DNA of 64,000 nucleotides from positions 139,252,001 through 139,316,000 of the forward strand of contig OX597817.1 of assembly GCA_951406725.2 (NCBI GenBank), in the 5' to 3' direction. The stretch is from Octopus vulgaris (lineage: Eukaryota). Shown here in pieces: positions 1 to 64,000 of the stretch. The position numbers were made by a program, and so were the translations under genes. Below the pieces are notes generated by a model. It did no database searches, was not told where the DNA came from, and saw only the letters and a program-made list of their open reading frames with translations. The stretch's first letter is position 1, and every line of letters begins with the position of its first letter.

Positions 1-564
1 CTGAACATCTGTTGTCCGGCGAAGGAAGAGTACGGCTGTCGACTGAGTCAATTATAAAAATTGACCCACCGGGAGTTCTAACGAACGAAGGTAAGAATTG
101 TTTTCTCACGGTTGTAGCAATAGCAAAAGAGGCTGTATGGAAGACTAGGATAAAAGGAATTAAGACAGGCAACTTTATCTCTGGTGACAATTTACGATCC
201 TTTTTTTCTTTTCATTTGAAAAGGAAACTGTAGCTGGAGAAGAGGTGTCTGTCAGAGTGTACGTTCCAAAAGAGATGGAAGTATGTTGCACGAGTGTTGT
301 GCGTGCAAGGAACCGTGTGAATAGACGAGGAAAAAAAAAAGGAAAAATAAAAAGGTATCAGCGGTAGATCGGGGCTTGTGGGATCGGAGCGTAACTTGAT
401 CATCGCTTCATTTGTATTGTTTTTGTACTGTGTATTCCATTCGATTTTTATGTATTGTATTTTATTTTTGATGTCACATTTATGTAAAATCATATCGATT
501 CACTGATCCCATCAGTTGTACTGTCCATATCTATGTTTGGCCCCCGGTGGGCAATAAAGAAATT
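1..564 (+). mobile_element. 3' end of an L1/Tx1-clade LINE (ORF2 C-terminus + 3' UTR)
   Basis: Translation ...VAIAKEAVWKTRIKG...FHLKRKL*LEKRCLSECTFQKRW resembles the Tx1/L1 ORF2 C-terminus; ends GGCCCCCGGTGGGCAATAAAGAAAT. Confidence 0.6.
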
Positions 565-747
565 CGTATTTCGTCTGCCGTTACGTTCTGAGTTCAAATT
601 CCGCCGAGGTCGACTTTGCCTTCCATCCTTTCGGGATCGATAAATTAAGTACCAGTTACGCACTGGGGTCGATGTAATCGACTTAATCTGTTTGTCTGTC
701 CTTGTGTGTCCCCTCTGTGTTTAGCCCCTTGTGGGTAGTAAAGAAAT
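565..747 (+). mobile_element. tRNA-derived SINE family A (tail CCCCTTGTGGGTAGTAAAGAAAT), 5' part lost at the LINE junction
   Basis: B-box GAGTTCAAATTCC; near-identical to the copies at 3845, 8949, 22049, 43831, 53504 and 57171. Confidence 0.9.
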
Positions 748-1920
748 ATATATCATGAATGACCTATATTAATTTAGCCAATTTTAGAACGGTATATCTA
801 TTTTCCTAGCTAGTCTGCTCTATTATAAATACTAGAATTTTAGGCAACGAAACTTAAGTGAAACTCCCTTTTTTGTTTTTTTTTTGCTCCTGTCTGTTAA
901 CATCCAGCCACGATCCATATGCCTTTACTTCGCTCCCCACTTAACTATTAATAAAACGTTAGCTCTTGATCTAGTTTCGATAAAACTAAATCGGCAGTCT
1001 TAGAATGTGCGATACTTGAATGTTTTTTCACAGTAATATACATTTGTATATATTGACCTTATAAACTAGAAAATACGTAAGAATTGCAACTCAAATTATC
1101 AAATCGACTTTGTAAACGAAAAAGATATGTATGTACGGTACCATAATACATTATGCACACATTTATTACTGATACCGAGTAATCAATTTTATTAGTCTTC
1201 ACTGTTGTAGATGTAATGTTTTTATTATAACCACAACTCACAAACAGTTTTGTGAAATTTTACAGGGATTGATGATGTAAATTATGATCAGTTACATATT
1301 TTAACATTTACTTACAACCAGCTTTTTGTCTGCGTTTAGTAGATTCTTACACGAACAGGATCGGAAGAAGTCTATTTTGTTTAGGAATGCAGGAAATTTT
1401 TAATTAGTTAATATCTTCGTCTGCAAATCCTTTTCGCTTCTACACACACTTTTGTTCTGGCGTATGTACGTTTGTATATATGCATGCATATGTATGTATA
1501 TTTATGTATATATATGTATGTCATTCTTCATTTTTATTTCAAGATTTCTTGCCAATAGAGAAAGAACCAGTTTCTAACCTAGACCCAAAGTTCCATCATT
1601 GGAACTTCAACACCATCAATAGTATGTATGTATGTATGTATGTATGTATGTATGTATGTATGTATGTATGTATGTATGTATGTATGCATGTATGTATGTA
1701 TGTGTGCAGATTTGTATGTTTTGTTTTATGTATGTATTCTCATGCATTATAGTTGCATATGTAGACATACTCAAATATATTTAAATGATAAACTTCCGGA
1801 AAGTATAACAGATTTTTATAGTTCCAGTGATGGATTGGATTTGTAGTTTTCGAATCAACTTTCTCTATTCTGGTTTTGAGAAGCCTAATTTCTCAAGATT
1901 GGTATTTAGGCATGTGTTAC

Positions 1921-2294
1921 TGTTATGACGTGGTGTTTTCCACATCTGTAAGGTGTGCTCACCGTTGTGACTGTAGCTGTCCTATCTGCTCCAGTAGCCA
2001 ATATATTTTCTTGGTATCAGACACAGTGTATCTCTTCTATACCGGAATGGTAATATATCGCTTTGTCTATCGTGCTTTCGCTGACAGCTCTGCAAGACAC
2101 CGAATTTGAACCGTCTACCTTGACTGTGACTCAAACTCGACTATAACACTTAACTGACACTTAACACCGACTGAGAACTCATACAATGACTGACACACGA
2201 CTCCGCGTACTGGTTGACGTTGTTTCACTTTATGGTGGCTGGTACACCCCTCCCACTTGTCCCGTAGGAGGGGTGTACCATTTCCTCTACAACA
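1921..2294. mobile_element. Solo LTR
   Basis: TGTT...AACA termini flanked by a 5-bp TSD GTTAC/GTTAT. Confidence 0.6.
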
Positions 2295-2299
2295 GTTAT

Positions 2300-3660
2300 A
2301 TATCTCATTGCCCCAATAATTACAGTCATTGTATTTTGCTGGTAAAGGTATTGATGACCAAGAATACCAAGTGCTAGTTTAAAAGAATGAACAGGGAGAA
2401 GTTAAGTTAGAAGCTCTCCAATTACCAAACGGAAAATCCGATCCTGTTGTGAAATGAATAACAGCTGTTTTAAAGATAATTGTCGCTGATACAACGAGTG
2501 TGAACACTGGGAAAAGAAATGGCATTGTCATTCAGTTGCAAAGACTGTCTGCTCAAAAGGGTTCTGAAGAAACGCAAAATTTATTGGTTGACAGCATCAT
2601 ATCCTTGATAAAGTTCTTTGTGTTGTAATGGATAACGAACTTGGAGAAAAAAGTCATCTTCCAATATTGAATATACATCCATCCCAGAGCTTTTTAAGTA
2701 ATTACGAGAAATTTCAGGCTAATTTCAACAATGGCGAAGAAAAAATTACTGAATCAGAAGGATGGCGAGATGACATGAAATTTCTATTTCATTTGACCAG
2801 AATTTTTAGTTTCTTCAAAAAGAAACTGGAAAATTTCCTACTGTAAAGTTTTAAAAAATACCCAACATAAGTAATGCAAGATGGAATTCTCGAGCAATAC
2901 TAGCTCTTTTGGCATTTATTCTTCTACCACAGAAAAGAATTTTACTTCTCAATGTCTGTCGATTCATCTCTTACAGCTGGGCAGATTTTTGGTTTACTGA
3001 CCAAATGTTCAATGAACATGATTATCAGAAGTTATGTGGCAGCCTGCAAGTTTATAAAAAAGCACTGAACTCAGTAAAAAAACTTTTGGAGTCGAGAACC
3101 ATAAAAACTGGAAATTCCCAGAACAAATCAGAGTGCAGAATGGGCAATCAAGTGCCTTCAAGATCTTTATGATGTTTTTGAAAACAAGGAGAAACCTCAG
3201 CTTCGATTTATTTTATCTAACAAAGCATATTAATTCTTTGTTATGTTAAAAAACTTGTTAACATTAAGCACCCTTTTTCTTATACAGTTATTCAAAATTG
3301 GAATTAAACCTATACAATTTAAAATATGTATTGTTTTTAATTTTGTTAGTTATCGAATGCTTGTAGTGGCCTCTGTTTTAAAATAGTCTAGTTTTGAACC
3401 TTTGCACAGAGCAATTTCAATTCAATAATCTTTAAAAATGTATAAATACACTTTTATTCCACATCTTCCTTGCGTTTGCAAGGATTTAGGCTGAGGAAAT
3501 ACTGAAGTGTGAATCCACGTAATGATTATAGTTTAAAAAGCCCATAACTCCGAAACTTCTTCAACTAGAAGGCTGAAAATTCAGATAAATTATTTCTGTA
3601 TTGCATTTGAGTCAGTACACAAAAGTTGGTAAAAACTTTAGCAGGTGTTATGCACCCCTA
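2300..3660 (+). mobile_element. Degenerate hAT (hATm-like) transposase remnant with right terminus
   Basis: Frameshifted motifs DTTSVNTGKRNG, HHILDKVL, GWRDDMKF, ISNARWNSRAI; terminus ...GCACCCCTA (TAGGG-type TIR). Confidence 0.7.
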
Positions 3661-3844
3661 CTGGAATTTTGCGTGATTTGGGTCAAAAGTAGTTATTGAT
3701 TTCTTAAGTGGTGGTGACGTTTTTTTTTTTCAAATAAAGCAAAATAAATGTTAGTTTCTTAATTTTTATAAAATTATTCATCGAATTACAGCATAGGGTT
3801 AGTAGGTTGTGAAAAAGTCATAACCTTAATGTCTATACTTATAC

Positions 3845-4078
3845 CTATTTCTTTACTACCCACAAGGGGCTAAACACAGAGAGGACAAACAAGGACAGAC
3901 ACACGGATTAAGTCGATTTTATCGACCCCAGTGCGTAACTGGTACTTATTTAATCGAGCCCGAAAGGATGAAAGGCAAAGTCGACCTCGGTGGAATTTGA
4001 ACTCAGAACGTAACGGCAGACGAAATACGGCTACGCACTTCGCCCGGCGTGCTAACGATTCTGCCAGCTCGCCGCCTT
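3845..4078 (-). mobile_element. Full-length SINE family A
   Basis: A/B-box head and family tail; ~20-bp TSD (ttaatgtctatacttatac / ttaaatgtctaaacttatac). Confidence 0.9.
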
Positions 4079-4639
4079 AAATGTCTAAACTTATACCGTC
4101 ATTTGTGTGTGTATGGGGGGGGGTTGTATGTATGTATGTATTTACACACTCACACATTTATTTATGTAATATAAATTTAGTCTCATAACAGCCAATTTAT
4201 GTTACTGAACGGTACATGCTAAAGACTTTCAGATGTGAAGAGAAATGAACAATCCTCAAGTATGGCTGAGTGAAGTATAGCTTGCACTCTTTGTTACTGG
4301 AGAACTGAAAGTGTCACGTCCAGTAACAAAGTTATACGTTTCCACTCAACCATATTTTCTATATTGCGGCATCGTATGCAATGCCCATCTGTGCTGTCTT
4401 CCTTAATACAAGGCGACTCAGTTGGTGTTGTTTAATCAATACCAGGAGGAAATACAGTTTATATATCGTTAAAATTGATTCGTGCTTCATCGTCTTAATA
4501 TGCGGAGCTGAAATCTTTTTGCAAAAGAAAGAAAAAGTTGAGAGCAATAAAAGTTTTATAAAAAGAAGCAAACATATGAAGAACAACAACAGCAACAACA
4601 AAAACTACAACAAAAGTATCAATTAATTAGAGACACATG

Positions 4640-5185
4640 AAGCAGCATTAGATGAAATATAGGTGTGTACGGCCATATTTAATATATTCGTGTACACTCG
4701 GACTTGAAAAGGACTACACTGCAGAAATTGTCTCGAGAGAAAAATTCTCCATACTGTCAATATGTGTGAGAAACACACCATTGGGTCATGCATGACGTCA
4801 TCGGATCGTAGGTGTCTTTCCATATCTGAGTGTGCTCGAACGTATTAAACATGATTGTATGCACTTTATATTTCATTTATCACTGCTTAGTGAGCCTCTG
4901 ATTATTTAATTCCAGCTTGACAGCACTTTGCCAACATCAGCAAATGTACCATTCGCTGATAAAATATAAGAACAAGTTGTTAGTGACTGTGAACGACGGC
5001 TCGGTTTCCGCAGCTAACAACGCGCAAAGACGCAGCAACACAAGCCTTCTGCGCTTCCATGGTGTCATTTATGGCCCAATGGGTGTAAAGTGTCATACAA
5101 GGAGAATTTTTTCCCTCGAGGCAATTTCTGCAGCGTATGTCTTTCCATACACGAACATGATTGTATACATCTGTACAACAGAAAT
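4640..5185. repeat. Diverged inverted repeat (fold-back) downstream of the precursor stop codon
   Basis: 4716-4750 is the reverse complement of 5101-5136; 4777-4805 pairs with 5056-5085; 4661-4720 also pairs with 4807-4866; mismatches are mostly transitions. Confidence 0.75.
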
Positions 5186-5474
5186 ATGGTTTGTGAGAAA
5201 CAACAACAATATCATCACCACCAATTTATATAACAAAAACAACAACTGCAACAACAACCCTGTTTCCGTCTCTCATTTTAATAAAGTGCGATAATGGCTG
5301 TTTAGTTAGTTTATCATTTATTTACAAAACTTAATTTATCGTTCAACTTCCCAAAAACATATCGATTAACTTATTTTTCACACGTCACTATCAATACATT
5401 TAAATCGTTATCATTTTTTTTTTTCTGTTAAATATCATAGTTTTATTTTTCTATTTTCCTTTCGAAATATTTCC

Positions 5475-5812
5475 CTATGAATGTGCAAGACTTTGTCTTC
5501 TCTTATCATTATCTTCAGGAAGTTCGAGGTGGTGAGCTCTTTGTGCAAGCAATTCTAGTTTCTTTAGAAGCAATCCTTTAGTCAAAAGCGGCTTTTCACG
5601 TCTCTTTGCAATGTCAAGAGAGAAAGGTGAACCTCTTTTGCCGAGACCGACATCGAAATATATTTCATCACTTGAAAAATCAGGTAACGTTTTCTGCGGC
5701 GGTTCCTTGTAGAGAAAAGGTAAATCGATGATGTTCCACGGGATGTATGACCAAGGGTGGATTTTCTTGTAAAGGTTAGCCACTTCATCTCTCATTGCTG
5801 GATAGTAGTCTA
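5475..5812 (-). CDS. Terminal coding exon of the same precursor (133 aa if directly spliced): (I)DYYPAMRDEVANLYKKIHPWSYIPWNIIDLPFLYKEPPQKTLPDFSSDEIYFDVGLGKRGSPFSLDIAKRREKPLLTKGLLLKKLELLAQRAHHLELPEDNDKRRQSLAHS*
   Basis: Non-repetitive ORF preceded by acceptor TCTATTTTTTATTTGCAG| (AG at 5814-5813), phase 1; contains GKR, two KRR and two KK sites; AATAAA downstream on the minus strand at 5447-5442 and 5322-5317. Confidence 0.8.
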
Positions 5813-5879
5813 CTGCAAATAAAAAATAGATACCATTTAAAACTTCAGTGGAATTTAAAGAGGTGCAATGGAAGAATGC

Positions 5880-6170
5880 GAAGAGTCTAAGTGCTTGAAG
5901 ATGAGCTCAGTGGAACATTTGCAGATGGAAACGATGAGGGAACTGCAATTGTTGACTTTCTGGTCTGGGATGGAGGGAGCCGAAGAAAATCGTCAAGCAA
6001 TGGATGGTGGGGGAAAGCAAGAGTTAGGTTTAAGAAGAAGGTGATGTTGAGAGTTTTAATGTATGGGAAGAAGTCAAATAAATGTCGGTTGATTTGGTGG
6101 AAAGGATTGTGGATTAGGTGGGGGTGAAAGTGGAAGAGAAAGGAGACGTGTGGGGGTAAATGTCAGTATC
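5880..6170 (-). mobile_element. Possible degenerate Penelope-like RT N-terminal fragment
   Basis: Minus translation ...KVNNCSSLIVSICKCSTELIFKHLDS resembles the PLE motif K.N.PGRPIVS.C.CPTE.IS..LD. Confidence 0.35.
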
Positions 6171-6191
6171 TGCATGAGGTGTGCAGCTAAA

Positions 6192-6236
<45 letters not shown>

Positions 6237-6241
6237 ACACT

Positions 6242-6273
<32 letters not shown>

Positions 6274-8081
6274 ACTTCTCTTCCTCCCACCCAGAACACA
6301 CCAAGCTTTCCATCCCCTATTCCCAATTCCTCCGTCTACGTAGGCTCTGTAGTGACGACCATGACTTTGAGACTCAGTCTCAACGTATGGCTCACCACTT
6401 CACCCTACGTGGATACCCCCTCACCACTATCCACACCGCCCTTGCCAGAGCACGGTCCGTGGACCGTGTATCTGCTCTCTCTCCCCGAACCCGCCCTGTA
6501 GTCTCCCGCCTCCCTTTTCCCCTCACTTACCACCCCACGACCCTACGTCTCCAACGCACCATTCTTCGAGCTTTCCGTCATCTCCAGTCCGACCCGTCCA
6601 CTTCACACCTCTTCCCTAACCGACCCCTCCCCTCTTTCAAACGAGCCCACAACCTTCGAGACCTTTTGGTCCATAGCTCCTTCCCTGACCCTACCTCCCA
6701 ACCCGGCTCGTTCCCCTGCTCCCGCCCACGTTGCCGCACTTGCCCTTACCTCTCCAACACCACCCGCCTCACTAGCACCCACCATCGACCCTATCCCATC
6801 ATCCACTCCTTCACCTGCACCTCCAGCAATATTATCTATTGCATCTCTTGCTCTCTCTGCAATTCCTTGTACATCGGACAAACGGGACGCCGCTTGGCTG
6901 ACCGGTTCGCGGAACACCTTCGTGACATCCACCTTGCGAACGACACACCGGTCTCACGCCATTTCCGCTCCACCGGTCACTCCTTGCAACACCTATCTGT
7001 GTTCGGTTTGTCCTTACACAGAGGCCATCCGGATTCCCGTTTGCGCCGTGAACAGGAATTAATCTTCTCTCTTCGCTCTTATACGCCATTTGGTCTCAAC
7101 TCTCCCCCCTCCTCATCTAACCCCCTCCCCCTCCTCACCTATCCTTTCTCCCCCGACCCCTACTTCTTCAGTCCTTCATCCTTTCACCCCTACTCCCCTT
7201 CCCTTCTTCCCTCTTTCTCCCTCCCTCTTCCCCTTCCCTCTGCTCCCTCACTCCCTCTCTCCCCTTCTCTCTCCCCCTCTCCCTCTTTCCTCCTTCATCC
7301 CCCTCATCCCCTTCCTTCTCCCCCATCCTCTCCTCTCCCCCTTCCCCTCCCCCTCTTCTCCCCCCTTCTCCCCCCTTCTCCCCCTCCCCTCCCCCTCTTC
7401 TCCTCACTACACCACATGACTTTACACATCACATCACATATGATGTGCCATACTAATACACACACCAACTAATACATACTAATACGTACTAATACATACT
7501 AGTACATACTAATACTTACACCAACCCTATACATACACACGTCCAGACCCCGCATACGCACTTATACTCTCTCACACACACACACACACACCTATACATA
7601 CCAATACGTACTAATACATACTAATACATACTAATACATACACCAACCCCATACATACGCACGCCCAGACCAATCTTACGCACTAATACTCTCTCATACA
7701 CACACACACCCTTATACATACTAATACATACACCAACCCTATACATACACACATCCAGACCCCTCCCACGCACTTTTAGCTGGTCCCTCAACCCTTTTAT
7801 CAACCCTATTATCTCCCCTTATTTCGCTCTCGCGTCTCATGTTTGATCTTTGACCTCTGGCCGAAATCAGATCGCCATGTTGATTCGTTAGCTACTGCAC
7901 GCATTTTTTTCTCTCCTTCTTTCTGTGTTTTTCTCTCTCTGTGTATCTTTCTGTTGAAGAGCGTAGGCTCGAAACGTTAAAGACTTGTTTTATTTATATT
8001 TCCTGAGCGCCATACTAATACAATTGTTCGTTTGTTTTCCACCTGCCTTCGTCTTTTGTTTATTTTCATAAAGCTTCCCGT

Positions 8082-8082
<1 letters not shown>
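6274..8082 (+). mobile_element. 5'-truncated Penelope-like element (Neptune-type): RT C-terminus, Cys-linker, GIY-YIG endonuclease, pLTR with hammerhead
   Basis: SSSHPEHTKLSIPYSQFLRLRRLCS; CSRPRCRTC; NIIYCISCSLCNSLYIGQTGRRLADRFAEH; flanked by (TA)n on both sides. Confidence 0.9.
7947..7982 (+). ncRNA. Minimal type I hammerhead ribozyme motif (PLE pLTR family 1)
   Basis: cttt-CTGTTGA-a-gagc gtag gctc-GAAAC-gtta-aag; palindromic ACGT stem III. Confidence 0.6.
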
Positions 8083-8124
<42 letters not shown>

Positions 8125-8599
8125 GTGTGTGTGGGTGTGGGTCTATTCGTCGTCTCCACTCACAATTCTTGGGAGGTTCGTGAGGGGTAGAATCTGCAGG
8201 CATCTCCTCCTCTTTAGGGTCCCATCAGAAACACCAGTCATTAGACTTTCCAGGTGGAATCCCATGAGTGAGCAACGGATTCCATGGGTCTTAGGGTCCC
8301 TTGCTGGTTAGCTCGGCTCAAAAAATCCATCGTTCTTGCGACACGCACATCACATGTCTGTAGCACCCTCAATACGTAGTGGCCTCTCAATACGAAGAAG
8401 TAGTGGATCGACCTGGAGAGTCTCCATCACCTCCGAGTTACGCACCTACTTCACTAACGTTACTTCAGAGACACTAAGGAAGACCCCCTATTCGAACGCT
8501 TGTATCCGCGATCATATATACACATGCATACATACAGAATCGTATGTATGTATGTATGTATGTATGTATGTATGTATGTATGTATGTATGTATATATGA

Positions 8600-9180
8600 A
8601 ATTGGGCGGTGGGGAGTCGATTAGATCGTCCCAGTAGGCAGCTGGTACTTAATTTATCAACCTCGAAAGGGTAAAAAGCCAAGTCGACCTCGGCGGAATT
8701 TGAACTCAGAACATGAAGACAGACAGAATACCGCTAACCATTTCACTCAGCGTGCTAACGTTTCTTATTTATTTACTACCTACTAGGGGCTACACACTGA
8801 GGGTACAAACAAGGACAGACAAACAGATTAAGTCGATTACATCAACCCCAGTGCGTAATTGGTACTTAATTTATCGACCCCGAAAGGATAAAAGGCAAAG
8901 TCGACCTCGGCGGAATTTGAACTCAGAACGTAACGACAGACGAAATACCTATTTCTTTACTACCCACAAGGGGCTAAACACAGAGAGGACAAACAAGGAC
9001 AGACAAACGGATTAAGTCGATTATATCGACCCCAGTGCGTAACTGGTACTTATTTAATCGACCCCGAAAGGATGAAAGGCAAAGTCGACCTCGGCGGAAT
9101 TTGAACTCAGAACGTAACGGCAGACGAAATGCCGCTAGTCATTTCGCCCAGCGTGCTAACGTTTCTGCCAGCTCGCTGCC
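8600..9180 (-). mobile_element. Three head-to-tail SINE units (one family B, two family A)
   Basis: Repeated GTCGACCTCGGCGGAATTTGAACTCAGAAC core; junction GAAATAC|CTATTTCTTTAC at ~8948. Confidence 0.9.
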
Positions 9181-9182
9181 TT

Positions 9183-9231
<49 letters not shown>

Positions 9232-9363
9232 GAACTCACACCCACAATTGATTTGGAAACGTTTGGTTTGTGTGATTGATAGTGGTTCTCATGACGACAA
9301 CGATTTTTACTGTCGGTTTCTCGTAGAATAACTGATTCCTATTATTATTATTATTATTATTAT

Positions 9364-9413
<50 letters not shown>

Positions 9414-10016
9414 TGTTTGTTTTTATTTGTTTTCATTTTTTTTTATTTAGTTTCCACTATCATTATTAGTAAATCGTCTTCGACTGGCGATGCCTATTTG
9501 TTTAGTGGTTCCTTTCAGACAGAAAGAAAACAGATAATGGCTAAATGATAACAAACCATAGAATAAAACAATGGAACCAAGATAGCGTGAGAAGGAATCG
9601 GTATTGTAAAATCCAGCATAAATTGGATAATGGAAGAATTCCGGAGACTCTTAGACATGGAATACGCCTGTTTAATCAATTGCCCATGCTTTGTGTGTAT
9701 GCGTGCGTGCGTGCGTGTGTGCGTGTTGTGCGCTGCGTATGTATGTATGTATGCATGTTTGTGTATGTGTGTATGTTTCTGTGTGTATATATATATACGT
9801 GTGTACAAGAATTGTTAATGTCAACCCATACACACAGCGACTTGTAGAAATTGACAGAGGATCTACAGGCATACACTGACATTAATTATATACATAATTA
9901 CTTTTCTGATTTTCCTACGGCTCTACACCACACACACACACACACACATACACACACACACACACACAAATTAGTGATTGATAAGAGAACAGTAGTTATG
10001 TAACAACCTTACATTA

Positions 10017-10085
10017 GCCTACAACTGTTTCCGCTACAAGTGTGAACTGAGGGTTCATGCAATATTTTATAGCATCTTCGGAGCC
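10017..10085 (-). ncRNA. Hammerhead-like motif (PLE-type)
   Basis: rc: ggct-CCGAAGA-tgcta...tagcg-GAAA-cagttg-TA-ggct. Confidence 0.45.
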
Positions 10086-10374
10086 ATACATATATATACG
10101 TTACTTCCGATCACTTCAGCAATGTAACTACACACGTGCTGTGCGCGATTACTTTTCCTTCTTTGGACTTTCCCTTTCTTCTTTCCGACTAGGAGTTATG
10201 CTCGAAACGTCAACAACTCTCTCCTTTTACCGAGCGTCAAACTAAGACAATTCTTGTGCACGTCCACTTGTTGTCTGTTATGGTTAATTTTATTATTCAT
10301 TCATTTGAATTGACTTTACACACACACACATACACACACAGATACATACATATATATATATACATATATACATT

Positions 10375-10435
<61 letters not shown>

Positions 10436-10522
10436 TGTATATTTGTGTGTATATATATGTATATATTCCAAGTGGTGCTATTAAATCAGACATGCTGACC
10501 GAATCATATCTAAGTATTTGAG

Positions 10523-10627
<105 letters not shown>

Positions 10628-10778
10628 GGAGAGAGAATGAGAGAGAGAGAAAAATAACATCTTGAACGCAGGAGAATAATTGTGAAAACAGCTTTTCGAA
10701 AATTGGGTAAAACCCTATAAACAGAAAAAAGTGGCCATCGGCTGCTATGGAGAATCGAACCGTGTAACTCTCTCATAT

Positions 10779-10881
<103 letters not shown>

Positions 10882-10927
10882 CTATCTATCTATCTATCTA
10901 TTAATCTATCTATCTCTCTATCTTTCT

Positions 10928-11006
<79 letters not shown>

Positions 11007-11320
11007 GGTGAGCATGTGTGCGTTTCAATTGGGAGTGGTTGAGTATATACATATAGGCGCATGTACGTAGGTGTGCGGGGGCGCCTGTGTATGCATGGAC
11101 ATGCGTGCTTACGCGATTACTATGAACATTTCTACTCCCTTACCTTTACCCTCTCCCCTTTCTTAGCGGTCATCCAAATAACTCTTTTGTCTTAATAGCG
11201 GTCAATCGCACTGTAATTTCCCTTTGTTCTGACGGTCATTTTCAGAGCATTTTTCCGATAACTGAAGAGATAATAATAATCACCAGTCTTTTGGTATCTG
11301 TCAAAAATATATTAACAGCC

Positions 11321-11392
11321 AGGTTTCACCGAGATTTGAACTCCGATCGCTGGATCCAAAGTCCAGAGTGATAACCATTACACCGTGAGAAG
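11321..11392 (-). pseudogene. tRNA-Gln(TTG) pseudogene
   Basis: rc CACGGTGTAATGGTTATCACTCTGGACTTTGGATCCAGCGATCGGAGTTCAAATCTCGGTGAAACCT matches the eukaryotic tRNA-Gln consensus; the 5' acceptor strand is disrupted. Confidence 0.85.
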
Positions 11393-11949
11393 AGGACCGG
11401 TGTCTATGGATGTGGAAGGGTGACCTGAAGATAGACAGAAGCACTCATATGCGCAGTTCAAGAACAAGCGTTAAAGACCAGTTATATGAAGTGCAGAATA
11501 GACAACACTACCGATAGAATGTGTGGTGAGAGGAGTGAAACGATATGGTACATCGTTAGCGAATGCCCGAAATTGGCACAACGCGAACACTAAAGACACC
11601 ATGACAATTTGGCAAGAATGATCCATTGGGAGCTCTGTGGAAATCACAGCCTACGAAGAGGAATTCTTAGAGGTTTGGATAATTCACCTCTGGAAACAAA
11701 GGTGTTTCGTTCAACATACGAAACAACCCTTATTCAGAGACCTTTTGAGCGGAATGGGCTATTCAACCTGGAGAAAATTCAAACTGGGCCCCACCAGTTC
11801 GTCTTGATATGAGATCACCACGTCGCGCACATATGACTGTGATGCATGTGCCTGGTGCACCCTTATCAGACAAGTAGTCATGATGGGTATATACTGGGCT
11901 TCGTATATTTGTACCCCAGTGTCACTTTGATGGCATGCATTGGTCTCTC

Positions 11950-12001
<52 letters not shown>

Positions 12002-12502
12002 GAGCAAAAAATTGGTACGACCACAAACCTGAAGGCATCGTCGAAAATGGAAACGCAAAGATCCTTTGGGATTTTATGAATCAGTGCGATCATGAGATAG
12101 AGAATAGGAAGCTGGACATAGTCTTAATTGAGAAAGAAAGCAAACTATGCTGGATCATAGATATAGCATGCCCAACTGACAACAAGGTATGCGACAAGGA
12201 AGAAAGAAAAGTCGAGAGATAGGACAGGTTAGCTTGGGAAGTTAAGCAGTTGTGGTCGATGAAAAAGTAGCAGTAGTACCGATAATTGTCGGAGCCCTGG
12301 GAACAGTGAGCAAAAATCTCGAGAAGGACGTGGAACAAATAGGGGCTGCAATAAGGGTGGAGCACTTGCAGAAAACAGCACTGCATGGAACTGCTCGAAT
12401 ACTCCGGAAGGTGCTCGAAAAATAAGAGGTGTTACCTTAGTTCACTTGTCGTGAACGGCTGACACTGTAATACATCTCTAGCGTTAGAAGCTGTGCAAAG
12501 GC
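11388..12502 (+). mobile_element. R4/Dong-type RLE LINE 3' fragment, interrupted by an insertion at ~11657-12000
   Basis: TEALICAVQEQAL, RMCGERSETIWYIVSECPKLA, IHWELC, KILWDF, IIDIACP, LQKTALHGTARILRKVL; (CAA/TAA)n tail. Confidence 0.85.
11657..12000 (+). mobile_element. ~300-bp non-coding retro-element with a (TAA)n tail; partial second copy at 14960-15150
   Basis: Splits LINE coding sequence between NHSLR and RAKNWY; homologous to 14985-15122. Confidence 0.7.
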
Positions 12503-12554
12503 AATAACAACAACAACAACAACAACAACAATAATAACAATAATAATAATAATG

Positions 12555-12589
<35 letters not shown>

Positions 12590-12590
<1 letters not shown>

Positions 12591-14518
12591 GAACAGCAAC
12601 GGACCATGATAAAACGATGGCAAGAAAAGCCCCTTCATGGTAAATACTGCACTAAACTAAATGCAAAAGAAATAGACAAAGAAAAATCCCAGCAATGGTT
12701 GAGAAGCTCAGGACTCAAAGCAGAGACAGAGGGATTTTTAATTGCAGCACAAGACCAAAGCCTTCCCACCAGAAATTACCAAAAACATGTAATGAAAAGA
12801 AATATAACAAGTAACTGTAGAATATGTGGAGATGGACAAGAAACAATAAATCATATTATCTCTGGCTGCCCAGTCCTGGCTAAGAAGGAATATATTCACA
12901 GACATGACAGAGTTGGAACCTACATACACTGGAAGCTATACCAACATTATGGAATAACAACAGAAAAAAGATGGTATAGGGACACACCAGAAAAGGTCAC
13001 AGAAAACGAGAAAGCAACCATACTCTGGGATATGCCAATACACACAGATAGAGAAATTAAGGCCAATAGGCCAGACATAGTTGTCAGAGATCACGAAGGA
13101 AAAAAATGCTTTCTAATTGATGTATCAATACCAGCAGATGAGCTCAATGCTGAAAACAAGATAATAGGTATTAACACTTTAGCTGTCCCAGTTATAAGTT
13201 ACAGCTACAATATCCTTAACTGGACACTAAATGAACTGACTAAAATAGATAGGAAAACAAGAAAAATAATGACAGGATCTAGGATGCATCACCCAAAATC
13301 TGACATAGAAAGACTATATATACAACGTATAGAAGGTGGTAGAGGCCTTATACAGCTGGAAAACTACTATAAAATAACCACCATAGGACTGCAAAAATAT
13401 CTACTTCAGAAGGAAGGAAAACTGATACAAATAGCGGCAAAACACGAGCAAAACAAAAAACTATTCTCAGTATTTAAGAAAGCTGACAAATACAAACAAG
13501 AAATCATACCACCTAACAAATATGAAGAAGAAGAAGAAGAAGAAGAAGAAGAAGAAGAAGAAGAAGAAGAAGAAGAAGAAGAAGAAGAAAAGCTATAAAA
13601 CAAATGAAATCCAAACTAAAACTAGAACAGCAAAGAACCATGATAAAACGATGGCAAGAAAAGCCCCTTCATGGTAAATACTGCACTAAACTAAATGCAA
13701 AAGAAATAGACAAAGAAAAATCCCAGCAATGGTTGAGAAGCTCAGGACTCAAAGCAGAGACAGAGGGATTTTTAATTGCAGCACAAGACCAAAGCCTTCC
13801 CACCAGAAATTACCAAAAACATGTAATGAAAAGAAATATAACAAGTAACTGCAGAATATGTGGAGATGGACAAGAAACAATAAATCATATTATCTCTGGC
13901 TGCCCAGTCCTGGCTAAGAAGGAATATATTCACAGACATGACAGAGTTGGAACCTACATACACTGGAAGCTATACCAACATTATGGAATAACAACAGAAA
14001 AAAGATGGTATAGGGACACACCAGAAAAGGTCACAGAAAACGAGAAAGCAACCATACTCTGGGATATGCCGATACACACAGATAGAGAAATTAAGGTTAA
14101 CAGACCAGACATAGTTGTCAGAGATCATGAAGAAAAAAATGATTTCTAATTGATGTATCAATACCAGCAGATGACAACGTTTCTCTAAAAGAAATGGAGA
14201 AACTTTCAAAATACAAAGACCTGGAAATAGAGGTAACCAGAATGTGGAATCTAAAAACAGAAACAATTCCTATCATAGTAGGTGCATTAGGCATGATAAA
14301 AAAATATTCAGACAAATACATAACAAAAACACCAGGACTTACAAACACATATAACATACAGAAAATTGCACTACTAGGCACTGCACACATCCTACGCAGA
14401 ACACTTTCCATACAATAACCATCAGAGCATCACAACAAATCACAGCACATACCCAAGGCACACAGAGCTAGTAGTGAAGTGAAAGCACACTATAAAAATA
14501 AAACTACTGAATAATAAC

Positions 14519-14590
<72 letters not shown>
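12590..14590 (+). mobile_element. R4/Dong-type RLE LINE 3' region with an internal ~550-bp duplication and a (GAA)n expansion
   Basis: CCHC CRICGDGQETINHIISGC; RPDIVV...IDVSIP..D RLE core; KLSKYKDL; 12590-13141 is near-identical to 13624-14174; (TAA)n on both sides. Confidence 0.92.
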
Positions 14591-14592
<2 letters not shown>

Positions 14593-14594
14593 TC

Positions 14595-14879
14595 AATATG
14601 AGCGGTATAGAAAAAATAGCAAAATACTAGGACGTAGCTATTGAATTGCAGAGACTATGGAAAATGCAAGTAAAATGTATCCCAGTAGTTATAGGTGCAT
14701 TGGGAACAAACCCTAAAGATGGACAGAGGTAATAGGCATAAAGCCCAGTTCAGTACAGCTGCAAAAAAAACAGTGTTATTGGGGACAGCCAGGATACTTA
14801 GGTGAGTTCTTAACATCTAAGGTTATTTGTAGACCGATGCTGGGAATTTTTTTTTCCAATAGTCTAATGTGCTGTGCGC

Positions 14880-14949
<70 letters not shown>

Positions 14950-14958
14950 TAATAATAA
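14595..14958 (+). mobile_element. Short 3' end of another RLE LINE with a (TAA)n tail
   Basis: EKIAKY*DVAIELQRLWKMQVKCIPVVIGALG...VLLGTARILR. Confidence 0.8.
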
Positions 14959-15809
14959 AGTGGGGGAGCATCATAGCCATGTGTTGAGAGGGATTCTTTG
15001 GGGTTTGAATAATTCACCTTTGGAAACATGGGTGTTTCGTTCAACATCCTTAAACAACCCTTATTCAGGGACCTTTTGAGTGGGATGGGTTACTCAACCT
15101 GAAGAAAATTCAAACTGGGCCGCACCTGCACGGTCATGTGCTGTTTATCTTGCAAGACATATAAAGAGTTAAGCAGTTTCGTTTCATTTTCTTAGAATAA
15201 TTCAAAGATCTTTTATAACCGAATAAGAAAACGTTAGCTTGAAGAAGGAAGTAAAATTGATAGATGTGACTCGGCTATTTTACTGATAGCTGTTATCAAA
15301 CGGTATGGAACTCATTTTGGAGAAGCCAACTCATCGTGTTCCCCCAATCACCCTAATCCCACAAGGCCCTAATTCCACAACCTTACGTGTACCCTCAGAC
15401 GGTCGTCTTCTCACATCTATAATGTTCTCATATTTATTTTTTTTTGGTGGTGTTCTTAGGTTGTGAAGTCATCTAATAATGACTCTGTTCAGAAGGCTGT
15501 AATATCATTTGATAAAGGAGCACGGTACAAGGAATTCATGGAGCAACTGCAACTTTAAATACCTTTACTCGAGGTCTCAAATATACACAAATTGAATGAT
15601 AATGGAAAGAGTTTGACGAAAGGACCATGTTCGTCTTCTGCATAACCTCATGTGCTCGCTGCCGCGGGTGTGCAAGAAATAGTTAGGTCATATCCTTGCT
15701 CTCCGGCGTCTCGATGCGAAAAGAGGAAGTGCCAGGGCTTAGTGTCCGAATCTTAGTGCTGCTTGCAAAATAGTTGGCAAAATAGTTACCATTCAAGTAC
15801 CGCGGTGAA

Positions 15810-16050
15810 GGTTCATGGTCTCGTGGTTAGGGTGTTGCACTCACGACCGCTAGACCGTGGTTTCGATTCGCGGACAGAGCAGCACGTTGTTTCCTAGAGC
15901 AAAACACTTCATTTCACGTTTTTCGAGTCCCCTCAGTTGGAAAACATGTATAACCCCGTGACGGGATGGCATCCCGTCCCGGGGTTGGGGGCGATCGCAC
16001 TAAAAACCAGGTAACTGCCCCTATGAGTCCCAGAACGCGAGACAGTGTTT
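15810..16050 (+). mobile_element. Old tRNA-derived SINE (family E); relative at 44840-45130
   Basis: TGGTCTCGTGGTTAGGGTGTTGCACTCAC...GGTTTCGATTC head. Confidence 0.6.
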
Positions 16051-16729
16051 ACATGTCCTGGCTTCGAAAGAAGTGACTCTTCCCTCTCCTATCTCCACCC
16101 CACCACCAAACGTGTGGCGTAGCACCAATATGAGAGGAGATGGAAAGAAAGGGAAAATGGAATTCTGTAAGGATTGAGGGTCATGGAGGGGCGGGGGCGG
16201 AGACTAAATTGTGCATGTCCCATTAAATCAGCCGCTTTTGACGTGTTCCATTATTTACTACGATCGTGCAGATCGATGTTTCTATGGAGTTTTGTCTTCA
16301 ATTAAATGGCAAAGAAATCAACTGACTGCAGGCATCAGACATTAAAACCATAATGAAACATAAGGGTGGAGAGATGGGTGAGCGGGTGGATGGGAGGGAG
16401 GGATAATGTTAAGACAAAAAGATCATTCTGATCTCTCCCAGACTCACGACAATGACTGAAGAGGAAATGAAAGAGAAGTGATAAGGTGGAGGAGATGGCG
16501 GCGGTGGTGGTGGTGGGCGTGGTGGGAGCGGCGGCAGTGGCGGCAGCGGTGGCGGGGGTGGAAAAGGTGGGTGTGGGGAAGCTGGAAAGGGACAGAAGGA
16601 AAAAAAGATAACAATAAAAAGAAAATAGAAAAATGTTAAAGGAAATTGTATTAAGGAAATGAGAAGAGAGGAGAAAGGGGGGGAAACTGCAGGAAACGGA
16701 AACTATAAAACACACACACACACCTTTTT

Positions 16730-16990
16730 ATCTTTTTGGACTGCGGCCATGCTGGGGCACGTCTTGAATTTTTTTTCACTCGAATGAATCAACCCCAGTA
16801 TTTATTTTTTTTTCTTATAAGTTTAGTACTTTCGCTGAACTGCATGAAAAGTTACGGGGACGTAAACACACCAACACCGGTTGTTAAGTGATGGGTGGGG
16901 CAAACATTGACACACGCGCATATATACACGACGGACTTCTTTGAGTTTCCTTTTACCAAATCCACTCATAAGGCTTTGGCAGTTTAGGCA
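16730..16990 (-). mobile_element. SINE family C, degenerate
   Basis: GACTGCGGCCATGCTGG...ACCAAATCCACTCA similarity to 18620-19000. Confidence 0.7.
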
Positions 16991-17183
16991 GTTTGTAATC
17001 TTCGAGTGGTGAGCATCAAAAACAATGCCCTGGAACAATCAAAAACAACGTCTTCGGCCTGGTGAGTATCGAGCTGAACACCCCTCGCTCGTTGAGTAAC
17101 ATCAAAGGATCTGCTAGCTAGGAAACATATGTAGCCTGGATTTTACTTGCTCCACTCCCTCAATTTGGATATGTATATATATA

Positions 17184-17551
17184 TCTATAATATAAATTGG
17201 ACATGGGCGATCGTCGTATTCTTTCTTGTCTTGAGGTTCACAGCCAAACGGCAGGGTGGATTCGCATGAAAAATGGCACACATGTGGTGACAGGTGCATA
17301 CATTGTGCTGCGGTTTGTATTTTTTCCCTAGCCCCCATACTTACCGAGAAAATCGATTAAAACTGTTTCTAATGGATTTCCCGTTTGTTCCGCCATTAAA
17401 ACAACCAGTTGCTCACACAGCTGGGATATACCATTTCGCTAGCAACAAGGGGAGTACAGGATGACAGTCAGCCAAAAATTTCGCTATGCTGTCACTCTTT
17501 TTCTCTCTCACATACACACGCGCAAGCACCACGCCCGCACACACATACGCA

Positions 17552-17610
<59 letters not shown>

Positions 17611-17862
17611 ACACATGTCCATTTCATATATCTTTCAATTTCTGTTCTCTTCAAAAAAAAATTTTAAGGACACACTGTTTACAAAAATAGGGATTAATGT
17701 ATAATTTCTTTCTACGTTCATAATTAAATCAATGTTTTAATTATTACACAGAGGTCCAATACAATAGTTCTCAGAAACAGACTACGTACAAATGCGTCAA
17801 TCATCACAACACACACCTTCACATCATCCAAACAGACCGGGTGAAACCGGGCTCAGCTGCTA

Positions 17863-17863
<1 letters not shown>
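17184..17863 (+). mobile_element. Non-autonomous Helitron
   Basis: 5' TC(TATAATATAAA), 3' hairpin CCGG gtgaaa CCGG followed by CTAG, inserted between A and T. Confidence 0.7.
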
Positions 17864-17919
<56 letters not shown>

Positions 17920-18082
17920 TATACATACATACATACATATATATACATACATACATATATATATAATTGGTAAAGAAAACTGAAATAAGCAGAAATGAAT
18001 GATGTCAAATAATAATAATAAGTCTTAATTAGTTACAATAAGTTCCCCAGAGTTCCCTCTCTCTCTCTCTCTCTCTCTCTCT

Positions 18083-18116
<34 letters not shown>

Positions 18117-18619
18117 CACGCATACACACACACACATATTATTCAAGTGTCGAGTGATTGATTTATATCTGCTGTCAAAATATATTTAATAAAGTGACTG
18201 GATTGAATAGATTGAAGGCAAAAAAAAAACCCCGTTAGATGACAAAATATCGTCAAGTGACGGACATGTTAATGACGCGCGCATATATTGCAATTTCCTT
18301 TTATCATTTTATCACTTTAATCCATCAAACTGATGAACACCTCATTTCATTCCCATTTACTGACAGCAATTACACACTTACATTTCTTATAACACGTTTA
18401 GGAAGCACTTAAAGTTTTTTTTACTAGTCTTGAAAGCCTCATACCTTCTCTGTGATCTGACTCATTCTTTGTCTTGTTTTACACATTCTTACAAGTTAGT
18501 TCCTCAATCTCTGTCTCTGTCTCTCACTCTCACTCTCTCTCTCTCTCTCTCTCTCTTCCTCTTTCGTTATTCTGTCTTATGTATGTGTATGTGTATATAT
18601 ATATATATATATATATACT

Positions 18620-19001
18620 CTTTACTCTCTTTTACTTGTTTCAGTCATTTGACTGCGGCCATGCTGGAGCACCACCTTTAGTCGAGCAAATCGACCCCGG
18701 GACTTATTCTTTGTAAGCCCAGTACTTATTCTATCGGTCTCTTTTGCCGAACCTCTAAGTGACGGGGACGTAAACACACCAGCATCGATTGTCAAGCAAT
18801 GCTAGGGGGACAAACACAGACACACAAACACACATATACCTATATATATATATACACATATATACGACAGGCTTCTTTCAGTTTCCGTCTACCAAATCCA
18901 CTCACAAGGCATTGGTCGGCCCGGGGCTATAGCAGAAGACACTGAACCCGGAACCATGTGGTTGGTTAGCAAGCTACTTACCACACAGCCACTCCTGCGC
19001 C
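18620..19001 (-). mobile_element. SINE family C
   Basis: Head GGCGCAGGAGTGGCTGTGTGGTAAGTAGCTTGCT (rc); homologous to 35125-35500 and 38830-39040. Confidence 0.85.
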
Positions 19002-19088
19002 TATATATATATTTAAATTTTATTTGTTAGGGAATAAAAATCCCGGCATAACAGGGGTTCAAATTATTCTCAATGAAGAAATATATAT

Positions 19089-19268
19089 TTTAATTTAGAG
19101 GTAGTAGGCCCCTTCATCTCACCATATAAAAAATAATTTTTATTTTAAATACCTACTATTTTATAAGTTGGCAAGTTATAAAGGGCAAATTATAAAATAG
19201 TAGGTATTTAAAATAAAAAATTCTTTTTAATATGGTGAGATGAAGGGGCCTACTATCTCTAAATGAAT
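19089..19268. repeat. Inverted repeat (~75-bp arms), probably an inverted pLTR-type remnant
   Basis: TAGTAGGCCCCTTCATCTCACCATAT...ATATGGTGAGATGAAGGGGCCTACTA. Confidence 0.75.
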
Positions 19269-20124
19269 ATATACATACATACATACATACATACATACAT
19301 ACATACATACATACATACATACTTACATATAAGAGACCATAGTGTACGTACGCCGCCATATATATATATAAAGGAATACAAAAAATGGGGCAAGAACGCA
19401 AAACATCCGGACAGATGATACAAAAACGGGACATACACACACATATAAACATGCATACGCACATAAATCCACTCACTAGCGTAGCTAGAGTGTGTGCCGT
19501 CCGGGATGGCCCTTATGTTTGCCACCTCTGAACCCCACAAAAAACACATATAGCCTACAGCAGACCCAAAATGCCCCCCCCTTACCGCTAGTGCATGCAC
19601 TGAAGCACAAGTACATGTACGTAATTGTATGTATGCACAGGTATATAAGCATGTGTGTGCTTACAGGTACACGCACACAAACAGGCATAGAATTATCTGC
19701 TCTTCAGTTTTATAATTTCAATCAATAATAATTAAAAAATAATATTTAAATGAAACGAAAAGAGAAGGGAAAAGAAAAAGAAAAAAAAAAAAAAGAGAAA
19801 TAAGCAACGAATGAAAAGAAGACGGGGAGAGCGGACAAAATGGCTAAGCCATTGCCAGGGGATGTCTTTCTGACAAGATAGAGTAAAAAGAATAAGGCCA
19901 GAATGAAGGAGAGACATATAGAAGAACAAATAGACACTGAAGAGGTCACAGAATGTGTGACGAAAGAACTTTGACAAAATAATAACGAATTATAATAAAA
20001 CTGATGCATTTCGTATTTCTTGAGACTTCTCAATGCTATCAACCCAGAGATTTTTTTCTACTGCCTGGCATGCTTCTATAATACCAGTGAATTCTTTATT
20101 CATTATATTCTACATATATTCTTT

Positions 20125-20333
20125 TCTACTCTAGGCACAAGGCCTGAAATTTGTGGGGAGAGGGGCAGTAAATTAGATCGTCTCCAATATGCAACTGGTA
20201 CTTAATTTATCGACCCTGAAAAGATAAAAGGCAAAGTCGACCTCGGCGGAATTTGAACTCAGAACATAAAGACAGATGAAATACCACTAAGCATTTCGCC
20301 CAGTGTGCTAACGTTTCTGCCAGCTCGCCACCT
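20125..20333 (-). mobile_element. SINE family B (same head/core as family A, different tail); others at 43530-43717, 57005-57170, 58290-58500
   Basis: Core GTCGACCTCGGCGGAATTTGAACTCAG with GGCACAAGGCC tail. Confidence 0.85.
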
Positions 20334-20890
20334 TGGATGTTTCACGAGTTTTGTGGAAAGCGCTGTTGGATGGAATGCCTTTCTTTAAATTTTTTTTCCT
20401 TCGTTTTAAGTCAACTGTTTAAATTTCACTGGAGTTTTGTTACACCGTCCCTAGTTGACATAGGGTGATGAAACAACTGCTAGCAGAATATATCCTACGT
20501 ATATTGAAGCGCGAATTTCATTTAAGCAGATGACAATGGAGTACACAGCATTGACGAGAATCAAGAAAAGCAAAAATGCCTCTGTTGCTCTCATGATTCA
20601 ATGCAACAATGATGTTTGTCTTGCTTGGATATATGTTGTGCTTTTAGCAATGAAAGTTTACGAAGGGATTTTATCTCAGACAATCTTAGCGGAGTATATA
20701 TATTTAATATGATACACGAGTGGTGACATATGTACCATACACACACTCACACGCGCGCGTGCATACATACATACATACATACATACATACATACATACAT
20801 ACATACATACATACATACATACATACATACATACATACATACGTACATACAAACATACGCACATACATACGCACATACATACATACATAC

Positions 20891-20921
<31 letters not shown>

Positions 20922-21259
20922 CATACATACATACATACATACATACATACATACATACATACGACAGGGAAACTGACCAGCTGGTTCGTACATTACAAGT
21001 CCAATCTGCGAATGGAACAGTAAAAATATGCAAGACTTTTCTCAAGTTCTAAATGTAAATTTGTCTGTGTTAACTACATCCCAAAGATGGAGCCTTGTAT
21101 CTTTGTTGGAAACCGACTCCCTCCTCAGTGGAAGATTTATAATAATTAAAAAATAGAAGAGACATACATACATACATACATACATACATACATACATACA
21201 TACATACATACATTGATAGCGAGTGCGTCAGGGAAGTGGGTTGTGGCCGCTGCTGTTTG

Positions 21260-22340
21260 CGATAGCCTCTCTCGGATATACCATCCGTCATACAGGCAGC
21301 CACTCTTACTGGCAATGCGGACTATACAAATGTAGCAGAAGTAGTGAAGGATCCTCTTCGGACTGAAGAAAATAAGATGCAACTTAATGCAAAAAGATTC
21401 CAAGCCCTTCGCTTTCAGCTTGTGCTAACAAGGATAGTTTGGACCAAAAAAGAGCGGCAATCCCAGAGTCAAGTCCAGGGCGTGACCTGGCGATTCATAT
21501 GAGCAACGATGCTTTGTTTCATGTACATATCACCATGATGGTGGAAGTGTGCAGGCGAATGGTCGGATGGATTCTGAGAACTTCCAGAACAAGGGACTCG
21601 GAAATCATGCTGGTTGGTTCTATGAAAGACATTTGTCCATGGCTGTCTGGGCTACTTACTGATCACAATTATTGTCACGTCATTGTGCCAAATTAATAGC
21701 AGAACTTGAGGCAGTTCAGCGGTACTAAACTATGTAGACTACCTTAATGAAACACTTGAGCTGCTGGGAAAGACAGGAAAAGCTACGACTCTCCTCTCTG
21801 AAGCGAAGACGGAAAATATATGCGATAATATACATATGGAAGATCGTAGAGGATAGGCACCAAAGTTTAGCCTCACGAGTTATACTTGCTCTCGAACACT
21901 GCGCTGTTCTAAGAGCGCCACCCATCCCGTTCAGTGTAAGGATGACGTACAGCAATAGCTTGGGATACAAAGGCTCACAGCCATTTAATATCTTGCCAAA
22001 AAACTCAGAGATTTACATGGTGTGTGGGTAGTCATTTTCAAGAAATACCTATTTCTTTACTACCCACTAGGGGCTAAACATAGAGATGACAAACAAGGAC
22101 AGACAAACGGATTAAGTCGATTATATCGACCCCAGTGCGTAACTGGTACTTATTTAATCGACCCCGTAAGGATGAAAGGCAAAGTCGACCACGGCGGAAT
22201 TTGAACTCAGAACGTAACGGCAGACGAAATACTGCTAAGCATTTGATCTTTTGTTGTCCAAGATCCCAGATGGACCTACATCATAACAAGAAACTCAAAA
22301 AAGGGCAGCAATAACAAACTTCCTCCTTCGCCGAATGCCA
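21260..22340 (+). mobile_element. Degenerate CR1/L2-group LINE RT/3' remnant interrupted by SINE A (22049-22240)
   Basis: EENKMQLNAKRF, RDLAIHMSND, RRMVGWILRT, SLKRRRKIYAIIYIWKI; related to 59636-61250; fragment duplicated at 23876-23990. Confidence 0.75.
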
Positions 22341-22541
22341 ACCCCATGAGAATGGTCATTGAGAAGGTGATGATACAGGTTGTGATCCAGTATGGCCACA
22401 GTCACTGGATTGAAAAGCACAAAAGAAGATAGAGAGAGAGAGGGAGGAGAGATGTTATTAATTGGTTGCGGGATCCGATAGAGTCAAAGAATTTTAATAA
22501 TAAGGACAGCAAGATAGAGAAGAGCCTATCTGTGGGTTAAC

Positions 22542-22596
<55 letters not shown>

Positions 22597-22748
22597 GAAA
22601 GAGAAATAAAGAATATCTGGAATGCAGGAGAGTTTCTGTGAAAACAGCTTCAGAAAATACTATACGCGGAAACAAGTGGCCAGCCACTACTACAGAAAAT
22701 CGAACTCTGTATCTCTCTCTTGCTCGCTCGCTCCCTCTCTATCTCTCA

Positions 22749-22821
<73 letters not shown>

Positions 22822-22823
<2 letters not shown>

Positions 22824-23005
22824 CCATGATAGATCGTTAGCCACTACACATTCTTTATTTTCTCTCCTTGTTTCTTTCTGTGTTCCTTTCTGTGGAAGAG
22901 CGTAGGCTCGAAAAGTTAAAGACTTCTTCACTTCCCGAGCATTAAACTAATACATCTGTTTGTCTTCGTCTTCTGTTGTTTTTTTTTTTTGTGATTATCC
23001 CCTTA
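22822..23005 (+). mobile_element. PLE pLTR family 1 copy with a degenerate hammerhead (22886-22921)
   Basis: CCATGATAGATCGTTAGCCACTAC...CTGTGGAAGAGCGTAGGCTCGAAA; adjacent to (TA)n. Confidence 0.75.
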
Positions 23006-23027
23006 TACACACACACACACACTCACA

Positions 23028-23074
<47 letters not shown>

Positions 23075-23234
23075 CACGGTATCAATCGAATGCTGTTATG
23101 CTTTAGTGATCACACAATGCGCTTCGCATTGCTTTCGCTTCTGGATGGTGCCGTTACCGCCGTAGGAAAATCGCTGACCAATACCAGCATCTCTGGAGTG
23201 TTTGATTATACACACAGACTCACAAACACACTCA

Positions 23235-23330
<96 letters not shown>

Positions 23331-24059
23331 CATGCATTTGAACAATAAATGATAAATGATATCATTGACATTTCAAAAATTAATTTTTTGCTGCCATTTC
23401 AATGCATTACACGTATTATCACAATTAAATAATTAATTAACAATATAATTATATACGGTGTGAGAATACCTTGTAGATTCATTAAACAATCTAGGCAAGA
23501 TAATCCAACAATATTTTTCTTGTTTTGTTTTCATTCACAAGAATCACTTCATTTATTCTGCGTGAACTTCTCACCTGCGTCGTTTAAAAGCTTTTGTAAA
23601 CACTTCTCTCATTTACACACATCACAATGCTTCCGCAAACTACAACAGCTTTATACACACACACACACACACACACACGCACGCGCGCGCGCTATGTATA
23701 TATTAATAGAATGAAAGGCTACCCAGGCAAGCAACAGGTATTGAGTCAGATTTATATTAATACAACGAATGTTCATAATAGATGAACTTACAATTTTAAA
23801 ATTTGAGAATCCTTCAGTTTTACCTATGTGACGACTTGGTTCTACCTACCAAACCATGTCATTTCAAAACTATGGACTTGAGGCAGTTCAGCGGTGCTAA
23901 ACTATGAAGGCTGTCTCAATGAAACACTTGAGCTGCTGGGAAAGACAGGAAAAGCTACAACTCTCCTCCCTGAAGCAAAGACGGAAAATATAAAGCCAGG
24001 AACTTTTCAGTCCCAGCCCCTCGTATATATGTTATGTATGTGTTTATGTGAGTGAGTAT

Positions 24060-24443
24060 GGAAGCACTCCGTCGGTTACGACGACGAGGGTTCCGGTTGA
24101 TCCGAATCAACGGAACAGCCTGCTCGTGAAATTAACGTGTAAGTGGCTGAGCACTCCACAGACATGTGTACCCTTAACGTAGGTCTCGGAGATATTCAGC
24201 GTGACACAGAGAGTGACAAGGCCGGCCCTTTGAAATACAGGTACAACAGAAACAGGAAGTAAGAGTGAGAGAAAGTTGTGGTGAAAGAGTACAGCAGGGA
24301 TCACCACCATCCCCTGCCGGAGCCTCGTGGAGCTTTAGGTGTCTTCGCTCAATAAACACTCACAACGCCCGGTCTGGGAATCGAAACCGCGATCCTATGA
24401 CCGCGAGTCCGCTGCCCTAACCACTGGGCCATTGCGCCTCCAC
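24060..24443 (-). mobile_element. tRNA-derived SINE family D
   Basis: Head GGCGCAATGGCCCAGTGGTTAGGGCAGCGG...GGTTTCGATTCCC; 15-bp TSD TATGTGAGTGAGTAT. Confidence 0.9.
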
Positions 24444-24989
24444 TATGTGAGTGAGTATACGTGTGTGAAAGTGATCCTCAAATCGGAGACGAACGCAAAT
24501 GTATCTACACTGACGGATCTTGAATAAGAATTACTTTATATAATATTTGACAGAGGAAAATAAAATGAATGAAAATTGAACGGAGAACAAAAGGATAATT
24601 AGAGATGGAATATGGCGGACGCTGGCTATTTACACACAAACATGCTTCAGGTTTAGTACAACACTATTTCTATATTTCTGGGGAAACCGGAACTGTGTTA
24701 AGAAAGATCTCCATTGATAACTTTTTAAAAACGTGGATTGCTTGACGGATGAGCGTATTTCCGGTTACACGAACGAATGTCGGCCACACACTAACTCTCA
24801 AATTACGTATTTAATTACGTTTCTTCTTGTTTTATATTTTTATCTTTAGTATTTTTCCGGTAAAAGTAAATTAGTCTGACAGGTGAAATAAAAGTGAAAT
24901 ATGCATCAGAGATGCTTCACCTGACGCAAGAAACTGTAAGAGCTATTCGGAGCTTTTGCAAGCTCTTCTAAATCCATTGCAAAACTAGA

Positions 24990-25620
24990 AACCCTTCCGT
25001 ATCATCAGCAAGTATCTCAAGGTCACAAGTATTTCGCCCCTTAACCTGTACACTACGCCTGCGTAGGGCAGCCAGAGCTAAGCTAGTTTTCACCCACGGA
25101 AGGGTTCCACGTTCAGTCTTTTATCAACCAAAGCCATCTTAGGCTAGTTTCAGCTGTTGTGTCTATTTCCTTACTGGCTTTCTTCAGTTGTCTGGATTCC
25201 TGACCTATCTTCTACAGGAAATAGCTCATTGATCCAAATGAAAAGCCGCGACCTCTTCAGTGGGGAATGAGGCAGCATGCCAGCTTTTGACAAGGAGCTA
25301 ATCGACTAAGTCTTGATATTTGGAGGAGAATATCACGCCTGTCCTTCCAGGACACTGTGAGTTCAGCCACGGACATTGCTTTTGTATTGCAGGAATACGT
25401 CTGGTCGGAGTGACGTTACCACTGTCTCCTCTCTTTCCGCAATATAATTGGTCAGATTATAGACTGGTCAACCTGAGACGTCTTAAGGATAACTGTCTGT
25501 TACAGAATCTCAACACCTCATTCCAGCAATTCTTCAAATGTGACATTGCAATGCAACTTTTGCAGTCCAGGGATATTTTATGTTCCTTGCTACTGTATTT
25601 TCCCTTTAGCTTTACCTGAA
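24990..25620 (-). mobile_element. Hero/NeSL-type RLE LINE 3' end, degenerate
   Basis: Minus translation TSLRPDVFL, ELTVSWKD, KYQDLV, LKKASKEIDTTAETSLRWLWLIKD. Confidence 0.75.
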
Positions 25621-26288
25621 AGATTCTATAAACTCCAGTCATTTTAATCCTAACCGCCATTTAGTGTTCATCGTACATCACTTAAGGACCTTACAGAACG
25701 ATGCTCATGGGCGAAAAATGTTTTGCTCAACAGATCTTTCGCTGATCATCACGTCTACTCTTCGAAGAATGTATCTGTTCTATGAGTTTCACTTTGGACT
25801 GAATTGTCACCCCACCCTCACTCTATCTGGAAAATCAACAACTAATATACGTCGTCATACACGTTTACTCCAATCTCTAAGTACTCAGCTATCACGATCT
25901 CTTTCAGTGTTTTAAGTTTTTCAGAGCTCATTTCACTGCTTGTACTCATATATGAGTTCACAACAATAATAGCGCGAGTCTTAAGTGGGAGTTCCTCTCC
26001 CAATTATTTGCTATCTAAAACAGACCAGAGAACAACAGTAATTTATTCTGAAAATTATTCAAAAGTAACAAGAGCTAGCCGAACAGTTGTTTGTGATTGA
26101 AGGAGTTCAAGGAGCTGTAAAGGCAGCAGTGAACTTGTATGAAAAGAAAGAAATACTTTGAGCCAAAGTAACAAGTTTTCGTTGACGAAATCTAAGAGAG
26201 AAAGGTTTGTTTAGGGAGAATAGATTCTGTGTAAAAGCAAGTTGAGAAATGTTGGAAAACAGAATACATAACTTATAAAAATGATGTG

Positions 26289-26893
26289 CAGGAACGTCGC
26301 CAAGCCCCTGCAACTCCTGCGGTTGTAGGGGGCCTCCGCGGTTCAGGGGTCTCATATTAAGATCAAAGTACGTAGATGAGTCATCTATTTACTTTGGTTA
26401 AAATGTTAAACAAGAATTCAACTTTGTTAACTGAAAATTTCAAGAAATAAAATAGTGATACATAGTACCTGCAAAAGTTCTTCGAAAAACAATTAAATTG
26501 TACCACGAAAGTGTACCAGACTTTGTGAATTGTCTATGATACCCATTGAACACGAACTTAGCTCTCAGCTTCATTGTTCTGAACTGATCGATGATTTCAC
26601 AAAGCGAAAAGAGCGCCGTGTTTGTCTTTGAAAGTTGCTTGAATTACAAAAATGCTTTCTTATTCATGTCTGGAAGTTTTACTTATTGAAATTTGTAATA
26701 GACCTAAATAAATTTAACTTGATGCACTTTTAAAGATGTTCTTTAGGATAACGTGAAATATTGAACTTCGGACAGAATAAAGTAAAATATATTTATGAAT
26801 AAAAGGTGCTTAGATTATGAATTTTGATTGAAGGGGTAGGGCCCTCGAAACAAAAAGTTGCAGGGGGCCTCTAAAAGTTAAACGGCGGAACTG
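26289..26893 (+). mobile_element. Internally deleted hAT (Tip100/ZMYM1-like) element
   Basis: CAG...CTG termini, 8-bp TSD ATGATGTG/ACGATGTG, C-terminal remnant LSMIPIEHELSSQLHCSELIDDFTKRKERRVCL*. Confidence 0.8.
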
Positions 26894-27077
26894 ACGATGT
26901 GTTAAAAGATATCAAGTTAGAGTTTTGAGTTTCTCACAGGAATAAAAATGTAGCCTTTATGCTTGAAGTAGATCGTGTGTAGGGTCAAGATGTATGGTGT
27001 ACAGGGCGAATAAACCCTAACTTCGAAGTCGCTGTCGACCCTTTTCTTTGGTACACACACGCGCGCGCTTATGTATG

Positions 27078-27255
27078 TAGGGAGAGTTTACGAAAAAAAC
27101 AAAAGACGAAGACAGGTGGTATACAAAACAAACAGATGTATTAGTATAACGCTCAGGAATAGAGAAAGTCTTTTACGTTTCGAGCCTACGCTCTTCTACA
27201 GAAAGGGACACAGAAAAAACAGGGAGAGAAACAAGGAGAGAAAAAAAGGAGAGAA
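27078..27255 (-). mobile_element. PLE pLTR family 1 copy with hammerhead (27170-27205)
   Basis: rc cttt-CTGTAGA-agagcgtaggctc-GAAACGTA-aaag. Confidence 0.75.
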
Positions 27256-27760
27256 AAGTATGTATGTATGTATGTATGTATGTGTGACGGGTTTTAATCA
27301 GATTCAGTCTACCAAATTCCATTCACAGAATATTGGTCAGTTCGATATTATGATGTCAGATCGTGCAATAAGATCGAACTTGGAATTATGAGGGGGGGGG
27401 GGGTTACCACGCAGCTACACATGTGCTAAACGGATAAAAATTAACAACTATCTAAAGTTGAAGTATTTAGACATGGAAGAAAGTAAACCTAACCCTCTGC
27501 CATCACAATATTAACCACTTGATATAGCTTTCTACGTAATAGTTGTGAGTTCAAATCAGGCCTCCGCCAGCATTGCTTTTTGCTATCTTGAATACGATAT
27601 ATTTACAACATAAATATTTAAGAAATAGGAAACCTTTTAATATAGTTTCCGAGCCCCCACATCTCTCTCCCTTTCTCTCTCACAAAGCTAAGGGCTTATC
27701 CGCGTCTTCGTGGAGATTAACCAAATAATTCAACAAGATTAAAATAAAACTTCCACTTAC

Positions 27761-27824
27761 TTTTATTACACTGGGTAGAACTGAGAATGGTTAGTGAGAC
27801 CAAGGTAAATAGTAAACGCATCAT
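27761..27824 (-). CDS. First coding exon (signal peptide) of a putative neuropeptide/prohormone precursor: MMRLLFTLVSLTILSSTQCNK + 1 nt
   Basis: Minus strand reads gacATGATG CGT TTA CTA TTT ACC TTG GTC TCA CTA ACC ATT CTC AGT TCT ACC CAG TGT AAT AAA A|GTAAGT: basic N-terminus, hydrophobic core, T-Q-C (-3/-1) cleavage motif, consensus donor at 27760-27755, phase 1, matching the acceptor at 5812. Confidence 0.8.
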
Positions 27825-27904
27825 GTCGCTGTTCTTCTTCTCCTTTTTCTTCTTTTTCTTCAATAATAGTAATCGTAAGAAGTATTTGGTTCTAGTTGAC
27901 TGTT

Positions 27905-28125
27905 AATTATTGATGATGATGATGATGACGATAGCGATGACAATGATGGTGATGATGACGATGATGATGATGGCTCTAGTGGAAGCTGTTTAAAATCTTT
28001 TTTTGTTGTTAGCCGTGTTTGTTGTTGTTGCAATTGTTATCGATATTATTGGGTATTATCGTTGTTGCTTTAAATTCATTATCACTCAATATTAGATTCA
28101 CACTATTGTTACAACTTGTCGATAT

Positions 28126-28159
<34 letters not shown>

Positions 28160-28540
28160 GTTGTGATGGCGGTGGCGGCGGAGGAGGAGGTGGTATCAGT
28201 GTCCCTGCTTCTGATGAATTTTTTATATTGTTGTTTTAGGTGTTGTAGTTATTCATGGTGTTCTTGGTGTTGTTGATGAATTGGTTGTGGTGGTGGTGGT
28301 GGTGGTGGTGGTGGTAGTGGTCGTCGTCGTCGTAATGGTTCGTGGTGTTGCTAATGGTGGCGGTGGTGGTTGCGGTGGTGGTGGTTGCGGTGGTGGTGGT
28401 TGCGGTTGCGGTGGTGGTGGTGGTGTTAGAAGGGAAGACAGACTAAACCATAGAACTGTTCCTGTTTTGGGCCTTACTTGCTGTTGCTGTTGTTGTCGTC
28501 AATGAAGGTGGTGGTGGTGGTGGTGGTGGTGGTGGTGACA
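27905..28540. repeat. Mixed trinucleotide repeats (GAT/GTT/GGT)n between the promoter and the ATG
   Basis: Directly visible. Confidence 0.9.
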
Positions 28541-28574
28541 GTTCGAGATGTGCCACAGCAACATAAAATGCGAT

Positions 28575-28940
28575 GTAGTGACGTTACTCACTCAACTACT
28601 TTCTCCTTTTATAACTTTATACCATCTCCAACATTAATCACTCGACAGCCTCTTTTTCATTTTCTTGCCTCCCACAATCGATACCACACCCACAATGACC
28701 ACCACCACCACCACCACCACCACCCACAATCCTCTCCACGCACTTGTTCTTTAATAGCCACAACCCCTAACCCTTACCCGACCACCTACGCTTCCTTCGT
28801 TTTGTGTCAAACAACGCCATCATTCCTTATCACAAACCGTCTTCGAAATTATAAGTCTTGCGCAGTTTTCTTGTCCACCATCAACACTCCCCGCCGTCCC
28901 GCCGCCCGCCACCCGCCCGCTCTCATCACTCAATGCCAAT
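28575..28940 (-). promoter_or_regulatory. Putative core and proximal promoter of the precursor gene
   Basis: TATAAAAG (minus, 28613-28606) with Inr-like TCACT ~34 nt downstream; CRE-like TGACGTTA 28579-28586; GC-box cluster 28889-28920; CCAAT 28936-28940; located ~0.75 kb 5' of the ATG. Confidence 0.55.
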
Positions 28941-29087
28941 GAAGCGTTTTAACGTTCGCAGAGCAAATATTGTTGTTATTTCCTGACAAACTCTTAAAAA
29001 CCAAAGATATATTTGCAACCAATTAAGTATTTAGTCCGTGTGTGCATGTTGGGGATGGGCAGCGGGCCGAAACCAGTAATTACACAT

Positions 29088-29414
<327 letters not shown>

Positions 29415-29426
29415 TATATATATATA

Positions 29427-29471
<45 letters not shown>

Positions 29472-29656
29472 TTCGACAAGGTATAAATAATGGTCATTCG
29501 ATATTTTTCCTTTATTGGAGTAAATTGCCCTTACAGCTGTTTCCAGTAGTCCTTATACGTTCGTTATGGTTAGGTTTCTCAATTGGTCATTAATAATAAT
29601 GATTTCAAATTTTGGCACAAGGTCAGCAAGATCGGGGGAGGGATAAGTCGATCCAA

Positions 29657-31905
29657 AATGACAAACCAACCATGCTCTGGGATATGCCAATACACACACA
29701 TAGAGAAATCAAGGTTAATAGACCTAATATAATTATCAGAGATCACAAAGGGGAAAAAAATGCCTTCTAATCGATCTATCAATTCCAACAAATGACAATG
29801 TATCTCTAAAAGGAACGCAGAAACTTTCAAAATACAAAGAGAGGTAACTCGAATGGGGAGCCTAAACACAGGAACGGTTCCTATGATAACAGGCGCTTTA
29901 GGTATGTTAAAAATGTTCAGACAAATACATAACCAAAACATCAGGACTTTCGAATGTATATAACAAACAGAAAATAGCACTGCACCCATCCTATGTAAAA
30001 CACTTTCAATACTGTGAAAATAAGAGTACCTCAACGAACTACAGCACATGCCCAAGGCACACAGAGCTGCGCTCGGTAGTGCAGAGAAAACACTTCCAGA
30101 AGAACAGAAAGGATTCGGGTAACAAAGTAGGGCAACAAAAGGTCACTTATTGATAAAATGATAATTATAAATTGTAGACGCAGGTTGACGGGACTGAATG
30201 TAGCATGGCTCGGTTACAAAAAAGCATATGGTATGGTATCACACAGTTGGATAAGTAAAACAATGAGCATGTTTGGGGTAGCAAATAACATGGAGAAAAT
30301 GCTTAATGAAAGCGTGAAACATTGGAATTGATTGGAGGAAAACAAAAACTCAGAAAGGTGAACATCAGACGTGGAATATTCCAAGGTGACAGCTTATCTT
30401 CGTTACTATTCGTATTGGCCATGACACCGCTCACTATGATACTACGAAAAGTTAAAAATGCTTACGATTTGGGAAAAGGAAATGGTCAGATAAATCATCG
30501 CCTTTTCATGAATGATATAAAGGTTTATGCGAAAAATGAGAAACAGCTTGAAAGCTTTCTATGTACTATCCGCATTTTCTCAAACGACGAAGGTATGGAA
30601 TTTGGGATAGTAAAGTGTGCTATATTGAAAATGAAACACGAAAGAAACCAAGGAATTAAAATGTCAAATGGCCAAACAATGAGAGCGGTTGAGAAAGGGC
30701 AGTGGTATAAGTACTTGGGAATACTGGAAGCAGAGGAGAAAAGAAATGAAGAAATGAAACAAATTACCAATAGAGAGTACACAAGGAGAGTAAGAAAATT
30801 ATTGCAGTCAAAGCTGAATTCCAAAAAGCAATAAATTCAAGAGCAGTACCCTTAATCAGACAGGGAGTTGGAATTATAGACTGGACTAGAAAGGATATAA
30901 AGAAACTTGACAGAAAAAGCTAGGAAGTTGTTGACGATGTATGGAGCCTACTATCAGAAAGTTGATATCAAACGGATGTACTTGAGGAGAGAATATGTAC
31001 GGATGGAAAGAGAAAGTCTAGTAGAGTATTTACAAGACAGCACAGAAAATCTACAAAAGACAGTTTAGAGAGAACAGGTGATGAAGCACATAATAGGAGA
31101 AAAGGACAAGAACGAAATACAAAGAGAGCACGTCAAAGAGATCGAAGAGGAACCTCTACATGGCCAATTTTGGAGAGCCGCTGAAGATGTATGTGGAACT
31201 TGGTTAAAAAGGGTGCAACTTGGTTTTAAAATTGGCTTGGTTAAAAATGGGGTAATTAAAAAAAAAAGAAACAGAGAACCTAATTGTAGCAGCCTAAGAT
31301 GAAGTAATAAAAACAAACAACTTGAGAAAAGATATATATTGAGAGAATGTCAGAAAAATGTAGAACCTGTGGAACTTGGAACGAGACTGGCACACATTAT
31401 GGAAGAATGCCCCAAGTTGGCACAGGAAGAATATAAGAAATGGAAGTACGACCAGTTTGTAAAGGTTTTACACCGGAAACTACTAGAAATGGGGATTTGA
31501 AGCTAGAAACACCTGGTACAATCATAGAGTCGAAAGAGAACTGGAGTCGGAGAAATGTAAGATTTTGTGGGACTTTCCTAGTCAAACATACCTGAAGTTA
31601 GAAAAGAATAGACCAGACAAAGAATTATAGAGAAGGAAGGCGAAGTTGCTTACTTGTCGACCTATCATGCCCGTTTGATTCCAGGATCGTAAAGGAAGAG
31701 GGGAACAAACATAAAGGTACAATCCCTTAAAATTTGAAATAGGAAGAATTTGGAGCATGAGAACTGTATAGTACTTTCAGAAAACAGCACTGCTTGGAAC
31801 CGCTCGAATATTCCGGAAGGTGCTTGAAAAATAAGAGGTGTTACCTTAGTTCACTGGTAGTGAACAGCTGATACTGTAATACATCTCCAGCGTTAGAAGC
31901 TGTGC

Positions 31906-31972
<67 letters not shown>

Positions 31973-32580
31973 TGACTGTCCCAATCGATATAAATGTATC
32001 TGTCAAGACCTACCAAAAACTGAGCAAGTATAAAGATCTTGAAATAGAAATTAGCAAAATGTGGAACCTGAAGACTAAAACAATACTTGTTGTCATAGGT
32101 ACCCTAGGAATGATAGCAAAAGGGGCTGATTGCTACCTAGCTCAGATACCAGGAAACCACAAAATGGCAGATATTCAAAAGATAGTGCTCATGGGAACTG
32201 CCCATATCCTACGTAAAATACTTTCTATGTAATCTCAAATTTTAAAACAAACATAATTTTCTTATGGTTTCTCAAACATTCTCTAAAACAATACTATGTA
32301 TAAAACCAAATATATGACACCCTACGCATAACACCAACATGGACTTCCAACTTGTTGTCTTTGGAGGTCTCTGGGTGAGACTTGGAGCCAACTTGTACAA
32401 AAGCAAAGCAAAAGTCAAACATAAAATAATAATAATAATAATAATAATAATAAACCAACTCAATCGCACTACCCGAAAGAGAAAGACAATGACAACGCAT
32501 GGTGCCCTCCACCCTAAGGCAAACGTACACAGGCTCTGCATGAACAGGGGGAAGGTGGACGTAGGCTAATTAGCTTACTG
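29657..32580 (+). mobile_element. Second tandem cluster of R4/Dong-type LINE fragments (RT, RLE and several 3' ends) separated by (TAA)n
   Basis: RRGIFQGDSLSSLLF, LFMNDIK, YKYLGILE; KLSKYKDLEIEISKMW; 3' UTRs shared with 12421-12500 and 14441-14470. Confidence 0.88.
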
Positions 32581-34025
32581 GCAGAAACACGTCAGAATAT
32601 TTGATAAACAGTAAACAAGACCTGCTACAACCTGTTGCTAATGCATTTATGATAATTTTTATAATGAAAATAAGCAAAACAAAGGATTCTTGGGTTTATT
32701 TTTATCTACTTTGAACAGTTTTTCACTTAGGGATCTTCAGGGAACAATAGGACAGCTGACTCTCGTAGATTATTTAGTGCAAGTGCCGAGAACAACAGAA
32801 AGGGACTCATAGCAAAATCTCGATCAGAGTTTCGAATCCAGGAAGCGATTTGCTTCATTGTCTTTACGTTTGAATTCAATAAGTCAGGTTCGATTCCTAG
32901 GCCAGTATTCCTTACATGTGTGTGTGTGTGTGTGTGTGTACGTGTGTGTATATATGTCATTATTCAGTTTTATTTCAAGATTTTTTGCCAATAGAGAAAG
33001 ATCCAGTTTCTAACCTAGATCCAAGGTTCCTTCATTGGAACTTCAACATCAACAGGATGTTTTTATTTGTATGTACGTACATACGTACGTACGTACGTAT
33101 GTATGTATGTATGTATGTATGTATGTATGTATGTATGTATGTATGTATGTATGTATGCATGCATGTACGTATGTATGTATGCATGCATGCATGTACGTAT
33201 GTATGTATGTATGTATGTATGCATGCATGTACGTATGTATGTATGTATGTATGTATGTATGTATGTATGCATGCATGTATGTATGTATGCGCATTATTTG
33301 GAATCCGTGCATGAGCAGATTTGTATGTTTTGTTTTATGCGCGCGCTTGTATCAAGTAATAAGGGACCATCATTCGCTTCTATTATCATGCCTTTGTATT
33401 CACGCGCCAGACACAATAACACTGTGTCAACATTAACAAGAAATTCTCAACTTGTTCTCCTTAATATTCATTGTGTCTAAACTAACAGTCTCATACAAAT
33501 CGCTCCTGTAATAGCACTTTAACAGCTTCACACCATTAATAAAGCTTTCTGTATATCGATAGGTTTTAGAAGGTTCCTGGAACTGATAAGATTTAATAAA
33601 AGGGGTTTAACCTGAAATACATAAATGAACACCTATTTTCCATTTACATATATATATAAAGTACCTGTTGATGGAATATTCATGAAAAATGTAAGCTTCC
33701 CCTGCCATGGAGTAATGAAAAGCTATTAGAATAGAAAGGTGTTAAATCACTCATACATTAGACATGAATGTTCTGTTCTTATTGATTTATAAAGCAAACA
33801 TGTGAAGGAAAAAATGGAACCCGAATGACTGACAAATGGCGGCTGTTTGAACGACATTTTGAAAAATAATTAAACATGAAACATTAATAATAAATATCTA
33901 AAGAAGATGAATCAATTATCACATGAGACTAGATTCATGAATATGTAGTTTCGTGATAGGCATACGACCGTGTGTGCGTGCGTGCGTGTGTGCGCGTGTG
34001 CGCGTGTGCGCGTGTGCGCGTGTGC

Positions 34026-34059
<34 letters not shown>

Positions 34060-35124
34060 ATTGTACGAAGTGTGCAGACTCTTACTGCTATTTTCGCCCA
34101 CAACACTTCACTTCATATCATTCCCACACATATCATACACACTCAACAAACATCCCACATTCTTACACACACCTACACACACACATACATAAATACAAAC
34201 ACACTCATACATACACACATACATACATATATATACATGCATACACACACATACATACATACCTACATACGTACGTACGTACATACATACATGCATGCAT
34301 ACGTACATACATACATATGTACTTACATACGTACATACATACATACATACAGATACATATATACACACACATACATACATACATGCATACATACATACAT
34401 GCATACGTACGTACATACATAAGTACGTACATGCATATACAAACATACATGTACAAACATACATACATACATACATACAGACATACATACATACACGCAC
34501 ATACATACATACATGCATACATACGTACATACGTACATACATACGTACATACATACATACGTACATACATACATACATACATACATACATACATACATAC
34601 ATACATACATACATACATACATACATACATACATACATACATACATACATACATACATGCATACATCTATCCATACGTACATACATATCGGCCAGTAGTT
34701 CATGTATCCGAAAAAGAGACACACTCTACATCATTAGGCGAGTCATAAGACTCCAATGGTCATTTCAGTCCGACCACTCGCCTATACAGCTAAACACTTT
34801 TCTAGGTGCGAAACCAATGGTCATTTTCTGACCAACCACAACAAACAACCTCATATATGACAGATCTCTACTCTCTTCATCTCCCGATCATAAATAGCAG
34901 GACTGTAAGACTTTACGGCGTACGTAGCTCAAGGTGAAAGTGGATGTCTATGTCCCTGCCTGTGTGTATGTTTGCTGTGTGTGTGTCTATACACACTCCC
35001 CCATGTTAACAAGGGTAGTACTCCTCCCCGTCTTAATGCAATCTAATCCCTCTTTAACACGTCTCACCCTTTCTATATTTTTCCCCGTTTACTTTCTCTT
35101 GTATGCTTTCTTTTCTACGGTTTA

Positions 35125-35502
35125 CTCTCTTTACTCTTTTATTTGTTTCAGTCATTTGACTGTGGCCATGCTGGAGCACCGCCTTTAGTTGGACTTATTC
35201 TTTGTAAGCCTAGTACTTAGTATATCAGTCTCTTTTGACGAACCGCTAAGTTACGGGGATGTAAACACACCAGCATCAGTTGTCAAGCGATGTTGGGGGG
35301 ACAAACATATACACACACATACAAATATATAGATATATACGACGGGCTTCTTCGGTTTCCGTCTACCAAATCCACTCTCAAGGCTTTGGTCGGCCCGAGG
35401 CTATAGTAGAAGACACTTGCCCAAGGTGCCACGCAGTGGGACTGAACCCGGAACCATGTGGTTCGTAAGCAAGCTACTTACCACACAGCCACTCCTACAC
35501 CT
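35125..35502 (-). mobile_element. SINE family C
   Basis: Homology to 18620-19001. Confidence 0.85.
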
Positions 35503-35906
35503 ATATACGTTTATACGTTTATATTTACAATTATTTACAATTATTTGCCATGGAAAAAAAACCAGCATGATTCCCTGGACTCAATATTTCAGCAGGACAC
35601 CTTTTTATGTACACATGTACCTGATCCAACTCAGACTGCGAAACTGATGCAGCACATCCGACCCATAGAGCACAATTGCAGGATGGATCGAATCGATCAT
35701 CGTACTGGATAAAGACTAATACCAAATCCATCTTTTGTTTCCTTAATCGATAATTATCTCAACACTACGTAATTCCTGAAGTAGATCCAACGGAAATATA
35801 CCCCAACTCTGGATAACACCAGGTAGCCGAAAACTGTGCCAGTGCTTTACTCAACACATCAACACAATAATTGACATATACCAATTAGTCCAAAAATTTC
35901 ATACAT

Positions 35907-36163
<257 letters not shown>

Positions 36164-36313
36164 ATATGAGGGGTCTTGTTCATTGGTAATCTAGACGAAT
36201 ATGTACGCTGAGTAAGTGCTACTATTGGTCATCCGTTAGGTTCCAAGTTCACGGCTGGAGCTTGGCTAGGGATCCGTAGTAGGCTTCTGATTTTGCAGGT
36301 ATATATCATATTA

Positions 36314-36831
36314 GAGGAAAAGGACAACAAAAACCAAGGCAAGACGAGTATTTCAAGTCATTTATAATAATTTAGGGTAAGGTGAATTTGAGGTCTTACA
36401 GCTGTTTGTGGGATATCCCAAGTGATAGGCTAGCATGGCCGTACATTGGGTATTCAGTCATCAGAGACACGTTGAGTATGTATGAAAGACAAGGAGATTC
36501 GCAGTTTATAAAGGAATAAAATAGTAGATAGAAGAACACAGATAGGAGAATAAAAGTTTAGCTGTGAACTTTATCGCCTGTCTGTATTCTTCTATCTACT
36601 GTTTTATTCTTTATTCTTCTGTTTTTTTCCTTATAAACTGCGAATCTCCCTGTCTGAAACTTTCATACATACTCAACGTGTCTCTGAGGACGGAATATGC
36701 AGTGTACAGACATGCTAGCCTACCACTTGGGATATCCCAGAAACAGCTGTAAGGCCTCAAATTCACCCTACCCTAAATTATTATAAATGACTTGAAATAC
36801 TCGTCTTGCCTTGGTTTTTGTTGTCCTTTTC

Positions 36832-36834
<3 letters not shown>
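36314..36834. mobile_element. Inverted pair of pLTR-like repeats, each arm carrying a hammerhead
   Basis: ~250-bp arms; plus arm tct-CTGAGGA...GAAACAGCTGTA-agg (36681-36754); minus arm CTGATGA...AAACAGCTGTA (36392-36467). Confidence 0.8.
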
Positions 36835-36899
<65 letters not shown>

Positions 36900-36904
<5 letters not shown>

Positions 36905-37106
36905 AGAGTTTACGAAAAAAACAAAAGACGAAGACAGGTGGTGTACAAAACAAACAGATGTATTAGTATAACGCTCGAGAATTGAAAACGTCTTTTACGT
37001 TTTGAGCCTACGCTCTTCTACAGAAAGGGACACAGAAAAAACAAGGAGAGAAAAAATGTGTGTAGTGGCTAACGATCTATCATGGCGACTAGTGCCGGAC
37101 AGAAGG

Positions 37107-37110
<4 letters not shown>
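36900..37110 (-). mobile_element. PLE pLTR family 1 copy within (TA)n
   Basis: Homologous to 27078-27255 and 29213-29414. Confidence 0.8.
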
Positions 37111-37142
<32 letters not shown>

Positions 37143-37220
37143 ATAATAAATATTAGGGAATAAATCCAAACTTACAGGGAAAAATCAGATTTAGGATTAA
37201 ATCCAATTTTATAGTAAAAT

Positions 37221-37708
<488 letters not shown>

Positions 37709-37924
37709 TATTTCGTGTCACCAGAATTTCCGACTCGAGTCGAAAAGAACCAACCACTCCAAATCCTAATTACAGTGTGCTGCTTGTGTGTCCCCATCAT
37801 ACATATGAAGGGCGAATCCCATCAATTTGTTTATATTTTGTCTTGAATGAGGAAGGTTTCTCCGTAAGACTTGGAATTCCCTTTTAATCCATTGCACCAT
37901 TATCTGAAACACGCATATTAGATA

Positions 37925-38319
37925 CTAGCAGTATCGCCCGGCGTTGCTCGGGTTTGTAAGGGAAATAATTATATAAGCATTTTTAGAGATGTAAAGTATA
38001 ATAGCCATCTCAATATGGCTAACCACAAAGGGGGAGGGGTGTTACTGTAGCTTTTTACGTTCTGAGATTTAATAATAAATTTTAGAGAGTTACTTCCCTT
38101 ATATATGTCAAAGATGGATTAAAAATGGGAAAAATTGATGGTAAATTTTTTTTTAAATCGTAGACTCATCGTAGACGCGCGCTAATACCCAGACGGTCTC
38201 GATATGAATCACGACTATAAGATACCCGGTTTTGGTTAAACTGCACCGCAAAATGTGGGAGTAGTTAGGAATCTAAATCGTAGGAGACAGACACACAACC
38301 TCACTTTTATATATAAAGA
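37925..38319 (-). mobile_element. Non-autonomous Helitron
   Basis: rc 5' TCTTTATATATAAAAG ... 3' CCCGAGCAACGCCGGG hairpin + CTAG; A|T target. Confidence 0.8.
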
Positions 38320-38486
38320 TTTCCTCTATTTACATAATATTGAGGTCTCTTTCTTTCTTTTGTTATCTTACTGTTTTTACCAATATCCATATATATATAT
38401 ATATATAAAATATATATATAGTTACAGAGATGTACTTGCATAGCAAGTGACTTGATCTGAGATCGTGTGCTGGAACGAAAACAGTT

Positions 38487-38733
38487 GCAGCGTTGAAGGT
38501 GTTTATAAGCCATTTAAGAAACACACAAAAACCGTTAGATTCACTTCAACATTTAAATTTAATTTGTCAAAATATTTTCGTCGCTTTGAGACCGCGACCT
38601 GTTAGCACGATATTTTTGTCAGTGAACAGGTCGCGGTCTGAAAGCGACGAAAATATTTTGGCAAATTAAATTTAAATGTTGAAGTGAATGTAACGGTTTT
38701 TGTGTGTTTCTTAAATGGCTTACAAACACCTTC
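38487..38733. repeat. Inverted repeat (~110-bp arms)
   Basis: GAAGGTGTTTATAAGCCATTTAAGAAACACACAAAAACCGTT...AACGGTTTTTGTGTGTTTCTTAAATGGCTTACAAACACCTTC. Confidence 0.85.
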
Positions 38734-39111
38734 CACGCTGCAATATATATATACACATATATATATATATATGTATGTATGTATGTATGTGTGTATATGT
38801 GTATGCATGTATGTGTGTGTGTGTGCGTGTCTGTGCTTGTGATTGTCCTCCACCACTGCTTGACAACGAATGTTGGTTTGTTTACATCCCTGTCACCTAG
38901 TGGTTTGACAAAGGAAACAGATAGAATAAGTACAATGCTTACAAAAATAAAACTGGAGTTGATTCATTAAACTACAATTCTTCAAGGCATTGCCCCAGCA
39001 TGGCCACAGACCAATGGCTGGAAAAAGCAGAAGAATAAAAGAATACATTCTCTGCTTTGGTCATATGTTGAAGGCATGAGAAAGCTTGAGTTTACATGAG
39101 AAGGCCTAACA

Positions 39112-39380
39112 GACCTGGTAGAAACAGCAGCCAAATCTCCCTCAAATCACACCTTACTGTCTTATCTATGTATATATGTATGTATGAGCCTATGAGGGAG
39201 ACCCCTACATGGCAGCTAGACCTGGTAGAAATAGCAGCCAAATTTCCCCCAAATCACACCTTACTGTCTTATCTATGTATATATGTATGTATGAGCCTAT
39301 GAGGGAGACCCCTACATGGCAGCTAGACATGGTAGAAATAGCAGCCAAATCTCCCTCAAATCACACCTTACTGTCTTATC
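39112..39380. repeat. Tandem repeat, 107-bp unit, ~2.5 copies
   Basis: GACCTGGTAGAAA-like starts at 39112, 39219 and 39326. Confidence 0.9.
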
Positions 39381-39934
39381 TTTCTGCTACTTGGATATAG
39401 GTGTTATATTCGTCGTAAAAAACTTTCCTGTCACACACTCACGCACACGCACACACACACACACACACACACACGCACCCTCACACACACACGCGCACAC
39501 CCACACACACCCACTCACACACACGCACGTTAGCTTACAATTTTATTTATATATTTGCGTGTCTATGTGTGAAAAGAGGAAGTGGGAGGCAGAGTGAAAG
39601 AATCACTCACTACAGTAAGTCAATTACTTTCATTTTATTCGTTGCCCACTGTGTGTGTGCGTTTGCGTGTGCTGTAAACTAGACTAAGAAAAGCATTTGA
39701 CACACACACCAGAATGTGAGTTTTCTGTAAATTTTGCTTAACTGGAGTTTAAATTTTAAAAACTGGACCTGGCATGACGCGATGCATTGTACTCTTAAAA
39801 ATGCAAGGTAAATTGTAATTGAAGAAATCCTATATTGTAGATTTGTATAACTCCCAAAGGGAGGCAGATAAAATCTGCCTTTTATAATAAGAGATATTCA
39901 ATATATCATTACTTGGTTTCCCTTCTCCTTCATT

Positions 39935-40029
<95 letters not shown>

Positions 40030-40039
40030 CCTATGTAGT

Positions 40040-41110
40040 AGATATACAATTTTGTCAAACTTACTTTTCTCTGCAGATTGAAAAAAATCTAGAAACAGAA
40101 TTCGATTTTTTTACATGAACGCCTGTTTTCAAACTGATGACCGTTCTTGTAGAGAGAGGCATTGCTAATAACGCGGAGCAATTGTGTCGAAAATATCAGG
40201 AAACATTTCGTCCGATATTTATGAACTTTCTCTTTCAATAGTTACCTTCGGTTCGTCGACCTTCGGCTGTCTTATATCTATAAACTTTATCCCTTAAGTA
40301 TCCCCATCAAAAAAGGTCCAAAGGTGTAAATGTGGAGGCTATTCTACTGAGCCCCTTCATCCAAACGACCTGTTTGGCAAAACCTCATCAAAGTAGGCTT
40401 TTACATTACCATGATGGTGTGGGGGCGGGGTGCCCCATCTCACTAAAAATAAAATTTCACATCTTCAAAGATTTCATATACGCTTGGCATGTCTGTCGCT
40501 GCAAGTTCATAGAAATGGAACCAGCCACAGTACCGTTAAAAACAAAAACTGGTCCGGATAATCTCTTTGATAATAAGCCGCACCATACAGTCAATTAATG
40601 TGATGTTTCTCCGTAATATGTTGATTGACAGGTCCCAGGTAAATGTAATTGTTACAGGTCCCAGGTAAATGTAATCCTTATTGGGAAGTGTTCATCTTTT
40701 GCACAACTAGCAAAACTCCACTCTTTGGTCTGGTTCATCCTCATTGAGAGCATGGACCATTCTTGGAATGTAACTTTTCCAATGACAACATTTCAAAATG
40801 CGAACGACGCTTGATTTTGAAATTCCTGTCTCAAAATTCGTTTGCCGCACAGACTTTCTTGAACTCTGGCAATACGTTTCCAGCACATTTCTTGCTTTGT
40901 GGGACACGTCGATGTCTCTTCTGGACATTCTGAACATCTCCATTTTCTGTTTCAAACTTATCTCGAATTCGAATGATGGGTAAGTCGCGTAGGTGGATCT
41001 CTTTGAGACTCCCTCCTAAATTATGTTTGCACATCTGCAATGTTTCCAAACTTCGAGTAACACTCTCAAAGAAATCTCCCGTTCACAAAGCTTAGTCTGG
41101 CATCCTTCTT
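40040..41110 (-). mobile_element. Degenerate Tc1/mariner-superfamily (maT/DD37D-like) transposase
   Basis: [21 protein letters not shown]...RVEFC; VWCGLLSK.LSGP; FLMGILKG/DKVY-like C-terminal motif. Confidence 0.75.
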
Positions 41111-41169
41111 TACTTCTGATGGTTTAAATCTAAATATAAATTAAAGTGCGTATATATTCTTGGACGATA

Positions 41170-41231
<62 letters not shown>

Positions 41232-42399
41232 GCGTGTGTGTGCGTGTGTGCGTGTGTATGTGTGTGCGTGCGCGTGTGTGTACGTGTGTGTGTGCGTGTG
41301 TGTGTGCGTGTGTGTGCGTGTGTGTGTACGTTTGCTTATATAGATAGACACGTAGCAAACTTTAACCCAGTTTCTGTCTAACAAATTCCATTTACGAGAT
41401 TCTAATCACACGTTTGGTAAACGACAAATAAACTGTACACGATGATGATGAGATGGCACGGGAACGAACACGGAACCACCAAAAGCGAAATGAACTTTCT
41501 AATGTCGTGGCTAGATTTCTTTCTCTTCCATTTACAATAAGTTCTTCAAGCTGCCACACGTCAAAACCTTTTTTTTTTCAAGTTGCTACACGCCAGTTTC
41601 TGCTTTAATGTTTAAATTACAATACTTCAAATCTAATCGATTTGCTGATGAACAACCGTAAAAGCGACCTTGTGAGCATTTATGCTGCTTATTGAGTTCT
41701 AGTTCTTTTATTTTCCAACAAAAGATACATTAGTTGAGATCAGCATCAAATCAAATTTCTTTCACAATTGTCGATTTAAAACCAAAGCTAAAGGAACAAT
41801 AGGTAAAGAAATTATTTAAAGAATTACTAAACGATGAACAATATGTATGTTAGGGTTTCATTGAACCAAAGACGTCCTGGAGATCTTGAATATCTCGGGA
41901 CAGTTCTAATTTGGAATCTTTGTCTCCATATCTGGACACAGTTTCCTATGAGAGATTAACAATGAGAGGGATTTAGAATGTCGAACGTTCAGAAGAATCC
42001 TTATATTCCAGTTCCTGAGGAAATCAAACAAATCAAAATTCCTTACGATCCATAGATTTCCTGAAAAGGGGCAGAGCAGAACTTGAGGCCCGGTACACGC
42101 TTTATCAACTCCGGAGCAATGGCAGTCGAAGCTGAATTGAGCAAATACTCCGGTTAGATTTGAACACGTAACATAGAATCAATTAAATATTGTCAGCTAT
42201 TTAATTCAATAAAGTGGAATCGGTAGAGCATCGGAGAAAATGTATGGCGTTGGTACATACCTCTAGATTCGAAGATTGTAAGTCACTGTGGCTTCTCGAC
42301 TAAGACATACATACATACATACATACATACATACATACATACATACATACATACATACATACATACATACATACATACATACATACATACATACATACA

Positions 42400-42615
42400 T
42401 ACTGTGCTGAGTCAAAAGTTTGGAATATTTTGGTAACTTATTTGCTTTGCTCGTCAAATTACAAGAAAAACGGCTTGGCATTCAAAGTGGAGGCCATCGT
42501 GTTGCAGCGTCTGAAGCAACCTTTTCTGCCAGTTCTTTGATTCCATGTTGATACCATCGAGGTGAAGAACTCCATCACTGAAACTTCCATGAAGCGTCGC
42601 AAATGCAGGAAGTGA
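42400..42615 (-). mobile_element. Tc1/mariner 3' end with TIR
   Basis: C-terminus KNWQKRLLQTLQHDGLHFE; TA|CTGTGCTGAGTCAAAAGTTTGG TIR-like end. Confidence 0.55.
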
Positions 42616-43317
42616 CCGGAGGAGGAAGGGAGGAGAGAAGGAGGAGGAGAAGGAGGAGGAGGAGGGTGGAGTCGGAAGAGGAGGGGTGGGGAGTCGGAGG
42701 AGCAGGGGGATGGGGAGGAGGAGGAGAAGGGGAGGGGGGGAGGAGGGGGTATTTATGGGATGAGTTATACAAACGAGAAATAAGAAGTTGTTCTCTGTAG
42801 ACATTTTAGGACAGCGATTAGCATATTCGCGTTCGAATCTGCCGGAATATATTAAAAATAAATATGTAAAGCATTGTTCTGTTTAATTATATTTTAGGAT
42901 TTTATTTATTTCTTTATCTATTGGAGAATTAGAATTCATTTTATCATTTTGTATAAGCTTCAAGAAACTTGATAAGAGTTAAATTAAAATTATTGGAAGT
43001 TTGCCGTATTTCCTGATATTCCCCCATGGTAGGAAAAGTTTACTCGCAAAAGTTACTCGTCGTGTGATGGACGAAATTCTTCGGGTTTAATAAAAGTTTA
43101 TTGAATTAAATAAGTTTAAGATAACAAAACCCGCGATAATTTTTGTTCCAATCTAACCCCGACACTTAGCGCTGATGTAAGAATACGCAGCACAGTGTGT
43201 GTGTGTGTGTGTATTTTGGGTGGGTGTCAGCGTGTTGTGTGTGTGGGTGTGGGTGTCATGGTTCCTGGTTAAGTGCATTAACAAAAGTCGGTCAGGTGTC
43301 CAGGTATAAATAATTCA

Positions 43318-43368
<51 letters not shown>

Positions 43369-43762
43369 TGTTTGAGAAACAAAGCAACAGCTTATCATCA
43401 GTCGTAAAACAATTCCCTGACGTCGCCACAACGAGGCCGTTTGAGTGACTAGAAATAACAGTCAAATCCCCTTTCAAATGTTCCTTTTCCCTTTTGTCTT
43501 GTATAGAAGAAAGGACACGCAAATTATTGGTTTCAAATTTTAGCACAAGGCCAGCAATTTCGGGGGCGGGGTGTGTGTCGATTAGATTTTATCGACCACC
43601 AAGAGGATGAAAGTCAAAGCCGTCCCCGGCAGAGTTTGAATTCAGAACGTAAAGACGGACGAATTGCTGCTAAGCATTTTGTCCGGCATGCTAACAATTC
43701 TGCCAGTTCACTGCCTTAGGGACACACAAAATAACACAACCCCAGATACATTTTATGTCTTT

Positions 43763-44275
43763 AAGGCGGCGAACTGATAGAATCGTGACTATGTCGGACA
43801 AAATGCTTCGCGGCATTTCTTCCGGCTGAAGGCGGCGAGCTGGCAGAAATGTTAGCACGCCGGGCGAAATGCGTAGCCGTATTTCCTCTGCCGTTACGTT
43901 CTGAGTTCAAATTCCGCCAATGTCGACTTTGCCTTTCATCCTTTCGGGGTCGATAAATTAAGTACCAGTTACGCACTGGGGTCGATGTAATCGGCTTAAT
44001 CGTTTGTCTGTCCTTGTTTGTCCCCTCTGTGTTTAGCCCCTTGTGGGGAGGAAAGAAATAGGTATTTCGTCTGCCGTTACGCTCTGAGTTCAAATTCCGC
44101 CGAGGTCGACTTTGCCTTTCATCTTTTCGGGGTCGATAAATTAAGTACCAGTTACACACTGGGGTCGATATAATCGACTTAATCCGTCTGTCTGTCCTTG
44201 TTTGTCCTCTCTGTGTTTAACCCCTTTGTGGGTAGTAAAGAAATAGGCATTTCTTCCGGCTCTTTCTCGATGGCA
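43763..44275 (+). mobile_element. SINE A dimer (43829-44245) nested in the head of an older SINE
   Basis: 16-bp TSD GGCATTTCTTCCGGCT at 43812-43827 and 44246-44261; internal junction GAAATAG|GTATTTC. Confidence 0.9.
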
Positions 44276-45130
44276 AGTATTTAGATGTCCCACTCCACTA
44301 CTCCAAGAACTTAATTTATCACGTTACACTTGATCGATACTTTTTTTCATCGAATATATTCATTTCAAGTTCTATAAACTAGAACCCACCATCAAAATAG
44401 TGAACTTGGTAAATCACAATTGTACATCTTAAAATACGGCAATTTTCTTCTTTTTTTTTATTTTAATCAAATGAAATCAAATCAATTTCTATTCCAATCG
44501 CAGCAGTATCGGCGGTGCATAATCGTGACAGCTGTAGGACACCGTTTTTCAGCGCAACACTTAGGTACGACCTGCGATCGTAACATCTGTGGCCGGTATT
44601 ATTTCTAGAATTGCTAGAGAATATTTCATCATGTTAAACCGTTAATTCCTACACATTTTTCTTTCCGTTTTTTTTTTTCTGTTTTCTCTCCATTTTCTTT
44701 CTCTCTCGTCCCTTTCTGTCGAAGGGTGTAGGCTCGAATCGTCAAAGACTTTTCCATTCTTCCCGAGCGTTAAACTAACGCACCTGCTTGCTCTTCCCTG
44801 ACTTGTCTTCGTCTTTTGCTTTCTATAAATTTGAACTATATGGCTTAGTGGTTAGGGTGTTGCACTCACAATCTAGCAATCGGGATTTCAATTCCTAGAC
44901 CGGGTCGTGCGTTGTGTTCTTGGGCAAAACACTTTATTTCACATTGCTCTGAGATCACTTCGACACCTGATGCGTGGTACACCTTGCTTCTGTCCAGACA
45001 AGGTCGATTTGATGGAGGGAGTGAGTTAATGTGCGGCACGAACATTTGATCACTGGAAACAAGTAATTTGTGCAACTCGTTCGGCACAAGCTGAACGCTC
45101 ATAAGTCGTCTTCGGTGGGAGAGGCCATCA

Positions 45131-45442
<312 letters not shown>

Positions 45443-46525
45443 ATATATACTGCTCTATATCGTAGAGTGTGCTTCTTCCTTCGGATATATGTTCTTTTGC
45501 TAGCGATATATTGTATATAAAGGGTGCAGAAAACCAGTTGGCGGAGAATCCGACTGGGGTTAAACTAGCAGTAACATTCATCTGCCACTTTGATGTGGCT
45601 ACTCGCTTTACTGTTCAATATGCGTTACTACTCTATCTCTCCTTGATATTTTATAACTAGCTATATATGTATATATAGTGGTGTCTGGTGGAACGGGATG
45701 AAAGAGTGAGTGGAGTTTATCTTGTTTAGTGCAAGCAAGAAAGTTGTGAAGAAGATGGTTTAGGTGGAGGATGAAGCAACGGACGGTATGCAGCAGGAAA
45801 ATAAGATGGAATAAGCGAAAGGGTGTTATGAGGATAAAAAATAATAATGGAACACCTCTCCCACGTGACAAGTGGTATGTGCTAGTCGTTACAAATACTG
45901 TGACGTCGAGCAGTCGGGGATCGGTTTTAGATAGTCGTGTCTCACGTGTCTAACTAACTATACTGTTATACAGGAATGGACATTAAAACAGTCCGATCTT
46001 GGATTACAACAGTGACGATCAGGAATTAACAAACTCACAAGGAGTTACGAAACTCACAAAAGTTTTTTGTGCGAATTTTACGGTATACAAAATCGTAAAA
46101 CTATGGAAGATTTGTTGGCTGGTTTGCACGAGTTGCAAAAACAGCAACAGCAATAACTTCAAGAACAACAACAATTACTGTTATAACAACAAATGCTGCA
46201 ATTAATGAATAATAAGTCATCCAAAAATGCTGAAAAATGTTCTCGCCAAATTATGTTAAAATCTCAATAACGGAATTTAAGTATGAACCAGACGAAGGAG
46301 TTACCTTCGAGGCTTGCTACAGAAGACACGAACAGATCTTCGATTAAGAGTGCAAAATTTGGCAGGACGATATGAAAGCGCGCCAAAATCCTACGAAAAC
46401 TGGCGGCAGAACATGAGCGTCACAACAATTACGTATTCCCGAAAAAACTTTTTGACAAACTTTAGAAATACAACAGACATGGTGTGAGAAAAGCTCGTTG
46501 TTCAATACATCACATATGCTGGTAT

Positions 46526-46962
46526 GGGTCTTTTCACTTTGACCGGCAGTTTTTTAAATAATTTCCACATAACTAAACACTTTTAAACTTCGTATACTGG
46601 TAGAATGTGTTTATAAAACATCTTTTTCTCTTGGCTTTATTGAGAAAATTCTATAGTTTGTAAGATATTTGTTGTTCTTTTTTCTTCAATTTCTGCAATT
46701 TCAACCAATCAATGACGTCTACTGAGGTGAAAACATTCTGTGCCGTATGAATATGTCCCTCGTTTAAGAAGCAGATTGGGTTTATTTACATTTCTGAAGA
46801 AAAAAGATACCCTTCCTCCACCCCTAACCCTAACTAACCCTAACTCTAACCCTAACCCTAAAACAGATTGAAATGCAATAGATCGATACTAGGATCATAA
46901 TTATGGGTGACAATTTCATATGACACCGCTAGAAAAAACTGCCGGTCAAACCGAAAAGATCC
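46526..46962. mobile_element. MITE with ~30-bp TIRs and 8-bp TSD (Merlin/MULE-like), with internal telomere-like repeats
   Basis: GGGTCTTTTCACTTTGACCGGCAGTTTTTT / AAAAAACTGCCGGTCAAACCGAAAAGATCC; TSD GCTGGTAT/GCTGGTAA. Confidence 0.85.
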
Positions 46963-47524
46963 GCTGGTAAAGTTAACAGAGAATGCGGAAAAGTTCAAAT
47001 TGGACGAATTAACGCCAGGTATGTTCAAGTGTCTGATATTTACTCAGGGACTAACTGCAGAAAAAGACGCAGAAATTAGAACAAGAATTCTCGCTAAGCT
47101 GGAACAAAACCAGATACAACAAGTATCTGAAGAGTGTGAAAGAATTGTAAATCTAAGTCACGACGCAGAGAAAATTGAACATAAAGATTGCTCCAAAGAG
47201 AAACAAGTGCCGAACAGGCAGAATAGAAATCAAGCGTATACAGTACAAACAGGACAAAAATCAGAAAACAAACCCGTGTTTTGCATCAGGAGGTCTACAC
47301 CTGAGGAAATAAACTATCCATTTAAGAAAGTAGAATGTTTTCGTTGTGGAAAAATTGGACATGTAAAAGCGCACTGCAAAACCAAGATGACAAAACGTTA
47401 GAACAAAGAAGAATGAATAAGTGAGATGTTGTCAAAAGAAAATGGTTACGTGACAAAGAGGAAATTCGTAAATGTGAAAATTAAAAATATACGAGTAAAA
47501 ATGCAATTCGATACTGGAAGTAAT

Positions 47525-47903
47525 GGAAGCACTCCGTCGGTTACGACGACGAGGGTTCCGGTTGATCCGAATCAACGGAACAGCCTGCTCGTGAAATTAA
47601 CGTGTAAGTGGCTGAGCACTCCACAAACACGTGTACCCTTAACGTAGTTCTCGGGGATATTCAGCGTGACACAGAGAGTGACAAGGCCGGCCCTTTGAAA
47701 TACAGGTACAACAGAAATAGGAAGTAAGAGAGAGTTGTGGTGAAAGAGTACAGCAAGGATCACCACCATCCCCTGCCGGAGCCTCGTGGAGCTTTTAGGT
47801 GTTTTCGCTCAATAAACACTCACAACGCCCGGTCTGGGAATCGAAACCGCGATCCTATGACCGCGAGTCCGCTGCCCTAACCACTGGGCCATTGCGCCTC
47901 CAC
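47525..47903 (-). mobile_element. SINE family D inserted at the Gypsy protease DTGS motif
   Basis: 12-bp TSD ACTGGAAGTAAT; near-identical to 24060-24443. Confidence 0.92.
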
Positions 47904-48043
47904 ACTGGAAGTAATATTACCATTGAGAATGAAGAAACGTGGAAGTATATCGGTGAGCCGAAGTTAAGTAAATCTAGAAAAGCAGCAGACGGCGTTACGA
48001 GTAAAAGATTGTATTTTGTGGGTGAATTTGGGTGTAATGTAAC

Positions 48044-48701
48044 ATTTCTAATTTGTTGTTACCTTTAAAAGGCTACACATAGAAGCTCCTCGACAAATAC
48101 AAAGCATAAAGACAATACAAAACGCAACAAACATAAACTTGGGGGACTAAAAATTACAAAAAGGAGATGAAATAAGTAGAAAAAATAAGAGAAACGAATG
48201 ATAATATGAAAGGATGAAAATGAGGCGCAAAGCCCACTCGAACCCCGAAGTCGAGTGGTTACATTTAGACAGTTTTTTCTCTTTTTCATAAAAATAAGTC
48301 TACATGTATACATTTTTTGACAGTCTTTTTCCCCCTTTTTCACAAAGGTTACATTAGAATATTATTATTTTTTCCAGCTTTCCTTTTATTCAAATTAAAA
48401 GTTCTGTTACTTTGGTAACTCCATTCTTTTCAACACGTTGTATTCAACTACAAAAGGTCGCATCTCATACAACCAAAACCATTGTATCATTTTTTTATAT
48501 GTCCAATAAATGCATCCATGAATCTCTCATACTTTTCATCAGGTATCATAATACCTCTATCCTCTGCATCAAAACTGTTTCCTGACAGCTTCACTGTCAC
48601 CAGACTCTTCCATTTCGCATTTTTTCTTTCCGCATCCACACTCTTCTCATACTCTACCAAGGCACCCTTATATTTGCATAGTTCTTCTATTGTTTTTCCT
48701 C

Positions 48702-48776
<75 letters not shown>

Positions 48777-49600
48777 ATATTTTTGGCTCCAAGTCTTTCC
48801 TTACCTTTCTTGCATTCTACTGAATGCTCTCTTTCCTTAGATTTCTTCCTTCTTTGGGGGCTGACAAACCCAGTTCAACTTTTTCGTCTCTCCAACTGGT
48901 CCCAGCTCAGGGTCGTCCGCGGTTGCAGCCAGAACAGCTGCAACCAACCACTCGGTTTTAATTTCGGGTGGTACCCTTGATATCCTGATTCGGACACTGC
49001 GCCTTCTCTTGTAGGGGGGTAACAACGCCACCTTCTCTGTCCTCAGAATGGTGGTGGAATGTGAGGCCGCCTCTTCTTTTGTGGCAAACCTCACCTCCGC
49101 CGCACCGAATCTTCTTCCTCTGCCAATGTACGTTGACTTCTTTACAATCTCACCTAAACATTCTTCTATTTCTTCTTCCGTCACTCTCTCTACCTTGTTG
49201 GTGGCGACCGCTTGTGTTCTGTCTGTACACCACCGTTTTCCAACTTTTATCATTTGTAGTCTCTATCGGAGGGATCAATTTAATAGTATCTCCCTCCTTT
49301 CTTATTAACTGCTCGCTTCTCAGAATTTCTTCCATATTGACACTAATCTGCTTTGCCTCCAATGGCGCGGCTGTTCTCGCCGCAGCGGTTTTTGCGAAGC
49401 TCTCCATACCGGAGGTACTACGCTTTTCTTTTCACCCAAAATAGGGGGGGGGCAGCAAAATGCAACAACAGCAGCAAGTAGCACGCGCGATACGCTTCAA
49501 CAATAATATTAACAGCAACAACAGCTCTCGTCTTCTTCACACAAAAATTCACACAAGGGATTGAAAATAAAATTTCGTATCGCCACTGGCCAGACCCCAC
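48044..49600 (-). mobile_element. Putative non-autonomous L1/Tx1-related element carrying a frameshifted ORF1-like region
   Basis: RRM-like GRGRRFGAAEVRFATKEEA...PPYKRRRSVRIRISRVPPEI; 3' end ...AAATTAGAAAT abuts the Gypsy protease. Confidence 0.5.
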
Positions 49601-50332
49601 TTCAATTGTCTACTGAGTATATATATTTCTTTATTACCCACAAGGGGCTAAACACAGAGGGGACAAACTAATAGAAATAAATAAAATAAAAATGAAAACT
49701 TAAAAGGGAAGATGTTGTGGAAATAATAATAATAATGGAACACCCCGCCCACGTGACGAGTGGTATGTGTTAGTCGTTACAAATACTGTGACGTCGTGCA
49801 GCCGGGTCGGTCATAGATAGCCGTGTCTTACTTATCTAACTAACTATACTGATTTACCGGAGTGGACGTTGTAACGGTCCGATGTTGGATTACAACTGAG
49901 GGAAAAGGCGGTCAAGGGCGTGTATTTTGGCGAGATTAGAACGAATGGTGGCACGCATGCGGCGTCAGGAAGTGGAGAGAAGTATTGGTAAGATAGCAGA
50001 AGCAGAATGGGAGGTAGGGTGGAAATGGAGGTGGAAACCTTGGGGGATGAGATTGTGATGAGGGACATGTGTAGGAACACAAGAGGAATACTGGTTATGG
50101 GGATGAGGAAAGGTACTGAAAGTTCGGGAAACACACACACACACACATTTTATTCTATCGACTTCGCAGGACAAAAAGCAATATAATCCTCAATCGGAAT
50201 CGAACTAATGATATAAACGTTCGTAACTAAATACCACAATGTATTTTCTTCTCTGCTCGTCCACCACCATTTATTTAATATTGTCAACCGATTCTTAGGT
50301 TTTCTCGTCTTACTTTCATTTTACGCTCAGTA

Positions 50333-50410
<78 letters not shown>

Positions 50411-51139
50411 AGTGCGTATGCTATTAGAAATTTACCTCCTATATTTCCTGTGTTGCGTTTGTCTTATGACAGCTGTCAGTTTAAATATGAGAAATAACAT
50501 ATACTGTCAATTGACGAAATAAACGACGCCATTGATGCCTTCTGATTCTTAACTGAATCTTTATTTCCTCCCATCATATTTATCATCGTCATTCGTCGTT
50601 ATTATCCCACACCATTATGGCTATTGTCATCATCTTTACCGCCATTATTCTCTTTATTTTATGTGTTAATGTAAACAGTTTTATGGAATAAATGAGGATG
50701 AAATATTGCACGTATAGATATCGGACACATTTCACTTATCTTTATTTTCTTTCTTAGTGTAGCGCAGAAGAAGGGGAAAAAACATCGGATTAATCAAATG
50801 TGTGAGGTCTGGAGCTTTCAGAAATCTCCCCTCTTAAGTTACATTTAAGTCCATACTATGCATCGCTGGAAAATGTCGCCAAACGAATTTTTTTTTTTTT
50901 TCATTTATAACAATCATTCAAACTTGACATATCAATAAGATTTATTTTTGCCATTTGCCATGGTCGTAGATCTGCCGAGTTACCGTACAATTTGATGTCC
51001 GATTCCCATTAACGTAGCATTTCACAATCTCTTTTGTTAGAATTTCTTTATACACTAAAATTATTTTATAGAATATTCTTAAAATTATATTCTAGAAACG
51101 TAGTTTTTAGGCGTAAGAGCCAAGAGATACAAAAAGAAA

Positions 51140-51552
51140 TGATCATTAATTGAAAAATCGAGCATTTGTAAAGGATGTGAATGCTATTGCTGTTGAGCGA
51201 ACGGTCTTCGTCCCAGAGCTCGCAAGATGGGAGACGTCTGAAACATGGTTCTTTGCTATTCGTAAGACCCGCAGAAGAGAAAGTAGGTCAACCCTCGACA
51301 CCGAGAGCATCAACGGATGGATGAATGCGCATCCAGGTTGCGTAGGAAGTCGGGGACACGAAACAGGAAGAAAGAATAAGAGAAAGTTGGAGCGAAAGAG
51401 TACAACAGGGGTCACCACCACCCCCTGCCGGAGCCTCGTGGAGCTTTAGGTATTTTCGCTCAATAAACACACAACGCCCGGTCTGGGAATCGAAACCGCG
51501 ATCCTCCGACCGCGAGTCCGCTGCCCTAATCATTGGGCCATTGCGCCTCCAC
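51140..51552 (-). mobile_element. SINE with family D head and a different 3' half
   Basis: 51360-51552 matches family D; the 51140-51355 part does not. Confidence 0.65.
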
Positions 51553-51892
51553 TTGCCGCTACTGCTGCTGTTTAGCCTCAATCAACTTTATGATAAACTG
51601 ACAGCCGACTGAATAATGTCTGACGCTCCAGACGTGTCCACCGCACCTCCGCATTACTGCCGACAATTTTAGATCTTTGCATTATAAGCGCATTCTATTT
51701 TCTCCGTCTTCATTTTATTTCTATTACATGTATGTATCTTGGTGGTGGCGGTCATGGCAAGAAATATGGCCACCTCGGTTCCAGCACAACAGTTGCTGTT
51801 CCACTTCACTTCTTGTTGAATATATTCACATCCCATCAGCACTGATTAAAGACGATGTCAGATATCTTTATTGGAAAGGCAAAGCTTAAAAG

Positions 51893-51985
<93 letters not shown>

Positions 51986-52875
51986 GTGTGCGTAACGAAT
52001 AACTTCCTAGATTCTTAGCCAGGATTCAAAACCGAATATACATTCTTCGACCAGTTCATTTCCTACTATTCTCGGCTTTTGCACCTAGAAATTAATGAAA
52101 GTCAACTGCCACACTTAAACCTGACTGAATGTATTAGAATAAATATAAATACGGTACCGCAAATCGATTCTATCTTTTTAGTCACTCGGCACCTATCCGA
52201 AAAGCATCTCTTTCTCTCCTTTTGGTTATCGATTGTCATCGCACGGCCACTACAACTTTCACCCTATCTATTTGTCAACTCAGAGAAGCCAGGAAAACAA
52301 TTACATTTTAAGGGCGAATTGATAAGTAACATTACATTTCGTGAAAAAAACCTTAAAGGCTAAAGTGTTTGCGTTAAATAATACAACAGACTTGTTCGGT
52401 ACTGACTGAATGGAATTGTTGAACTTATGGGACCTTCCCATAAATCTTTTCTGTAAAAATGTAAATGATTTTTCCTCCGGTACAAAAAGTCGTCAGGCAA
52501 ATTGAAAAAAAAAAATTATATTTTCCCTGAAGTTCTCTATGATAAGTTAGGACTGTGCATTAAAATGAAGCCACGGTTTCAAATAAAAGAATACGCCATA
52601 CCAGTATTTAACACAAACGAACTATACCGTTCGCAGTGTTAAAACAGATAGAGTTAAAGAGACTAGAAAAAAACTGTTATCCAAAAAGTGGGATACTCTG
52701 AATGGGCACCACCAAGTATGTTCGTTAAGAAAAGGGATAATAAAATCAGAGAATGTGCTGATTTTTTTCCCCACTGGAATTGAACTCTAAGTGTAAGAGA
52801 TATTAAAACTCGGAGCAGAGTTCAATTTTCAAAAGGGGAGAAGATAGGAGAGACTGATTCTTAAGCAAGGGAAGA

Positions 52876-53308
52876 TGTTGTGGAAGGATTCCAACCACCC
52901 CCTAAGTGACTAAAGGTGGACTGTCTCGTTGTTATAAATCAAAGAACAGTCGAGTCATCAGGAGTTCCTGCTGTTAGCAGTTCACTGTGATCCTTTCATA
53001 CAGAGCGTTGAATCTCGTGCAATAGTAAGAGTAGTACATCGTGTATATACTTTCTTACCCCTTTCTTCGTTATATTATATATCCAATACTAGGATATAAA
53101 ACTTGTCTTCAGCTTGAATAAACAAAGTCTTCCTACGCGGCCATCATCATCATCATCATCATCATCATCACCATTTACACACACACACACACGCTCAGCC
53201 TGCTCTAACTTTATATAAACATTCAATGCTTTGTTGTGTGTGAATTTATATCGATCCGTTGTGTTCTGTAATCACTCTGTGGAACCAATACCGGAACAAA
53301 ATAAATTG

Positions 53309-53314
<6 letters not shown>
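52876..53314 (+). mobile_element. LTR preceded by a polypurine tract
   Basis: AAGCAAGGGAAGA|TGTTG...GGTAACA; internal TATAAAA and AATAAA. Confidence 0.5.
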
Positions 53315-53346
<32 letters not shown>

Positions 53347-53503
53347 TTTATATCATATATTATATTTATACTAGCGGAACCCATGGAAATTCCACAGAAC
53401 GAAAAAGATTAAGAGAAACTATTTAAGAGAGAAAAGATAATTAGCATTTTTATTTTCATTTTTTTGTTAAGTTATTTCACTTCCGGTCATAAAAGTATAT
53501 ATC

Positions 53504-53730
53504 TATTTCTTTACTACCCACAAGGGGCTAAACACAGAGGGGACAAACAAGGACAGACATAGGTATTAAGTCGATTACATCGACCCCAGTGCGTAACTGG
53601 TACTTAATCGACCCTGAAAGGATGAAAGGAAAAGTCGACCTCGGCGGAATTTGAACTCAGAACGTAACGGCAGAGGAAATACGGTTACGCAATTCGCCCG
53701 ACGTGCTAACGTTTCTGCCAGCTCGACCTT
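53504..53730 (-). mobile_element. SINE family A
   Basis: Homology to 3845-4078. Confidence 0.9.
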
Positions 53731-53751
53731 AAACTTTCCCTCTGCTAATCA

Positions 53752-53799
<48 letters not shown>

Positions 53800-54204
53800 A
53801 ACAAACTTTTTAACCATCTAATTCTTTTCTTCATGTCTTTAACATTTCTCTCTTTCTCTTCCATGGCTATCTGCTCTCTCTCACTCCTCCCTGTCCTCCT
53901 CCTCCTCCTCGACGTCCTCCTCCTCTCTAATAAACTAAAGCGTAAAGCGTGAACGAATAATATAGATTTTGTTCTATAAAAAATACTTTTCACTATCAAC
54001 ACACCACCACCATCACCATCATCTTCATCATCATCATCACCACCATCACCACATCACCATCATCACCACCACCACTACCACCACCACCACTACCACTACT
54101 ACTATAGTTTTCGGTAACAAAACTCATTTCGTTTCAGTCCCGCTGTTTACTTTTTCTTGCTGTCGCTGTAACTCTACTTTGACAATACAAACGCTATTTC
54201 CCCC

Positions 54205-54332
<128 letters not shown>

Positions 54333-54644
54333 CAAACTGAACACGAATGCGTCGCCTTCGATGGGAGATTTCATTACATTATATATTACACACACACACC
54401 AGGATTCTTTCTTTACTCTTTCGTCCGACTTCTTAAGGAATTGTTGATTTAATATTGTCGTCGTTGAAGCCAAATTACAGAAATCAGTTCTATATTAGAA
54501 ATAGTTCTGTGTGTGTGTGTGTGTGTTTATGTTTCATTTTGCTAGTCTACTCAAAGTTTCGCCTCGAGATGGATTTTTCACAACTGGGTAAGGATCTTTT
54601 CATTCCTGAAGCCAGTTTTCCCGAAAAATTTTTTATCCTATATC

Positions 54645-54693
<49 letters not shown>

Positions 54694-54921
54694 TATATAT
54701 ATATAATTGATATAGGATAAAAAATTTTTCGGGAAAAAAATTTTATCAATGGCCAGCATATCAAAAAATGCCTTTAAAGGTAAAATTTATACATAATTTA
54801 CAAGATAAAGGCAGAAGAAAAATTTTAATGCCATATACGCCGAAACAAAATATTTGTCGATAACCATTAAATTTATGTGTCTCGAAACAAACCGATAGAA
54901 ATCTCTAAAAAATTCGTTATT

Positions 54922-54979
54922 ACCGTATTGGTCCAATTTCGGGGTTAATTCACAAGAAATTTCCCCCTCTTCAGCGGCA
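54922..54979 (-). ncRNA. Type I hammerhead ribozyme with canonical core
   Basis: rc tgccg-CTGAAGA-gggg...cccc-GAAA-ttggaccaa-TA-cggta. Confidence 0.7.
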
Positions 54980-55076
54980 CATACGCGAGATATAAATGAA
55001 ATACTTATTCATACCCACGGAAGAAGCAAGCACCAAGTCCCGAGCAGACTTAAGTACCCCAAATATATCCAAATAG

Positions 55077-55148
<72 letters not shown>

Positions 55149-55407
55149 TAATAAATAAAATATATGCATACATACAAACATATATGTACGTACCGACATC
55201 TACATGTATATATACATGCATATATAAATATATATATACGTACAGGACATCACAAGAAGACGGAAAAATCAACAGAACGAAAACGGAGAAGACATTTTGT
55301 TACAACAGAAGGACAGAGACGTGGAACAAGACGAAACGAAAACGAAAACGGGAAAACAATTATGTGAAGCAGAAAAACGAAGTACAGGACATGCTACACA
55401 AGGAAAA

Positions 55408-55452
55408 ATCCCCTTCATCAGCTGTCGCTAGCAGACACGTGTTTCGAAGGCA
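55408..55452 (-). ncRNA. Hammerhead-like motif with permuted (type II) topology
   Basis: rc ccttc-GAAA-cacgtg-TC-tgctagcgacag-CTGATGA-agggg. Confidence 0.5.
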
Positions 55453-55536
55453 GAGACAGAACACGTAAGGTCAAGCTAGACCTTCCTACGAGAGAATTAA
55501 AATAAAATAAACTCGTAGAGGGGTAAACGAGCAGGA

Positions 55537-55602
<66 letters not shown>

Positions 55603-57004
55603 GTGAACACACACAACACACTGATGTATAAGTATATATATAAATATATATTAATTTTTCATTTATATATGTATATATAAGTATATATGTGTATTCTGTA
55701 TTATGTGTGTATGTATATATATATATATACACACATGTATATGTATATATCATGTAAATAGTAACTCAGTCACTCTCGACGATGAGTGCGCGAGAATTGT
55801 TCGTCCGATTCAGTTGCATACTCATTTAATCATATTCCAAAACAAGAAGGCTACTCTTTCATATCCAATTGGCAATTATAAACGGAACCAAAATCACACC
55901 CAAACATAAATAAAAGAAATATTTCCTTGCAAGCATAATTAATACAACGTCTAGGATTAACAGCATATTAATTCAAAATAAGGTACCTTCGACATTGGTA
56001 GACATTTCGTAATCGTGTTAGACGTACCGAAATTAGTTTGTCCGGATATATGAATAGAGTCTTAAAAGTAAGTTTTTAATGTCGACATTAAATAGACATT
56101 AGTGTACTTTCGCAAACAGTCCACCAATTCAGACTGATCTTTATTCTACCTTTCTGAATCATATGAAATATCATTTTCAAATCTCTTTCTTCTTAATCAA
56201 AATTCTGAATTAATATCTAGTTGCATGAAAAAAATTCAATTTAGATGTTATTATCTTAAAAAAAAAACACAGAACAACTATTATCCTACCCAAAAGGGAA
56301 CTGTCTTGTCTCTTTATGCAAATTTATGTTAATAATTCAACATTTCACATTCTCTTTGATAATCTTAATTTCATTTTGATTCTTTACTTTTCTTATATAA
56401 TAGCATGAAATATAGATTGCAATGTTTTAGGCGGTTTGGAATCAGCTTATTTATAATAGACCAGAGATAGCGAAGAGTGACTTTCTGAAGTAAGCTATTC
56501 CTTACGAATGACGAAAAGTTACAGTCGTAAATTTGCGTGTAGCATAGAAGTGAGAAATGTGTTCTCTCCGACCGTTTCTGTATGATTTAATATTGCGAAT
56601 ACCTCTTACTATATTTTATAAACTAGAGGTAGATGCTTCATACAGGAAGTAATTCGTTTCATTCTTTAGCTCCATCTCACATTCGTTATGCTGCAGCAGG
56701 GCGGTGTTACTGCATATGTACCAAGACGGAACAAGATCTTGAAATGCTGTAATTTACCAGTGAATTAAATGTTTCAACCTGAATCATTTGAGGCATTCGG
56801 GAAAGCCAGATCACTGATAATGAAGTTTTTTGTCAGCGTTAACGTCCCTATTTATCAAAGTATTAAGCGATGCTTGTGACAGTGCTTGGCTGTTGTACCA
56901 GCCATGCTCTCAGCGTCGCTATCACCTACAGCAATGCTCAGGGCGTTATTCCTCACCTGTTGTGTGGAATTCAGAGACAGAGTTGAACATGTTGGCTATT
57001 TTTA

Positions 57005-57402
57005 TTCTTTTCTACTCTAGGTACAAGGCCCGAAATTTGGGGGGAGGGGGCCAGTAGATCAGATCGACCCCGGGACGCAACTGGTACTTAATTTATCGAT
57101 CCCGAAAGGATGTAAGGCAAAGTCGACCTCGGCGGAATTTGAACTTAGAACGTAAAGACAGACGAAATACCTATTTCTTTACTACCCACAAGGGGCCAAA
57201 CACAGAGAGGACAAACAAGGACAGACAAACGGATTAAGTCAATTATATCGACCCCAGTGCGTGACTGGTACTTATTTAATCGGCCCCGAAAGGATGAAAG
57301 GCAAAGGCGACCTCGGCGGAATTTGAACTCAGAACGTAGCGGCAGACGAAATACCGCTAGGCATTTCGCCCGGCGTGCTAACGATTCTGCCAGCTCGCCG
57401 CC
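57005..57402 (-). mobile_element. SINE A (57171-57402) joined into the head of SINE B
   Basis: Junction GACGAAATAC|CTATTTCTTTAC. Confidence 0.9.
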
Positions 57403-57556
57403 TTGTTGGCTATTTTTATTGACCAATTTCTTTTGTAAATTGCTTATGTTGTTTAATTGCTGCTGTTTAATTAATATTGCTTAATTAGGCGATCACCACT
57501 ACTTTATTATCTCCCCTTCTTCCTAGCTCTCCTGTGTGACCCCTCTGTCCAGCATT

Positions 57557-58275
57557 CGCCATGATAGATCGCTAGCCACTATACCTTTTTTTTATTTTCT
57601 CTCCCTGTTTATTTCTGTGTTCCTTCCTGTCGAAGAGCGTAGGCTCGGAACGTAAAAGACTTTCTCACTTCCCGAGCATTAAACTAATACATCTGTTTGT
57701 TGTTTACACACCCGTTTTCGTCGTTTGTTTTTTTTTATAACTTCTCACTATATATATATATATATATATATATCAATCAAAACTTTCACGGAAACACAAC
57801 TAACGGAAAATTTGACAGAAGCGAGAGAGATACATATACATATACATATAAGGATACATTTGTGTGTGATTGTATTATGTATATGTGTGTGTATGATATG
57901 TATATGTGTGTATATGTATGTGTTTGTTCTTATGATATAATTTTACATTGAACTGAAGAATAATACGTCTTGTAGAGAACAAATTTATTATTCTTTAACC
58001 TGATGATGACTCAGGAGACCAAACTTCGAAATTAGTCAATACAATTCATGTTAAAGAACTATGCACACACACACACACACGTATGTATATATATAGTCGC
58101 CATGCTTGATCGCTAAATCCACAAGTTTTTATTATTCCTTCTCTGTTTATTTTCTCTTATTCCTTTCTGATGAAGAGCGTAGGCTCGAAACATAAAAAGA
58201 CTTTCTTACTTTCTCGAGCGTCAAAACACCTGCTTGTTATTCATACACCTTTTGTTTTTCTGTAAATTTCCACTA
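57557..58275 (+). mobile_element. Two PLE pLTR family 1 copies (57557-57750, 58097-58275) with hammerheads at 57623-57658 and 58163-58199
   Basis: CTGTCGA and CTGATGA cores with the gagc gtag gctc stem II. Confidence 0.75.
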
Positions 58276-58942
58276 CATATATATATATTGGTTTCAAATT
58301 TTGGCACAAGGCCAGCAATTTCAGGGGTGTGGGTAAGTCGACTACATTGACTCCACCACTCAACTGGTACTTATTTTATCGACCCTGAAAAGATGAATGA
58401 CAAAGTCGATCTCGGTAGAATTTGAACTCAGAACGTAAAGACAGACGAAATGCCGTCAAGCAATTTGCCCGATGTGCCAATCATTCTATCAGTTCGCCAC
58501 CCTCACACACACGTACGCACAATTACATATACAACGAATCTGTGTGTGTGTTTGTGTGTGTTTTGTGTGTGTGCGTGCGTGTGCATGTATATCTATTCTT
58601 GTAAATATGAATGAATGCACACTTCTGTGTGCGTGCGTGTGTGTGGAATCCCCGCTGAGTTCCACTTGTGCTGCAGACAAATATATTAAAGATGGGCGGA
58701 TATTGAAGAAAGAAAATGCGAAGGGAGGGCAAGGGGGGAAATATAAAAAAATATCTCGAGCTGCGACAGAAAGAAAATTTAGCATCAATACAATAAATAT
58801 TAAAGAGAATTAATGAAAATGTTCAGTTAATGTGTTTTAGATTGCATTCCTGTGTTTATGTGTGAACACACACACACATTTACATACTTGTATATATATA
58901 TACATATATATATATATATACATATATATGTATGTATATATA

Positions 58943-58976
<34 letters not shown>

Positions 58977-59031
58977 ATGCACAGATATTTGCATACTTGT
59001 GTATATATACATATATATATATGTCTGCTAC

Positions 59032-59076
59032 TCTAGGCCGATGAAGGACAACGATCCAGAAACACGTGTCCCTAGA
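59032..59076 (+). ncRNA. Type I hammerhead ribozyme motif
   Basis: tctagg-CCGATGA-a-gga caacga tcc-a-GAAA-cacgtg-TC-cctaga; 6-bp stem I. Confidence 0.65.
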
Positions 59077-59400
59077 TGCAGCTTCGGTGGCCGGGGGTGT
59101 TTGTCTCCCCTTCGTAAATGTATATAAGGACACAGGGAAAAATGTGTCAAAGCCATCAGGAGGCGTCGATGCTTCCTAGGGCTATACAGCGGTGGTGTAC
59201 CCCCTACTGTCACGTTCGTGTTAGATTGACAGTATACAACCATTCTATCGCCCCACCACCGTACATGTCTCTATGAGAGATTTAGAAATTTAGTATTTCT
59301 TATATATATAGATATACACATATATATATGTATATATATATATATACATACATATATATATGTATATATATATATATATATACATACATACATATATGTA

Positions 59401-59454
<54 letters not shown>

Positions 59455-59635
59455 TATGTATATATATATATATATATACATATATATATGTATATATATA
59501 TATATACATACATACATATATATATGTATATATATATATATATATACATACATACATATATATATATATACATACATACATATATATACATACATACATA
59601 TATATATGTATATATATATATATACATATATATAT

Positions 59636-61250
59636 GGCGCTCCTGATGTCTTAGCAGCAATATGAAGCATAATTCAGCAGTAGTATATATTCCCTGCTTG
59701 TGTCTTGATATATCTAGCCAATCTGTGGCGGAACTCATATGCTGGATATATACATTCTATCCCAGTCTGTTGTCCCAGTTTTCAAAAAGGAAACAAATCG
59801 CTTGCCGTGAATTACCGTCCAATCTCACTCACCTCTCATATCATCAAGGTATTTGAGAGGGTGCTGATACTTCCTTGAGAGTCATAATATGCTGAACCCC
59901 AACCAGCATGGATTCCGTAATGGGAGAGATTGCCTGACGCAGCTACTGCATCATTTTGATGACATTTTGAGAGCCTTGGGAGAGGGTTCCAACACTGATG
60001 TCATCTACCTTGATTTCAGCAAGGCCTTTGACAGGGTTGATCATAAGATCCTTCTGAGAAAGCTGTCCAATATTGGTGTCACTGGAAAGCTGCTGCAATG
60101 GATCAAGTGCTTCCTCTCTAACAGAACCCAACATGTTGTAGTCGAAGGAGTCAAATCCAGCCCAGCCAAAGTCAGTAGTGGTGTCCCACAAGGCACTGTG
60201 TTGGGCCCACTTCTCTTCATCATCTACATAAATGATATTACTGACACCATCAAACACAGCAACATCAGAACCTTCGCTGATGATTCCAAGCTCCAGAAGG
60301 TCATCAATGGCGTGGATGACCGAATAAACCTTCAGTCAGACCTACTAGCTGTTGTCCAATGGGCGGAAAAGAATAACATGTTGCTAAATGAAGACAAATT
60401 CGAACTGATCCACTTTGGAAGGGAGGACGCTCTGAAACTCCCATACTCTCTTCCTTCTGGAGAAATTCTCATGGCATCCAACAACATCAGAGACCTGGGA
60501 GTAACAGTGGGCAACAACATAAGCTGGGCTACACATATAAGCAGCAAAGTTGACATGGCCCGCAGAATGTGTTCCTGGATTCTCAGAACCTTCCAGTCGA
60601 GAGATTCCCACGCTATTATCCTTCTCTTCTCCACTTTTGCCCGACCCCACCTTGAATACTGCTGTCCACTGTGGTCTCCCTACAAAAACAAAATATTATG
60701 AGAATTGAAGCTCCCCAAAGGTCAATCACAAAAAAGATAGATGGCATGTCAGACCTTGACTACTGGGGTAGACTAGAGAAGCTGAAATTGTATTCACTCC
60801 AACGACGCCGTGAACGCTACATTATCTGTATGATGTGGAAAATATTCCATCAGCACTGTCCGAATGATGTTGGCATCACCTTCAAAATGCATCCAAGGCT
60901 TGGACCACGTGCCATCCGTCCACAACAAAAATCTAAATCGCATCACATAACGACAATACGGCACAACTATTTCACCTCAATTGGACCCGCTCTCTTCAAC
61001 ATTACACCAGGACACGTCAAAAAAGAAACTGACCACACAAAATTCAAGAAGTCTTTGGACAAATTCCTTCAAACAGTACCGGACAAACCATCCACACCCG
61101 GATATGTCTCCGCAAACAATAACTCTCTGCTCGAATGGGCCTTGGTGCCCAAATCCTGAACTGAAAGACTTCGCCAGGTGGTGCTATTAAGTTAGACATG
61201 GCCTGGGCCAATACTGGCCAAAAACCTTTCTAAGTTATTCTAAGTTATTA
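59636..61250 (+). mobile_element. 5'-truncated CR1/L2-group LINE: RT domain to 3' end, frameshifted
   Basis: QHGFR, YLDFSKAFDRV, GVPQGTVLGPLLF, FADD, RDLGV, RPHLEY; tail (TTCTAAGTTA)2; embedded in TA-rich arrays. Confidence 0.92.
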
Positions 61251-61281
61251 TACATACATATATATATGTATATATATATAT

Positions 61282-61332
<51 letters not shown>

Positions 61333-61337
61333 CATAC

Positions 61338-61383
<46 letters not shown>

Positions 61384-61559
61384 GTATATATATATATGTA
61401 TATATATATACATACATATATATATATATATACATATATATACATATATATATATACACATATATATATATACATACACATATATATATACATACATACA
61501 TACATATATATATATATATACATACATATATATACACATATATATATATATATACATAC

Positions 61560-61602
<43 letters not shown>

Positions 61603-61987
61603 CATATATATATATACATATATATATATATACATACATATATATACATATATATACACATATATATATATACATATATATATATATGTATATATATATG
61701 TGTATATATATGTATGTATATACACATACATATATATACATACATATATATACACATATATATACACATATATATATATATATACATACATATATATACA
61801 TATATATACACATATATATATATACACATATATATACACATATATATACACATATATATATATATACATATATATATATACATATATACACATATATATA
61901 TATATACATATATATATATACATATATATATATACACACACATATATATATATACATATATATATATACATATATATATATACATAC

Positions 61988-62034
<47 letters not shown>

Positions 62035-62190
62035 CATATATATATATACATACATATATATATACATACATATATATATATATACATATATATATATACA
62101 TACATACATACATACATGCATATATATACATATATATATACACATACATACATACATACATGCATACATATATATATATATATATATATA
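61250..62190. repeat. ~0.9-kb imperfect (TA)/(TACA) microsatellite
   Basis: Directly visible; similar arrays at 34200-34680, 35925-36115 and 59300-59635. Confidence 0.95.
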
Positions 62191-62580
62191 GTCTTTTACA
62201 TGGTGGACAGGTTAGTTTGAGCTTCCCTACTACTATAATGTAAACTTTTTTTGAACTCATAATATTCTGTGCGTGTATACCAATATTCCACTGAACTTTT
62301 TAATAATTCCTTCTGGAAACTATCTTTAACATTTTCTTGAGAATGTATATATATGTTGTAATCTTTTGTGCCCAATATTTTAATGAACTTGTTAAACTTT
62401 CTTATGTCCTTAACATGTTCTTGTTACCAAAGACTGTATATATGCATTGTAGCATTTTGTGACAACTAATAATTAACACAACCAAACTTTTACATGTTAC
62501 TTTTGACAATTTTTTTCCAAAGAGTGAAACCGGTAAAGTAAATAAATATCTTTTAAAATTGTATTTTCAAACCTTCTTTC

Positions 62581-62622
<42 letters not shown>

Positions 62623-62689
62623 CATACATATATATATACACACGCACACACATTTACATACTTGTATATGTATATAACTACGCATAGAA

Positions 62690-63310
62690 GGATAAGCTTG
62701 TCAGGAAGGCCGAGGGTGTCTTGGCATCACTCAGCAGGTCTTTTGTTAGCCGCTCTCCAGCCATCTATTTAAAACTGTATACAGCTATAGTACGACCACA
62801 CTTGGAATTCGCATCATCAGTTTGGAACCCCTATCTTGCACAGAACATTGACCTCCTGGAATCTGTCCAGAGACGTGCAACCAAACGCATACCCTCCATC
62901 AGACACCTACCATATTCTGAGCGCCTTGTTTCCCTGGGCATGGATTCACTGAAGCTCCGGCGTTTGGCGACGGACTTGGTAAACACCCACAAAGTTATCA
63001 ACCACCTCACCAACAACAACACTGAACACCTTTTGATCTCCATGTGTCTAACACACGTGGACATGCCTACAAAGTCAGAAAACAATACAGCTCCCATGAC
63101 TTTCGGAAACATTTTTTCACGCTCAGAGTTGCTGAAGCATGGAATAAACTGCCTGCGTCAGTTGTTGACTGCCATGACACTGCATCTTTTAAGGCCCTCA
63201 TGCTTTCCGAAATCCGCCGAAACTACACCTGATTATATATACACTTTAGATGAGTTGTAGTGCACCTGAGCACTGTACACAATTATTATTATTATTATTA
63301 TTATTATTAT
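62690..63310 (+). mobile_element. CR1-like LINE 3' end with a (TTA)n tail
   Basis: LYTAIVRPHLEFASSVWNPY...LESVQRRATK; TRGHAYK; RVAEAWNKLP. Confidence 0.88.
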
Positions 63311-63454
63311 AAGCAAGTATGTATACATGCATGTGCGTGTATATATATGCACACACACACTTATATATTCATGGACCCACGCATGCATAAATATACATAA
63401 ATATATATACACATATATAATCAGATATATGTACTTATATACAAACGCATGTAA

Positions 63455-64000
63455 AAAGCACTAGGTCCACTCTGTCAGGTGGTCAGTGTTATTAGGAAAA
63501 GCATCCTGAAGTAAAAGACCCAGCCAAATAGGTGAAACCGGGTGCATTCTACCCTACCAGCCCCTGTCAAACCGTCCAACCCGTGCCAGCATGGAAAACA
63601 GATGTTAAATGATGATGATGATGATGATAGATATTAAAGGAATTCTTGTTATTTACAGAAAAGTTTGTCTTCGTCAGACATAACCATTTTGTAGTTTGGT
63701 TTTCTAACCACTTGTTTTTTAACAGACACCAAACAAAGTATCATTATCATTGTTTAACATCCTCTTTCCATGCTAGCATGGGTTGGACGATTTGACTTAG
63801 GTCTGGCAAACCAGACTCCAATCTGATCTGGCAGAGTTTCTACAGCTGGATGCCCTTCCTAACGCCAACCACTCCGAGTGTGTAATGGGTGCTTTTACAT
63901 GCCACCGGCATGAGGGCCAGTTTGGTGGTACTGGCAATGGCCACACCCAAATGGTGCTTTTTACATGCCACCTGCACAGGAGCCAGTCCAGCGGCACTGG
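63455..64000. mobile_element. Two RTE-type 3'-end repeats in opposite orientation (63455-63630 plus, 63745-64000 minus)
   Basis: CCGTCCAACCCGTGCCAGCATGGAAA...(GAT)n and its reverse complement TTTCCATGCTAGCATGGGTTGGACG. Confidence 0.65.

Follow-up and report, generated by a model that had tools for sequence, protein, structure and literature searches.

A putative second, divergent allatostatin-A/buccalin-type neuropeptide precursor in Octopus vulgaris

In a 64-kb stretch of Octopus vulgaris DNA, analysed as a whole and called the window below, we identified a gene on the minus strand whose product is very probably some kind of precursor that is processed to peptides. From its sequence we favour, with some reserve, the reading that it encodes a secreted neuropeptide precursor and is a second, divergent octopus member of the allatostatin-A (AstA)/buccalin family.

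Gene organization and surroundings

The minus-strand frame 5810..5475 translates into 111 amino acids and a stop codon, and all of the peptides and basic sites quoted in the preliminary description of this DNA (KK, FDVGL-GKR, KR, a 43-residue segment and KRR) were found in that frame. The same holds for the KRR inside the 43-residue segment, for the terminal KRR and for the lack of a C-terminal glycine before it. The complete gene consists of two coding exons, with the signal-peptide exon lying 21.9 kb upstream of the peptide exon. Coding exon 1 (27761..27824, minus strand) encodes residues 1-21 from the start codon on, ends with the first base of codon 22, and is followed by a phase-1 GT..AG intron of 21,948 nt (5813..27760, minus strand) of which both donor and acceptor were seen. 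Coding exon 2 (5475..5812, minus strand) encodes residues 22-133 plus the stop codon and was delimited by its frame, its splice sites and its database match, position 5812 directly following a polypyrimidine/CAG acceptor. The gene product is 100% identical to P0002, the 'uncharacterized protein LOC115210315' of Octopus sinensis (133 aa): exon 1 matches it exactly, and so does the translation of the whole spliced coding sequence of 402 nt. On the 3' side of the stop codon, two AATAAA hexamers with first bases at 5447 and 5322 (5317..5447, minus strand) are candidate polyadenylation signals, but since the region is AT-rich they are possibly due to chance. Long runs of triplet repeats (CAT, CAA, CAC) lie within 27825-28800 (minus strand), immediately 5' of the ATG, and no obvious splice acceptor near the start codon was seen in this interval.

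The N-terminus is the sole strongly hydrophobic stretch of the protein, with a mean Kyte-Doolittle value of 2.57 for the 11-mer from residue 4 and values of at most 1.17 elsewhere. Signal-peptide cleavage would be expected near residues 19-20.

No intact neighbouring gene was seen in the 64-kb window, which holds retroelement fragments and simple repeats instead, the intron included. Within the intron and near the acceptor of exon 2, an open frame at 6342-7100 (plus strand), flanked by a microsatellite and CT-rich runs, gave a weak GIY-YIG match (E 0.001, below the cut-off); we take it to be the 3' end of a Penelope-like retroelement. Fragments of non-LTR retrotransposons were found on the plus strand at 12471-14146, 30310-30831, 59868-61156 and 62688-63257, with matches to zf-RVT (E 2.7e-5) and RVT_1 (E 1.2e-8 and 6.3e-25); some of the sequence at 12471-13595 recurs at 13526-14146. 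At 46901-47398 (plus strand) there is a Gag-like fragment that includes a zinc knuckle (E 0.0028). Many copies of a short interspersed repeat, presumably an octopus SINE, are distributed over both strands (~490-720, 3874-4080, 8704-9330, 22100-22300, 43764-44216 and 57149-57481) and have near-identical conceptual translations. Neither tblastn nor a six-frame scan for amidation sites revealed paralogues or extra exons of the peptide gene in the 64 kb.

Cleavage sites and predicted products

Basic sites are present in P0002 at KK37-38, GKR79-81, KRR91-93, KK105-106 and KRR125-127; among these, KK105-106, inside the segment 94-124, is additional to the sites listed in the preliminary description. 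By standard prohormone processing, convertases would cleave at KR and KRR, and carboxypeptidase trimming together with amidation would produce one amidated peptide of 16-40 residues ending in F-D-V-G-L-amide. Because no basic site adjoins the core of this peptide, the predicted product has 16, 21 or 40 residues. Use of the possible, weak convertase site KK37-38 (5763..5768, minus strand) would give the long form, residues 39-78 (40 aa, 4791.4 Da monoisotopic; 5643..5762, minus strand), whereas shorter forms of 21 aa (2395.2 Da) after Lys57 and 16 aa (1815.9 Da) after Lys62 are possible as well. The AstA/buccalin-type core itself, residues 68-78 (1242.6 Da as an amidated 11-mer), lies at 5643..5675 (minus strand) and is followed directly by the G-K-R amidation and cleavage signal, residues 79-81 (5634..5642, minus strand).

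A tyrosine in an acidic context is, as a rule of thumb, taken as a sulfation site. Tyr73 of the core has three acidic and no basic residues within five positions and an isoleucine at -1, a borderline sequence context in which sulfation is possible.

The same processing would release two further, non-amidated products. The first is the nonapeptide 82-90 (905.5 Da; 5607..5633, minus strand) between KR and KRR, which had been offered earlier as a fallback and is indeed the product that these cleavage sites predict. The second is a Leu/Lys-rich C-terminal associated peptide of 31 residues, 94-124 (3574.0 Da; 5505..5597, minus strand), behind which the precursor ends with KRR125-127 and a six-residue tail (5478..5504, minus strand).

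An AstA/buccalin register at the amidation site

The peptide had been described as a GL-amide of the allatostatin-A/buccalin type, and the match turned out to extend past the GL-amide to Phe, Ile and Asp at positions -5, -7 and -9. In full, the register reads Asp70 (-9), Ile72 (-7), Phe74 (-5), Val76 (-3), Gly77 (-2) and Leu78 (-1), followed by GKR. The molluscan form F/Y-X-X-G-L/I-amide is thus present as F74-D-V-G-L78, with the amidation signal L78-G79-K80-R81 behind it, and the hydrophobic N-terminus seen in the hydrophobicity scan, in combination with basic cleavage sites, agrees with the secretory precursors of AstA and buccalin. Asp70 occupies the aspartate place of the 'MD' of buccalins, the residue before it being Ser and not Met or Leu. 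The arthropod form Y/F-X-F-G-L/I-amide was not found, as position -3 is Val and not Phe, but Phe at -3 is also missing from many of the spiralian AstA copies presented in the literature.

Spiralian AstA peptides commonly have Asp at -9, a hydrophobic residue at -7, Phe/Tyr at -5, Gly at -2 and a Leu-amide (Thiel 2021, PMC8557429). Several of those shown carry Val at -3, among them a phoronid type ending in Y-x-V-G-L and nemertean copies of which one reads Y-D-V-G-L (PMC8557429). In the supplement of the same study, all 25 places listed, of 80, at which VGLGKR occurs were in AstA-labelled precursors. Lottia buccalins, as displayed in the sources consulted, combine Asp at -9 with Phe at -5. For the Aplysia buccalin receptor, 19 active buccalins are reported that have FXXGL/I-amide in common; amidation is called critical there and the N-terminal MD is described as influencing potency (PMC12509031). 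A GL-amide by itself is not diagnostic, since bivalve DH44 peptides in the published sources share that ending.

Random draws were used to estimate how easily the register would arise. With the composition of the protein itself, 16 of 2,000,000 draws reproduced the strict pattern and 30 the relaxed one, i.e. a chance of ~1e-5 per amidation site, for patterns to which position -7 had been added after the peptide had been seen. The four positions that come from the literature only have a probability of 4e-5 per site, or ~0.003 once the 72 precursor groups in Thiel 2021 are taken into account. When the GL-amide is taken as given, the other three positions of the register have a probability of 7e-4 to 1.6e-3. 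Among the 119 G[KR][KR] sites in the six frames of the window, the AstA pattern occurred at a single one, which is the peptide itself. Judged by this register, the AstA lead is stronger than the preliminary description had stated.

The architecture of the gene departs from that of the family. AstA and buccalin precursors in the sources examined contain 4-29 peptides with dibasic sites directly before each, whereas the octopus gene contains one copy, with Lys62, Lys57 and KK37-38 as the nearest upstream basic residues and none within the seven positions before Asp at -9. It further differs from spiralian AstA/buccalin precursors by an acidic, Pro-rich upstream part, by an extended peptide of 16-40 aa and by its total length of 133 aa. 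What it shares with those precursors, as they are presented for Aplysia, Lottia, nemerteans (AstA1/AstA2) and a phoronid, is a signal peptide and a GKR-amidated peptide with Asp at -9, a hydrophobic residue at -7, an aromatic residue at -5, Gly at -2 and a Leu-amide. Given the single copy that lacks a dibasic site before its core, we file the peptide as an AstA-type variant whose membership in the family is not proven. A search of six segments against Pfam, with the Allatostatin model included, returned no family for any of the six, with filters that drop weak matches to short models.

Homology, class and structure

A search with exon 2 among proteins of similar length in a set of 5.8 billion proteins gave seven candidates, of which one matched, namely the protein itself. 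Likewise, the one candidate obtained with region 56-100 was the protein itself, none of 213 candidates among longer proteins of the same set matched, and a set of 1.84 billion representatives yielded the self-match only. Hence no orthologue was detected in the near-length or longer proteins of the 5.8-billion set or among the 1.84 billion representatives. A separate relative from O. bimaculoides or a decapod was not present within the length ranges searched; such relatives may be contained in the 90% cluster or unannotated, or the gene may be young or fast-evolving. PDB sequences gave no match to the protein or its segments. LOC115210315 was not mentioned in the text of any paper retrieved by the literature search or in three supplementary files of PMC9712504, and the peptide motifs of the precursor did not occur in the portions of the relevant papers and supplements retrieved. 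The cuttlefish (Sepia) neuropeptidome of Zatylny-Gaudin 2016 is reported to list two allatostatin A genes, and a decapod orthologue may thus already be in print.

Nearly all of the look-alikes that the ESM Atlas listed for the full-length protein are precursors of neuropeptides (galanin 0.91, CAPA 0.91, DH-PBAN 0.90, DH31 0.90, helicostatin 0.88). These scores support the neuropeptide-precursor class only and not a family; 4-10% of shuffled proteins reach 0.9. The single-sequence AlphaFold model has a mean pLDDT of 40.8 and contains a low-confidence helix at 100-115. Comparison by eye with the motifs of IWMPxxGY, PXXXamide/QSamide, GNamide, WGAGamide and other oyster families gave no match. 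Vertebrate-type tachykinins, which have the motif F-x-G-L-M-amide, were rejected because the motif is out of register.

The low-confidence fold, together with the fact that P0002 belongs to a single cluster of four member sequences from one contig in the 5.8-billion-protein set, is what might be expected of a gene-prediction artefact or of an unprocessed secreted protein whose basic sites are incidental. We give this explanation very little credence: the signal-peptide exon, of 64 nt, is spliced in frame over 21.9 kb through canonical sites in the gene model, which suggests transcript support, and GKR, KRR and KRR stand in prohormone order with the AstA register matched at the first.

The lack of homologues in the protein sets searched and the single-copy architecture, so different from AstA, would also fit a neuropeptide precursor that is restricted to the octopod lineage and belongs to no known family. 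In that case the AstA-like tail would reflect coincidence or convergence, and the active product might come from a different segment, with an unrelated receptor as its target. Many lineage-restricted precursors are described for molluscs in the literature consulted, and the ESM matches disagree on the family (1 of the ten best share one). We nevertheless consider an orphan origin rather unlikely, because four to five family positions fall in register at the sole amidation site, with a chance of 1e-5 to 4e-5 per site.

Relation to known octopus buccalins and to galanin and kisspeptin

Octopus vulgaris already has a canonical multi-copy buccalin precursor, octopusVulgaris.24047, which we found in the supplement of De Oliveira 2019 (PMC6425005), where 16 of 147 'Cephalopoda' places were listed. 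It contains about nine tandem copies by eye, with the register Asp at -8, Phe/Tyr at -4 and Gly at -3. The new peptide resembles these copies in its Leu-amide, in the Asp and aromatic residue upstream of it and in its occurrence in Octopus, but no likeness was seen by eye elsewhere in the precursor as given in the supplement, and the two are separate genes. As their registers differ, the new gene is apparently not a recent duplicate of the canonical one, and as a canonical buccalin exists in O. vulgaris, it can at best be a divergent second paralogue of AstA type. According to the sources consulted, nemerteans, phoronids and Platynereis have several AstA paralogues in one species.

Two other identities were considered and dismissed. 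Li 2021 (PMC8514136) reports that no buccalin precursor was found in O. bimaculoides, and the new gene might have been taken for the missing octopus buccalin; the canonical octopusVulgaris.24047 (PMC6425005) rules this out. Nor is it the O. vulgaris 'buccalin-like' PV206714, which is described as an LASGL(I/V)-amide precursor (PMC12919962). PV206714 bears the database name buccalin, ends in G-L-I-amide and is multi-copy, but belongs to a separate family that is excluded from the buccalins. The Octopus database name 'buccalin' thus sits on the LASGL-amide precursor, while the true multi-copy buccalin is found in O. vulgaris transcript data, and expression reports on Octopus 'buccalin' may concern the one or the other.

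Galanin and kisspeptin precursors are similar in architecture, since they too give rise to one or few N-terminally extended amidated peptides and an associated peptide. A signal-peptide exon, a phase-1 intron and a peptide exon form a plan that is common among secreted peptides, and we therefore regard its occurrence in both kisspeptin genes and the octopus gene as weak evidence. Galanin is the top ESM Atlas look-alike of the octopus protein (0.91, 160 shared features), whereas no sequence match was seen to the galanin N-terminus or the RF-amide of kisspeptin. The exon plan of kisspeptin genes is documented in PMC9400282, and the galanin and kisspeptin receptors are described as sister groups of the AstA receptors (PMC12509031). 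O. bimaculoides is reported to have a buccalin receptor as well as a GALR-like receptor, the latter found among molluscs only in cephalopods (PMC8514136).

The CRH/DH44 and DH31 likenesses

CRH contains P-I-S-L-D-L and E-Q-L-A-Q-Q-A-H, and the preliminary description had suggested that the 43 residues behind the amidation site match both motifs with extra residues between them and may belong to a divergent CRH/ELH relative. The two motifs stood up to inspection: a chordate-type start like P-x-S-L-D-L is present at residues 84-89 as P-x-S-L-D-I, inside the nonapeptide, and the second motif, E-x-L-A-Q-x-A-H, lies at residues 108-115 in the associated peptide, four residues wider apart than in the CRH arrangement quoted earlier. 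The inferred kinship was not supported, as the gapped score is at chance level and both the molluscan start motif and the amide are absent.

On this reading, residues 82-124 would form a diverged peptide of the CRH/DH44/ELH family with a class B GPCR as its receptor, and a family described as lost in cephalopods would have survived in octopus. In addition to the motifs, the segment is CRH-like in its 43-residue length and its Leu-rich, probably helical character, which agrees with the low-confidence helix predicted at 100-115. No ELH/DH44 is reported from any cephalopod in PMC6425005, so that the slot would be open. The joint score of the two motifs was 52, against a maximum of 36 and no equal among 20,000 shuffles, and with freely chosen segments 52 was reached by 2 of 334,000 and 25 of 358,500 random 41-mers. 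These statistics are tuned to the observation, because the motifs and their lengths were picked after the match had been seen and no gap cost was applied. With a standard gap cost and with 14 middle columns left unscored, the score falls to 37; among 100,000 random 41-mers, 250 attained this value when drawn from a generic composition and 917 when half of the composition was the protein's own. About one such match is expected over several hundred known peptides.

The organization of the segment also speaks against a CRH relative. The four extra residues coincide with A-K-R-R at the alignment gap, where cleavage would halve the peptide, so that KRR91-93 and KK105-106 interrupt what should be a continuous peptide of 36-46 aa; internal basic runs do occur in some DH44/ELH peptides shown in the literature, and interruption is not an absolute obstacle. 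The segment ends in D-N-D before KRR, with Pro120 near its end and Pro96 further upstream, and has no Gly and hence no C-terminal amide. Lophotrochozoan DH44/ELH peptides, as far as they are shown in the sources, start with [LI]-S-[ILVF]-N..L..L and end amidated; a regex search of P0002 for [LI]-S-[ILVF]-N-x-x-L-x-x-L gave no hit, and the resemblance is to the chordate form of CRH and not to the molluscan one. Pfam gave no match for the protein or its segments, and no CRF match was obtained in Pfam, in PDB or among the ESM rows listed, with HMMER filters that hide weak matches. In the ESM Atlas, residues 83-128 gave scores below 0.9 only (DUF2737 0.87, a nucleoprotein fragment 0.86, glucagon-type Hormone_2 0.85, Hormone_3 0.82). 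Hence we conclude that the AstA register beats chance and the CRH resemblance does not do so convincingly; chance is the most likely explanation of the latter, and kinship with CRH appears highly doubtful. The 40-mer 39-78, which has the right length and a GL-amide, was also considered as an ELH/DH44 peptide and rejected for its lack of the start motif and its five prolines.

The likeness to DH31 that had also been suggested was not upheld, as it is cut by KR. Peptides of the DH31/calcitonin type have ~31 aa and a Pro-amide, as in those shown for the scallop, whereas the 133 aa of the octopus precursor contain no Pro-Gly, and there is no Cys pair in the mature part.

A possible salivary-gland origin

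Octopus salivary glands are reported to produce neuropeptide mimics, unrelated ones of which may share a precursor and which have no homologues outside octopodiforms (10.64898/2026.02.02.703354). According to the same source, such mimics of prey neuropeptides arise de novo. A venom precursor of this kind, carrying an AstA mimic directed at crustacean or molluscan prey and possibly a CRH-like mimic for fish, would account for both the missing orthologues and the chordate type of the CRH likeness. We consider this very unlikely, if a shade less so than kinship with CRH. The screen in that study used AstA and buccalin models and, in the text consulted, lists stanniocalcin, luqin, myosuppressin, tachykinin and neurotensin mimics but no AstA or CRH (10.64898/2026.02.02.703354); CRH may not have been included, since none of the terms CRF, CRH and corticoliberin occurs in that text. 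Furthermore, genes of the cephalopod venom superfamily SF1 are described as tandem arrays with a second exon of 10-20 aa. The octopus gene has a second exon of 112 codons and no paralogue in 64 kb, and its plan is thus not that of SF1.

Proposed function and significance

AstA and buccalin effects are mostly inhibitory and concern muscle and feeding circuits. If the gene is a divergent AstA/buccalin-type precursor, as we favour, its amidated peptide would be secreted from neurons or endocrine cells, and by analogy with the pharmacology of the family its C-terminal pentapeptide would dock in a class A GPCR from the group that comprises the AstA, galanin and kisspeptin receptors. The candidate receptors are the buccalin receptor and the cephalopod galanin-receptor-like paralogue, at which the peptide would act as a neuromodulator. 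The extended N-terminus may determine how selective for a receptor or how stable the peptide is, as in the single-peptide precursors of galanin and kisspeptin, and the downstream peptides would most likely be processing by-products.

A more specific and distinctly less probable proposal, which we would place somewhat below the orphan origin discussed above, is that the peptide is the ligand of the cephalopod GALR-like GPCR, a protostome member of the AstA/galanin/kisspeptin group of peptides released from a galanin/kisspeptin-style single-peptide precursor alongside the multi-copy buccalin system. No ligand of this receptor was reported in the literature searched, as far as the retrieved texts go, and the ligand of lophotrochozoan kisspeptin-type receptors is likewise given there as not known. 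The relation of AstA/buccalin to galanin and kisspeptin signalling is disputed (PMC8514136, PMC12509031).

At minimum, the gene is one more unannotated peptide gene for the octopus catalogue, and a search that relies on repeated AstA motifs would pass over precursors of this single-copy kind. Its predicted product, an AstA-type peptide present in one copy and with an extended N-terminus, is moreover a concrete, synthesisable candidate for GALR-like and kisspeptin-type receptors. Should it prove to be the ligand of the GALR-like receptor, that receptor clade would gain a ligand and the question of AstA versus galanin orthology would become directly testable.
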